Source: Escherichia coli
GTDB taxonomy: Bacteria > Pseudomonadota > Gammaproteobacteria > Enterobacterales > Enterobacteriaceae
DNA length: 64,000 bases
Assembly: GCF_016903815.1 (NCBI RefSeq)
Contig: NZ_CP069973.1
Direction: 5' to 3' (one strand)
Shown: one piece after another, positions 1 through 64,000 of the stretch
Position numbering within the stretch: position 1 is the first letter of the stretch
How the letters are laid out: the number at the start of each line of letters is the position of its first letter
Notes under the pieces: model-generated
What the model was told of the DNA's origin: nothing
The model's input: only the letters and a program-made list of their open reading frames with translations
The model's database searches: none
Translations under genes and position numbers: made by a program

Positions 1-331
1 ATGAGGGCGATGTATTACCACCTTCACACCCAAATCCAGAAAATACATGAGACGTTGTAAGTTGCTCTCCTGTTTTTATTTCATTACTAGTGACCTGAAA
101 TGCTGCGGCCTGCGCAGAAAATGTTATGAATGCCAATACACTTGAAACGATAAGTTTTTTCATAAAAACCTCATTGTTGTGACCTATCGTTATTTTATTT
201 GATGTGCCTTGATCTCATTATGCATAAAGGCGCAATGATCGCGCAAATGCAATCATAATTATAAAGGTGCCCCGAACATTAGCCATAATATGCACAAATC
301 AGATTCCTGTTATCTCAAGGATAATTATTTT

Positions 332-664
332 TTAATGCGGTGCACTTCGTGACAACAAGTTAATGACTAACACACCGGCACAAATCAACATCATGCCTAT
401 GATAGCTGGCAGGTCCAGTCGTTGACCAAAAAATCCCCAGGAAAGCAAACTAATCAGAACGATACCGACGCCTGACCAGATAGCATAAGCAATCCCTGTA
501 GGTATATAAGCCAGCGTCTGAGCTAATAACCAGAATGATGCACAATAGCAAATAATTGTGCCAACAGAGGGCCATAACCGTGTAAACCCCTCTGAAAACT
601 TCATTAAGGTTGTACCAATGACCTCTGCAAGTATTGCGCCACCAAGATAAATATAAGGGTTCAT
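332..664 (-). CDS. emrE: SMR-family multidrug efflux protein EmrE-like (110 aa)
   Basis: Translation MNPYIYLGGAILAEVIGTTLMKFSEGF... matches EmrE almost residue for residue from memory, including the essential Glu14 motif. AGGAAA RBS precedes the ATG at 664. The ORF-track extension to 844 lacks RBS support. Confidence 0.8.
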   Translation of the reverse strand: MNPYIYLGGAILAEVIGTTLMKFSEGFTRLWPSVGTIICYCASFWLLAQTLAYIPTGIAYAIWSGVGIVLISLLSWGFFGQRLDLPAIIGMMLICAGVLVINLLSRSAPH

Positions 665-1007
665 AGCATATTCTTTCCTGTTCATACTGGAGAGAATTGT
701 ACTACAGTTTGAACACAACTCACCGTTTTCATCCTGGTGTATGTGTATCCAGGGGGCTCTGGCGTGGCAAGAGATAAAGGCAGGAACAATAATGATCAGA
801 AGGAACCCCAGGCTAACGAATGAGTTCACTCTTCCTGGGAGCAAAGCGAAGACAAAACATGTTATCGCGTTTACGGATCGTGGATGGCAGAAAACTTTCA
901 GGATCAGGTATCCATTTTAAACCAGAAATTGAGTGAGTTTGCCCCATCCATGCCCCACGCTGTGGGACCGGATATAATAAACAAGCATAGTCAACAGGTT
1001 ACAAAAC

Positions 1008-1322
1008 CTACACCTGCATGGACATCACTTCCTGATACGCCGCCACCAGCTTATTACGCACCTGAATCCCCATTTGCATAGAAACTGAGGCTTTTTGCAT
1101 ATCGGTCATCACATCGTTTAGCGCCACGCCGGGCTCACCGAGGGTGAATTTTTCTGCCTGCGTGCGGGCGGCTGTTTGTGTATCGCTTATGCGATCGAGC
1201 GCGGCGTGCAGCTGCCCGGCAAAACTAATTGTCGGTTGCGGCAGTGATTCCTGCGCACGCGCACTCATCGCCGTGGTCTGTAACTGGCTGATAACCCCTT
1301 CAATCCCCTGTATCGCTGACAT
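1008..1322 (-). CDS. fliE: flagellar hook-basal body complex protein FliE (104 aa)
   Basis: [24 protein letters not shown]... matches FliE. Divergent from fliF as in the canonical locus. Confidence 0.95.
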
Positions 1323-1536
1323 TTTCATCTCCCGGATAATTTCTGGTAGCAAAGCCTACCAGTAAGTCAATAAGACAAAGGCGCTAAATAGCAACAAAAA
1401 AACGGGTTTATTGGCGGATAGAAAAAAACGAAAGCACAAATAATGGGAGCGTCAATTTTTCGAGTTTGCTGACCCGGGAGTGAGTCTTGTTCCACTTTGC
1501 CAATAACGCCGTCCATAATCAGCCACGAGGTGCGCG
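1323..1536. promoter_or_regulatory. divergent fliE / fliFGHIJK class-2 flagellar promoter region (expected FlhDC target)
   Basis: Intergenic region between divergent fliE and fliF. Function inferred from known flagellar regulon architecture; no box was delimited. Confidence 0.5.
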
Positions 1537-4861
<3,325 letters not shown>

Positions 4862-4862
<1 letters not shown>

Positions 4863-6235
4863 TGACCACGCGCCTGACTCGCTGGCTAACCACGCTGGAT
4901 AACTTTGAAGCCAAAATGGCGCAGTTGCCTGCGGTACGTCGCTACGGGCGATTAACCCGCGCTACCGGGCTGGTGCTGGAAGCCACCGGATTACAATTGC
5001 CGCTCGGCGCAACCTGTGTCATTGAGCGCCAGAACGGCAGCGAAACGCACGAAGTAGAAAGCGAAGTCGTCGGCTTTAACGGTCAACGGCTGTTTTTAAT
5101 GCCGCTGGAGGAAGTGGAAGGTGTCCTGCCCGGCGCGCGTGTATATGCCAAAAACATTTCGGCAGAAGGGCTGCAAAGCGGCAAGCAGTTGCCGCTCGGT
5201 CCGGCGTTATTAGGTCGTGTTCTGGACGGCAGCGGTAAACCGCTCGATGGCCTCCCCTCCCCCGATACGACGGAAACCGGTGCGCTGATTACCCCGCCAT
5301 TTAACCCATTGCAACGTACACCGATTGAACATGTGCTGGACACCGGCGTGCGCCCAATCAATGCCCTGCTTACCGTCGGGCGCGGGCAGCGTATGGGGCT
5401 GTTTGCCGGGTCCGGCGTTGGTAAAAGTGTGCTGCTGGGGATGATGGCCCGTTACACCCGCGCCGATGTCATTGTCGTGGGTTTGATTGGTGAACGAGGG
5501 CGCGAAGTAAAAGATTTTATTGAGAATATTCTCGGTGCCGAAGGACGTGCACGCTCCGTGGTGATTGCCGCTCCGGCGGATGTTTCTCCGCTCCTGCGAA
5601 TGCAGGGTGCCGCCTATGCCACGCGCATTGCCGAAGATTTTCGCGATCGTGGTCAGCATGTGTTGCTGATTATGGACTCCCTCACCCGCTACGCGATGGC
5701 CCAGCGTGAAATTGCGCTGGCGATTGGCGAACCACCCGCCACCAAAGGTTATCCACCGTCGGTGTTTGCCAAATTACCGGCACTGGTCGAGCGTGCCGGA
5801 AATGGCATTAGCGGCGGCGGCTCGATTACCGCGTTTTATACCGTGCTCACCGAGGGCGATGACCAGCAGGACCCCATTGCCGACTCCGCGCGGGCCATCC
5901 TCGACGGTCACATTGTGCTGTCTCGCCGACTGGCGGAAGCCGGGCACTATCCGGCTATCGATATTGAAGCGTCGATCAGCCGCGCAATGACGGCGTTGAT
6001 CAGCGAGCAACATTATGCGCGAGTGCGCACCTTCAAACAGCTGTTGTCGAGTTTTCAGCGTAACCGCGATCTGGTTAGCGTCGGTGCGTATGCCAAAGGC
6101 AGCGATCCGATGCTCGATAAAGCCATCGCCCTGTGGCCGCAGCTGGAGGGCTATTTACAACAAGGCATTTTTGAACGCGCGGACTGGGAAGCGTCTCTCC
6201 AGGGGCTGGAGCGTATTTTCCCGACAGTGTCATAA
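4862..6235 (+). CDS. fliI: flagellum-specific ATPase FliI (457 aa)
   Basis: Walker A motif GSGVGKS present; length and sequence match FliI. Start overlaps the fliH stop (TAATG). Confidence 0.95.
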
Positions 6236-6253
6236 CCCAGGAGATAACGGCAG

Positions 6254-6697
6254 ATGGCAGAACATGGTGCGCTGGCGACCCTGAAAGATCTGGCAGAAAA
6301 AGAGGTAGAGGATGCCGCGCGCCTGCTGGGTGAAATGCGTCGCGGATGTCAGCAGGCGGAAGAACAGCTCAAAATGCTGATCGATTATCAGAATGAATAT
6401 CGCAATAACCTCAATAGCGATATGAGTGCCGGGATGACCAGCAACCGCTGGATCAACTATCAGCAGTTTATCCAGACGCTGGAAAAAGCCATTACTCAGC
6501 ATCGCCAGCAACTTAATCAGTGGACGCAGAAAGTTGACATTGCCCTGAACAGCTGGCGAGAAAAGAAACAACGTTTGCAGGCCTGGCAGACACTGCAGGA
6601 ACGGCAATCCACGGCGGCACTGCTTGCAGAAAACCGCCTCGATCAGAAAAAGATGGATGAGTTCGCCCAGCGCGCCGCCATGAGGAAACCTGAATGA
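6254..6697 (+). CDS. fliJ: flagellar export chaperone FliJ (147 aa)
   Basis: [25 protein letters not shown]... matches FliJ. Confidence 0.95.
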
Positions 6698-7821
6698 TTC
6701 GCATAGCGCCCTTGATTACCGCTGACGTTGATAACGCCACATTGCCTGGCGGCAAAGCCAGCGATGCTGCACAAGATTTTCTCGCGTTGTTGAGCGAAGC
6801 ATTAACAGGTGAGGCAACAACCGACAAAGCGACTCCCCAGTTGCTGGTGGCAACAGATAAGCCCACGGCAAAAGGCGAGCCGCTGGTCAGCGATATTCTT
6901 TCAGACGCGCAACAAGCAGATTTACTGATCCCTGTGGATGAAACACCGCCTGTCATCAACGACGAACAATCCACATTAACACCGTTAACCACCGCTCAGA
7001 CGATAACGTTGGCTGCGGCGGCTGACAACAATACGGCAAAAGACGAAAAAGCGGATGATCTGAATGAAGACGTCACCGCAAGCCTGAGTGCCCTTTTTGC
7101 GATGTTGCCGGGTTTTGACAATACGCCCAAAGTGACTGATGCACCGTCAACCGTGTTACCGACAGAGAAACCAACGCTTTTCACAAAACTGACTTCTGCG
7201 CAACTCACTACAGCACAGCCTGATGACGGCCCCGGCACGCCAGCTCAGCCATTAACAGCGCTGGTAGCAGAAGCCCAGAGTAAAGCGGAAGTCATCAGCA
7301 CACCTTCACCGGTGACCGCTGCCGCCAGCCCGCTAATCACTCCACACCAGACACAGCCACTGCCCACCGTCGCCGCGCCTGTCTTGAGTGCACCGCTGGG
7401 TTCTCACGAATGGCAACAATCATTAAGCCAGCATATTTCGCTGTTCACCCGCCAGGGGCAACAAAGTGCAGAGTTGCGTCTGCAGCCACAGGATTTAGGT
7501 GAAGTGCAAATCTCCCTCAAAGTGGATGATAACCAGGCGCAAATCCAGATGGTTTCGCCGCATCAGCACGTACGCGCCGCCCTGGAAGCAGCGCTGCCGG
7601 TACTTCGTACGCAGCTGGCCGAAAGTGGCATTCAGTTAGGGCAAAGCAACATCAGTGGCGAAAGCTTTAGTGGCCAGCAGCAGGCCGCTTCCCAGCAACA
7701 GCAAAGCCAACGCACAGCAAACCATGAACCTCTGGCGGGGGAAGACGACGATACGCTTCCGGTTCCCGTCTCTTTACAAGGGCGTGTAACAGGCAACAGC
7801 GGCGTTGATATTTTCGCCTAA
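6694..7821 (+). CDS. fliK: flagellar hook-length control protein FliK (375 aa)
   Basis: Pro/Gln/Thr-rich central region with conserved C-terminal domain; 4-nt overlap with fliJ. Confidence 0.93.
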
Positions 7822-7925
7822 CGTCAGAGGTAGCACCGTAATCCGCGTCTTTTCCCCGCTTTGTTGCGCTCAAGACGCAGGATAATTAGCCGATAAGCAG
7901 TAGCGACACAGGAAGACCGCAACAC
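7822..7925. promoter_or_regulatory. fliLMNOPQR class-2 promoter region
   Basis: Intergenic region between fliK and fliL; function inferred from operon architecture. Confidence 0.45.
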
Positions 7926-8390
7926 ATGACTGATTACGCGATAAGCAAGAAAAGCAAGCGATCGCTTTGGATCCCGATTCTGGTATTCATTACCCTCGCG
8001 GCCTGTGCCAGCGCAGGTTACAGCTACTGGCATTCGCATCAGGTTGCCGCTGACGACAAAGCGCAGCAACGCGTCGTGCCCTCCCCGGTCTTCTATGCGC
8101 TGGATACCTTTACGGTCAATCTGGGCGATGCGGATCGCGTGCTTTATATCGGCATAACCCTGCGACTGAAAGATGAAGCAACCCGCTCGCGGCTGAGTGA
8201 GTATTTGCCGGAAGTCCGTAGTCGCTTGCTGTTACTGTTTTCGCGTCAGGATGCTGCCGTACTGGCGACAGAAGAAGGCAAGAAAAACCTGATTGCCGAG
8301 ATTAAAACCACACTTTCCACCCCGCTTGTTGCCGGGCAACCGAAACAGGATGTCACCGACGTGCTGTATACCGCTTTTATTCTGCGATAA
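7926..8390 (+). CDS. fliL: flagellar basal body-associated protein FliL (154 aa)
   Basis: [26 protein letters not shown]... matches FliL. Confidence 0.95.
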
Positions 8391-8394
8391 CGAC

Positions 8395-9399
8395 ATGGGC
8401 GATAGTATTCTTTCTCAAGCTGAAATTGATGCGCTGTTGAATGGTGACAGCGAAGTCAAAGACGAACCGACAGCCAGTGTTAGCGGCGAAAGTGACATTC
8501 GTCCGTACGATCCGAATACCCAACGACGGGTTGTGCGCGAACGTTTGCAGGCGCTGGAAATCATTAATGAGCGCTTTGCCCGCCATTTTCGTATGGGGCT
8601 GTTCAACCTGCTGCGCCGTAGCCCGGATATTACCGTCGGGGCCATCCGCATTCAGCCGTACCATGAATTTGCCCGCAACCTGCCGGTGCCGACCAACCTG
8701 AACCTTATCCATCTGAAACCGCTGCGCGGCACAGGGCTGGTGGTGTTCTCACCGAGTCTGGTGTTTATCGCCGTGGATAACCTGTTTGGCGGCGATGGAC
8801 GCTTCCCGACCAAAGTGGAAGGCCGCGAGTTTACCCATACAGAACAGCGCGTCATCAATCGCATGTTAAAGCTGGCGCTTGAAGGCTATAGCGACGCCTG
8901 GAAGGCGATTAATCCGCTGGAAGTTGAGTACGTGCGTTCGGAAATGCAGGTGAAATTTACCAATATCACCACCTCGCCGAACGACATTGTGGTTAACACG
9001 CCGTTCCATGTGGAGATTGGCAACCTGACCGGCGAATTTAATATCTGCCTGCCATTCAGCATGATCGAGCCGCTACGGGAATTGTTGGTTAACCCGCCGC
9101 TGGAAAACTCGCGTAATGAAGATCAGAACTGGCGCGATAACCTGGTGCGCCAGGTGCAGCATTCACAGCTCGAGCTGGTCGCCAACTTTGCCGATATATC
9201 GCTACGCCTGTCGCAGATTTTAAAACTGAAACCCGGCGACGTCCTGCCGATAGAAAAACCCGACCGCATCATCGCCCATGTTGACGGCGTCCCGGTGCTG
9301 ACCAGTCAGTACGGCACACTCAACGGTCAATATGCGTTACGGATAGAACATTTGATTAACCCGATTTTAAATTCTCTGAACGAGGAACAGCCCAAATGA
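8395..9399 (+). CDS. fliM: flagellar motor switch protein FliM (334 aa)
   Basis: Start set at MGDSILSQAEIDALL (ATG 8395). The ORF-track start at 8293 would overlap fliL. Confidence 0.92.
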   Translation: MGDSILSQAEIDALLNGDSEVKDEPTASVSGESDIRPYDPNTQRRVVRERLQALEIINERFARHFRMGLFNLLRRSPDITVGAIRIQPYHEFARNLPVPTNLNLIHLKPLRGTGLVVFSPSLVFIAVDNLFGGDGRFPTKVEGREFTHTEQRVINRMLKLALEGYSDAWKAINPLEVEYVRSEMQVKFTNITTSPNDIVVNTPFHVEIGNLTGEFNICLPFSMIEPLRELLVNPPLENSRNEDQNWRDNLVRQVQHSQLELVANFADISLRLSQILKLKPGDVLPIEKPDRIIAHVDGVPVLTSQYGTLNGQYALRIEHLINPILNSLNEEQPK

Positions 9400-9809
9400 G
9401 TGACATGAATAATCCGGCCGATGACAACAACGGCGCAATGGACGATCTGTGGGCTGAAGCGTTGAGCGAACAAAAATCAACCAGTAGCAAAAGCGCTGCC
9501 GACGCGGTGTTCCAGCAATTTGGCGGTGGTGATGTCAGCGGAACGTTGCAGGATATCGACCTGATTATGGATATTCCGGTCAAGCTGACCGTCGAACTGG
9601 GCCGCACACGAATGACCATCAAAGAGTTATTGCGTCTGACGCAAGGGTCCGTCGTGGCGCTGGACGGTCTGGCGGGCGAACCGCTGGATATTCTGATCAA
9701 CGGTTATTTAATTGCTCAGGGCGAAGTTGTCGTAGTCGCTGATAAATATGGCGTGCGGATCACCGATATCATTACTCCGTCTGAGCGGATGCGCCGCCTG
9801 AGCCGTTAG
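9396..9809 (+). CDS. fliN: flagellar motor switch protein FliN (137 aa)
   Basis: MSDMNNPADDNNGAMDDLW... matches FliN. Confidence 0.95.
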   Translation: MSDMNNPADDNNGAMDDLWAEALSEQKSTSSKSAADAVFQQFGGGDVSGTLQDIDLIMDIPVKLTVELGRTRMTIKELLRLTQGSVVALDGLAGEPLDILINGYLIAQGEVVVVADKYGVRITDIITPSERMRRLSR

Positions 9810-9811
9810 TG

Positions 9812-10177
9812 ATGAATAACCACGCTACTGTGCAATCTTCTGCGCCGGTTTCTGCTGCGCCACTGCTGCAGGTGAGCGGCGCACTCATCGCCATTATTGC
9901 CCTGATCCTCGCTGCTGCCTGGCTGGTAAAACGGCTGGGATTTGCCCCTAAACGCACTGGCGTTAACGGTCTGAAAATTAGCGCCAGTGCTTCACTGGGC
10001 GCGCGTGAACGGGTTGTGGTGGTCGATGTGGAAGATGCACGGCTGGTGCTCGGCGTTACCGCAGGGCAAATCAATCTGCTGCATAAACTTCCCCCTTCAG
10101 CACCAACGGAAGAGATACCGCAGACCGATTTTCAGTCGGTTATGAAAAACTTGCTTAAGCGTAGCGGGAGATCCTGA
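9812..10177 (+). CDS. fliO: flagellar biosynthesis protein FliO (121 aa)
   Basis: ATG at 9812 immediately after the fliN stop; single TM segment. A GTG at 9809 is an alternative start. Confidence 0.88.
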
Positions 10178-10914
10178 TGCGTCGTTTGTTGTCTGTCGCA
10201 CCTGTCCTTCTCTGGCTGGTTACGCCCCTCGCCTTCGCGCAACTGCCGGGTATCACCAGCCAGCCGCTGCCTGGCGGTGGACAAAGCTGGTCGCTCCCGG
10301 TGCAAACGCTGGTGTTCATCACCTCGTTGACGTTTATTCCGGCAATTTTACTGATGATGACCAGTTTCACCCGCATCATCATTGTTTTTGGTTTATTGCG
10401 TAACGCGTTGGGAACACCCTCCGCGCCACCTAACCAGGTATTGCTGGGACTGGCGCTGTTTTTGACCTTTTTTATTATGTCGCCGGTGATCGATAAAATT
10501 TATGTCGATGCGTACCAGCCATTCAGCGAAGAGAAAATCTCAATGCAGGAGGCGCTGGAAAAAGGGGCGCAGCCGCTGCGTGAGTTTATGCTGCGTCAGA
10601 CCCGCGAGGCGGATTTAGGGTTGTTTGCCAGACTGGCGAATACTGGCCCGTTGCAGGGACCTGAAGCTGTGCCGATGCGCATTTTGCTCCCGGCCTACGT
10701 GACCAGCGAGTTGAAAACCGCATTTCAGATAGGCTTCACGATTTTCATTCCTTTTTTGATTATCGACCTGGTGATTGCCAGCGTGTTGATGGCATTGGGG
10801 ATGATGATGGTTCCCCCAGCCACAATTGCTCTGCCCTTTAAACTGATGCTGTTTGTACTGGTGGATGGCTGGCAATTGCTGGTCGGTTCGCTGGCGCAGA
10901 GCTTTTACAGCTAG
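10177..10914 (+). CDS. fliP: flagellar export apparatus protein FliP (245 aa)
   Basis: Signal peptide plus polytopic membrane protein matching FliP; start overlaps the fliO stop. Confidence 0.95.
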
Positions 10915-10923
10915 AGAGGCAAA

Positions 10924-11193
10924 ATGACACCTGAATCGGTCATGATGATGGGGACTGAAGCGATGAAAGTCGCGCTGGCACTGGCTGCCCCACTGTTGCT
11001 GGTGGCGCTGGTCACGGGTCTTATCATCAGTATTTTGCAGGCCGCCACCCAGATTAACGAAATGACGCTGTCGTTTATTCCGAAAATCATCGCCGTATTT
11101 ATCGCCATTATTATTGCCGGACCGTGGATGCTCAATCTGTTGCTGGATTACGTCCGCACCTTGTTCACTAACCTGCCGTATATCATCGGGTAG
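10924..11193 (+). CDS. fliQ: flagellar export apparatus protein FliQ (89 aa)
   Basis: 89-aa hydrophobic protein matching FliQ. Confidence 0.95.
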
Positions 11194-11201
11194 GCCGTAC
11201 A

Positions 11202-11987
11202 ATGATGCAGGTAACAAGCGATCAATGGCTTTCCTGGTTAAGCCTGTACTTCTGGCCGTTACTGCGCGTGCTGGCGCTCATTTCTACCGCACCAATTCTG
11301 AGCGAACGCAGCGTGCCGAAACGGGTAAAACTGGGTCTGGCAATGATGATCACGTTCGCTATTGCCCCATCATTACCTGCCAACGATGTTCCTGTTTTTT
11401 CGTTCTTTGCTCTGTGGCTGGCCGTGCAGCAGATCCTGATCGGCATTGCGCTTGGTTTTACCATGCAATTTGCCTTTGCCGCTGTGCGAACCGCTGGTGA
11501 AATTATCGGTCTGCAAATGGGGCTGTCATTTGCGACGTTTGTCGATCCGGCCAGCCATCTCAATATGCCCGTTTTAGCGCGTATCATGGATATGCTGGCG
11601 TTACTGCTGTTCCTGACATTTAACGGTCATTTATGGTTGATTTCACTGCTGGCCGATACCTTTCACACCCTGCCAATTGGTGGCGAACCGTTGAACAGCA
11701 ATGCGTTTCTGGCACTCACCAAAGCAGGGAGTTTGATTTTCCTTAACGGGCTGATGCTGGCATTACCGCTCATTACTCTGCTGCTGACCCTGAATCTGGC
11801 ATTAGGCTTACTTAATCGTATGGCCCCGCAATTATCCATTTTTGTTATTGGATTTCCATTAACTCTGACTGTCGGTATCTCTTTAATGGCGGCATTAATG
11901 CCGTTAATTGCGCCTTTTTGCGAACATTTATTCAGTGAGATGTTTAATTTGCTGGCTGATATTATTAGTGAATTGCCATTAATATAA
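11202..11987 (+). CDS. fliR: flagellar export apparatus protein FliR (261 aa)
   Basis: 261-aa polytopic membrane protein matching FliR. Confidence 0.95.
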
Positions 11988-12012
11988 TTCCGTAACGTTT
12001 ATCATGTTATCC

Positions 12013-12026
12013 TAAGGATTATCCGA
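12013..12026. promoter_or_regulatory. RcsAB box upstream of rcsA (autoregulation site)
   Basis: TAAGGATTATCCGA resembles the RcsAB box consensus TaAGaatatTCctA and sits in the rcsA upstream region. Confidence 0.55.
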
Positions 12027-12276
12027 AAAATAATACCTACGAACATCTTCCAGGATACTCCTGCGGCGAAATATTTGTTTTAAGCTCACTCACATATCGC
12101 AACATTTACTTTACTTTAAGACAATTCCAGGCAAATTATACAACACTTTACGGGATAGTAAGTCCGCCTGAAAAATCGCGAGAGTGGCGCATTAGGTGAC
12201 CCATGTTGTTCCGTTTAGTCATGATGAAATATTCAGGTAAGGGGAATTATCGTTACGCATTGAGTGAGGGTATGCC

Positions 12277-12900
12277 ATGTCAACGATTATTATGGATTTA
12301 TGTAGTTACACCCGACTAGGTTTAACCGGGTATCTGTTGAGTAGAGGGGTTAAAAAAAGAGAAATCAACGACATTGAAACCGTTGATGACCTTGCCATAG
12401 CTTGTGATTCACAGCGCCCTTCAGTGGTGTTTATTAATGAGGACTGTTTCATCCACGATGCTTCTAACAGTCAGCGTATCAAGTTCATCATTAATCAACA
12501 TCCCAATACGTTATTTATCGTTTTTATGGCAATTGCCAATGTTCATTTTGATGAATATCTATTGGTCAGAAAAAATTTATTGATCAGTTCTAAATCGATT
12601 AAACCGGAATCTCTCGACGATATCCTTGGCGATATTCTGAAAAAAGAGACAACGATAACCTCGTTTTTAAATATGCCGACGTTATCATTGAGCCGAACCG
12701 AATCGAGTATGTTGCGAATGTGGATGGCAGGTCAGGGAACCATTCAAATCTCTGACCAAATGAATATCAAAGCCAAGACCGTTTCATCGCATAAAGGTAA
12801 TATTAAACGTAAGATCAAAACGCATAATAAACAGGTTATCTACCATGTCGTCCGACTGACGGATAATGTGACTAATGGTATTTTTGTCAACATGCGCTAA
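12277..12900 (+). CDS. rcsA: capsule (colanic acid) transcriptional activator RcsA (207 aa)
   Basis: [24 protein letters not shown]... with C-terminal LuxR-type HTH; matches RcsA. Confidence 0.95.
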
Positions 12901-12943
12901 CACATTCTGACTGGTGGTTTCCCACCAGTCAGGCCGAATTAGA

Positions 12944-13222
<279 letters not shown>

Positions 13223-13294
13223 CTATACTTAAGAGATGCCAGGCGGACTTAACGACTGGCCGCAACAACAGAGTAACGGTTGCGAGGAAAGATG

Positions 13295-13522
13295 ATGAAA
13301 ACCGCAAAAGAGTACAGCGATACCGCAAAACGTGAGGTCAGCGTCGATGTCGATGCCCTGCTGGCGGCGATCAATGAAATTAGCGAAAGCGAAGTTCATC
13401 GCAGCCAGAACGATTCTGAACACGTTAGCGTCGATGGACGTGAATATCATACATGGCGTGAATTGGCGGATGCCTTCGAACTGGATATTCATGACTTCAG
13501 CGTCTCTGAAGTGAATCGTTGA
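13295..13522 (+). CDS. yodD: stress-induced protein YodD (75 aa)
   Basis: MKTAKEYSDTAKREVSVDVDALLAAINE... matches YodD; start chosen within the longer track ORF. Confidence 0.88.
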   Translation: MKTAKEYSDTAKREVSVDVDALLAAINEISESEVHRSQNDSEHVSVDGREYHTWRELADAFELDIHDFSVSEVNR

Positions 13523-13535
13523 ATGCACAATAAAA

Positions 13536-13622
13536 AAATCCCGACCCTGAGGGGGTCGGGATGAAACTTGCTTAAGCAAGAAGCACTTAAAAAATTCGTT
13601 ACACCAGGAAATCTGATGTGTT
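13536..13622 (-). ncRNA. dsrA: DsrA small regulatory RNA (Hfq-dependent activator of rpoS translation, anti-H-NS)
   Basis: Reverse complement reads AACACATCAGATTTCCTGGTGTAACGAATTTTTTAAGTGCTTCTTGCTTAAGCAAGTTTCATCCCGACCCCCTCAGGGTCGGGATTT, the DsrA sequence with its terminal hairpin and U-tail. Confidence 0.93.
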
Positions 13623-13801
13623 CATCACCTTATCCGCAATTTTTTTCGCTGACAAGAAAATATTCGTGATATGAATGATTAACGCTACTTATGAATAGAA
13701 ATGTGACGCGCGTCACCCCTTGGTGGCTCTGGCGTCAACGGGATCGCTCCCGAAAAAATCATCTTTGATAATTTGTGCTGTTTTGAGAATCATCCTGGTA
13801 A

Positions 13802-16326
<2,525 letters not shown>

Positions 16327-16397
16327 CCTGACGACTCCCAACCTGCTTTTTTATGATTCTGGCATAACCTGGCGATAGCGTACCGCAAAACAGCGAT

Positions 16398-16549
16398 AAT
16401 TTTATAATGGTGGCATGATAAGACGCGACAGACATCGATAGTTTTATAACGTAGGCATGATAAGACGCGATAGCGTCGCATCAGGCAATTCAGTGCAGAC
16501 ACTGGCACACCCGACCGGATGCGACGTGAGCGCCACATCCGGTCGGGTG
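16398..16549. repeat. REP/BIME-like intergenic repeat cluster (two tandem ~40-bp repeats plus a perfect palindrome)
   Basis: Tandem copies containing GGCATGATAAGACGCGA at 16412-16428 and 16454-16470; palindrome CACCCGACCGGATG...CATCCGGTCGGGTG at 16507-16549. Confidence 0.7.
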
Positions 16550-16563
16550 TTAATGATACCCTT

Positions 16564-16746
16564 TCAAACTTCTTCCGCAGAACGACTCCCCTCCCCCGGA
16601 ACAAGCTCGGTTTCATGAAAAGCTTCCCGCTTGACCCCGTAACCGTCATACCAACGACACTCAACCATACCGCTGGAGTATCCGGTGACAATCATCCGCG
16701 GGCCGCCCTCTTTAACCGTAACTTCCTCACTAACCATAAAGCTCAT
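16564..16746 (-). CDS. yodC: small protein YodC (60 aa)
   Basis: MSFMVSEEVTVKEGGPRMIVTGYSS... matches YodC. Confidence 0.85.
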   Translation of the reverse strand: MSFMVSEEVTVKEGGPRMIVTGYSSGMVECRWYDGYGVKREAFHETELVPGEGSRSAEEV

Positions 16747-16824
16747 ACTCGCCTCCTTTTTTCGAGTGAAACTTGTTCACCTTAGTTGAAGATGGCGAAT
16801 TTTGCATAATAGCCTGTGCGAGTA

Positions 16825-38642: not shown

Positions 38643-41600
38643 ATGATTTCTGGCGCACCATCTCAGGATTCGCTGTTACCGGACAACCGCCACGCGGCTG
38701 ATTACCAACAATTACGCGAGCGGCTCATACAGGAACTGAATTTAACGCCGCAGCAGTTACATGAAGAGAGCAACCTGATCCAGGCCGGTCTGGATTCCAT
38801 AAGATTGATGAGATGGTTACACTGGTTTCGTAAAAATGGCTACCGCCTTACCCTTCGCGAGCTGTATGCCGCCCCCACGCTGGCGGCATGGAACCAGTTA
38901 ATGCTCAGCCGGTCGCCGGAGAACGCGGAAGAAGAAACGCCGCCCGACGAATCATCCTGGCCGAACATGACCGAAAGTACCCCCTTCCCATTGACGCCAG
39001 TACAGCACGCCTACCTGACGGGCCGCATGCCGGGGCAGACGCTTGGCGGCGTGGGTTGCCACCTGTATCAGGAGTTTGAAGGCCATTGTCTGACGGCGTC
39101 GCAGCTGGAGCAGGCCATCACGACCTTGCTGCAACGCCACCCAATGCTGCATATCGCCTTTCGCCCCGACGGGCAGCAGGTCTGGCTACCGCAACCTTAC
39201 TGGAACGGCGTCACCGTTCATGATTTACGCCATAACGACGCTGAAAGCCGCCAGGCCTATCTGGACGCACTGCGCCAGCGCCTGAGCCACCGTCTTTTAC
39301 GCGTGGAAATCGGCGAAACGTTTGATTTTCAGCTGACGCTCTTGCCGGACAATCGCCACCGCCTCCATGTCAATATTGACCTGCTGATTATGGATGCCTC
39401 CAGCTTTACGCTTTTCTTCGATGAGCTTAACGCCCTGCTGGCCGGAGAATCGCTGCCGGCTATCGACACCCGCTATGATTTCCGCTCGTATTTGCTGCAC
39501 CAGCAGAAGATCAATCAACCACTGAGAGACGTCGCGCGCGCTTACTGGCTGGCGAAAGCATCGACGCTTCCCCCCGCGCCCGTCTTGCCGCTGGCCTGCG
39601 AACCCGCCACGCTACGTGAAGTCCGTAATACCCGACGCCGCATGATTGTCCCGGCAACACGCTGGCACGCCTTTAGCAACCGGGCCGGCGAGTATGGCGT
39701 GACGCCGACAATGGCACTGGCGACCTGTTTTTCTGCCGTGCTGGCTCGCTGGGGCGGCCTGACGCGTCTGCTGCTTAACATCACCTTATTCGACCGCCAG
39801 CCGCTGCAACCGGCGGTTGGCGCGATGCTTGCCGACTTCACCAATATTCTTCTGCTGGATACCGCCTGCGATGGCGATACCGTCAGCAACCTGGCGCGTA
39901 AAAACCAGCTCACGTTTACGGAGGACTGGGAGCATCGCCACTGGTCCGGCGTCGAATTACTCCGTGAACTCAAACGCCAGCAGCGCTACCCCCACGGCGC
40001 CCCGGTGGTATTTACCAGCAATCTGGGGCGTTCCCTCTACAGCAGCCGCGCAGAATCGCCGTTGGGCGAGCCGGAATGGGGCATCTCGCAAACGCCGCAG
40101 GTCTGGATAGATCATCTGGCGTTCGAGCATCACGGCGAGGTCTGGCTACAATGGGACAGCAACGACGCGCTGTTCCCTCCGGCGTTAGTCGAAACATTGT
40201 TCGACGCCTACTGCCAGTTGATTAACCAACTCTGCGATGACGAAAGCGCCTGGCAAAAGCCGTTCGCAGATATGATGCCCGCCAGCCAGCGCGCGATACG
40301 CGAACGGGTCAACGCCACCGGCGCCCCCATTCCCGAAGGCTTGCTGCATGAAGGCATTTTCCGTATCGCTCTGCAACAGCCGCAGGCGCTGGCGGTAACG
40401 GACATGCGTTATCAGTGGAATTATCATGAGCTGACAGACTATGCCCGCCGTTGCGCGGGCAGGTTAATCGAGTGCGGGGTTCAGCCCGGCGATAATGTGG
40501 CTATCACGATGTCGAAAGGCGCAGGACAACTTGTTGCGGTTCTGGCCGTCCTGCTGGCCGGGGCGGTTTACGTTCCGGTTTCGCTGGATCAGCCTGCCGC
40601 ACGGCGCGAGAAAATCTACGCTGACGCCAGCGTCCGGCTGGTGCTCATTTGTCAGCACGACGCCAGCGCCGGGTCAGACGATATTCCCGCCCTTGCCTGG
40701 CAGCAGGCCATTGAGGCGGAGCCGATCGCCAACCCGGTAGTACGCGCCCCCACGCAACCGGCCTACATTATCTACACCTCCGGCTCTACCGGTACGCCGA
40801 AAGGGGTAGTCATTTCTCACCGGGGAGCGCTTAACACCTGTTGCGATATCAATACCCGCTATCAGGTTGGCCCGCATGACAGGGTGCTGGCCCTCTCCGC
40901 CCTACATTTTGATTTATCGGTTTACGACATTTTTGGCGTACTGCGCGCGGGCGGCGCGCTGGTGATGGTGATGGAAAATCAACGGCGCGATCCTCACGCA
41001 TGGTGTGAGCTGATCCAGCGCCATCAGGTCACGCTCTGGAACAGCGTCCCGGCGCTGTTCGATATGCTGCTGACCTGGTGTGAAGGTTTCGCCGACGCCA
41101 CGCCGGAAAACCTGCGCGCAGTGATGCTTTCCGGCGACTGGATCGGGCTTGACCTCCCCGCCCGTTATCGGGCCTTCCGGCCACAAGGACAATTTATCGC
41201 GATGGGCGGCGCCACCGAGGCGTCTATCTGGTCTAACGCCTGCGAAATTCACGACGTCCCCGCCCACTGGCGCTCCATCCCTTACGGTTTTCCGCTAACC
41301 AACCAACGCTACCGGGTGGTGGATGAACAGGGCCGGGACTGCCCTGACTGGGTGCCGGGTGAATTATGGATTGGCGGCATTGGGGTCGCGGAAGGCTATT
41401 TCAACGATCCCCTGCGTAGCGAGCAGCAATTTTTGACGCTCCCGGACGAGCGCTGGTATCGCACCGGCGATCTCGGCTGCTACTGGCCAGATGGCACAAT
41501 CGAGTTCCTCGGTCGTCGCGACAAGCAGGTCAAAGTCGGAGGATATCGCATCGAGCTGGGCGAAATCGAAAGCGCGCTCAGCCAGCTGGTGGGGGTGAAA

Positions 41601-44600
41601 CAAGCAACCGTTCTGGCGATCGGCGAAAAAGAAAAAACGCTGGCGGCATACGTTGTTCCTCAGGGCGAGGCTTTTTGCGTTACCGATCATCGGAACCCGG
41701 TACTGCCGCAGGCGTGGCACACGCTTGCGGGAACGTTGCCCTGTTGCGCCATCTCGCCAGAGATCTCCGCAGAACAGGTAGCCGATTTCCTTCAGCATCG
41801 CCTGCTAAAACTGAAGCCGGGTCACACCGCTGGCGCCGATCCTCTCCCCCTGATGAACTCACTCGCTATCCAGCCGCGCTGGCAGGCCGTGGTGGAACGC
41901 TGGTTAGCATTTCTGGTGACACAACGGCGACTGAAGCCCGCTGCTGAAGGTTATCAGGTCTGCGCTGGTGAAGAACGCGAGGATGAGCACCCGCACTTCA
42001 GCGGACATGATTTAACGTTATCGCAAATTCTTCGCGGTGCCCGTAACGAACTGTCGTTACTGAACGACGCGCAGTGGTCGCCGGAAAGCCTGGCCTTTAA
42101 CCATCCGGCCAGCGCCCCGTATATTCAGGAACTGGCGACAATTTGCCAACAGCTTGCACAGCGCTTACAGCGCCCGGTACGCCTGCTTGAGGTGGGAACC
42201 CGCACTGGCCGCGCCGCAGAATCGCTGTTAGCACAGCTCAACGCCGGACAGATTGAGTATGTCGGGCTTGAGCAGAGCCAGGAGATGCTGCTGAGCGCCC
42301 GGCAGAGGCTCGCCCCCTGGCCTGGCGCCCGTCTGTCCCTCTGGAATGCAGACACGCTGGCGGCGCACGCTCACTCGGCGGACATTATCTGGCTTAATAA
42401 CGCCCTGCATCGTCTGCTGCCGGAAGATCCCGGGCTCCTTGCGACATTACAACAGCTTGCCGTTCCCGGCGCGCTGCTCTACGTGATGGAGTTTCGCCAG
42501 TTAACGCCGTCCGCCCTACTCAGCACGCTCCTGTTAACCAATGGGCAGCCGGAGGCCTTGCTGCATAACAGCGCCGACTGGGCGGCATTATTTAGCGCGG
42601 CCGGCTTCAACTGTCAGCATGGCGATGAGGTCGCGGGGTTACAACGCTTCCTCGTACAATGTCCTGACAGGCAGGTGCGCCGCGATCCCCGTCAACTTCA
42701 GGCCGCCCTCGCCGGGCGTCTGCCGGGGTGGATGGTGCCGCAACGGATCGTCTTCCTCGACGCCTTACCGCTGACAGCTAACGGGAAAATTGACTACCAG
42801 GCGCTGAAGCGTCGTCATACCCCTGAAGCGGAAAACCCGGCCGAAGCGGATTTACCCCAGGGCGACATTGAAAAACAGGTTGCCGCCCTCTGGCAGCAAC
42901 TCTTATCAACTGACAATGTCACCAGAGAAACCGACTTCTTCCAGCAAGGCGGCGATAGCCTGCTGGCGACCCGTCTGACCGGGCAACTTCATCAGGCAGG
43001 TTATGAAGCGCAATTAAGCGACCTGTTTAATCATCCCCGGCTGGCGGATTTTGCCGCCACGCTGCGGAAAACCGACGTCCCGGTCGAACAACCATTCGTC
43101 CACTCCCTTGAAGATCGCTACCAGCCCTTTGCGCTTACCGACGTGCAGCAGGCTTACCTGGTGGGGCGTCAGCCGGGCTTTGCCCTGGGCGGCGTCGGCT
43201 CACATTTATTTGTTGAATTTGAAATTGCCGATCTGGACCTCACCCGGCTGGAGACGGTCTGGAACCGATTAATCGCCCGCCACGATATGCTGCGCGCCAT
43301 CGTGCGTGATGGACAGCAACAGGTGCTCGAACAGACGCCCCCCTGGGTGATACCCGCACACACCCTCCATACGCCTGAAGAGGCGTTGCGGGTGCGCGAA
43401 AAACTGGCGCATCAGGTACTCAACCCCGAAGTGTGGCCGGTATTCGATCTCCAGGTCGGATACGTGGACGGGATGCCTGCCCGCCTGTGGCTGTGTCTGG
43501 ATAACCTGTTGCTTGACGGTCTGAGCATGCAGATCCTGCTGGCGGAGCTGGAGCACGGCTACCGCTACCCGCAACAGCTGCTTCCGCCGCTGCCCGTCAC
43601 CTTCAGGGATTATCTGCAACAACCCTCGCTACAGTCGCCCAATCCAGATTCTCTGGCATGGTGGCAGGCGCAGCTTGATGATATTCCTCCGGCGCCTGCG
43701 TTGCCGCTGCGCTGCTTGCCTCAGGAGGTTGAAACACCGCGCTTCGCCCGCCTGAACGGCGCACTGGACAGCACGCGCTGGCATCGGCTGAAAAAACGGG
43801 CGGCTGACGCCCATCTCACCCCGTCGGCCGTACTGTTGTCGGTGTGGTCAACGGTTCTCTCTGCATGGAGTGCACAGCCTGACTTCACGCTTAACCTTAC
43901 GCTTTTCGACAGGCGACCGCTGCACCCGCAAATCAACCAGATTCTGGGCGATTTCACCTCGCTGATGCTGCTGAGCTGGCATCCCGGCGAAAGCTGGCTG
44001 CACAGCGCGCAGTCACTACAGCAGCGGCTGAGCCAGAACCTCAACCACCGCGATGTGTCAGCCATCCGCGTGATGCGTCAACTGGCGCAACGGCAAAACG
44101 TGCCAGCCGTTCCGATGCCCGTCGTCTTTACCAGCGCGCTGGGCTTTGAGCAGGATAACTTCCTCGCCCGGCGTAATCTGCTCAAACCGGTCTGGGGCAT
44201 CTCCCAGACGCCGCAGGTCTGGCTCGATCACCAGATTTATGAATCCGAAGGCGAACTGCGCTTTAACTGGGATTTTGTCGCCGCGCTGTTTCCTGCCGGG
44301 CAGGTGGAGCGCCAGTTTGAACAGTATTGCGCATTGCTAAACCGAATGGCCGAGGATGAAAGCGGCTGGCAACTGCCGCTCGCCGCGCTGGTGCCTCCCG
44401 TTAAACACGCAGGGCAATGCGCAGAGCGCTCACCGCGCGTATGCCCTGAGCACTCTCAGCCACACATTGCGGCGGACGAGAGCACCGTCAGCCTGATTTG
44501 CGACGCCTTCCGCGAGGTGGTTGGCGAGTCTGTCACGCCCGCAGAAAACTTCTTTGAGGCGGGCGCAACGTCGCTGAATCTGGTGCAACTGCACGTTTTG

Positions 44601-44750
44601 TTACAACGTCACGAATTTTCCACCCTGACGTTGCTTGACCTCTTCACCCACCCTTCTCCTGCTGCCCTGGCCGATTATCTGGCCGGCGTCGCCACGGTGG
44701 AGAAAACACAACGACCTCGCCCTGTTCGCCGTCGTCAGCGGCGGATATAG
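38643..44750 (+). CDS. irp2: yersiniabactin NRPS HMWP2 (about 2035 aa)
   Basis: Domain motifs in order: ArCP (GLDSIRL), Cy ([23 protein letters not shown]), A ([12 protein letters not shown]), PCP (GGDSLLATR), second Cy ([23 protein letters not shown]), PCP. AGGAGG RBS precedes ATG 38643. Confidence 0.93.
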
Positions 44751-44837
44751 CGCGAAGCAAACTGATTTTCCCCGGAACGCCATCGCGAACGCATGGCGTT
44801 CCATTGACTTTGTGAATCTTAGGAAACGGGACCGATT

Positions 44838-47800
44838 ATGGATAACTTGCGCTTCTCTTCTGCGCCGACAGCAGATTCCATTGATGCATCGATCGCTCAA
44901 CACTACCCGGACTGCGAACCTGTCGCGGTTATCGGCTACGCCTGCCATTTTCCTGAATCGCCGGATGGCGAAACGTTCTGGCAAAATCTGCTGGAAGGTC
45001 GTGAATGCAGCCGACGCTTTACGCGCGAAGAGCTTCTGGCCGTCGGTCTGGATGCCGCCATCATTGACGATCCTCATTATGTCAATATCGGTACGGTGTT
45101 AGACAACGCCGACTGCTTCGACGCCACCCTGTTTGGCTATTCGCGACAGGAAGCGGAGTCGATGGACCCGCAGCAGCGCCTGTTTTTGCAGGCGGTCTGG
45201 CATGCGCTGGAACATGCCGGTTATGCCCCCGGCGCCGTCCCCCATAAGACCGGCGTTTTCGCCTCTTCCCGGATGAGTACCTACCCCGGTCGCGAAGCAT
45301 TGAACGTGACAGAAGTCGCGCAGGTAAAAGGTCTGCAATCTCTGATGGGCAATGATAAAGACTATATTGCCACCCGCGCCGCGTACAAACTCAACCTGCA
45401 CGGCCCGGCGTTATCGGTACAGACCGCCTGCTCCAGCTCGCTGGTTGCCGTGCATCTGGCCTGTGAAAGCCTGCGCGCTGGCGAATCCGATATGGCGGTT
45501 GCCGGCGGCGTGGCGCTCTCTTTCCCCCAGCAGGCAGGCTACCGCTACCAGCCCGGAATGATTTTCTCTCCTGATGGTCACTGTCGTCCCTTTGACGCCT
45601 CGGCTGAGGGCACCTGGGCCGGTAACGGTCTCGGCTGCGTGGTGCTGCGTCGCCTGAGAGACGCGCTGCTGTCAGGCGATCCGATTATCTCGGTGATCCT
45701 CTCCAGCGCGGTCAACAACGACGGCAACAGAAAGGTCGGCTATACCGCCCCTTCCGTCGCAGGGCAACAGGCAGTCATCGAAGAGGCGTTAATGCTGGCG
45801 GCCATCGACGACAGGCAGGTAGGTTACATTGAAACCCACGGCACCGGCACACCGCTGGGCGACGCGATTGAAATTGAAGCGTTACGCAACGTCTATGCGC
45901 CTCGCCCGCAGGATCAGCGCTGTGCGCTCGGTTCCGTGAAAAGTAACATGGGCCATCTGGATACCGCGGCGGGCATTGCCGGACTGCTGAAAACCGTTCT
46001 GGCAGTCAGTCGCGGGCAAATTCCTCCCTTACTGAATTTTCACACCCCCAACCCGGCGCTGAAACTTGAAGAGAGCCCCTTTACCATACCGGTGTCGGCA
46101 CAGGCATGGCAGGACGAAATGCGCTATGCGGGCGTCTCCTCCTTTGGTATTGGCGGCACCAACTGCCATATGATCGTCGCCTCGCTGCCCGACGCGCTCA
46201 ACGCGCGCCTCCCCAATACGGATAGCGGCAGAAAAAGTACCGCGCTGCTGCTCAGCGCCGCCAGCGACAGCGCGTTGCGGCGGCTGGCGACGGATTATGC
46301 CGGGGCGCTGAGAGAGAATGCGGATGCCAGCTCTCTGGCCTTCACAGCCCTGCACGCGCGCCGTCTCGATCTCCCCTTCCGCCTGGCGGCGCCATTAAAC
46401 CGTGAAACCGCCGAGGCGCTCAGCGCCTGGGCTAGTGAGAAATCGGGGGCGCTGGTTTACAGCGGCCACGGCGCCAGCGGCAAGCAGGTGTGGCTGTTTA
46501 CCGGCCAGGGCTCGCACTGGCGCACTATGGGTCAAACGATGTACCAGCACTCAACGGCGTTTGCCGACACGCTGGATCGCTGTTTTTCCGCCTGTAGCGA
46601 AATGCTCACGCCGTCACTGCGCGAAGCGATGTTTAACCCCGATTCGGCGCAGCTGGACAATATGGCCTGGGCGCAGCCGGCGATTGTCGCGTTTGAAATC
46701 GCGATGGCGGCGCACTGGCGTGCTGAAGGACTGAAGCCAGACTTCGCCATTGGGCATTCCGTCGGTGAATTTGCCGCTGCCGTTGTCTGCGGACACTATA
46801 CGATTGAACAGGTCATGCCACTGGTTTGTCGGCGCGGCGCGCTAATGCAGCAGTGCGCAAGCGGCGCGATGGTGGCGGTATTTGCAGACGAAGACACGCT
46901 GATGCCGCTGGCTCGCCAGTTTGAGCTGGATCTCGCCGCCAACAACGGTACGCAACATACGGTATTTTCCGGGCCGGAAGCCCGTCTCGCGGTATTTTGC
47001 GCCACGCTCTCGCAGCATGACATTAACTATCGTCGCCTGAGCGTAACCGGTGCGGCGCACTCCGCTTTACTGGAGCCGATACTCGATCGGTTCCAGGACG
47101 CCTGCGCGGGACTGCACGCGGAGCCGGGGCAAATACCGATTATTTCCACGCTCACCGCCAACGTCATTGATGAGTCAACGCTCAACCAGGCGGATTACTG
47201 GCGCCGACACATGCGCCAGCCGGTGCGTTTTATCCAGAGTATTCAGGTGGCGCATCAGCTCGGCACCCGCGTTTTTCTGGAGATGGGGCCCGATGCCCAG
47301 TTGGTTGCTTGCGGGCAGCGCGAATACCGCGATAACGCATACTGGATAGCCAGCGCCCGGCGTAACAAAGAGGCGAGCGATGTCCTCAATCAGGCCCTGC
47401 TCCAGCTTTACGCTGCCGGCGTCGCCCTACCGTGGGCCGACCTGCTGGCGGGCGATGGACAACGTATCGCTGCGCCATGTTATCCGTTTGATACTGAACG
47501 TTACTGGAAAGAGCGCGTCTCCCCGGCCTGCGAGCCTGCCGACGCAGCGCTGTCTGCCGGGCTGGAGGTGGCGAGTCGCGCCGCGACAGCGCTCGATCTC
47601 CCTCGCCTGGAAGCGCTTAAACAGTGCGCCACGCGACTGCACGCCATCTACGTCGATCAACTGGTACAACGCTGTACCGGCGATGCCATAGAGAACGGCG
47701 TGGACGCCATGACCATCATGCGCCGTGGACGTCTGCTGCCCCGCTACCAGCAGCTACTCCAGCGCCTGCTGAATAACTGCGTGGTCGACGGCGATTACCG

Positions 47801-50800
47801 CTGCACCGACGGGCGATACGTCCGCGCCCGCCCCATTGAACATCAACAGCGGGAATCACTGCTGACGGAACTTGCCGGTTATTGTGAAGGTTTTCAGGCT
47901 ATTCCCGACACCATCGCCCGTGCCGGCGATCGGTTATATGAAATGATGAGCGGCGCGGAAGAACCGGTGGCGATTATCTTCCCGCAAAGCGCCTCCGACG
48001 GCGTGGAAGTGCTGTATCAGGAATTCAGCTTTGGCCGCTATTTCAACCAAATCGCCGCCGGGGTATTACGCGGCATTGTCCAGACGCGTCAGCCCCGCCA
48101 GCCGTTGCGTATTCTTGAAGTTGGCGGCGGAACCGGCGGCACCACCGCGTGGCTGCTGCCGGAACTCAACGGCGTTCCGGCACTGGAGTACCATTTCACC
48201 GATATCTCGGCGCTGTTCACCCGTCGCGCCCAGCAGAAATTCGCCGACTATGATTTTGTGAAGTATAGCGAGCTGGATCTCGAAAAAGAGGCGCAGTCTC
48301 AGGGTTTCCAGGCACAGTCTTACGATCTTATCGTGGCAGCGAACGTGATTCACGCCACCCGCCATATTGGCCGCACGCTCGATAATCTGCGCCCCCTGCT
48401 CAAGCCGGGCGGGCGCCTGCTGATGCGCGAAATCACCCAGCCAATGCGTCTGTTTGACTTCGTTTTCGGCCCGCTGGTTCTTCCGCTACAGGATCTCGAC
48501 GCCCGCGAAGGTGAGTTATTCCTCACCACCGCTCAGTGGCAACAACAGTGCCGCCACGCCGGATTCAGCAAAGTGGCGTGGCTACCGCAGGATGGCAGCC
48601 CGACCGCCGGGATGAGCGAACATATCATTCTCGCCACGCTGCCCGGTCAGGCGGTTAGCGCCGTAACATTCACCGCGCCATCAGAACCCGTGTTGGGGCA
48701 GGCGCTGACGGATAACGGTGATTATCTCGCCGACTGGTCTGATTGCGCAGGTCAGCCCGAACAGTTTAACGCCCGCTGGCAGGAGGCCTGGCGTCTGCTT
48801 TCACAGCGTCATGGCGACGCTCTGCCTGTGGAACCGCCCCCCGTCGCCGCCCCGGAGTGGCTGGGGAAGGTTCGCTTAAGCTGGCAAAACAAAGCCTTTT
48901 CCCGCGGTCAGATGCGCGTTGAAGCCCGTCATCCTGCTGGCGAGTGGCTGCCGCTATCGCCCGCCGCGCCTCTTCCTGCGCCGCAAACGCATTATCAATG
49001 GCGCTGGACGCCCCTCAACGTCGCCAGCATTGACCATCCGCTTACCTTTAGCTTCAGCGCCGGTACGCTTGCGCGCAGCGACGAGCTGGCGCAATACGGC
49101 ATCATTCACGATCCGCACGCCTCTTCACGACTGATGATTGTTGAGGAGAGCGAGGATACGCTGGCCTTAGCGGAGAAAGTGATAGCAGCGCTCACCGCCA
49201 GCGCAGCCGGATTGATTGTGGTTACTCGCCGCGCGTGGCGAGTCGAGGAAAATGAAGCACTCTCTGCATCCCATCACGCGCTATGGGCCTTGCTTCGCGT
49301 CGCGGCCAACGAACAGCCGGAACGGTTGCTTGCCGCCATCGATCTCGCCGAAAACACCCCGTGGGAAACGCTGCATCAAGGGTTGAGCGCAGTCTCACTA
49401 TCACAGCGCTGGCTCGCCGCACGGGGTGACACCCTTTGGCTCCCTTCACTGTCGCCCAATACGGGATGCGCCGCTGAATTACCGGCAAACGTGTTTACCG
49501 GCGATAGCCGCTGGCATCTGGTGACCGGAGCGTTTGGCGGATTAGGCCGCCTTGCCGTGAACTGGCTCAGAGAAAAAGGGGCGCGACGCATCGCCCTGCT
49601 GGCGCCGCGCGTGGATGAGTCATGGCTACGCGACGTGGAGGGCGGGCAGACGCGCGTCTGCCGTTGTGATGTGGGCGATGCCGGGCAACTGGCCACGGTT
49701 CTTGACGATCTGGCGGCCAACGGCGGCATTGCCGGAGCGATTCATGCCGCTGGCGTATTGGCTGACGCGCCCTTGCAGGAGCTTGATGACCACCAGCTGG
49801 CTGCCGTTTTCGCGGTAAAAGCGCAGGCGGCAAGCCAGCTGTTGCAAACCCTGCGCAACCACGACGGACGCTATCTTATTCTCTACTCTTCCGCTGCCGC
49901 CACCCTCGGCGCGCCGGGTCAGAGCGCCCATGCGCTGGCCTGCGGCTACCTGGACGGGCTGGCCCAGCAGTTTTCCACCCTTGATGCGCCGAAAACGCTC
50001 TCTGTCGCCTGGGGCGCATGGGGAGAAAGCGGTCGGGCGGCCACGCCGGAAATGCTGGCGACGCTCGCCAGCCGAGGTATGGGCGCGTTAAGCGATGCCG
50101 AAGGCTGCTGGCACCTGGAACAGGCGGTGATGCGCGGCGCCCCGTGGCGACTGGCGATGCGCGTTTTTACCGACAAAATGCCCCCGTTACAACAGGCTCT
50201 GTTTAACATCAGCGCCACAGAAAAAGCCGCAACGCCGGTCATTCCTCCTGCTGATGACAACGCCTTTAACGGCAGCCTGAGCGATGAAACAGCGGTGATG
50301 GCATGGCTGAAAAAGCGGATTGCGGTTCAGCTAAGGCTGAGCGATCCGGCGTCACTGCATCCAAACCAGGATCTGTTGCAACTCGGCATGGACTCGCTGC
50401 TCTTCCTTGAACTCAGTAGCGATATTCAGCACTACCTGGGCGTACGCATCAATGCGGAACGGGCGTGGCAGGATCTGTCTCCTCATGGACTCACGCAGCT
50501 TATCTGTTCTAAGCCAGAGGCGACGCCTGCCGCTTCGCAGCCGGAAGTGTTGCGGCACGACGCCGACGAGCGTTATGCGCCCTTCCCTTTGACGCCCATT
50601 CAGCACGCCTACTGGCTGGGGCGAACCCACCTCATTGGCTATGGCGGCGTCGCCTGTCACGTCCTGTTTGAGTGGGATAAACGCCACGATGAGTTCGATC
50701 TCGCCATACTGGAGAAAGCATGGAACCAGCTCATCGCACGCCACGATATGTTGCGTATGGTGGTTGATGCCGACGGGCAGCAGCGAATCCTGGCGACAAC

Positions 50801-53800
50801 GCCGGAGTATCACATCCCGCGTGACGATCTGCGCGCGCTTTCCCCGGAAGAACAGCGCATCGCGCTGGAAAAACGGCGGCATGAACTGAGCTATCGCGTT
50901 TTGCCTGCCGACCAGTGGCCTCTTTTTGAGCTGGTGGTCAGCGAAATCGACGATTGCCATTACCGTCTGCATATGAACCTCGACCTTTTGCAGTTTGATG
51001 TGCAGAGTTTTAAAGTCATGATGGACGACCTGGCGCAGGTCTGGCGCGGTGAAACGCTGGCGCCGCTCGCTATTACCTTCCGTGATTATGTGATGGCTGA
51101 ACAGGCGCGCCTACAGACATCGGCATGGCACGATGCCTGGGATTACTGGCAGGAAAAACTGCCGCAACTGCCCTTAGCGCCAGAGCTGCCGGTGGTTGAG
51201 ACGCCCCCGGAAACGCCACACTTCACCACCTTCAAATCGACGTTCGGCAAGACAGAATGGCAGGCCGTGAAACAGCGCTGGCAGCAGCAAGGCGTCACAC
51301 CGTCTGCCGCGCTGCTCACGCTGTTTGCCGCTACCCTTGAGCGCTGGAGCCGTACCACAACATTTACGCTGAACCTGACGTTCTTCAATCGCCAGCCGAT
51401 CCATCCGCAAATCAACCAGTTGATTGGTGATTTTACCTCCGTCATGCTGGTTGATTTTAACTTCTCAGCGCCGGTGACGTTGCAAGAGCAGATGCAACAG
51501 ACCCAACAGCGCCTCTGGCAAAACATGGCGCACAGTGAAATGAACGGTGTTGAGGTGATCCGTGAGCTGGGCCGCCTGCGCGGATCACAACGTCAACCGC
51601 TGATGCCGGTAGTGTTTACCAGTATGCTGGGGATGACGCTGGAAGGCATGACTATCGATCAGGCGATGAGCCATCTGTTCGGCGAACCCTGCTATGTATT
51701 CACGCAAACGCCGCAGGTCTGGCTGGATCATCAGGTCATGGAGAGCAACGGCGAGTTGATGTTTAGCTGGTACTGCATGGACAACGTGCTGGAACCCGGC
51801 GCTGCCGAGGCGATGTTTAATGACTATTGCGCCATCCTGCAAGCCGTCATCGCCGCCCCTGAAAGCCTGAAGACTCTCGCCAGCGGCATCGCCAGGCACA
51901 TTCCCCGCCGACGCTGGCCGCTGAACGCGCAGGCGGACTACGACCTGCGGGATATTGAGCAGGCGACGCTCGAATACCCCGGCATCCGGCAGGCCAGAGC
52001 GGAAATAACCGAACAGGGCGCGTTGACGCTGGATATCGTGATGGCCGACGATCCTTCGCCATCAGCGGCGATGCCTGATGAGCACGAACTTACCCAACTG
52101 GCGCTGCCGTTGCCTGAGCAGGCGCAGCTTGATGAGCTGGAGGCGACCTGGCGCTGGCTGGAGGCGCGTGCGCTACAGGGGATCGCGGCTACGCTAAATC
52201 GTCACGGCCTGTTTACCACGCCGGAGATCGCCCATCGCTTTAGCGCAATAGTACAGGCGCTGTCCGCGCAAGCGTCTCACCAGCGTCTGCTGCGCCAGTG
52301 GCTACAGTGTCTGACGGAAAGAGAGTGGTTAATCCGCGAAGGTGAAAGCTGGCGCTGCCGCATTCCGCTCAGCGAGATTCCTGAGCCTCAGGAAGCGTGC
52401 CCGCAAAGCCAATGGAGCCAGGCGCTGGCGCAGTATCTGGAAACCTGCATCGCCCGGCACGACGCCCTCTTCTCCGGGCAGTGTTCTCCGCTGGAATTGC
52501 TGTTCAACGAGCAGCATCGCGTTACCGACGCGCTGTATCGCGACAACCCCGCCAGCGCCTGTCTGAATCGCTATACCGCGCAGATTGCCGCCTTGTGCAG
52601 CGCAGAACGGATTCTGGAGGTTGGCGCCGGAACCGCAGCCACTACCGCGCCGGTGCTGAAGGCCACGCGGAACACGCGACAGTCGTACCACTTCACGGAC
52701 GTCTCCGCGCAGTTCCTCAATGACGCCAGAGCCCGTTTCCATGATGAATCGCAGGTGTCTTATGCCTTGTTCGACATCAACCAGCCGCTGGATTTCACCG
52801 CCCACCCGGAGGCGGGTTACGACCTGATCGTTGCCGTCAATGTGCTCCACGACGCCAGCCATGTCGTCCAGACGTTGCGCAGATTAAAACTGTTGCTGAA
52901 AGCCGGCGGACGTTTGCTGATCGTTGAAGCGACGGAGCGAAACAGCGTATTCCAGCTGGCGAGCGTGGGCTTTATTGAGGGATTAAGCGGATACCGCGAT
53001 TTCCGCCGCCGGGATGAGAAACCGATGCTCACCCGCTCCGCATGGCAGGAGGTTCTCGTTCAGGCCGGGTTTGCAAACGAGCTGGCGTGGCCCGCGCAGG
53101 AATCGTCGCCGCTGCGCCAGCATCTGCTGGTAGCGCGTTCGCCTGGCGTAAATCGCCCGGATAAAAAAGCCGTGAGCCGCTATTTACAGCAGCGCTTTGG
53201 CACCGGTCTGCCCATTTTACAGATCCGGCAAAGAGAAGCGTTATTTACGCCGCTGCATGCCCCGTCTGATGCGCCGACTGAGCCAGCCAAACCCACGCCA
53301 GTTGCCGGGGGGAATCCGGCGCTGGAAAAACAGGTGGCTGAACTCTGGCAATCGCTGCTGTCTCGCCCCGTGGCAAGGCATCACGACTTTTTCGAACTGG
53401 GCGGCGACAGCCTGATGGCGACAAGGATGGTCGCGCAGCTAAACCGGAGAGGGATTGCCAGGGCTAACCTTCAGGATCTGTTCAGCCATTCGACGCTGAG
53501 CGACTTCTGCGCCCATCTACAGGCGGCTACGTCAGGAGAGGACAACCCGATACCCCTTTGCCAGGGCGACGGTGAGGAAACCCTGTTTGTCTTCCACGCT
53601 TCAGACGGCGATATCAGCGCCTGGCTGCCGCTCGCTAGCGCGTTGAACAGGCGCGTTTTCGGCCTGCAAGCAAAATCGCCGCAGCGCTTTGCCACGCTCG
53701 ACCAGATGATCGATGAGTATGTCGGGTGCATCCGTCGTCAGCAGCCTCACGGCCCTTATGTGCTGGCGGGTTGGTCGTATGGCGCGTTTCTTGCGGCGGG

Positions 53801-54329
53801 CGCCGCACAACGCCTGTACGCCAAAGGTGAGCAGGTTCGGATGGTGTTAATCGATCCCGTGTGCCGACAGGATTTCTGTTGCGAAAACCGGGCGGCCCTG
53901 CTGCGCCTGTTAGCCGAAGGACAAACGCCTCTGGCACTGCCCGAACATTTCGACCAGCAGACGCCCGACAGCCAGCTTGCCGACTTTATCAGCCTCGCTA
54001 AAACGGCCGGTATGGTGTCGCAAAACCTGACGCTGCAAGCGGCAGAAACGTGGCTCGACAACATCGCGCATCTGCTGCGTTTACTGACTGAGCATACGCC
54101 GGGCGAAAGCGTTCCGGTCCCCTGTCTCATGGTGTATGCCGCCGGGAGACCCTCGCGCTGGACGCCAGCAGAAACCGAGTGGCAGGGCTGGATAAACAAC
54201 GCCGACGACGCTGTGATTGAAGCCAGCCACTGGCAAATCATGATGGAAGCCCCCCACGTTCAGGCTTGTGCGCAACACATTACGCGCTGGCTTTGCGCAA
54301 CCTCAACGCAACCGGAGAACACGTTATGA
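44838..54329 (+). CDS. irp1: yersiniabactin PKS/NRPS hybrid HMWP1 (3163 aa)
   Basis: KS (TACSSSLVAVH), AT (GHSVGEFAA), KR (TGAFGGLGR), ACP (LGMDSLL), Cy (FPLTPIQHAYWLGR, DLLQFDVQS), MT, PCP (GGDSLMATR), TE (GWSYGA). Confidence 0.95.
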   Translation: MDNLRFSSAPTADSIDASIAQHYPDCEPVAVIGYACHFPESPDGETFWQNLLEGRECSRRFTREELLAVGLDAAIIDDPHYVNIGTVLDNADCFDATLFGYSRQEAESMDPQQRLFLQAVWHALEHAGYAPGAVPHKTGVFASSRMSTYPGREALNVTEVAQVKGLQSLMGNDKDYIATRAAYKLNLHGPALSVQTACSSSLVAVHLACESLRAGESDMAVAGGVALSFPQQAGYRYQPGMIFSPDGHCRPFDASAEGTWAGNGLGCVVLRRLRDALLSGDPIISVILSSAVNNDGNRKVGYTAPSVAGQQAVIEEALMLAAIDDRQVGYIETHGTGTPLGDAIEIEALRNVYAPRPQDQRCALGSVKSNMGHLDTAAGIAGLLKTVLAVSRGQIPPLLNFHTPNPALKLEESPFTIPVSAQAWQDEMRYAGVSSFGIGGTNCHMIVASLPDALNARLPNTDSGRKSTALLLSAASDSALRRLATDYAGALRENADASSLAFTALHARRLDLPFRLAAPLNRETAEALSAWASEKSGALVYSGHGASGKQVWLFTGQGSHWRTMGQTMYQHSTAFADTLDRCFSACSEMLTPSLREAMFNPDSAQLDNMAWAQPAIVAFEIAMAAHWRAEGLKPDFAIGHSVGEFAAAVVCGHYTIEQVMPLVCRRGALMQQCASGAMVAVFADEDTLMPLARQFELDLAANNGTQHTVFSGPEARLAVFCATLSQHDINYRRLSVTGAAHSALLEPILDRFQDACAGLHAEPGQIPIISTLTANVIDESTLNQADYWRRHMRQPVRFIQSIQVAHQLGTRVFLEMGPDAQLVACGQREYRDNAYWIASARRNKEASDVLNQALLQLYAAGVALPWADLLAGDGQRIAAPCYPFDTERYWKERVSPACEPADAALSAGLEVASRAATALDLPRLEALKQCATRLHAIYVDQLVQRCTGDAIENGVDAMTIMRRGRLLPRYQQLLQRLLNNCVVDGDYRCTDGRYVRARPIEHQQRESLLTELAGYCEGFQAIPDTIARAGDRLYEMMSGAEEPVAIIFPQSASDGVEVLYQEFSFGRYFNQIAAGVLRGIVQTRQPRQPLRILEVGGGTGGTTAWLLPELNGVPALEYHFTDISALFTRRAQQKFADYDFVKYSELDLEKEAQSQGFQAQSYDLIVAANVIHATRHIGRTLDNLRPLLKPGGRLLMREITQPMRLFDFVFGPLVLPLQDLDAREGELFLTTAQWQQQCRHAGFSKVAWLPQDGSPTAGMSEHIILATLPGQAVSAVTFTAPSEPVLGQALTDNGDYLADWSDCAGQPEQFNARWQEAWRLLSQRHGDALPVEPPPVAAPEWLGKVRLSWQNKAFSRGQMRVEARHPAGEWLPLSPAAPLPAPQTHYQWRWTPLNVASIDHPLTFSFSAGTLARSDELAQYGIIHDPHASSRLMIVEESEDTLALAEKVIAALTASAAGLIVVTRRAWRVEENEALSASHHALWALLRVAANEQPERLLAAIDLAENTPWETLHQGLSAVSLSQRWLAARGDTLWLPSLSPNTGCAAELPANVFTGDSRWHLVTGAFGGLGRLAVNWLREKGARRIALLAPRVDESWLRDVEGGQTRVCRCDVGDAGQLATVLDDLAANGGIAGAIHAAGVLADAPLQELDDHQLAAVFAVKAQAASQLLQTLRNHDGRYLILYSSAAATLGAPGQSAHALACGYLDGLAQQFSTLDAPKTLSVAWGAWGESGRAATPEMLATLASRGMGALSDAEGCWHLEQAVMRGAPWRLAMRVFTDKMPPLQQALFNISATEKAATPVIPPADDNAFNGSLSDETAVMAWLKKRIAVQLRLSDPASLHPNQDLLQLGMDSLLFLELSSDIQHYLGVRINAERAWQDLSPHGLTQLICSKPEATPAASQPEVLRHDADERYAPFPLTPIQHAYWLGRTHLIGYGGVACHVLFEWDKRHDEFDLAILEKAWNQLIARHDMLRMVVDADGQQRILATTPEYHIPRDDLRALSPEEQRIALEKRRHELSYRVLPADQWPLFELVVSEIDDCHYRLHMNLDLLQFDVQSFKVMMDDLAQVWRGETLAPLAITFRDYVMAEQARLQTSAWHDAWDYWQEKLPQLPLAPELPVVETPPETPHFTTFKSTFGKTEWQAVKQRWQQQGVTPSAALLTLFAATLERWSRTTTFTLNLTFFNRQPIHPQINQLIGDFTSVMLVDFNFSAPVTLQEQMQQTQQRLWQNMAHSEMNGVEVIRELGRLRGSQRQPLMPVVFTSMLGMTLEGMTIDQAMSHLFGEPCYVFTQTPQVWLDHQVMESNGELMFSWYCMDNVLEPGAAEAMFNDYCAILQAVIAAPESLKTLASGIARHIPRRRWPLNAQADYDLRDIEQATLEYPGIRQARAEITEQGALTLDIVMADDPSPSAAMPDEHELTQLALPLPEQAQLDELEATWRWLEARALQGIAATLNRHGLFTTPEIAHRFSAIVQALSAQASHQRLLRQWLQCLTEREWLIREGESWRCRIPLSEIPEPQEACPQSQWSQALAQYLETCIARHDALFSGQCSPLELLFNEQHRVTDALYRDNPASACLNRYTAQIAALCSAERILEVGAGTAATTAPVLKATRNTRQSYHFTDVSAQFLNDARARFHDESQVSYALFDINQPLDFTAHPEAGYDLIVAVNVLHDASHVVQTLRRLKLLLKAGGRLLIVEATERNSVFQLASVGFIEGLSGYRDFRRRDEKPMLTRSAWQEVLVQAGFANELAWPAQESSPLRQHLLVARSPGVNRPDKKAVSRYLQQRFGTGLPILQIRQREALFTPLHAPSDAPTEPAKPTPVAGGNPALEKQVAELWQSLLSRPVARHHDFFELGGDSLMATRMVAQLNRRGIARANLQDLFSHSTLSDFCAHLQAATSGEDNPIPLCQGDGEETLFVFHASDGDISAWLPLASALNRRVFGLQAKSPQRFATLDQMIDEYVGCIRRQQPHGPYVLAGWSYGAFLAAGAAQRLYAKGEQVRMVLIDPVCRQDFCCENRAALLRLLAEGQTPLALPEHFDQQTPDSQLADFISLAKTAGMVSQNLTLQAAETWLDNIAHLLRLLTEHTPGESVPVPCLMVYAAGRPSRWTPAETEWQGWINNADDAVIEASHWQIMMEAPHVQACAQHITRWLCATSTQPENTL

Positions 54330-55426
54330 TGCCGTCCGCCTCCCCAAAACAACGCGTACTGATTGTGGGCGCCAAATTTGGCGAAATGTACCTGAATGCC
54401 TTTATGCAGCCCCCGGAGGGGCTGGAACTGGTCGGCCTGCTGGCGCAGGGAAGCGCCCGTTCAAGAGAGCTGGCTCATGCGTTTGGCATTCCGCTGTATA
54501 CCTCGCCGGAACAGATAACCAGGATGCCGGATATCGCCTGTATTGTCGTGCGTTCGACCGTCGCCGGAGGAACCGGTACGCAGCTTGCCAGACACTTTCT
54601 GACGCGCGGCGTACACGTCATTCAGGAGCATCCCCTCCACCCGGATGACATCAGTTCCTTACAAACGCTGGCGCAGGAACAGGGCTGCTGCTATTGGGTA
54701 AACACGTTTTATCCGCATACGCGCGCGGGACGCACATGGCTTCGCGATGCGCAGCAGCTGCGTCGCTGCCTGGCTAAGACGCCGCCGGTAGTCCACGCCA
54801 CCACCAGCCGACAGTTGCTCTACTCCACTCTGGATTTGTTGTTGCTGGCTCTGGGCGTTGATGCCGCCGCCGTGGAGTGCGACGTGGTTGGCAGCTTTAG
54901 CGATTTTCACTGTCTGAGACTCTTCTGGCCGGAGGGAGAAGCCTGCCTGCTGCTTCAGCGCTATCTCGATCCTGACGATCCAGATATGCATAGCCTTATC
55001 ATGCACCGCCTGCTGCTGGGCTGGCCGGAAGGTCATCTTTCGCTGGAGGCGAGCTACGGCCCCGTCATCTGGTCATCCAGCCTGTTTGTCGCAGACCATC
55101 AGGAGAACGCCCACAGCCTCTACCGCAGACCGGAGATCCTGCGCGATCTGCCGGGTCTGACGCGCAGCGCGGCGCCCCTGAGCTGGCGCGACTGCTGCGA
55201 AACCGTCGGGCCGGAGGGCGTCAGTTGGTTGCTACACCAGTTGCGCAGCCATCTGGCGGGCGAACATCCACCAGCGGCCTGCCAAAGCGTACATCAGATC
55301 GCGTTATCACGTTTATGGCAGCAGATTTTACGTAAGACCGGCAATGCGGAGATCAGACGCCTGACGCCGCCGCACCACGACCGGTTAGCCGGTTTCTACA
55401 ACGATGATGATAAGGAGGCGCTGTGA
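54326..55426 (+). CDS. ybtU: thiazolinyl imide reductase YbtU (366 aa)
   Basis: Start ATG overlaps the irp1 stop (ATGATG); N-terminal Rossmann-like GAKFG motif. Confidence 0.9.
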   Translation: MMPSASPKQRVLIVGAKFGEMYLNAFMQPPEGLELVGLLAQGSARSRELAHAFGIPLYTSPEQITRMPDIACIVVRSTVAGGTGTQLARHFLTRGVHVIQEHPLHPDDISSLQTLAQEQGCCYWVNTFYPHTRAGRTWLRDAQQLRRCLAKTPPVVHATTSRQLLYSTLDLLLLALGVDAAAVECDVVGSFSDFHCLRLFWPEGEACLLLQRYLDPDDPDMHSLIMHRLLLGWPEGHLSLEASYGPVIWSSSLFVADHQENAHSLYRRPEILRDLPGLTRSAAPLSWRDCCETVGPEGVSWLLHQLRSHLAGEHPPAACQSVHQIALSRLWQQILRKTGNAEIRRLTPPHHDRLAGFYNDDDKEAL

Positions 55427-56226
55427 CGCAATCTGCAATGTGCATCCCGCTGTGGCCCGCCCGGAACGGCAATACTGCGCATCTGGTCATGTGCCCTTTC
55501 GCTGGCGGCAGCAGTAGCGCGTTTCGCCACTGGCAAGCTGAGCAACTGGCTGATTGCGCGCTTTCTCTGGTGACCTGGCCGGGGCGCGATCGCCTTCGCC
55601 ATCTGGAACCGCTCAGAAGCATTACACAACTGGCGGCACTGCTGGCGAACGAGCTGGAAGCATCCGTATCGCCTGACACGCCGCTTTTACTCGCCGGGCA
55701 CAGCATGGGGGCGCAGGTGGCGTTTGAAACCTGCCGACTTCTGGAGCAACGGGGGCTTGCGCCACAAGGACTGATTATTTCCGGGTGCCATGCCCCGCAT
55801 CTGCATTCTGAACGCCAGCTCAGCCATCGCGATGATGCCGACTTTATCGCTGAGCTGATAGACATTGGCGGATGTTCTCCTGAACTGCGGGAAAACCAGG
55901 AATTAATGTCGCTGTTTCTTCCTCTTCTGCGCGCTGATTTTTACGCCACCGAGAGCTATCACTACGACTCGCCCGACGTCTGTCCGCCGCTGCGCACGCC
56001 TGCGCTGTTATTGTGCGGCAGCCACGATCGCGAAGCCTCCTGGCAGCAGGTCGATACCTGGCGTCAGTGGCTGAGCCACGTTACAGGCCCGGTGGTGATT
56101 GACGGCGATCATTTCTATCCCATTCAACAAGCCCGGTCCTTTTTTACGCAGATTGTCCGCCATTTTCCCCACGCATTTTCTGCAATGACCGCGTTGCAAA
56201 AACAGCCCAGTACTTCAGAAAGGTGA
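55423..56226 (+). CDS. ybtT: type II thioesterase YbtT (267 aa)
   Basis: GHSMGA active-site motif; 4-nt overlap with ybtU. Confidence 0.92.
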   Translation: MTQSAMCIPLWPARNGNTAHLVMCPFAGGSSSAFRHWQAEQLADCALSLVTWPGRDRLRHLEPLRSITQLAALLANELEASVSPDTPLLLAGHSMGAQVAFETCRLLEQRGLAPQGLIISGCHAPHLHSERQLSHRDDADFIAELIDIGGCSPELRENQELMSLFLPLLRADFYATESYHYDSPDVCPPLRTPALLLCGSHDREASWQQVDTWRQWLSHVTGPVVIDGDHFYPIQQARSFFTQIVRHFPHAFSAMTALQKQPSTSER

Positions 56227-56229
56227 CGC

Positions 56230-57807
56230 ATGAATTCTTCCTTTGAATCTCTGATTGAACAGTATCCCTTACCCATTGCCGAACAGTTGCGCCACTGGGC
56301 GGCCCGTTATGCCTCGCGAATTGCCGTCGTTGATGCAAAGGGGTCGTTAACCTACAGCGCGCTTGATGCACAAGTTGACGAACTTGCCGCAGGTCTGTCA
56401 TCACTGGGTTTGCGTTCGGGGGAGCATGTAATTGTGCAGCTTCCCAACGACAACGCGTTTGTTACCCTGCTGTTCGCCTTGTTAAGACTGGGCGTTATCC
56501 CCGTGCTGGCGATGCCCTCGCAACGGGCTCTGGATATCGACGCGCTGATTGAGCTGGCGCAACCCGTCGCTTACGTTATTCACGGGGAAAACCACGCAGA
56601 GCTGGCCCGACAGATGGCGCACAAACACGCCTGCTTGCGTCATGTTCTGGTCGCTGGAGAGACCGTGAGCGACGATTTTACGCCGCTCTTCTCCCTTCAC
56701 GGTGAGCGACAGGCATGGCCGCAGCCTGATGTTTCCGCCACCGCGTTGTTGTTGCTCTCAGGCGGCACAACCGGCACGCCCAAACTCATCCCGCGCCGAC
56801 ATGCCGACTATAGCTATAACTTCAGCGCTTCTGCTGAACTGTGCGGCATCAGCCAACAGAGCGTGTATCTCGCCGTCCTCCCGGTGGCGCATAACTTTCC
56901 GCTGGCCTGCCCCGGTATTCTGGGAACGCTTGCCTGCGGCGGAAAAGTGGTGCTGACCGACAGCGCCAGCTGTGATGAGGTGATGCCTTTAATCGCGCAG
57001 GAAAGAGTGACTCACGTCGCCCTGGTTCCGGCGCTGGCGCAATTATGGGTGCAGGCCAGGGAGTGGGAAGACAGCGACCTTTCGTCGCTGCGCGTCATTC
57101 AGGCAGGCGGCGCCCGGCTCGACCCGACGCTTGCTGAGCAGGTTATCGCCACCTTTGACTGTACCCTGCAACAGGTTTTCGGTATGGCGGAAGGCCTGCT
57201 CTGTTTTACCCGGCTGGACGATCCGCATGCCACCATTCTCCACAGCCAGGGGCGCCCGTTGTCCCCTCTGGATGAAATCCGCATCGTTGATCAAGACGAG
57301 AACGACGTCGCGCCGGGCGAAACCGGGCAATTGTTAACGCGCGGCCCTTATACCATTTCGGGCTATTACCGCGCTCCTGCCCACAACGCGCAGGCCTTTA
57401 CCGCGCAAGGGTTTTACCGCACAGGCGACAATGTCAGGCTGGATGAGGTGGGGAACCTGCACGTTGAGGGACGCATAAAAGAGCAGATCAACCGCGCCGG
57501 AGAAAAAATAGCCGCGGCTGAAGTGGAATCGGCACTGCTGCGTTTAGCGGAAGTGCAAGATTGCGCGGTGGTCGCCGCGCCGGACACGCTGCTTGGCGAG
57601 CGGATTTGCGCGTTTATCATCGCGCAGCAGGTGCCAACTGACTATCAGCAGTTGCGTCAACAACTGACCCGTATGGGGCTCAGCGCGTGGAAAATTCCTG
57701 ACCAAATCGAGTTTCTGGACCACTGGCCGCTCACCGCCGTCGGCAAGATAGACAAAAAACGCCTGACGGCTCTCGCCGTCGACCGTTATCGCCATTCTGC
57801 CCAATAA
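56230..57807 (+). CDS. ybtE: salicyl-AMP ligase YbtE (525 aa)
   Basis: Adenylate-forming enzyme core motif SGGTTGTPKL; 525 aa. Confidence 0.93.
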   Translation: MNSSFESLIEQYPLPIAEQLRHWAARYASRIAVVDAKGSLTYSALDAQVDELAAGLSSLGLRSGEHVIVQLPNDNAFVTLLFALLRLGVIPVLAMPSQRALDIDALIELAQPVAYVIHGENHAELARQMAHKHACLRHVLVAGETVSDDFTPLFSLHGERQAWPQPDVSATALLLLSGGTTGTPKLIPRRHADYSYNFSASAELCGISQQSVYLAVLPVAHNFPLACPGILGTLACGGKVVLTDSASCDEVMPLIAQERVTHVALVPALAQLWVQAREWEDSDLSSLRVIQAGGARLDPTLAEQVIATFDCTLQQVFGMAEGLLCFTRLDDPHATILHSQGRPLSPLDEIRIVDQDENDVAPGETGQLLTRGPYTISGYYRAPAHNAQAFTAQGFYRTGDNVRLDEVGNLHVEGRIKEQINRAGEKIAAAEVESALLRLAEVQDCAVVAAPDTLLGERICAFIIAQQVPTDYQQLRQQLTRMGLSAWKIPDQIEFLDHWPLTAVGKIDKKRLTALAVDRYRHSAQ

Positions 57808-57815
57808 GCGCAAAC

Positions 57816-57886
57816 CGACCCGAAACAGGTTGAAATAAACCCGTTTCGGGTAGCACTACTATTAGAAATAGTTATCATTTTCAATT
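57816..57886. promoter_or_regulatory. fyuA promoter: inverted repeat (candidate YbtA site) plus Fur-box-like element
   Basis: ACCCGAAACAGG...CCCGTTTCGGGTAGCA at 57818-57855, then GAAATAGTTATCATTTTCAAT at about 57865-57885. Confidence 0.65.
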
Positions 57887-57937
57887 CACCATTGTCGGTA
57901 TTTTTGGCGTTTCGCCGTCTTACAGGGACTCACAACA

Positions 57938-59959
57938 ATGAAAATGACACGGCTTTATCCTCTGGCCTTGGGGGGATTATTGCTCCCCGCCATTGCTAAT
58001 GCCCAGACTTCACAGCAAGACGAAAGCACGCTGGTGGTTACCGCCAGTAAACAATCTTCCCGCTCGGCATCAGCCAACAACGTCTCGTCTACTGTTGTCA
58101 GCGCGCCGGAATTAAGCGACGCCGGCGTCACCGCCAGCGACAAACTCCCCAGAGTCTTGCCCGGGCTCAATATTGAAAATAGCGGCAACATGCTTTTTTC
58201 GACGATCTCGCTACGCGGCGTCTCTTCAGCGCAGGACTTCTATAACCCCGCCGTCACCCTGTATGTCGATGGCGTCCCTCAGCTTTCCACCAACACCATC
58301 CAGGCGCTTACCGATGTGCAAAGCGTGGAGTTGCTGCGAGGCCCACAGGGAACGTTATATGGCAAAAGCGCTCAGGGCGGGATCATCAACATCGTCACCC
58401 AGCAGCCGGACAGCACGCCGCGCGGCTATATTGAAGGCGGCGTCAGTAGCCGCGACAGTTATCGAAGTAAGTTCAACCTGAGCGGCCCCATTCAGGATGG
58501 CCTGCTGTACGGCAGCGTCACCCTGTTACGCCAGGTTGATGACGGCGACATGATTAACCCCGCGACGGGAAGCGATGACTTAGGCGGCACCCGCGCCAGC
58601 ATAGGGAATGTGAAACTGCGTCTGGCGCCGGACGATCAGCCCTGGGAAATGGGCTTTGCCGCCTCACGCGAATGTACCCGCGCCACCCAGGACGCCTATG
58701 TGGGATGGAATGATATTAAGGGCCGTAAGCTGTCGATCAGCGATGGTTCACCAGACCCGTACATGCGGCGCTGCACTGACAGCCAGACCCTGAGTGGGAA
58801 ATACACCACCGATGACTGGGTTTTCAACCTGATCAGCGCCTGGCAGCAGCAGCATTATTCGCGCACCTTCCCTTCAGGTTCGTTAATCGTCAATATGCCT
58901 CAGCGCTGGAATCAGGATGTGCAGGAGCTGCGCGCCGCAACCCTGGGCGATGCGCGTACCGTTGATATGGTGTTTGGGCTGTACCGGCAGAACACCCGCG
59001 AGAAGTTAAATTCAGCCTACGACATGCCGACAATGCCTTATTTAAGCAGTACCGGCTATACCACCGCTGAAACGCTGGCCGCATACAGTGACCTGACCTG
59101 GCATTTAACCGATCGTTTTGATATCGGCGGCGGCGTGCGCTTCTCGCATGATAAATCCAGTACACAATATCACGGCAGCATGCTCGGCAACCCGTTTGGC
59201 GACCAGGGTAAGAGCAATGACGATCAGGTGCTCGGGCAGCTATCCGCAGGCTATATGCTGACCGATGACTGGAGAGTGTATACCCGTGTAGCCCAGGGAT
59301 ATAAACCTTCCGGGTACAACATCGTGCCTACTGCGGGTCTTGATGCCAAACCGTTCGTCGCCGAGAAATCCATCAACTATGAACTTGGCACCCGCTACGA
59401 AACCGCTGACGTCACGCTGCAAGCTGCGACGTTTTATACCCACACCAAAGACATGCAGCTTTACTCTGGCCCGGTCGGGATGCAGACATTAAGCAATGCG
59501 GGTAAAGCCGACGCCACCGGCGTTGAGCTTGAAGCGAAGTGGCGGTTTGCGCCAGGCTGGTCATGGGATATCAATGGCAACGTGATCCGTTCCGAATTCA
59601 CCAATGACAGTGAGTTGTATCACGATAACCGGGTGCCGTTCGTACCACGTTATGGCGCGGGAAGCAGCGTGAACGGCGTGATTGATACGCGCTATGGCGC
59701 ACTGATGCCCCGACTGGCGGTTAATCTGGTCGGGCCGCATTATTTCGATGGCGACAACCAGTTGCGGCAAGGCACCTATGCCACCCTGGACAGCAGCCTG
59801 GGCTGGCAGGCGACTGAACGGATGAACATTTCCGTCTATGTCGATAACCTGTTCGACCGTCGTTACCGTACCTATGGCTACATGAACGGCAGCAGCGCCG
59901 TCGCGCAGGTCAATATGGGTCGCACCGTCGGTATCAATACGCGAATTGATTTCTTCTGA
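57938..59959 (+). CDS. fyuA: TonB-dependent yersiniabactin/pesticin outer-membrane receptor FyuA/Psn (673 aa)
   Basis: Signal peptide, TonB box (STLVVTAS), C-terminal terminal-Phe beta-barrel signature (...INTRIDFF). Confidence 0.95.
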   Translation: MKMTRLYPLALGGLLLPAIANAQTSQQDESTLVVTASKQSSRSASANNVSSTVVSAPELSDAGVTASDKLPRVLPGLNIENSGNMLFSTISLRGVSSAQDFYNPAVTLYVDGVPQLSTNTIQALTDVQSVELLRGPQGTLYGKSAQGGIINIVTQQPDSTPRGYIEGGVSSRDSYRSKFNLSGPIQDGLLYGSVTLLRQVDDGDMINPATGSDDLGGTRASIGNVKLRLAPDDQPWEMGFAASRECTRATQDAYVGWNDIKGRKLSISDGSPDPYMRRCTDSQTLSGKYTTDDWVFNLISAWQQQHYSRTFPSGSLIVNMPQRWNQDVQELRAATLGDARTVDMVFGLYRQNTREKLNSAYDMPTMPYLSSTGYTTAETLAAYSDLTWHLTDRFDIGGGVRFSHDKSSTQYHGSMLGNPFGDQGKSNDDQVLGQLSAGYMLTDDWRVYTRVAQGYKPSGYNIVPTAGLDAKPFVAEKSINYELGTRYETADVTLQAATFYTHTKDMQLYSGPVGMQTLSNAGKADATGVELEAKWRFAPGWSWDINGNVIRSEFTNDSELYHDNRVPFVPRYGAGSSVNGVIDTRYGALMPRLAVNLVGPHYFDGDNQLRQGTYATLDSSLGWQATERMNISVYVDNLFDRRYRTYGYMNGSSAVAQVNMGRTVGINTRIDFF

Positions 59960-59966
59960 TTATTGT

Positions 59967-59997
59967 AAAAGGGATACCGAAAAGGTATCCCTTTTAC
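59967..59997 (+). terminator. fyuA rho-independent terminator
   Basis: AAAAGGGATACC-GAAAA-GGTATCCCTTTT: 12-bp stem, 5-nt loop, T-tract. Confidence 0.8.
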
Positions 59998-60610
59998 ACC
60001 ACTAGTTAAAACCAGTAACTCAGCAGAGTCGCAAAAAATATTAATCCATAGTGATTATTTAAACAATGAAATTGCGATTAGGATAAATAGATTTAACTTT
60101 CTCGTTCCTTTCTCTCCTTATACTAAAGAAATAATCATATCAAAATAAAAATTCACAACAGTGCAACATTAAAAAATACAACCAACAAACAATCCTATAT
60201 ACAAGGCACATCTCCAGAATATAAAAGCACAGACAAACAACCTAAAAAAAACAACCCCATACATATAAATTATTTTATAGGTAAAATAGATTATATATTC
60301 TCATAGCTACCACAAACTATACTAGCCTGAACTATATTTATTCTGCTGCAATCAATGCATACATAACACAAATATCACTCAGGTACACTACTCAAACCAC
60401 GCTGGGATTTTTCCTCAAGTTATAATCATCACCCCGAAAATCATTCGGCATTTACTCATTAAATAGTCACCCCATAGGCCTGTACATGTTTACTCAGAAA
60501 TATACATCCTTTTCTCTGTCATAAACCCTCTGATTAATCATAAATAAATACTTGTGACACCAATCTTTTTCCTTAACGGAACGAATTGTTGTGTAGAAGG
60601 AGATAATATT

Positions 60611-64000: not shown

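Follow-up and report, generated by a model that had tools for sequence, protein, structure and literature searches.

In textbooks, the home of emrE is the defective prophage DLP12. The gene also lies directly after ren in at least 11 isolated lambdoid phages, including 4A7, Lambda_4C10, 1W, 3W, Perceval, PhiR47_2 and Turner, and ybcL-ybcM are found in three. To our knowledge, many lambdoid phages, lambda among them, have no emrE. In its fixed position in viable phages and its dispensability, emrE resembles a moron (cargo gene), and two natural lambda phages of E. coli from the infant gut have been described with emrE among their accessory genes (PMC6969025). The order of genes in the phage PhiR34_1 is O, P, Ren, EmrE, YbcK, YbcL, YbcM, YbcN, NinE, YbcO, RusA, YlcG, Q, porin, S, R, Rz; this phage may have acquired DLP12 DNA in the laboratory, its YbcL being identical to that of K-12 and its propagation having been on MG1655, and it is weaker evidence for natural carriage for that reason. 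A defective lambdoid prophage with morons at an attachment site formed by the 3' end of a gene is a well-known kind of feature. Full-text searches on an emrE-ybcL-fliE linkage, a fliE integration site and the phage IdasGreatGrand gave no description of the arrangement reported here.

The DNA examined here is a stretch of 64,000 nucleotides from E. coli (contig NZ_CP069973.1), hereafter called the window. Its positions 1-1027 very probably belong to an old DLP12-like lambdoid prophage that has undergone several deletions, and represent its integrase-proximal end (Table 1). The first-pass annotation had proposed a prophage remnant carrying emrE at a fliE-proximal integration hotspot, and this proposal is borne out by two integrase fragments, an att core, the order of the genes, the varied inserts at the same site in other strains and the complete prophage found there in UTAK-1. 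Many complete genomes, that of strain 7/2 among them, match positions 1-1400 with 100% identity, and the window as a whole is at least 99.98% identical to this strain, with few bases differing over the 63.4 kb compared.

Table 1. Features at the fliE-proximal end of the window and their positions.
Feature	Position	Strand	Description
ybcL, 5' part	1-163	minus	first 54 codons including the signal peptide; gene continues past the window start
ybcL-emrE intergenic spacer	164-331		K-12 DLP12 has an extra 2.08 kb between bases 318 and 323
emrE	332-664	minus	SMR proton/drug antiporter, 110 aa, intact, Glu14 present
emrE upstream region shared with lambdoid phages	665-740	minus	76 bp: ren-emrE spacer and last 9 bp of ren
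Integrase pseudogene, internal fragment	757-866	plus	about aa 239-277 of the IdasGreatGrand integrase (434 aa)
Integrase C-terminal fragment (K-12 'intG' remnant)	862-990	plus	about aa 387-433 and stop codon
att core region (attL)	986-1027		42 bp: int stop codon, 18-bp spacer, last six codons and stop of fliE (1008-1027)
fliE, flagellar hook-basal body gene	1008-1322	minus	96.5-98.4% identical across the strains compared; 3' end is the attachment site
fliF	starts 1537	plus

The emrE product is indeed the 110-aa EmrE named in the first-pass annotation. It matches the NCBIfam profile NF042984 'SMR_efflux_EmrE' over residues 1-110 of 110 with a score of 240.5 bits, above the curated cut-off of 226 bits, and it shares 108 of its 110 residues with the crystallised K-12 EmrE (PDB 3b5d) in an ungapped alignment. 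Both changes relative to K-12, I100V and T108A, are conservative and lie near the C-terminus. Like the proteins in the EmrE structures (PDB 3b5d, 7mh6 and others), in which about 110 aa form four TM helices and Glu14 is embedded in the membrane, the window protein has 110 aa and Glu14, the E being found at position 14 of the product MNPYIYLGGAILAE. Because of this near-identity (98%) to a characterised protein, the window EmrE should act as it does in K-12, as an antiparallel homodimer with Glu14-based proton exchange, and its substrates should be quaternary cations (ethidium, methyl viologen, benzalkonium) together with betaine and choline. The end coordinate first given for the feature, 844, has to be abandoned: it belongs only to the ORF 332..844 (TTG start, 170 aa), which we rejected as an artefactual extension of emrE running through the integrase fragment, the true start being the ATG that ends at 664. 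Since fliE is encoded on the same strand, emrE lies 343 bp downstream of it, in keeping with the earlier statement that the two genes adjoin here, unlike in K-12.

At the DNA level, emrE is 91.9% identical to its K-12 counterpart, from which it differs by 25 synonymous and 2 non-synonymous changes (dS 0.40, dN/dS 0.02). Pairing the genes of the window's strain with their DLP12 copies in the same way gave 22 synonymous and 6 non-synonymous differences for ybcL (dS 0.19, dN/dS 0.076), and 46 and 24, respectively, for ybcM (dS 0.33, dN/dS 0.12). Judging from these ratios, all three genes are under purifying selection and have been kept functional. The synonymous divergence of the cargo genes far exceeds that of the core genes next to them (98% identity between strains for fliF), and the GC content is 37-46% across positions 1-1000 of the window, compared to 50-59% in the fli genes. 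The combination of dS values of 0.19-0.40 with dN/dS values of 0.02-0.12 relative to the DLP12 copies argues for an old, separate and selected copy; the fliE-linked and DLP12 loci would thus represent independent, old acquisitions from related phages.

The first 331 bases of the window had been read as an AT-rich region upstream of emrE without an ORF of 60 aa or more. The base composition was correctly described (37-39% GC in bases 1-400); the region is, however, located 3' of emrE and it is not empty, as it contains the beginning of ybcL. This gene is absent from the ORF list because it runs off the start of the window; it was identified through the RefSeq annotation of a genome that is identical over positions 1-1400, and its translation was compared with K-12 YbcL. 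YbcL is a periplasmic Raf-kinase-inhibitor-like (PEBP) protein, and the whole ybcL gene of the window's strain is 94.9% identical in DNA sequence to that of DLP12. Lau et al. reportedly found in 2012 that a single YbcL residue, at mature position 78, decides the suppression of neutrophil migration. With about 21 aa in the signal peptide, mature position 78 would correspond to residue 99 of the YbcL precursor, which differs between alleles beyond the window start: it is V in K-12, T in ATCC 25922 (L006 6053-6604) and A in the strain of the window (strain 7/2 locus L001 19612-20163). If the two positions are the same, the A allele would be a third, uncharacterised variant.

The spacer between ybcL and emrE is shorter than in DLP12. 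The window sequence up to base 318 aligns to the DLP12 locus (L003) up to 8739, and that from base 323 onward to L003 6655 onward (blastn, strain 7/2 versus DLP12). The 2.08-kb segment with ylcJ and ybcK, the latter encoding a putative large recombinase (L003 6656-8738), is present in DLP12 and PhiR34_1 and absent from the fliE-linked copy, in which 318 and 323 are joined cleanly. One possibility is that ybcK is an element that inserts itself within the cargo region.

On the other side of emrE, the homology to DLP12 takes in the 76 bp upstream of the gene (positions 323-740, 91.6% identity) and reaches L003 6240, close to the end of renD fragment 2 at 6248. The segment at 665-740 also lies under the adjoining Ren and EmrE annotations of phages 4A7, Lambda_4C10, Perceval and others. 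This phage-derived segment probably contains the emrE promoter, and presumably also its ribosome-binding site. A consensus scan of positions 1-1600, in which the number of hits was not above the shuffled expectation, gave no match to the sigma-70 consensus on the minus strand between 665 and 800; throughout the fliE-emrE spacer, this strand had neither a promoter-like nor a terminator-like site. Folding the RNA of the fliE-emrE spacer likewise revealed no convincing terminator (z = -1.45). Since the prophage has replaced the natural 3' flank of fliE and no terminator-like structure was found, read-through from fliE can be envisaged, but we consider it unlikely that the FlhDC-dependent class-2 promoter of fliE also drives part of the transcription of emrE-ybcL-ybcM. 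If it did, the flagellar regulon would be coupled to cation efflux and to the neutrophil-modulating YbcL in about half of E. coli, and K-12 would be without this link. An Rfam scan of the same 1600 bases yielded Ysr206 alone, with 18 bits against a gathering score of 124, and this hit was dismissed as sub-threshold.

The DNA between the ren remnant and fliE is derived from an integrase gene. When the intG peptide was compared with the proteins of phage genomes, the matches were integrases, that of IdasGreatGrand (PP925829) being the best. The C-terminal fragment has 37 of 47 residues identical to this integrase (tblastn, E 8e-21), and positions 862-1027 are 96.4% identical to the 3' end of the IdasGreatGrand int gene and the sequence just beyond it (blastn). 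Homology to K-12 starts at window position 861, within the annotated intG, and the preceding bases, 741-860, have no counterpart at either K-12 locus (blastn versus K-12). This seemingly unique stretch of 120 bp is a further piece of integrase pseudogene, since it matches IdasGreatGrand int at positions 757-866, with 74% identity over 116 nt in blastn (E 1e-16) and 40% over 68 aa in tblastn (E 9e-10). Integrase codons 278-386 have been lost between the two fragments, both of which point at fliE, and the joint left by the deletion that brought int next to the ren/emrE segment is located between 741 and 757. In many genomes, PGAP labels the C-terminal fragment 'integrase, partial'. The contrast with K-12 drawn at the outset therefore needs a correction: emrE does lie in DLP12 in that strain, and an intG pseudogene does lie beside its fliE gene, but the same intG remnant is also present here, at 862-990.

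The integrase fragments abut a phage attachment site. All 42 bases of the att core are found in the attP region of IdasGreatGrand (L009 20170-20211, by pattern search), and the homology between phage and chromosome ends at position 1027, 20 bp inside fliE. In phages with an integrase of the IdasGreatGrand type, the attP region thus includes a copy of the 20 bp with which fliE ends, and this would let them integrate at the 3' end of fliE without inactivating the gene; as they bring its last six codons and stop codon with them, fliE would be regenerated upon integration. We found no second copy of the att core (attR), with up to 8 mismatches allowed, in three emrE-bearing loci (strains 7/2, ATCC 25922 and PCP07083). 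These loci thus give no outer boundary for the original prophage, and the remnant, lacking both phage functions and a second att copy, cannot excise. The lack of attR fits a locked-in remnant that has lost its outer end by deletion.

The 3' end of fliE is evidently an attachment site that is still in use, and the interval between yedK and fliE behaves as an integration hotspot. We saw six alleles of this interval among the strains compared: nearly empty in EC17GD31; yedL, yedN and intG' in K-12; GNAT/espR3 and GNAT'/espR4 modules in O157; an IS1 allele; IS605 and the cassette in PCP07083; and the porin and the cassette in ATCC 25922. In O157:H7, two int C-terminal fragments (L004 7043-7182 and 9001-9123) each follow a GNAT/LRR-effector module (espR3, espR4), as if elements carrying effectors had integrated in tandem at the att site of fliE. 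Full-length xis-int genes lie beside fliE in six of 5426 complete E. coli genomes, one of which, UTAK-1, was inspected. Here, a complete P22-like prophage of 38.7 kb is located between fliE and the old int' remnant, which has been displaced to the far end, and the prophage is flanked by the repeated att core at both ends. The old attL thus evidently still serves as attB.

The att-proximal int fragment (862-1007 in the window; also in L002, L004, L005, L006 and L007) falls into two allele classes, the first about 96% identical to IdasGreatGrand and having an 11-bp segment ACAAGCATAGT, the second about 88% identical and without this segment. The two classes, and with them the 11-bp indel near the int stop codon, are discordant with the presence of emrE (PCP07083 versus EC17GD31), which suggests gene conversion by visiting phages. 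This bears on the question of whether the K-12-type and window-type alleles descend from one decayed prophage or from independent integrations of related phages at fliE. Independent integrations would account for the different left breakpoints of int' (about 30 bp of additional int sequence remain in K-12, EC17GD31 and O157) and for the fact that the C-terminal int' fragment of the window is only 88% identical to that of K-12 and 96% identical to that of the phage, when fliE and fliF show 96.5% and 98.2% identity, respectively; the site is, moreover, demonstrably re-used. On the other hand, int' class and emrE presence are discordant, and recombination after a single integration can give the same pattern. 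We regard separate integrations as quite possible, though short of probable; they would alter the history of the locus but leave the kind of feature unchanged. Visiting phages are likely to have acted here through repeated integration or gene conversion, and the history of the locus is blurred by later recombination or repeated phage visits.

The layout seen in the window is widespread. Among 5426 complete E. coli genomes, 3692 have emrE somewhere, and 2619 have the emrE/int'/fliE junction (window 560-1100, at least 80% covered, 95-100% identity), including ATCC 25922, MNCRE44, the window's own type and one O111:H8 strain. The K-12-type ren-emrE-ylcJ context was found in 1395 genomes; as the two context counts together exceed 3692, at least about 320 genomes must have emrE in both. 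The junction is absent from K-12 derivatives, O157:H7 and O121:H19, and in all genomes lacking it, homology breaks at window position 861/862, usually with an annotated partial integrase. Most E. coli genomes with emrE thus have it at the fliE-linked site, and K-12 is atypical, contrary to the rarity that the first-pass annotation had implied. With close to half of the genomes surveyed carrying it, the arrangement is common, as a core arrangement would be, but it is absent from many genomes and has phage remnants on its flanks.

Such a distribution could also be expected if emrE-ybcL-ybcM were an ancestral chromosomal cluster beside fliE that was captured by lambdoid phages and lost in other strains: this is the commonest location of emrE (2619 of the 3692 emrE-positive genomes), distant lineages share one joint and all three genes are under purifying selection. 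An ancestral cluster would not, however, be expected to have integrase fragments and a phage att core on its fliE side, to have the final 9 bp of phage ren ahead of it, to be followed in ATCC 25922 by part of quuD and a porin of the phage type in the order found in phages, or to have a GC content of 37-46%. About half of the genomes are, in addition, without the cluster and have other inserts at the 861/862 breakpoint. We therefore consider an ancestral cluster highly unlikely, and an old prophage remnant remains our preferred explanation.

The region beyond the window start is also consistent with a prophage remnant. The neighbourhood in strain 7/2 reads yedF, yedK (truncated), an HTH fragment, an IS200/IS605 tnpA, ybcM, ybcL, emrE, int' and fliE, with int' directed toward the att site and emrE-ybcL-ybcM on the opposite strand, the same order and orientation as in DLP12 and PhiR34_1. 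A longer remnant is found in ATCC 25922 (phylogroup B2), in which yedK is intact and is followed by an nmpC-like porin gene, a quuD 3' fragment, ybcM, ybcL, emrE, int' and fliE; this remnant is collinear with DLP12 and PhiR34_1. In strain 7/2, a 100-bp quuD 3' fragment, 83% identical to DLP12, lies to the left of ybcM and outside the window (L001 18490-18588). It overlaps the 3' end of the annotated IS200/IS605 tnpA CDS, which encodes 174 aa compared to the 152 aa of the IS200C transposase in the same record, and this annotated CDS may run into flanking prophage DNA.

The IS200/IS605 copy beside ybcM raises the possibility that the cassette was delivered recently by an IS-mediated event, rather than being an old remnant. 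Strain 7/2 has tnpA and a truncated yedK just beyond ybcM, and PCP07083 carries an IS605 element on the same side. In ATCC 25922, however, the emrE-ybcL-ybcM-int' structure recurs with 99.06% identity, yedK is intact and there is no IS, and the int'-emrE joint is common to 2619 genomes with up to 5% divergence. Delivery by an IS is hardly credible in the light of these observations; since the structure exists in ATCC 25922 without an IS, the IS must be a later arrival, which accounts for no more than the loss of the porin gene and of the 3' end of yedK.

Under the preferred explanation, that of a decayed DLP12-like prophage, the prophage would have lost the segment from the middle of int to the end of ren, which would include the xis, recombination, immunity and replication genes, as well as the greater part of the nin-Q region and all that lay past the porin gene. 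The survivors would be cargo: emrE, ybcL and ybcM, plus the NmpC-like porin in some lineages. In the window lineage, an IS200-associated deletion would then have taken the porin gene and the end of yedK; this deletion is considered secondary because the window lineage is 99.06% identical to ATCC 25922 from the quuD fragment onward.

Elsewhere in the window, the IS200C copy (about 700 bp) found between yodD and yedP in strain 7/2 is absent (at about 13541). At about 20760-22700, coordinates obtained by shifting the annotation of strain 7/2 to the window, an IS1 is flanked by a yedJ-like HD-domain gene and by hchA, both of them truncated, which indicates an IS1-associated deletion. According to the same annotation, a yersiniabactin High-Pathogenicity Island is located beside a tRNA-Asn gene at about 29780-60000; it contains a frameshifted integrase, ybtS-X-Q-P, ybtA, irp2, irp1, ybtU-T-E and fyuA, and is followed by inverse-autotransporter pseudogene fragments.

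The layout described here is present and annotated in thousands of public genomes and will be unsurprising to specialists. It nevertheless makes the K-12 map a misleading guide to emrE, since most carriers have a fixed, non-mobile remnant with ybcL and ybcM on the fliE side. This affects the label given to emrE in resistance-gene surveys (mobile/phage-borne versus chromosomally fixed), the reading of YbcL alleles in uropathogenic strains and strain engineering near the fli operons. The locus also offers a clean example of prophage domestication, in which all phage functions have gone and three cargo genes are under purifying selection, and it documents the 3' end of fliE as what is evidently a live attachment site.

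Three known systems each resemble part of this locus. The cryptic prophage PR-G of K-12, with its intG pseudogene, occupies the same site and has the same int C-terminal fragment and att core abutting fliE. It keeps only this fragment of int, followed by yedN (an LRR effector pseudogene) and yedL, whereas the window adds the internal int fragment and then the emrE-ybcL-ybcM cargo. IdasGreatGrand, a complete phage, and the UTAK-1 prophage share the int C-terminus and the att core, with 96-100% identity to window positions 862-1027. Beyond int and att, the sole other similarity found to IdasGreatGrand is a weak one (76%) of about 160 bp to the segment just beyond ybcM; no match to emrE, ybcL or ybcM was reported in this phage, and none of the three is annotated in the 31-kb part of it that was inspected or in the UTAK-1 prophage.

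DLP12 has the same order and orientation of cargo genes as the window and the same 76 bp upstream of emrE, and it too is defective and does not excise. Its attachment site is tRNA-argU, whereas that of the window remnant is the 3' end of fliE, and a tblastn search with its integrase, IntD, gave no significant match in the emrE-fliE locus, the two integrases being of unrelated types. Because of the unmatched IntD and the use of fliE rather than argU, the window remnant can be called DLP12-like only in its cargo and in the order of its late region. It is also far more reduced than DLP12, having no lysis, packaging or nin genes, and it is without the ylcJ-ybcK segment. The DNA identity between the two ranges from 89.7 to 91.9% and, since it is only about 90-92%, the fliE-linked copy of emrE would be both separate from, and older than, the one for which DLP12 is known.

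Follow-up and report, generated by a model that had tools for sequence, protein, structure and literature searches.

The palindrome between dsrA and yedP of Escherichia coli as the very probable core of an Escherichia-specific cAMP-CRP site, with a conserved RcsB-type box in the same control region

The window analysed here is the whole stretch of 64,000 nucleotides of Escherichia coli DNA, and the features of interest lie in its part between rcsA and dgcQ (Table 1). According to the open reading frame list, Rfam and RefSeq annotation, the local gene order is rcsA(+)-dsrB(-)-yodD(+)-dsrA(-)-yedP(+)-dgcQ(-), and the same order from rcsA to dgcQ is kept across Enterobacteriaceae. The sequence of the locus is 100% identical in E. 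coli strain E2865. The gene for the small RNA DsrA was located by Rfam, and the dsrA annotated by RefSeq for K-12 (2025223–2025313) reaches further in the 3′ direction, to the equivalent of 13532. As had been read from the sequence alone, dsrA is convergent with yodD. Expression of yodD has been reported to be strongly, and even purely, RpoS-dependent (bioRxiv 10.1101/2023.11.09.566509). DsrA controls the translation of RpoS and H-NS, so that any transcription factor acting on dsrA feeds the general stress response; in the literature of 2016, LeuO was still named as the sole known regulator of dsrA. For comparison between genomes, a DsrA sequence pattern was used to collect 84 loci from one-genome-per-species collections.

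Table 1. Genes and sequence features between rcsA and dgcQ, in window positions
Feature	Position	Strand	Basis and details
rcsA	12277–12900	+	
dsrB	12944–13132	-	
yodD, RpoS-dependent stress protein of 75 aa	13295–13522	+	ORF list, RefSeq annotation of identical sequence
DsrA intrinsic terminator	13532–13562	-	terminator scan; stem-loop 13538–13562 with 10 pairs, 7 of them G-C; U7 tract 13532–13538
DsrA small RNA	13536–13622	-	full-length match to Rfam RF00014, 102.5 bits, E 1.3e-19; +1 = 13622
dsrA core promoter	13627–13655	-	sequence relative to +1; -10 TAAGGT 13627–13632, -35 TTGTCA 13650–13655
cAMP-CRP site, TGTGA-CGCGCG-TCACC = aaaTGTGAcgcgcgTCACCcct	13702–13717	.	matrix score, published ChIP-seq and footprint, invariant half-sites
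14-bp palindrome	13703–13716	.	inner part of the CRP site; perfect only with the CGCGCG spacer allele
Conserved dyad CGGGATCGCTCCCG, family consensus GGGAWCGNTNCC	13740–13753	.	LacI-family-like core
Predicted yedP sigma-70 promoter	13765–13793	+	consensus scan, 9/12 matches; -35 TTGATA 13765–13770, -10 AATCAT 13788–13793
RcsB-box-like TGAGAATCATCCTG	13784–13797	.	13/14 to TN(G/A)GAN4TC(T/C)NA, last base G instead of A
yedP, mannosyl-3-phosphoglycerate phosphatase-related HAD protein	13820–14635	+	ORF list, RefSeq; divergent from dsrA
dgcQ	14632–16341	-	

The two hexamers of the dsrA core promoter are separated by an A/T-rich spacer of 17 bp, and the promoter block is kept across genera. The assignment of these hexamers as -10 and -35 elements follows the dsrA promoter as reportedly described by Repoila & Gottesman 2003. 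Outside the core promoter, A/T-rich blocks lie between -38 and -62 of dsrA (window 13660–13684), namely GAATGATTAA at 13674–13683 and AATATT at 13659–13664, and are conserved in Escherichia, Salmonella and Citrobacter. These blocks could be an UP-element or the site of a dsrA regulator. One locus of the comparison (L090, E. coli GmF046, NZ_CM183658.1) carries an IS4 insertion beside the dsrA start, at the equivalent of window position ~13626; the DsrA 5′ end was not found at this locus, and an intact dsrA at that position is probably absent.

At the other end of dsrA, the terminator hairpin faces yodD. The sequence-only reading had placed the hairpin 14 bp after the yodD stop, which is approximately right, as the TGA occupies 13520–13522 and the stem starts 15 nt after it; from the stop to the DsrA 3′ end, the distance is 13 nt with the Rfam end and 9 nt with the RefSeq K-12 end (13532). 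It had also been suggested that the hairpin acts bidirectionally and ends yodD transcripts as well. In bidirectional terminators, the hairpin is flanked by an A-tract on one side and by a U-tract on the other, and either strand therefore yields a hairpin followed by a U-tract. As in such terminators, two convergent genes here share a single G+C-rich hairpin that lies a few nucleotides beyond each 3′ end and is equally stable on the two strands: folding gave -20.8 kcal/mol (z about -4.6) for the plus strand and -19.1 to -20.2 kcal/mol (z about -4.9 at -20.2) for the minus strand. The closeness of the hairpin to the yodD stop, the conservation of the tight yodD-dsrA convergence across Enterobacteriaceae and the lack of any other plus-strand terminator-like site up to 13900 fit the idea too. 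However, a bidirectional terminator has a U-tract on each strand, and here it is present on the dsrA strand only. On the minus strand, the hairpin is followed by UUUUUUU, whereas the yodD-sense tail on the plus strand, GAAACUUG, has 2 U in 8 nucleotides, and 0–3 U in 8 nt were counted on this side in 75/75 loci analysed. The terminator scan, which found no plus-strand terminator in 13250–13900, called the minus strand only, and yodD 3′ ends at the hairpin could equally come from exonuclease trimming back to a stable structure. The proposed bidirectional action is thus not borne out by the sequence and is rated as doubtful. By its sequence, the DsrA terminator looks like an ordinary intrinsic terminator that works in one direction, its hairpin lying next to the yodD stop by coincidence, and weak termination or 3′ trimming of yodD RNA may take place there.

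The close convergence of yodD and dsrA is kept in nearly all of the 84 loci. Within it, an RpoS-dependent gene converges on the gene for an activator of RpoS translation, and the yodD strand has no canonical terminator. Termination of DsrA is known to be temperature-dependent, and together with the RpoS dependence of yodD this makes read-through in either direction possible. An unterminated yodD RNA would be fully antisense to DsrA, by which a feedback is possible.

Upstream of dsrA, the perfect 14-bp palindrome GTGACGCGCGTCAC described in the sequence-only reading was confirmed by reading the sequence and by script. Its distance of about 80 bp from the dsrA start was also correct, as it spans -81 to -94 relative to +1. 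The palindrome as such is no commoner than chance: the 64-kb window contains 5 perfect palindromes of at least 14 bp, and 5.5 ± 2.1 are expected from first-order Markov shuffles. Its significance comes from conservation and published binding data. The longest palindrome in the window is a perfect one of 18 bp, GGCAGACGCGCGTCTGCC, at 49645–49662, which has the central ACGCGCGT in common with the palindrome upstream of dsrA.

The palindrome is very probably the central part of a cAMP-CRP site in the divergent control region of dsrA and yedP, with the regulatory roles proposed below. It had been put forward as a possible regulator binding site, and motif, conservation and published binding all identify it as a site for cAMP-CRP. 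In its 22-bp form, AAATGTGACGCGCGTCACCCCT, the site occupies 13699–13720 and is centred on 13709.5, at -87.5 relative to dsrA +1 and at a distance of 110.5 bp upstream of the yedP ATG. The bases of the half-sites match TGTGA/TCACA at 9/10 positions and the left flank AAA fits the extended consensus; the right half-site is TCACC, not TCACA, and the right flank CCCT is poor and G/C-rich. With a CRP weight matrix built from 106 other, independent ChIP-seq sites, the score was 13.6 bits, more than at any other place in the 64-kb window and more than for the median bound site (12.9). Chance alone would give a score this high 0.55 times in 64 kb and 0.0017 times in the 197-bp intergenic region.

Binding of CRP at this locus is already published, so that the palindrome, which had been called unexplained, is contained in CRP ChIP-seq and Footprint-seq tables and is no new kind of element. 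In enterotoxigenic E. coli (ETEC) H10407, Haycocks et al. 2015 listed GGTGACGCGCGTCACA, the exact reverse complement of the 16-mer, for a CRP ChIP-seq peak upstream of yedP, which was among 111 high-confidence targets with a fold-above-threshold of 4. Wang, Stringer and Wade (bioRxiv 2026) reported aaTGTGAcgcacgTCACCcct by Footprint-seq under the label 'dsrA / yedP', gave a Kd of 6.3 nM for binding in vitro and classed the site among those not previously described. This motif was placed at NC_000913.3 2025393–2025408, where its distances are again 87.5 bp to dsrA +1 and 110.5 bp to the yedP ATG, and the K-12 allele differs from the site in the window by one spacer base. The published 'yedP' and 'dsrA-yedP' entries thus refer to the same locus, with an identical 16-mer in ETEC and the same two-fold symmetric half-sites around a free spacer. 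In the ETEC ChIP supplements, no H-NS or other entries were found for rcsA, dsrB or yodD.

The region upstream of dsrA is A/T-rich overall (32% G+C in 13623–13701), which would suit a palindrome bound by LeuO or H-NS in control of dsrA, since both prefer A/T-rich, curved DNA. The 16-mer itself, however, has 69% G+C and is unlike such DNA. It fits the CRP motif, and the published data show it occupied by CRP both in cells and with the purified protein. A LeuO- or H-NS-type element at this position is therefore regarded as highly improbable.

Comparison of the CRP site between genomes separates the half-sites from the palindrome. TGTGA and GTCAC are the same in all of seven Escherichia lineages, and all five positions 13707–13711 vary. 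Within E. coli, three spacer alleles cover essentially all of the ~5,300 complete genomes with the region, namely CGCGCG, which gives the perfect palindrome (2241 genomes), the K-12 type CGCACG (1471 genomes) and CGTGCG (1605 genomes); hence, the palindrome is perfect in 42% of E. coli genomes and its symmetry is broken by a spacer polymorphism in 58%. A fourth allele, TGCGCG, occurs in a divergent lineage (L022) and had no match among complete E. coli genomes. The sequence-only reading had named conservation in close relatives as the check on whether the palindrome is under selection, and the answer is divided: the 14-bp palindrome is variable in E. coli and absent outside Escherichia, whereas the CRP half-sites are invariant throughout Escherichia. 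Half-sites that stay fixed while the spacer varies indicate that selection preserves the CRP half-sites and not the palindrome.

Among the 84 loci, a CRP-grade site (at least 13 bits) was found only in Escherichia, comprising E. coli lineages, E. albertii, E. whittamii and two further species, and there it was always centred at -87.5 from dsrA +1. In Salmonella, Citrobacter, Enterobacter, Klebsiella, Leclercia and other genera, no CRP site was found near -87.5, where scores were below 8 bits. The CRP site is peculiar to Escherichia and was added to a control region of greater age, and its absence from all other DsrA-bearing genera implies that it is not needed for basic expression of dsrA or yedP. 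A separate, strong CRP-like sequence, TGTGATCGTGATTACG (13.7 bits), occurs in Pantoea wallisii (L052) at a different position, ~212 bp upstream of the DsrA-pattern match; the same locus also has an RcsB-like box with one mismatch.

The palindrome might also be read as an RNA or DNA hairpin that serves the minus strand as a small terminator or an insulator, or as a functionless chance palindrome. Conserved arms around a variable centre would suit a hairpin as well, the scan flagged the palindrome as terminator-like on the minus strand (a stem of 5 bp followed by ATTTCTATTC), and palindromes of such length occur at chance rate. However, the hairpin would be weak, with -6.2 kcal/mol against about -19 to -20 kcal/mol for the DsrA terminator, and it is followed by no real U-tract. 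T13702 lies outside the palindrome and would be unpaired in the hairpin but is invariant, as CRP requires, and compensatory changes in the arms that would keep the pairing but break TGTGA/TCACA were not seen. The invariance of the ten half-site bases in Escherichia, with spacer and flanks diverged, contradicts a chance origin, and CRP binds the palindrome sequence directly according to the published data. Both a structural role and a lack of function thus have very little probability.

For the CRP site, the question arises which of the two divergent promoters is the target. The predicted yedP promoter has a conserved -10 block and a non-conserved -35, and the transcription start predicted from this consensus-scan promoter only is at ~13799–13802. 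From there, the centre of the CRP site is at -90.5 to -92.5, and about -92.5 is one of the two commonest CRP positions in the ETEC study (Haycocks et al. 2015). The -35 of yedP is weak and not conserved, which fits dependence on an activator. The canonical class I positions are -61.5, -71.5, -82.5 and -92.5; in relation to dsrA, -87.5 falls between the last two and thus on the wrong helical face, so that simple class I activation of dsrA does not fit. On the side of the small RNA, Lin et al. (bioRxiv 2025, not peer reviewed) place DsrA among 25 CRP-regulated small RNAs, in the CRP-repressed group, on the basis of predicted sites, EMSA and northern blotting at 30 °C. A literature search found no report of CRP-dependent yedP expression. 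Whether the CRP site co-occurs with yedP or with dsrA gives no clue to the target, as the site is absent from all non-Escherichia genera with or without yedP.

The best estimate is that CRP acts on both promoters. At high cAMP, a CRP dimer at the site would bend the intervening DNA and most likely bring about class-I-type activation of the weak yedP promoter, from a position ~91 bp upstream of its predicted start; a modulating effect of CRP on dsrA, negative according to the preprint, would also be likely. An A-run at 13753–13758, polymorphic in length and sequence in E. coli strains and Escherichia species (AAAAAA, AAAAAAA, AACAAAA, AAAAA), shifts the yedP elements by 1–2 bp relative to the CRP site; the spacing to dsrA is constant.

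A different use of the site would be a second, class II promoter on the minus strand, driven by CRP and yielding a 5′-extended dsrA transcript or an occlusion of the main dsrA promoter. If the CRP centre is set at -41.5, AATCAT at 13681–13676 occupies exactly -12 to -7 and the start would be near 13668, and occlusion of the main promoter would yield the negative effect of CRP on DsrA described in the preprint. However, this is a proposal from geometry, no promoter was reported here by the promoter scan, and the GAATGATTAA block with AATCAT is kept in Salmonella and Citrobacter, which have no CRP site, so that its conservation is unlinked to CRP. A CRP-driven second dsrA promoter is accordingly considered improbable. 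A class II promoter on the plus strand was rejected, the hexamer at the required position being CGGGAT.

Among known systems, the CRP-regulated small RNA genes spf (Spot 42) and cyaR likewise have a CRP site upstream of an Hfq-dependent small RNA, by which carbon status is linked to it. In contrast to these, the site at -87.5 of dsrA is neither at the class II position nor overlapping the core promoter, and it is shared with a divergent protein gene and confined to Escherichia. The yedP side resembles class I CRP promoters near -92.5, with the site 90.5–92.5 bp upstream of a predicted start and a weak -35, but differs from them in having the dyad at 13740–13753 and the RcsB-like box at 13784–13797 between the CRP site and the yedP promoter or over the promoter. 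The araBAD and rhaBAD promoters are co-regulated CRP promoters, and by analogy with them the dyad and the RcsB-like box suggest that co-regulators might act at yedP.

These two elements coincide with the two islands that a multi-genus alignment found to be conserved across genera in otherwise unalignable sequence (13784–13797 and 13740–13753). GGGATCG, the most widespread 7-mer in the regions upstream of dsrA, was found in 25/81 of them at an offset of ~117 (sd 3) from +1. In other genera, the symmetry of the dyad is kept with other bases, for instance as GGGATCGATCCC, GGAACGATTCC and AAACCGGTTT. Such a pattern suggests a putative dimeric, LacI-family-like operator between the CRP site and the yedP promoter.

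The other island resembles the binding site of RcsB, for which the consensus TN(G/A)GAN4TC(T/C)NA has been described, with validated boxes at -161 and -215 from the start site (PMC7913699). A strict RcsB box was found at the orthologous position in 44/81 loci and a box with at most one mismatch in 65/81; an Enterobacter example of the strict form is TAAGAATATTCCTA. Altogether, 738 kb of loci contained 55 strict boxes, 44 of which were at this one position upstream of dsrA. Across the loci, the box has a fixed offset of ~157–161 nt upstream of dsrA +1 and its flanks carry no information; in the window, its counterpart lies ~166 bp upstream of +1. Loci with the RcsB-type box include L004, L010, L013, L024, L039, L050, L054, L068 and L083. 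Escherichia, including the window, has a one-base variant in which the final A is changed to G. Klebsiella, Raoultella, Trabulsiella and an Enterobacter sp. have lost yedP, with the convergent dgcQ following directly, and keep the RcsB-type box; its retention without yedP points to dsrA as the target. In E. coli K92, deletion of rcsB raised dsrA 7.6-fold at 19 °C (PMC3673037). The literature search yielded no report that RcsB binds here directly or that it directly controls dsrA or yedP.

Taken together, a layered control region of 200 bp may be tentatively proposed for dsrA, with an ancestral RcsB box, a CRP site at -87.5 acquired later in Escherichia and possibly a further layer of antisense RNA from yodD; this arrangement as a whole is possible but not favoured. 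In it, the RcsB box would be the strict consensus island in randomised sequence that is kept where the dsrA promoter is the sole one identified nearby.

For the CRP site, binding itself was known, and what is added here is the evolutionary context of a site found only in Escherichia, in which selection acts on the half-sites and not on the palindrome. If the site is regulatory, the availability of carbon would act on DsrA or on YedP, a phosphatase that is uncharacterised. Compared with the palindrome, the conserved RcsB-type box is the newer and more promising lead. Should the layered arrangement prove true, direct RcsB control of dsrA would close a loop of RcsB, DsrA, H-NS and rcsA, and the CRP site at -87.5 would couple DsrA, and thereby RpoS, to carbon status.

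Follow-up and report, generated by a model that had tools for sequence, protein, structure and literature searches.

A repeat cluster between dgcQ and yodC of Escherichia coli is best explained as a partly decayed BIME in the 3′ untranslated region of yodC

A 64-kb stretch of an E. coli genome (hereafter the window) carries direct repeats and a long palindrome side by side between dgcQ and yodC, raising the question of whether they form a new element, control either gene or belong to a class of repeat already known. Gene identities were taken from the list of open reading frames and from RefSeq records that are 100% identical, that of strain E2865 among them. Both sources placed yodC (60 aa, DUF2158) at 16564-16746 and dgcQ (yedQ), which has a GTG start, at 14632-16326, in agreement with the location given in the initial annotation. 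Both genes are on the minus strand, dgcQ being the next same-strand gene downstream of yodC, and the intergenic region between them is 237 bp long (16327-16563). The stop codon of yodC is a TGA at 16566-16564, and the repeat cluster lies within the yodC 3′ untranslated region. The gene order in the window is that of the K-12 region rcsA-dsrB-yodD-dsrA-yedP-dgcQ-yodC-yedI-yedA-vsr-dcm. A scan of the whole window at Rfam gathering thresholds returned the DsrA sRNA and two tRNA genes (13536-13622, minus strand; 28706-28792, minus strand; 29784-29856, plus strand) and nothing beyond these. No REP is annotated at the locus in the MG1655 RefSeq record; as this record has no repeat_region anywhere in 2031000-2046000 either, the absence is uninformative.

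The direct repeats were delimited by a repeat search and by Tandem Repeats Finder, which gave them a score of 127. They are two head-to-tail copies of 42 bp, at 16390-16431 and 16432-16473, that are identical at 36 of 42 positions, and their alignment score was reached by none of 2000 shuffles. Tandem repeats of about 40 bp had been reported at 16398-16478; the repeats are real, but their limits are corrected here to 16390-16473. The two copies share an identical 17-bp core, GGCATGATAAGACGCGA, at 16412-16428 and 16454-16470, which has no other occurrence in the window. Read on the plus strand, the yodC-proximal copy 2 (16432-16473) consists of the flank ACATCGATAGTTTTATAAC, a GTAG and the 5′ arm plus loop of an intact y-type REP. 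The dgcQ-proximal copy 1 (16390-16431) consists of the flank ACAGCGATAATTTTATAAT, a GGTG replacing the GTAG and a single y REP arm that includes its core; on its own it can form no hairpin (z = 0.23).

REPs of E. coli are imperfect palindromes of 30-40 nt with a GTAG 5′ of the foot and a two-base mismatch in the stem; they come in types y, z1 and z2, and a REP and an inverted REP with a linker between them make up a BIME (PMC3333891, Ton-Hoang et al.). The complete y-type REP at the locus spans 16451-16486 on the plus strand and is therefore an inverted REP (iREP) on the minus strand. It begins with GTAG at 16451-16454, followed by an imperfect palindrome at 16455-16486, and the end of copy 2 leads into it as cGTAG-GCATGATAAGACGCG-ata-GCGTCGCATCAGGC, with AA opposite GC in the stem. 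The conserved AA/GC mismatch is thus kept, together with one extra mismatch in the foot (CATG for CCTG), and the hairpin was predicted to fold at −14.8 kcal/mol (z = −4.2). This complete y REP, of which the core of copy 2 forms one arm, was not mentioned in the initial annotation, nor was a small hairpin in the adjoining linker.

The long palindrome, which had been called perfect, is real but not perfect. Its arms, 16507-16526 and 16531-16550, are complementary at 18 of 20 positions in the DNA (90%) around a 4-nt loop. When folded as plus-strand RNA, the stem contains two A·C mismatches that interrupt it. RNA of the minus strand, on which yodC and dgcQ are transcribed, gives an unbroken stem of 20 bp with two G·U pairs and a CUCA loop (−41.1 kcal/mol, z = −8.2). 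Read on this strand as CCGGATGTGGCG...CGTCGCATCCGG, the palindrome is a z-type REP (16507-16550, core 16514-16544) in the opposite orientation to the y REP. It differs from E. coli REPs in general in lacking the GTAG, with CCCG in its place, and in having a foot some 6-7 bp longer than the core REP. At the usual mismatch site it has GT opposite GC, which yields one G-C and one G·U pair and leaves no bulge on the REP strand.

The foot of the z hairpin is separated from the yodC stop codon by a spacer of 13 nt (16551-16563, minus strand, by direct reading of the sequence). A very stable hairpin so placed might be an intrinsic (Rho-independent) terminator of yodC, the remainder of the region being unrelated spacer, and the retention of a shorter hairpin at the same position in K-12-type alleles would fit such a role. 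This explanation is unlikely, since no allele has a U-run after the stem, where the window continues with GCCAGUGUCUG, and since the hairpin sequence is that of a z-type REP. A scan for intrinsic terminators over 16200-16850 likewise found 0 sites.

The z REP on the minus strand and the y REP on the plus strand are joined by a linker of about 16 nt (16491-16506), which contains the mini-palindrome CAGTG-caga-CACTG (16491-16504) with a 5-bp stem. Both REPs can fold as hairpins, the locus is extragenic, between two coding sequences, and the number of units varies between strains, as is known for BIMEs (PMC3333891). The arrangement was also recognized by the Rfam covariance model of naRNA4 (RF02564), which was built from Z2-Y units of REP325. 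In a 221-bp search the model aligned over its full length with minus-strand positions 16454-16544 (E = 8e-7, 43.3 bits), in the order z REP, linker and y iREP; both hairpins were matched, and the linker was longer by an insertion of 13 nt. As the score stays below the gathering threshold (59.5 bits), the match is a resemblance and not membership of the Rfam family. Matches of the long hairpin to miRNA families by E-value were set aside as chance matches of the kind that any long stem produces.

The naRNA4 match brings in a further alternative, namely that the locus encodes a discrete small RNA of the naRNA4 type, which would bind HU and organize the nucleoid. The match is on the transcribed strand, if below threshold, and the orthologous unit of E. 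whittamii scores above the threshold. We nevertheless regard such an RNA as highly improbable: the model amounts to a Z2-Y BIME unit and would be matched by any such BIME, the score in the window is 43.3 against 59.5 bits, and most E. coli carry a decayed allele without a match.

Copy number in the genome separates the BIME from the tandem repeat. A 111-bp segment covering the z and y REPs was found in 5425 of 5426 complete E. coli genomes, at a median of at least 39 places per genome, and is therefore a dispersed repeat. A 71-bp junction across both 42-bp copies was found in 1154 genomes, nearly always at a single place per genome (1156 places in total); the 42-bp unit as such is locus-specific. 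As read from the sequence, the 42-bp repeat appears to be no independent family, and its copies are the 3′ halves of two y REPs with their local flank, belonging to two BIME units. The REP arm pattern GCCKGATGCGRCG occurs four times in the window against 0.72 expected, with two of the occurrences in this locus. One further match lies in another intergenic region, in a canonical solitary z-type REP at 27160-27193 (GCCGGATGCGGCGCGAGCGCCCTATCCGGCCTAC), which serves as an internal comparison. The consensus core of ERIC had no match in the window at up to three mismatches. Two outcomes that would speak against REP identity were looked for, namely similarity at the level of shuffled controls and outgroups without REPs, and in both cases the opposite was found.

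Taken as a whole, we are highly confident that a partly decayed BIME in the yodC 3′ untranslated region is the best explanation of the locus. The initial suggestion that it is of REP/BIME type and nothing new holds up on the naRNA4 layout, the GTAG and AA/GC features, the dispersal, the orthologous BIMEs described below and the strain-variable number of units. The locus is an ordinary representative of an already known class of E. coli element and is of low interest in that respect. What it illustrates is that a decaying two-unit BIME can mimic an independent 42-bp tandem repeat next to a "perfect" palindrome.

Like other y and z REPs of E. coli, which have hundreds of related copies per genome, the REPs at this locus are imperfect palindromes in an extragenic 3′ untranslated region. 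The y copy shares the GTAG and the AA/GC mismatch with them and is close to the y half of naRNA4, from which it differs at one base of the stem foot and in the loop; a second y copy, unlike an ordinary REP, is cut down to a single arm. As to subclass, no IHF consensus (WATCAANNNNTTR) is present on either strand of 16327-16563, and BIME-1 is excluded because there is no IHF site. BIME-1 elements (RIB/RIP) also combine one y and one z REP, as a single unit does in many lineages here, but they have a long L linker with an IHF site. The z half aligns with the Z2 half of naRNA4, outgroups carry tandem copies, and the spacing of about 26 nt between the naRNA4-aligned REP cores exceeds the consensus linker by about 13 nt. 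BIME-2 elements combine z2 and y REPs in tandem copies, with a short S linker and flanking s, l and r motifs. Judged by REP types and tandem copies, and despite the longer linker, the closest subclass appears to be BIME-2 or atypical BIME. REP325, the BIME-2/atypical array between yjdM and yjdN from which naRNA4 derives, similarly lies between two same-strand genes. It differs in having six Z2-Y pairs, against at most two units here, and a linker of about 13 nt; the tandem unit here additionally includes about 30 nt of locus-specific flank, and the array is partly deleted. The paired REPs of Pseudomonas that are mobilized by RAYTs (REPINs) also consist of two inverted REPs and a spacer, and the y REP here has the features recognized by TnpA-REP. 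Here, however, the alleles vary by local deletions and duplications at one fixed site, and not by whether a mobile doublet is present.

The origin of the two 42-bp copies was examined in other Escherichia. One genome per species was scanned for a degenerate yodC motif, and the sequence downstream of yodC was taken from each. All six lineages recovered, namely E. albertii, E. whittamii, Escherichia sp. MOD1-EC7003, E1V33 and two divergent records labelled "E. coli", have a z REP, a linker of about 25 nt, a y iREP and a GTTATAAAA-type flank immediately after the yodC stop codon. The orthologous z REP reads GCCGGAT[AA/GT]GGCGTTCACGCCGCATCCGGC and the y iREP GCCTGATGCGACGCTGnCGCGTCTTATCATGCCTAC. 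The arrays of E. whittamii and strain E69 comprise two units in tandem, with about 30 nt of similar flank after each unit. In a crude motif scan of about 50 yodC loci of Enterobacteriaceae, REP arms of the E. coli type were found downstream of yodC only in Escherichia. Scores of the orthologous units against naRNA4 were 61.4 bits for E. whittamii unit 1, above the 59.5-bit threshold, 55.1 for SCPM-O-B-8794, 54.6 for E. albertii, 51.1 for E1V33, 49.5 and 43.7 for E69, 43.3 for the window and the 359-type allele described below, and 38.2 for E. whittamii unit 2; K-12 and MOD1-EC7003 gave no match at E ≤ 0.01. These scores can be read as a decay series.

Compared with the two-unit arrays, unit 1 of the window is complete, with z REP, linker, y REP with its CTAC and the flank GTTATAAAAcTAtCGATGTCTG, and of unit 2 only TCGCGTCTTATCATGCCacc and the flank ATTATAAAATTATCGCTG are left. 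Given the two-unit arrays in E. whittamii and E69, we infer that copy 1 is the 3′ remnant of a second BIME unit, from which z REP, linker and y REP 5′ arm would have been lost. On the minus strand, the layout then runs from the yodC stop codon through 13 nt, the z hairpin, the linker, the inverted y REP with CTAC and an AT-rich flank to the 3′ half of the second y REP, a similar flank and the conserved dgcQ upstream region. The head-to-tail order and the exact 42-bp period of the copies might instead reflect a recent, simple slippage in the lineage of this strain that had nothing to do with BIME arrays. That is improbable, as 6 of the 42 positions differ between the copies, against an identity of at least 98% in the flanks across E. 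coli, and as the flank of copy 2 (CTAC-GTTATAAAA...CGATGTCTG) is orthologous to the inter-unit flank in the E. whittamii and E69 arrays.

A still older trace of the same sequence may be present closer to dgcQ. The segment 16349-16388 (plus strand, TTTTATGATTCTGGCAT...GCGATAGCGT) has two collinear local matches to the unit of y REP plus flank, reached by 2 and 4 of 2000 shuffles, respectively, and is tentatively a third, much older relic of that unit. It overlaps the presumed dgcQ upstream region and is kept in all Escherichia examined, as far as E. albertii. Part of the dgcQ upstream region may accordingly have been derived from BIME sequence.

The number of units was compared across E. coli strains, as had been suggested, and it varies. 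The locus was matched in 5363 of the 5426 complete genomes, in which three main alleles were distinguished. The 401-type allele of the window, with the two-unit remnant, is present in 1154 genomes by the junction query, including HS, IAI1, ATCC 8739 and E2865. The 359-type (61 genomes in the 80-90% identity band, for example 2018-05-5CC) is a one-unit form that consists of the left part of copy 1 and the right part of copy 2, as recombination inside the 17-bp core predicts. The 334-type, in about 4150 genomes including K-12, O157:H7, UPEC69 and 55989, is more decayed and has one y arm only. Without its 13-nt apex, the z hairpin of this allele is reduced to 14 bp of stem around a CAC loop (−25 to −28 kcal/mol); several linker and foot positions differ from those of the other two alleles, with hardly any difference in the flanks. 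Phylogroup A includes strains with either of the main alleles (HS and K-12), which points to recombination or recurrent events. We propose that unequal recombination or deletion later gave rise to the 359-type and 334-type (K-12) alleles. The order of deletions and duplications is a parsimony argument from few lineages, and the 359-type could be ancestral, with the 401-type arising by recombination with a two-unit allele.

The hairpin next to yodC has been kept through these changes. Its foot is paired as CCGA/TCGG in the window, CAGG/CCTG in K-12-type alleles, CAGA/TCTG in MOD1-EC7003 and AATAG/CTATT in E. albertii. In an alignment of 11 sequences from alleles and species, 90% of cells were paired and four pairs had changed on both sides; the covariation score was reached by 13 of 500 shuffles. 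These compensatory changes appear to give supportive but thin evidence that the hairpin is conserved. Together with the lengthening of the foot, they hint at selection on RNA structure and not at pure decay.

Some genomes carry minor variants. Strain 33E (NZ_CM147847.1, locus at about 115-372) has an allele of the 401-type in which GTTTT is duplicated in the flank between the copies. The hairpin of this allele is chimeric, with a 5′ arm of window type (CCCGACCGG) and a 3′ arm of K-12 type (CCGGCCTGG), a pattern that points to a recombination breakpoint within the palindrome. The 90-95% identity band to which 33E belongs holds about 27 genomes. A 6-bp insertion, AAGCAG, follows TGGCAT in rl0044, at a position aligned to about 16365 of the window, and produces a 340-bp allele. 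In AST205 (NZ_AP043614.1, locus 2577-4028), an IS1A lies directly upstream of dgcQ, and an associated deletion that runs from yodC into the 5′ part of hchA has removed the BIME.

The allele frequencies also bear on whether the 42-bp repeats control dgcQ, either as paired binding sites (operator- or iteron-like) or as a duplicated promoter or UP element. The repeats are situated 65-150 bp upstream of the dgcQ start, and each has an AT-rich TTATAAAA box. Such a function is very unlikely, because the cores shared by the two copies are arms of REPs, only one copy is present in about 78% of E. coli genomes, and the intergenic region contains neither a minus-strand σ70-like promoter nor an IHF consensus. 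The promoter result comes from a σ70 scan of 16200-16850, which found none on the minus strand of the intergenic region, and manual inspection of the TATAAAA boxes revealed no usable −35 element. The same scan gave a σ70-like match directed toward dgcQ within the yodC coding sequence (16664-16691, minus strand; TTGTCA, 16-nt spacer, TATGGT), which is probably noise, as 0.9 such matches are expected by chance in the region.

As to what a BIME at this position might do, REPs are reported to be obstacles to 3′→5′ exonucleases and to be capable of partial, Rho-dependent termination; in the case of REP325, deletion led to about 10-fold higher expression of the downstream gene and to less mRNA of the upstream one (bioRxiv 10.64898/2026.03.23.713779). 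By analogy, the hairpins in the 3′ untranslated region likely stabilize yodC mRNA and partly attenuate readthrough into dgcQ. Transcription of yodC would place the z hairpin (−41 kcal/mol) and the y hairpin at the 3′ end of the mRNA, where they would block 3′→5′ exonucleases, and partial, Rho-assisted attenuation would limit readthrough into dgcQ. Published effects of REPs depend on context, and many REPs have no stabilizing effect (bioRxiv 10.64898/2026.03.23.713779). A REP placed less than 16 nt away from a stop codon reduces translation, according to a passage in PMC12306157 that cites Liang, Rudd & Deutscher 2015. The stem foot at 16550 is 13 nt after the TGA, inside this 15-nt limit, and the hairpin may therefore also damp yodC translation. 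The canonical REP core begins only at about 19 nt from the stop codon; the stem falls inside the limit because its foot is lengthened. At the DNA level, TnpA-REP needs the GTAG and the mismatch in vitro (PMC3333891); the intact y REP has both and would be a substrate of the TnpA-REP type, which may contribute to the rearrangements, and the z REP has neither.

REPs have been proposed as tunable controls in 3′ untranslated regions that differ between strains (bioRxiv 10.64898/2026.03.23.713779), and yodC is a σS ChIP target in E. coli (PMC4447067) and σS dependent in Salmonella (PMC5437024). At the present locus, the alleles contrast a 20-bp stem of −41 kcal/mol with a 14-bp stem of about −26 kcal/mol, both 13 nt past the yodC stop codon, and they also differ in the presence of an intact y REP. 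It is conceivable, although doubtful, that the three alleles constitute a cis-regulatory polymorphism that alters yodC mRNA stability, yodC translation and readthrough into dgcQ and contributes to differences in biofilm between strains. The allele differences are unlikely to matter phenotypically. If they did alter yodC or dgcQ expression, the locus would be of modest importance, dgcQ being the gene of a cellulose-regulating diguanylate cyclase; beyond this, one more polymorphic BIME locus matters little outside annotation.

Our search of the literature on yodC and REPs, or on the promoter or transcription start site of dgcQ/yedQ, found nothing specific to this locus, and the RepRanger supplements mention neither yodC nor dgcQ. 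The Term-seq/bicyclomycin supplement of PMC7815308 has nothing for the yodC 3′ end and contains only a site internal to dgcQ. This significant minus-strand site, at K-12 position 2027287 (about 15.6 kb in the window), is listed in what appear to be data on readthrough upon Rho inhibition; it is unrelated to the BIME and is relevant to dgcQ transcription.

What the first reader, a model, noticed from the sequence alone, without database searches (positions are those of the whole stretch)
57816..57886. Second copy of the same inverted-repeat plus Fur-like box, upstream of fyuA
The 57818-57855 segment nearly duplicates the irp2-promoter repeat (one G to A change in the left arm), followed by GAAATAGTTATCATTTTCAAT. 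The shared 3' extension GGGTAGCA suggests the recognition element is longer than the palindrome core.
Basis: seen in the sequence. Interest (0 to 1): 0.3.

Follow-up and report, generated by a model that had tools for sequence, protein, structure and literature searches.

The report
Known YbtA/Fur control site of fyuA
This is the already described control region of the yersiniabactin receptor gene fyuA in the E. coli high-pathogenicity island: two repeated boxes for the activator YbtA placed just upstream of an iron-repressor (Fur) box; the only addition is that three bases after the repeat (TAG) belong to the conserved box.

Summary
Window 57817-57855 repeats the irp2-promoter element at 38534-38572. 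A 23-nt block is identical, and the 18-mer AACCCGTTTCGGGTAGCA occurs only at these two sites (0.04 expected). It lies between ybtE and fyuA in the Yersinia high-pathogenicity island, which 2266 of 5426 complete E. coli genomes carry. Published work already calls these "repeated sequences" (RS) YbtA binding sites, next to Fur boxes, in the fyuA, irp2 and ybtA/ybtP promoters. The finding is therefore already known.

Their YbtA homologues are 45-100% identical and come from gamma-, beta- and alphaproteobacteria.
- TAG is as conserved as the core: T 20, A 17 (G 6), G 23 of 23.
- The following CA is not conserved.
- TAG also tends to follow the distal repeat, whereas the mirror-image CTA upstream of it is not conserved.

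Family-wide, the element therefore reads best as two tandem units, CCGWWnCGGGTAG, 21 bp apart. The apparent palindrome in E. coli comes from each unit's internal symmetry. The proximal unit ends where a -35 hexamer would sit. A -10-like TATCAT inside the Fur box follows 19 nt later. This is a typical AraC-family activator layout.

The parts
57805..57807 (+). ybtE stop codon (TAA). The element starts 10 nt downstream, with no U-tract terminator in between.
   Evidence: ORF 56230-57807; annotated as ybtE; sequence; no canonical + strand terminator found here.
57817..57829 (+). Distal YbtA-box unit (RS), GACCCGAAACAGG. It is followed by TTG (57830-57832) instead of the family-typical TAG.
   Evidence: CAGG is conserved in the fyuA promoters of 5 of the 6 other genomes examined; K. 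indica has CGGG. Columns -34..-22 of the 23-site alignment.
57833..57837 (+). A-rich inter-unit spacer, AAATA, conserved family-wide (consensus AAAtA).
   Evidence: Columns -18..-14: A 18/20, A 17/20, A 18/20, T 13/20, A 16/20.
57838..57853 (+). Proximal YbtA-box unit including the conserved 3' extension: AACCCGTTTCGGG + TAG.
   Evidence: Identical in the irp2 copy. GGG and TAG are the best-conserved columns of the whole site: G 23, G 22, G 23, T 20, A 17 (G 6), G 23 of 23.
57850..57855 (+). GTAGCA, the position a -35 hexamer would occupy (17-bp spacer to TATCAT). It matches TTGACA at only 3/6. The final CA (57854-57855) is not conserved in the family.
   Evidence: Geometry. No consensus sigma-70 promoter was found, as expected for an activator-dependent promoter. 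Inferred; the transcription start was not mapped here.
57856..57859 (+). Hypervariable 4-nt linker (CTAC) between the box and the Fur/-10 block.
   Evidence: CTAC, GTGC, GCAC, GCGC, GCTC and CCAC in six species, while both flanks stay invariant.
57864..57882 (.). Fur-like box (13/19 to the consensus on the - strand, 12/19 on the +), overlapping the -10 element.
   Evidence: The block ATTAGAAAT(A/G)GTTATCATTTTCAA is nearly invariant in six species. An equivalent Fur-type block lies at the same distance in about 22 of 23 family sites.
57873..57878 (+). -10-like hexamer TATCAT (5/6 to TATAAT), starting 22 nt after the T of TAG.
   Evidence: The best -10-like hexamer starts at +22 in 14 of 23 sites, range +19..+25. 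Inferred, not mapped.
57938..59959 (+). fyuA coding sequence (TonB-dependent yersiniabactin receptor), the gene controlled by this element.
   Evidence: ORF; annotation.
38534..38598 (+). irp2-promoter copy. Distal unit 38534-38546, proximal unit + TAG 38555-38570, Fur box 38580-38598 (15/19).
   Evidence: The same Fur-box sequence, GTTAATAATTATTATTCTC, lies in a fragment shifted by Fur in EMSA in Salmonella pESI (PMC11225919).
37403..37468 (-). Degenerate third copy facing ybtP, in the divergent ybtP/ybtA region. Distal unit 37468-37456, proximal unit 37447-37435, TAG 37434-37432, Fur box 37421-37403 (15/19), TATTAT 37412-37407.
   Evidence: found by the core-only scan at 12/14.
37493..38452 (+). 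ybtA, the AraC-type regulator presumed to bind the boxes.
   Evidence: 100% identical to proteins named yersiniabactin transcriptional regulator YbtA; Pfam PF12833 and PF00165.

Best explanation
Window 57817-57882 is the regulatory core of the fyuA promoter in the Yersinia high-pathogenicity island.

**Activation (inferred by analogy with AraC-family activators).** Two YbtA-box units, about 16 bp each and 21 bp apart start to start (two helical turns), are most likely bound by a YbtA dimer carrying ferric yersiniabactin, one monomer per unit. The proximal unit, AACCCGTTTCGGGTAG, ends inside the position of a weak -35 hexamer (GTAGCA). Bound YbtA can therefore contact RNA polymerase, as AraC-family activators do when their site overlaps the -35 region.

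**Repression (inferred from position and consensus).** A Fur box at 57864-57882 overlaps the -10-like TATCAT (57873-57878). Iron-loaded Fur would therefore block the promoter.

**Which steps are shown and which are not.**
- Shown here: the sequence, its duplication at irp2, a degenerate third copy facing ybtP, and deep conservation of the box, including TAG, at a fixed distance from the Fur/-10 block.
- Taken from the literature: these repeats are YbtA binding sites, and fyuA is activated by YbtA and repressed by Fur.
- Inferred: the tandem (direct-repeat) reading, the -35/-10 assignment and the polymerase contact.
For: - **Location and identity:** the element lies between ybtE and fyuA. ybtA in the window is the YbtA AraC-type regulator.
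- **Specific duplication:** the 18-mer is unique to the irp2 and fyuA promoters, 0.04 expected, and a 23-nt block is identical.
- **Restricted to the island:** every one of the 2266 E. coli genomes with any match to the 45-nt element is among those carrying ybtE-fyuA. No match at E<=10 appears in the other 3160 complete genomes.
- **Literature:** RS repeats in the irp2, fyuA and irp6/ybtA promoters are YbtA binding sites, and Fur boxes accompany them (PMC5634559; PMC8725597; PMC11225919).
- **Close relatives** (FyuA 92-97% identical): core, GGGTAGC and the Fur/-10 block are invariant, while a 4-nt linker and the upstream flank vary.
- **Distant relatives** (YbtA homologues 45-79% identical; Serratia, Pluralibacter, Xenorhabdus, Pectobacterium, Erwinia, Burkholderia, Xanthomonas, Agarivorans, Novosphingobium): the same two-unit box sits in the promoters flanking the regulator gene, with no gaps needed to align 23 sites.
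- **Unbiased recovery:** a core-only scan that ignores TAG recovers all sites. It finds TAG or TGG only in the promoter-facing orientation, and no TAG among background hits.
- **Geometry:** a -10-like hexamer starts at +22 in 14 of 23 sites.
- **Analogy:** siderophore-sensing AraC-type Btr binds two direct repeats, with the proximal one overlapping a weak -35. AraC and sigma recognise overlapping nucleotides (PMC3333878).
Against: - No binding, footprint or transcription-start data were produced here, and the primary YbtA papers could not be read.
- The fyuA Fur box is weak by consensus (13/19, a score reached 26 times in the window).
- In the E. coli irp2 and fyuA copies themselves, the inverted-repeat reading fits better than the direct one (13-14/16 versus 10-11/16). 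Family-wide the margin for the direct reading is small (mean 9.7 versus 8.9 of 16).
- The 23 sites are related by descent and are not independent.
- Conservation of TAG at the proximal unit could partly reflect polymerase (-35) contacts rather than YbtA contacts.
Confidence: 0.85

Rival explanations
1. The element is a true symmetric operator. A head-to-head YbtA dimer recognises the inverted repeat ACCCGAAAC...GTTTCGGGT. TAG then extends the palindrome outward, with a matching CTA on the left.
For: In the E. coli irp2 and fyuA copies the inverted register matches 13-14 of 16 positions, against 10-11 for the direct register. In K. michiganensis, K. oxytoca and Raoultella the left arm is preceded by CTA, giving a perfect outward extension, CTACCCGAAAC...GTTTCGGGTAG. 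Katumba et al. call the sites pseudopalindromes.
Against: Across 23 family sites the mirror positions upstream of the distal unit are not CTA (C12, T2, A9 of 23). TAG instead follows the distal unit on the same strand (T14, A15, G13). In 13 of the 17 sites outside the irp2/fyuA-type copies (the E. coli and S. symbiotica irp2 and fyuA sites and the X. bovienii downstream site) the direct register fits better. The core is self-palindromic (CCCGnnnCGGG), so any tandem pair looks inverted.
Confidence: 0.25
2. The conserved TAG(CA) is conserved as part of the -35 promoter element read by sigma-70, not as part of YbtA recognition.
For: With a 17-bp spacer to TATCAT, the -35 hexamer is exactly GTAGCA. 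E. coli irp2 and fyuA share C and A at hexamer positions 5-6, matching TTGACA. AraC and sigma are known to read overlapping bases (PMC3333878).
Against: GTAGnn matches TTGACA poorly and does not drift toward it in any lineage (GTAGAT, GTGGTT, GTGGTG, GCAGAT, GTAGAA, GCGGCA). The CA that does match the consensus is the unconserved part. TAG is also enriched after the distal unit, 21 bp upstream of any -35. The two explanations are not mutually exclusive.
Confidence: 0.3
3. The inverted repeat acts in RNA. It forms a hairpin at the 3' end of the irp2-ybtE transcript that terminates or stabilises it.
For: It starts 10 nt after the ybtE stop, with no other terminator in between. The RNA folds at -20.2 kcal/mol, z = -4.6; the irp2 copy folds at -23.0, z = -5.3.
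Against: No U-tract follows (AGCACUACUAUUAG). The irp2 copy sits after a separate strong ybtA terminator hairpin (38483-38517, -36.9 kcal/mol, then UCUUUCC), so it would be redundant there. Hairpin potential is not conserved where the box is: Erwinia z = +0.67, Xanthomonas -0.87, Pluralibacter -0.25. At most this is a lineage-specific side effect.
Confidence: 0.08
4. The 23-nt identity between the two copies reflects recent duplication or gene conversion inside the island, or a small dispersed repeat (REP/MITE), rather than selection on a binding site.
For: The two copies share an uninterrupted identical block, while the third (ybtP) copy is much more diverged. The K. indica deletion junction shows that the copies can recombine.
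Against: The element occurs only in high-pathogenicity-island-positive E. coli genomes and only at ybt promoters. The same positions are kept in loci whose regulators are only 45-57% identical and whose intergenic DNA is otherwise unalignable. In S. symbiotica the two copies have diverged from each other at non-core positions.
Confidence: 0.05

Closest known systems
RS1/RS2 'repeated sequences' of the Yersinia HPI promoters (psn/fyuA, irp2, ybtA-ybtP/irp6), the YbtA binding sites of Fetherston et al. 1996 and Anisimov et al. 2005
   Same: Same island, same gene (fyuA = psn), same position upstream of a Fur box, and a sequence shared with irp2 and ybtP/ybtA. This is that element in E. coli.
   Different: Nothing substantive. 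The published boundaries of RS could not be read here. It is therefore unknown whether TAG was already included, or whether the tandem reading and the family-wide consensus have been stated.
AraC at araBAD (I1-I2 half-sites) and XylS at Pm: AraC/XylS-family activators on two direct repeats 21 bp apart, with the proximal one overlapping -35 (established knowledge; partly PMC3333878)
   Same: Two units with a 21-bp period, the proximal unit ending inside the -35 position, a weak -35, and dependence on a small-molecule-loaded activator.
   Different: The unit sequence is unrelated apart from a coincidental TAGC. Each YbtA unit is internally palindromic, which AraC and XylS half-sites are not. Orientation of YbtA monomers is untested.
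Btr at the feuA promoter of Bacillus subtilis (siderophore-sensing AraC-type activator; PMC3333878)
   Same: A ferric-siderophore co-activator, two direct repeats, the proximal repeat overlapping a poor -35, and control of the cognate uptake gene.
   Different: The repeats are 9 bp and of different sequence, in a Gram-positive host. Btr has a substrate-binding-protein-like ligand domain. No Fur box is described over the -10 in the passages read.
PchR and the PchR-box of Pseudomonas aeruginosa pyochelin genes (Michel et al. 2005, known to me only by citation)
   Same: An AraC-type regulator of a thiazoline siderophore related to yersiniabactin. It is activated by the ferric siderophore, its conserved box lies in receptor and biosynthesis promoters, and Fur represses the same genes.
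   Different: The PchR-box sequence could not be retrieved, so no sequence comparison was made.
Fur box (GATAATGATAATCATTATC)
   Same: An AT-rich 19-mer overlapping the -10, conserved across species. fyuA is de-repressed in a fur mutant (PMC11225919).
   Different: Only 13/19 at fyuA. Direct Fur binding was shown in that paper for the ybtA and irp2 fragments, not for fyuA.

Membership tests
YbtA-binding repeated sequences (RS) of HPI promoters | Lies in the promoter region of a YbtA-activated operon of the island (fyuA/psn, irp2, ybtP/irp6, ybtA). | tested here: met
   57817-57853 lies 85-121 nt upstream of the fyuA start, between ybtE and fyuA.
YbtA-binding repeated sequences (RS) of HPI promoters | Sequence shared with the repeats in the other YbtA-controlled promoters of the same island. 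| tested here: met
   34/38 identical to the irp2 copy, with a 23-nt identical block. A degenerate copy faces ybtP.
YbtA-binding repeated sequences (RS) of HPI promoters | Co-occurs with a YbtA-type regulator gene and is conserved with it across species. | tested here: met
   23 sites in 10 loci with YbtA homologues 45-100% identical.
YbtA-binding repeated sequences (RS) of HPI promoters | Physically bound by YbtA and required for activation. | not testable with these tools
   Reported or proposed in the literature (PMC5634559, PMC11225919, PMC8725597, citing Fetherston 1996 and Anisimov 2005). The primary papers are not held.
AraC/XylS-family activator site overlapping the -35 region | Two half-sites about 21 bp apart, each of monomer size (about 16-20 bp). 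| tested here: met
   Units start at 57817 and 57838. The 21-bp period is kept without gaps in 23 sites.
AraC/XylS-family activator site overlapping the -35 region | The half-sites are direct repeats (same orientation). | tested here: inconclusive
   Asymmetric TAG follows both units family-wide and the mirror CTA is absent. In E. coli, however, the inverted register scores higher (13-14 versus 10-11 of 16).
AraC/XylS-family activator site overlapping the -35 region | The proximal half-site overlaps or abuts the -35 hexamer of a mapped promoter. | tested here: inconclusive
   TATCAT at 57873-57878 with a 17-bp spacer puts -35 at 57850-57855. No transcription start was mapped, and the consensus scan calls no promoter.
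Fur box | Good match to the 19-bp consensus. | tested here: inconclusive
   13/19, a score reached 26 times in the window. The irp2 and ybtA/P boxes score 15/19, the top two in the window.
Fur box | Overlaps core promoter elements of an iron-repressed gene and is conserved. | tested here: met
   It overlaps the -10-like hexamer, is nearly invariant in six species, and sits at a fixed distance in the family. fyuA is de-repressed in a fur mutant (PMC11225919).
Intrinsic (rho-independent) terminator | GC-rich hairpin immediately followed by a U-tract. | tested here: not met
   A hairpin is present (-20.2 kcal/mol), but the tail is AGCACUACUAUUAG. The only scan hits on the element are on the - strand and use a single unit.
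Dispersed repeat (REP/MITE) | Many copies scattered in the genome, independent of gene function. | tested here: not met
   Only ybt promoters in the window. No match in the 3160 E. coli genomes lacking the island.

The most novel reading that the evidence does not exclude
The YbtA box is a family-wide tandem motif of two CCGWWnCGGGTAG units 21 bp apart. It sits at a fixed distance, usually 19 nt, upstream of a -10 hexamer embedded in a Fur box.

- It is conserved from alpha- to gammaproteobacteria beside YbtA-like regulators only 45-57% identical.
- TAG is a protein-contacted part of each unit.
- The palindrome seen in the Yersinia/E. coli island is a lineage-specific by-product.

If no one has stated this consensus, it gives a ready sequence signature. 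It could predict YbtA-type regulons, including receptor-only 'piracy' loci in Pectobacterium, Erwinia, Agarivorans and Novosphingobium, and orphan regulators such as the one in Xenorhabdus bovienii.
Probability: 0.5. Interest if true: 0.3.

Novelty: already known. Interest (0 to 1): 0.15.

Why it matters
fyuA encodes the yersiniabactin receptor, a virulence and fitness factor of extraintestinal E. coli, Klebsiella and Yersinia. Its promoter combines iron status (Fur) with a siderophore signal (YbtA).

The element itself is textbook for this island, so the finding adds nothing new about E. coli. The comparative result is modestly useful in three ways:
- It fixes the box boundary: TAG is in, CA is out.
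- It suggests that monomers bind in tandem.
- It provides a motif for finding YbtA-type regulons and siderophore-piracy loci in other bacteria.

Tried and rejected
- **Primary papers not held.** The primary YbtA papers (Anisimov 2005) and the Perry & Fetherston 2011 review could not be read, nor could the Y. pestis Fur regulon paper. Published RS boundaries and mapped transcription starts therefore could not be checked.
- **Sequence search of papers failed.** Searching full text for the box sequence itself found only unrelated primer matches.
- **PchR-box not retrieved.** Its sequence was absent from the open-access reviews I read, so no comparison was made.
- **Consensus promoter scan found nothing.** It called no sigma-70 promoter at either site. 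This is uninformative for activator-dependent promoters.
- **The 12-mer core alone is not above chance** when 2 mismatches are allowed. Significance needs the longer element.
- **E. coli copy number is ambiguous.** The search gave a median of 3 places per genome. Because the element is palindromic and has two copies, I used this result only to show absence from island-negative genomes.
- **Rejected readings.** The terminator and RNA-hairpin reading was rejected, as was the dispersed-repeat reading.
- **Limited yield from the FyuA scan.** The genome-contig scan with FyuA returned only 5 loci. Distant sites came instead from YbtA homologues.

Full report
**1. What is there**

The window carries the Yersinia high-pathogenicity island (HPI) of E. 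coli.
- tRNA-Asn lies at 29784-29859, followed by an ORF at 30010-30936 that I take to be the island's integrase (not checked).
- The gene order is ybtS-X-Q-P on the minus strand (ending at 37326), then ybtA 37493-38452, irp2 (ATG at 38644) to 44750, irp1 44838-54329, ybtU, ybtT, ybtE 56230-57807 and fyuA 57938-59959.
- RefSeq annotates the 57600-58100 segment as ybtE and fyuA. 2266 of 5426 complete E. coli genomes carry it, nearly all at 99% identity or more.

The element begins 10 nt after the ybtE stop codon. Its sequence is GACCCGAAACAGG-TTGAAATA-AACCCGTTTCGGG-TAGCA (57817-57855). After it come a short linker and then AGAAATAGTTATCATTTTC (57864-57882).

**2. Checking the observation**

- The inverted repeat is real: arms 57818-57831 and 57838-57851, 14 nt, 93% complementary.
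- The irp2 copy is at 38534-38572.
- The left arm differs by the stated G>A change. The spacer differs at three more positions.
- The longest identical block is 23 nt, 57833-57855 = 38550-38572.
- The 18-mer AACCCGTTTCGGGTAGCA, with up to 3 mismatches allowed, hits only these two places, against 0.04 expected.
- The fyuA Fur-like box matches the consensus at only 13/19, a score reached 26 times in the window. The irp2 and ybtA/ybtP boxes score 15/19, the two best in the window.
- A third, degenerate copy of the whole arrangement faces ybtP on the minus strand (37468-37403): GACCAATGCGGGT-ATAAATAG-AACCGAATGGGG-TAG-AT..., followed by GATAATGGTTATTATTCAC.

**3. It is already described**

Three open-access papers say so.
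[quoted passage not shown] YbtA is proposed to bind them as a dimer with yersiniabactin (PMC5634559).
- One states that each HPI operon leader has a Fur box plus pseudo-repeats predicted to be YbtA sites (PMC8725597).
- One states that the repeats serve as YbtA binding sites, citing Fetherston et al. 1996. It also shows that fyuA, irp2 and ybtP lose expression in a ybtA mutant and are de-repressed in a fur mutant. Fur shifts the ybtA and irp2 promoter fragments, and the irp2 Fur-box sequence given there is identical to 38580-38598 (PMC11225919).

I could not read the primary papers.

**4. Testing the 'longer than the palindrome' idea**

*Close relatives.* A FyuA-based scan returned loci from K. 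michiganensis, K. oxytoca, R. ornithinolytica, K. indica and S. enterica subsp. diarizonae, with FyuA 92-97% identical. In the alignment:
- The core, GGGTAGC and the block ATTAGAAAT(A/G)GTTATCATTTTCAA are essentially invariant.
- The 4 nt after TAGC(A) are hypervariable: CTAC, GTGC, GCAC, GCGC, GCTC, CCAC.
- The upstream flank also varies.

*Distant relatives.* YbtA homologues form a graded series. I fetched loci for Serratia symbiotica (79%), Pluralibacter gergoviae (57%), Xenorhabdus bovienii (56%), Pectobacterium (55%), Erwinia rhapontici (51%), Burkholderia oklahomensis (49%), a Xanthomonas (46%), Agarivorans (47%) and Novosphingobium (45%).
- Every locus has the same two-unit element in the promoters flanking the regulator gene.
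- The 23 sites align without a single gap.
- Counts of 23 at the proximal unit: C21 C19 G18 - W W W - C17 G23 G22 G23, then T20 (C3), A17 (G6), G23.
- The next two positions are A12/C7/T4 and T9/A6/G6/C2.
- TAG therefore belongs to the conserved element, and CA does not.

*Control for selection bias.* A scan using only CCGnnnCGGG-N11-CCGnnnCGGG ignores TAG.
- It recovered all 23 sites at 11/14 or better.
- Because the core is palindromic, most sites were found on both strands.
- TAG, TGG, CAG or CGG appeared after the second unit only in the promoter-facing orientation.
- No background hit had TAG.

**5. Palindrome or tandem?**

Each unit is itself a small palindrome (CCCG-nnn-CGGG), so two tandem units necessarily look like an inverted repeat. 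The asymmetric flanks decide the orientation.
- TAG also follows the distal unit in many systems (T14, A15, G13 of 23). Examples are Pectobacterium ...TTCGGGTAGAAATC..., Burkholderia ...TTGGGGTAGAAGTC... and Novosphingobium ...GCGGGTAGAGAAAA...
- The mirror CTA upstream of the distal unit is not conserved: C12, T2, A9.
- Family-wide the direct register fits slightly better, 9.7 versus 8.9 of 16.
- In the E. coli irp2 and fyuA copies the inverted register fits better, 13-14 versus 10-11. The reasons are the AAA and TTT centres, and CAT or TTG replacing TAG at the distal unit.
- In three Klebsiella/Raoultella genomes a left-hand CTA does exist.

I therefore favour tandem binding, with a probability of about 0.6, but I do not regard it as settled.

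**6. Promoter geometry (inferred)**

- A -10-like hexamer, TAT(C/T)AT, starts 22 nt after the T of TAG in 14 of 23 sites, range +19 to +25. In fyuA this is TATCAT at 57873-57878.
- A 17-bp spacer puts the -35 position at 57850-57855 (GTAGCA, 3/6 to consensus). The proximal unit therefore ends inside it.
- The Fur-type block occupies about +9 to +29 and covers the -10.
- This is the layout of AraC-family activators whose proximal site overlaps -35. The siderophore-sensing Btr is an example: two direct repeats, the proximal one over a weak -35 (PMC3333878).
- TAG conservation at the proximal unit could in part reflect polymerase contacts. Two observations argue that YbtA is the main constraint. 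The hexamer never drifts toward TTGACA, and TAG recurs after the distal unit.

**7. Rival readings**

*RNA hairpin or terminator.* The E. coli copies fold well as RNA, at -20.2 and -23.0 kcal/mol, z = -4.6 and -5.3.
- No U-tract follows.
- The irp2 copy lies behind a separate strong ybtA terminator hairpin (38483-38517, -36.9 kcal/mol).
- Hairpin potential is lost in Erwinia, Xanthomonas and Pluralibacter, where the box is retained.

*Dispersed repeat.* This is excluded. All E. coli genomes with a match are island-positive, and the other 3160 genomes have none at E<=10.

*Gene conversion.* This may keep the irp2 and fyuA copies similar, but it cannot explain conservation beside regulators that are only 45-57% identical.

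**8. Verdict**

The extension is real for TAG but not for CA. 'Palindrome' is probably the wrong frame.
- Novelty: already known.
- The comparative consensus and the deletion seen in K. indica are minor additions.

Noticed in passing
L004 (Klebsiella indica) 1-5022; junction at L004 2880-2946: In K. indica, ybtP-ybtA (96% identical to window 35631-38599) is joined directly to fyuA (90% identical to window 57817-59959). The two alignments overlap exactly in the repeated box + Fur element. The ~19-kb irp2-ybtE biosynthetic block is absent. The junction box is a hybrid, irp2-type in the distal half and fyuA-type downstream. This looks like a deletion by recombination between the two promoter copies, leaving a regulator + receptor locus.
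   Followed up: partly
L010 (Pectobacterium), L011 (Erwinia rhapontici), L014 (Agarivorans), L015 (Novosphingobium): These YbtA-like regulators sit with YbtPQ-like ABC exporters or importers, an MFS protein and a TonB-dependent receptor. No NRPS/PKS genes lie within the fetched flanks. All carry the same box + Fur architecture. They are possible siderophore-piracy (uptake-only) modules.
   Followed up: partly
L009 (Xenorhabdus bovienii) 9900-11080: An orphan YbtA homologue (56% identical) lies among cobalamin-synthesis and toxin genes. It has well-conserved boxes plus Fur-like boxes on both sides (AAATAAACCCGTTTCGGGTAG is identical to E. coli), but there are no ybt genes within 10 kb. What the downstream box drives is unclear; only small ORFs follow.
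   Followed up: no
L006 (Serratia symbiotica) 9732-20400: The ybt locus is degraded. irp2 is truncated to 928 aa, a transposase is inserted, and irp1 is missing. The three box + Fur promoters, ybtA and fyuA are still intact.
   Followed up: no
window 38483-38523: A strong terminator-type hairpin (15-bp stem, -36.9 kcal/mol, z = -5.5) followed by TCTTTCC lies directly after ybtA and 11 nt before the irp2 box. The simple terminator scan missed it. The fyuA copy has no equivalent terminator after ybtE.
   Followed up: partly
window 28703-30936: tRNA-Ser(cga) lies at 28703-28792 and tRNA-Asn(gtt) at 29784-29859. An ORF of 308 aa (30010-30936), which I took to be the island integrase, follows. This marks the left end of the island at an asn tRNA gene. 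I did not check whether the ORF encodes an integrase, or whether 308 aa is full-length.
   Followed up: no
window ~37472-37483: CCACAGGGAGAT, just upstream of the ybtA start, is the CsrA-binding motif reported for the ybtA leader in E. coli M1/5 (PMC8805033).
   Followed up: no
L012 11367-11810 and L013 11262-11699: In the Burkholderia and Xanthomonas loci, the box downstream of the regulator drives a small ORF (145-147 aa, no Pfam hit) placed before the irp2-like NRPS gene. The enterobacterial island has no such ORF.
   Followed up: no
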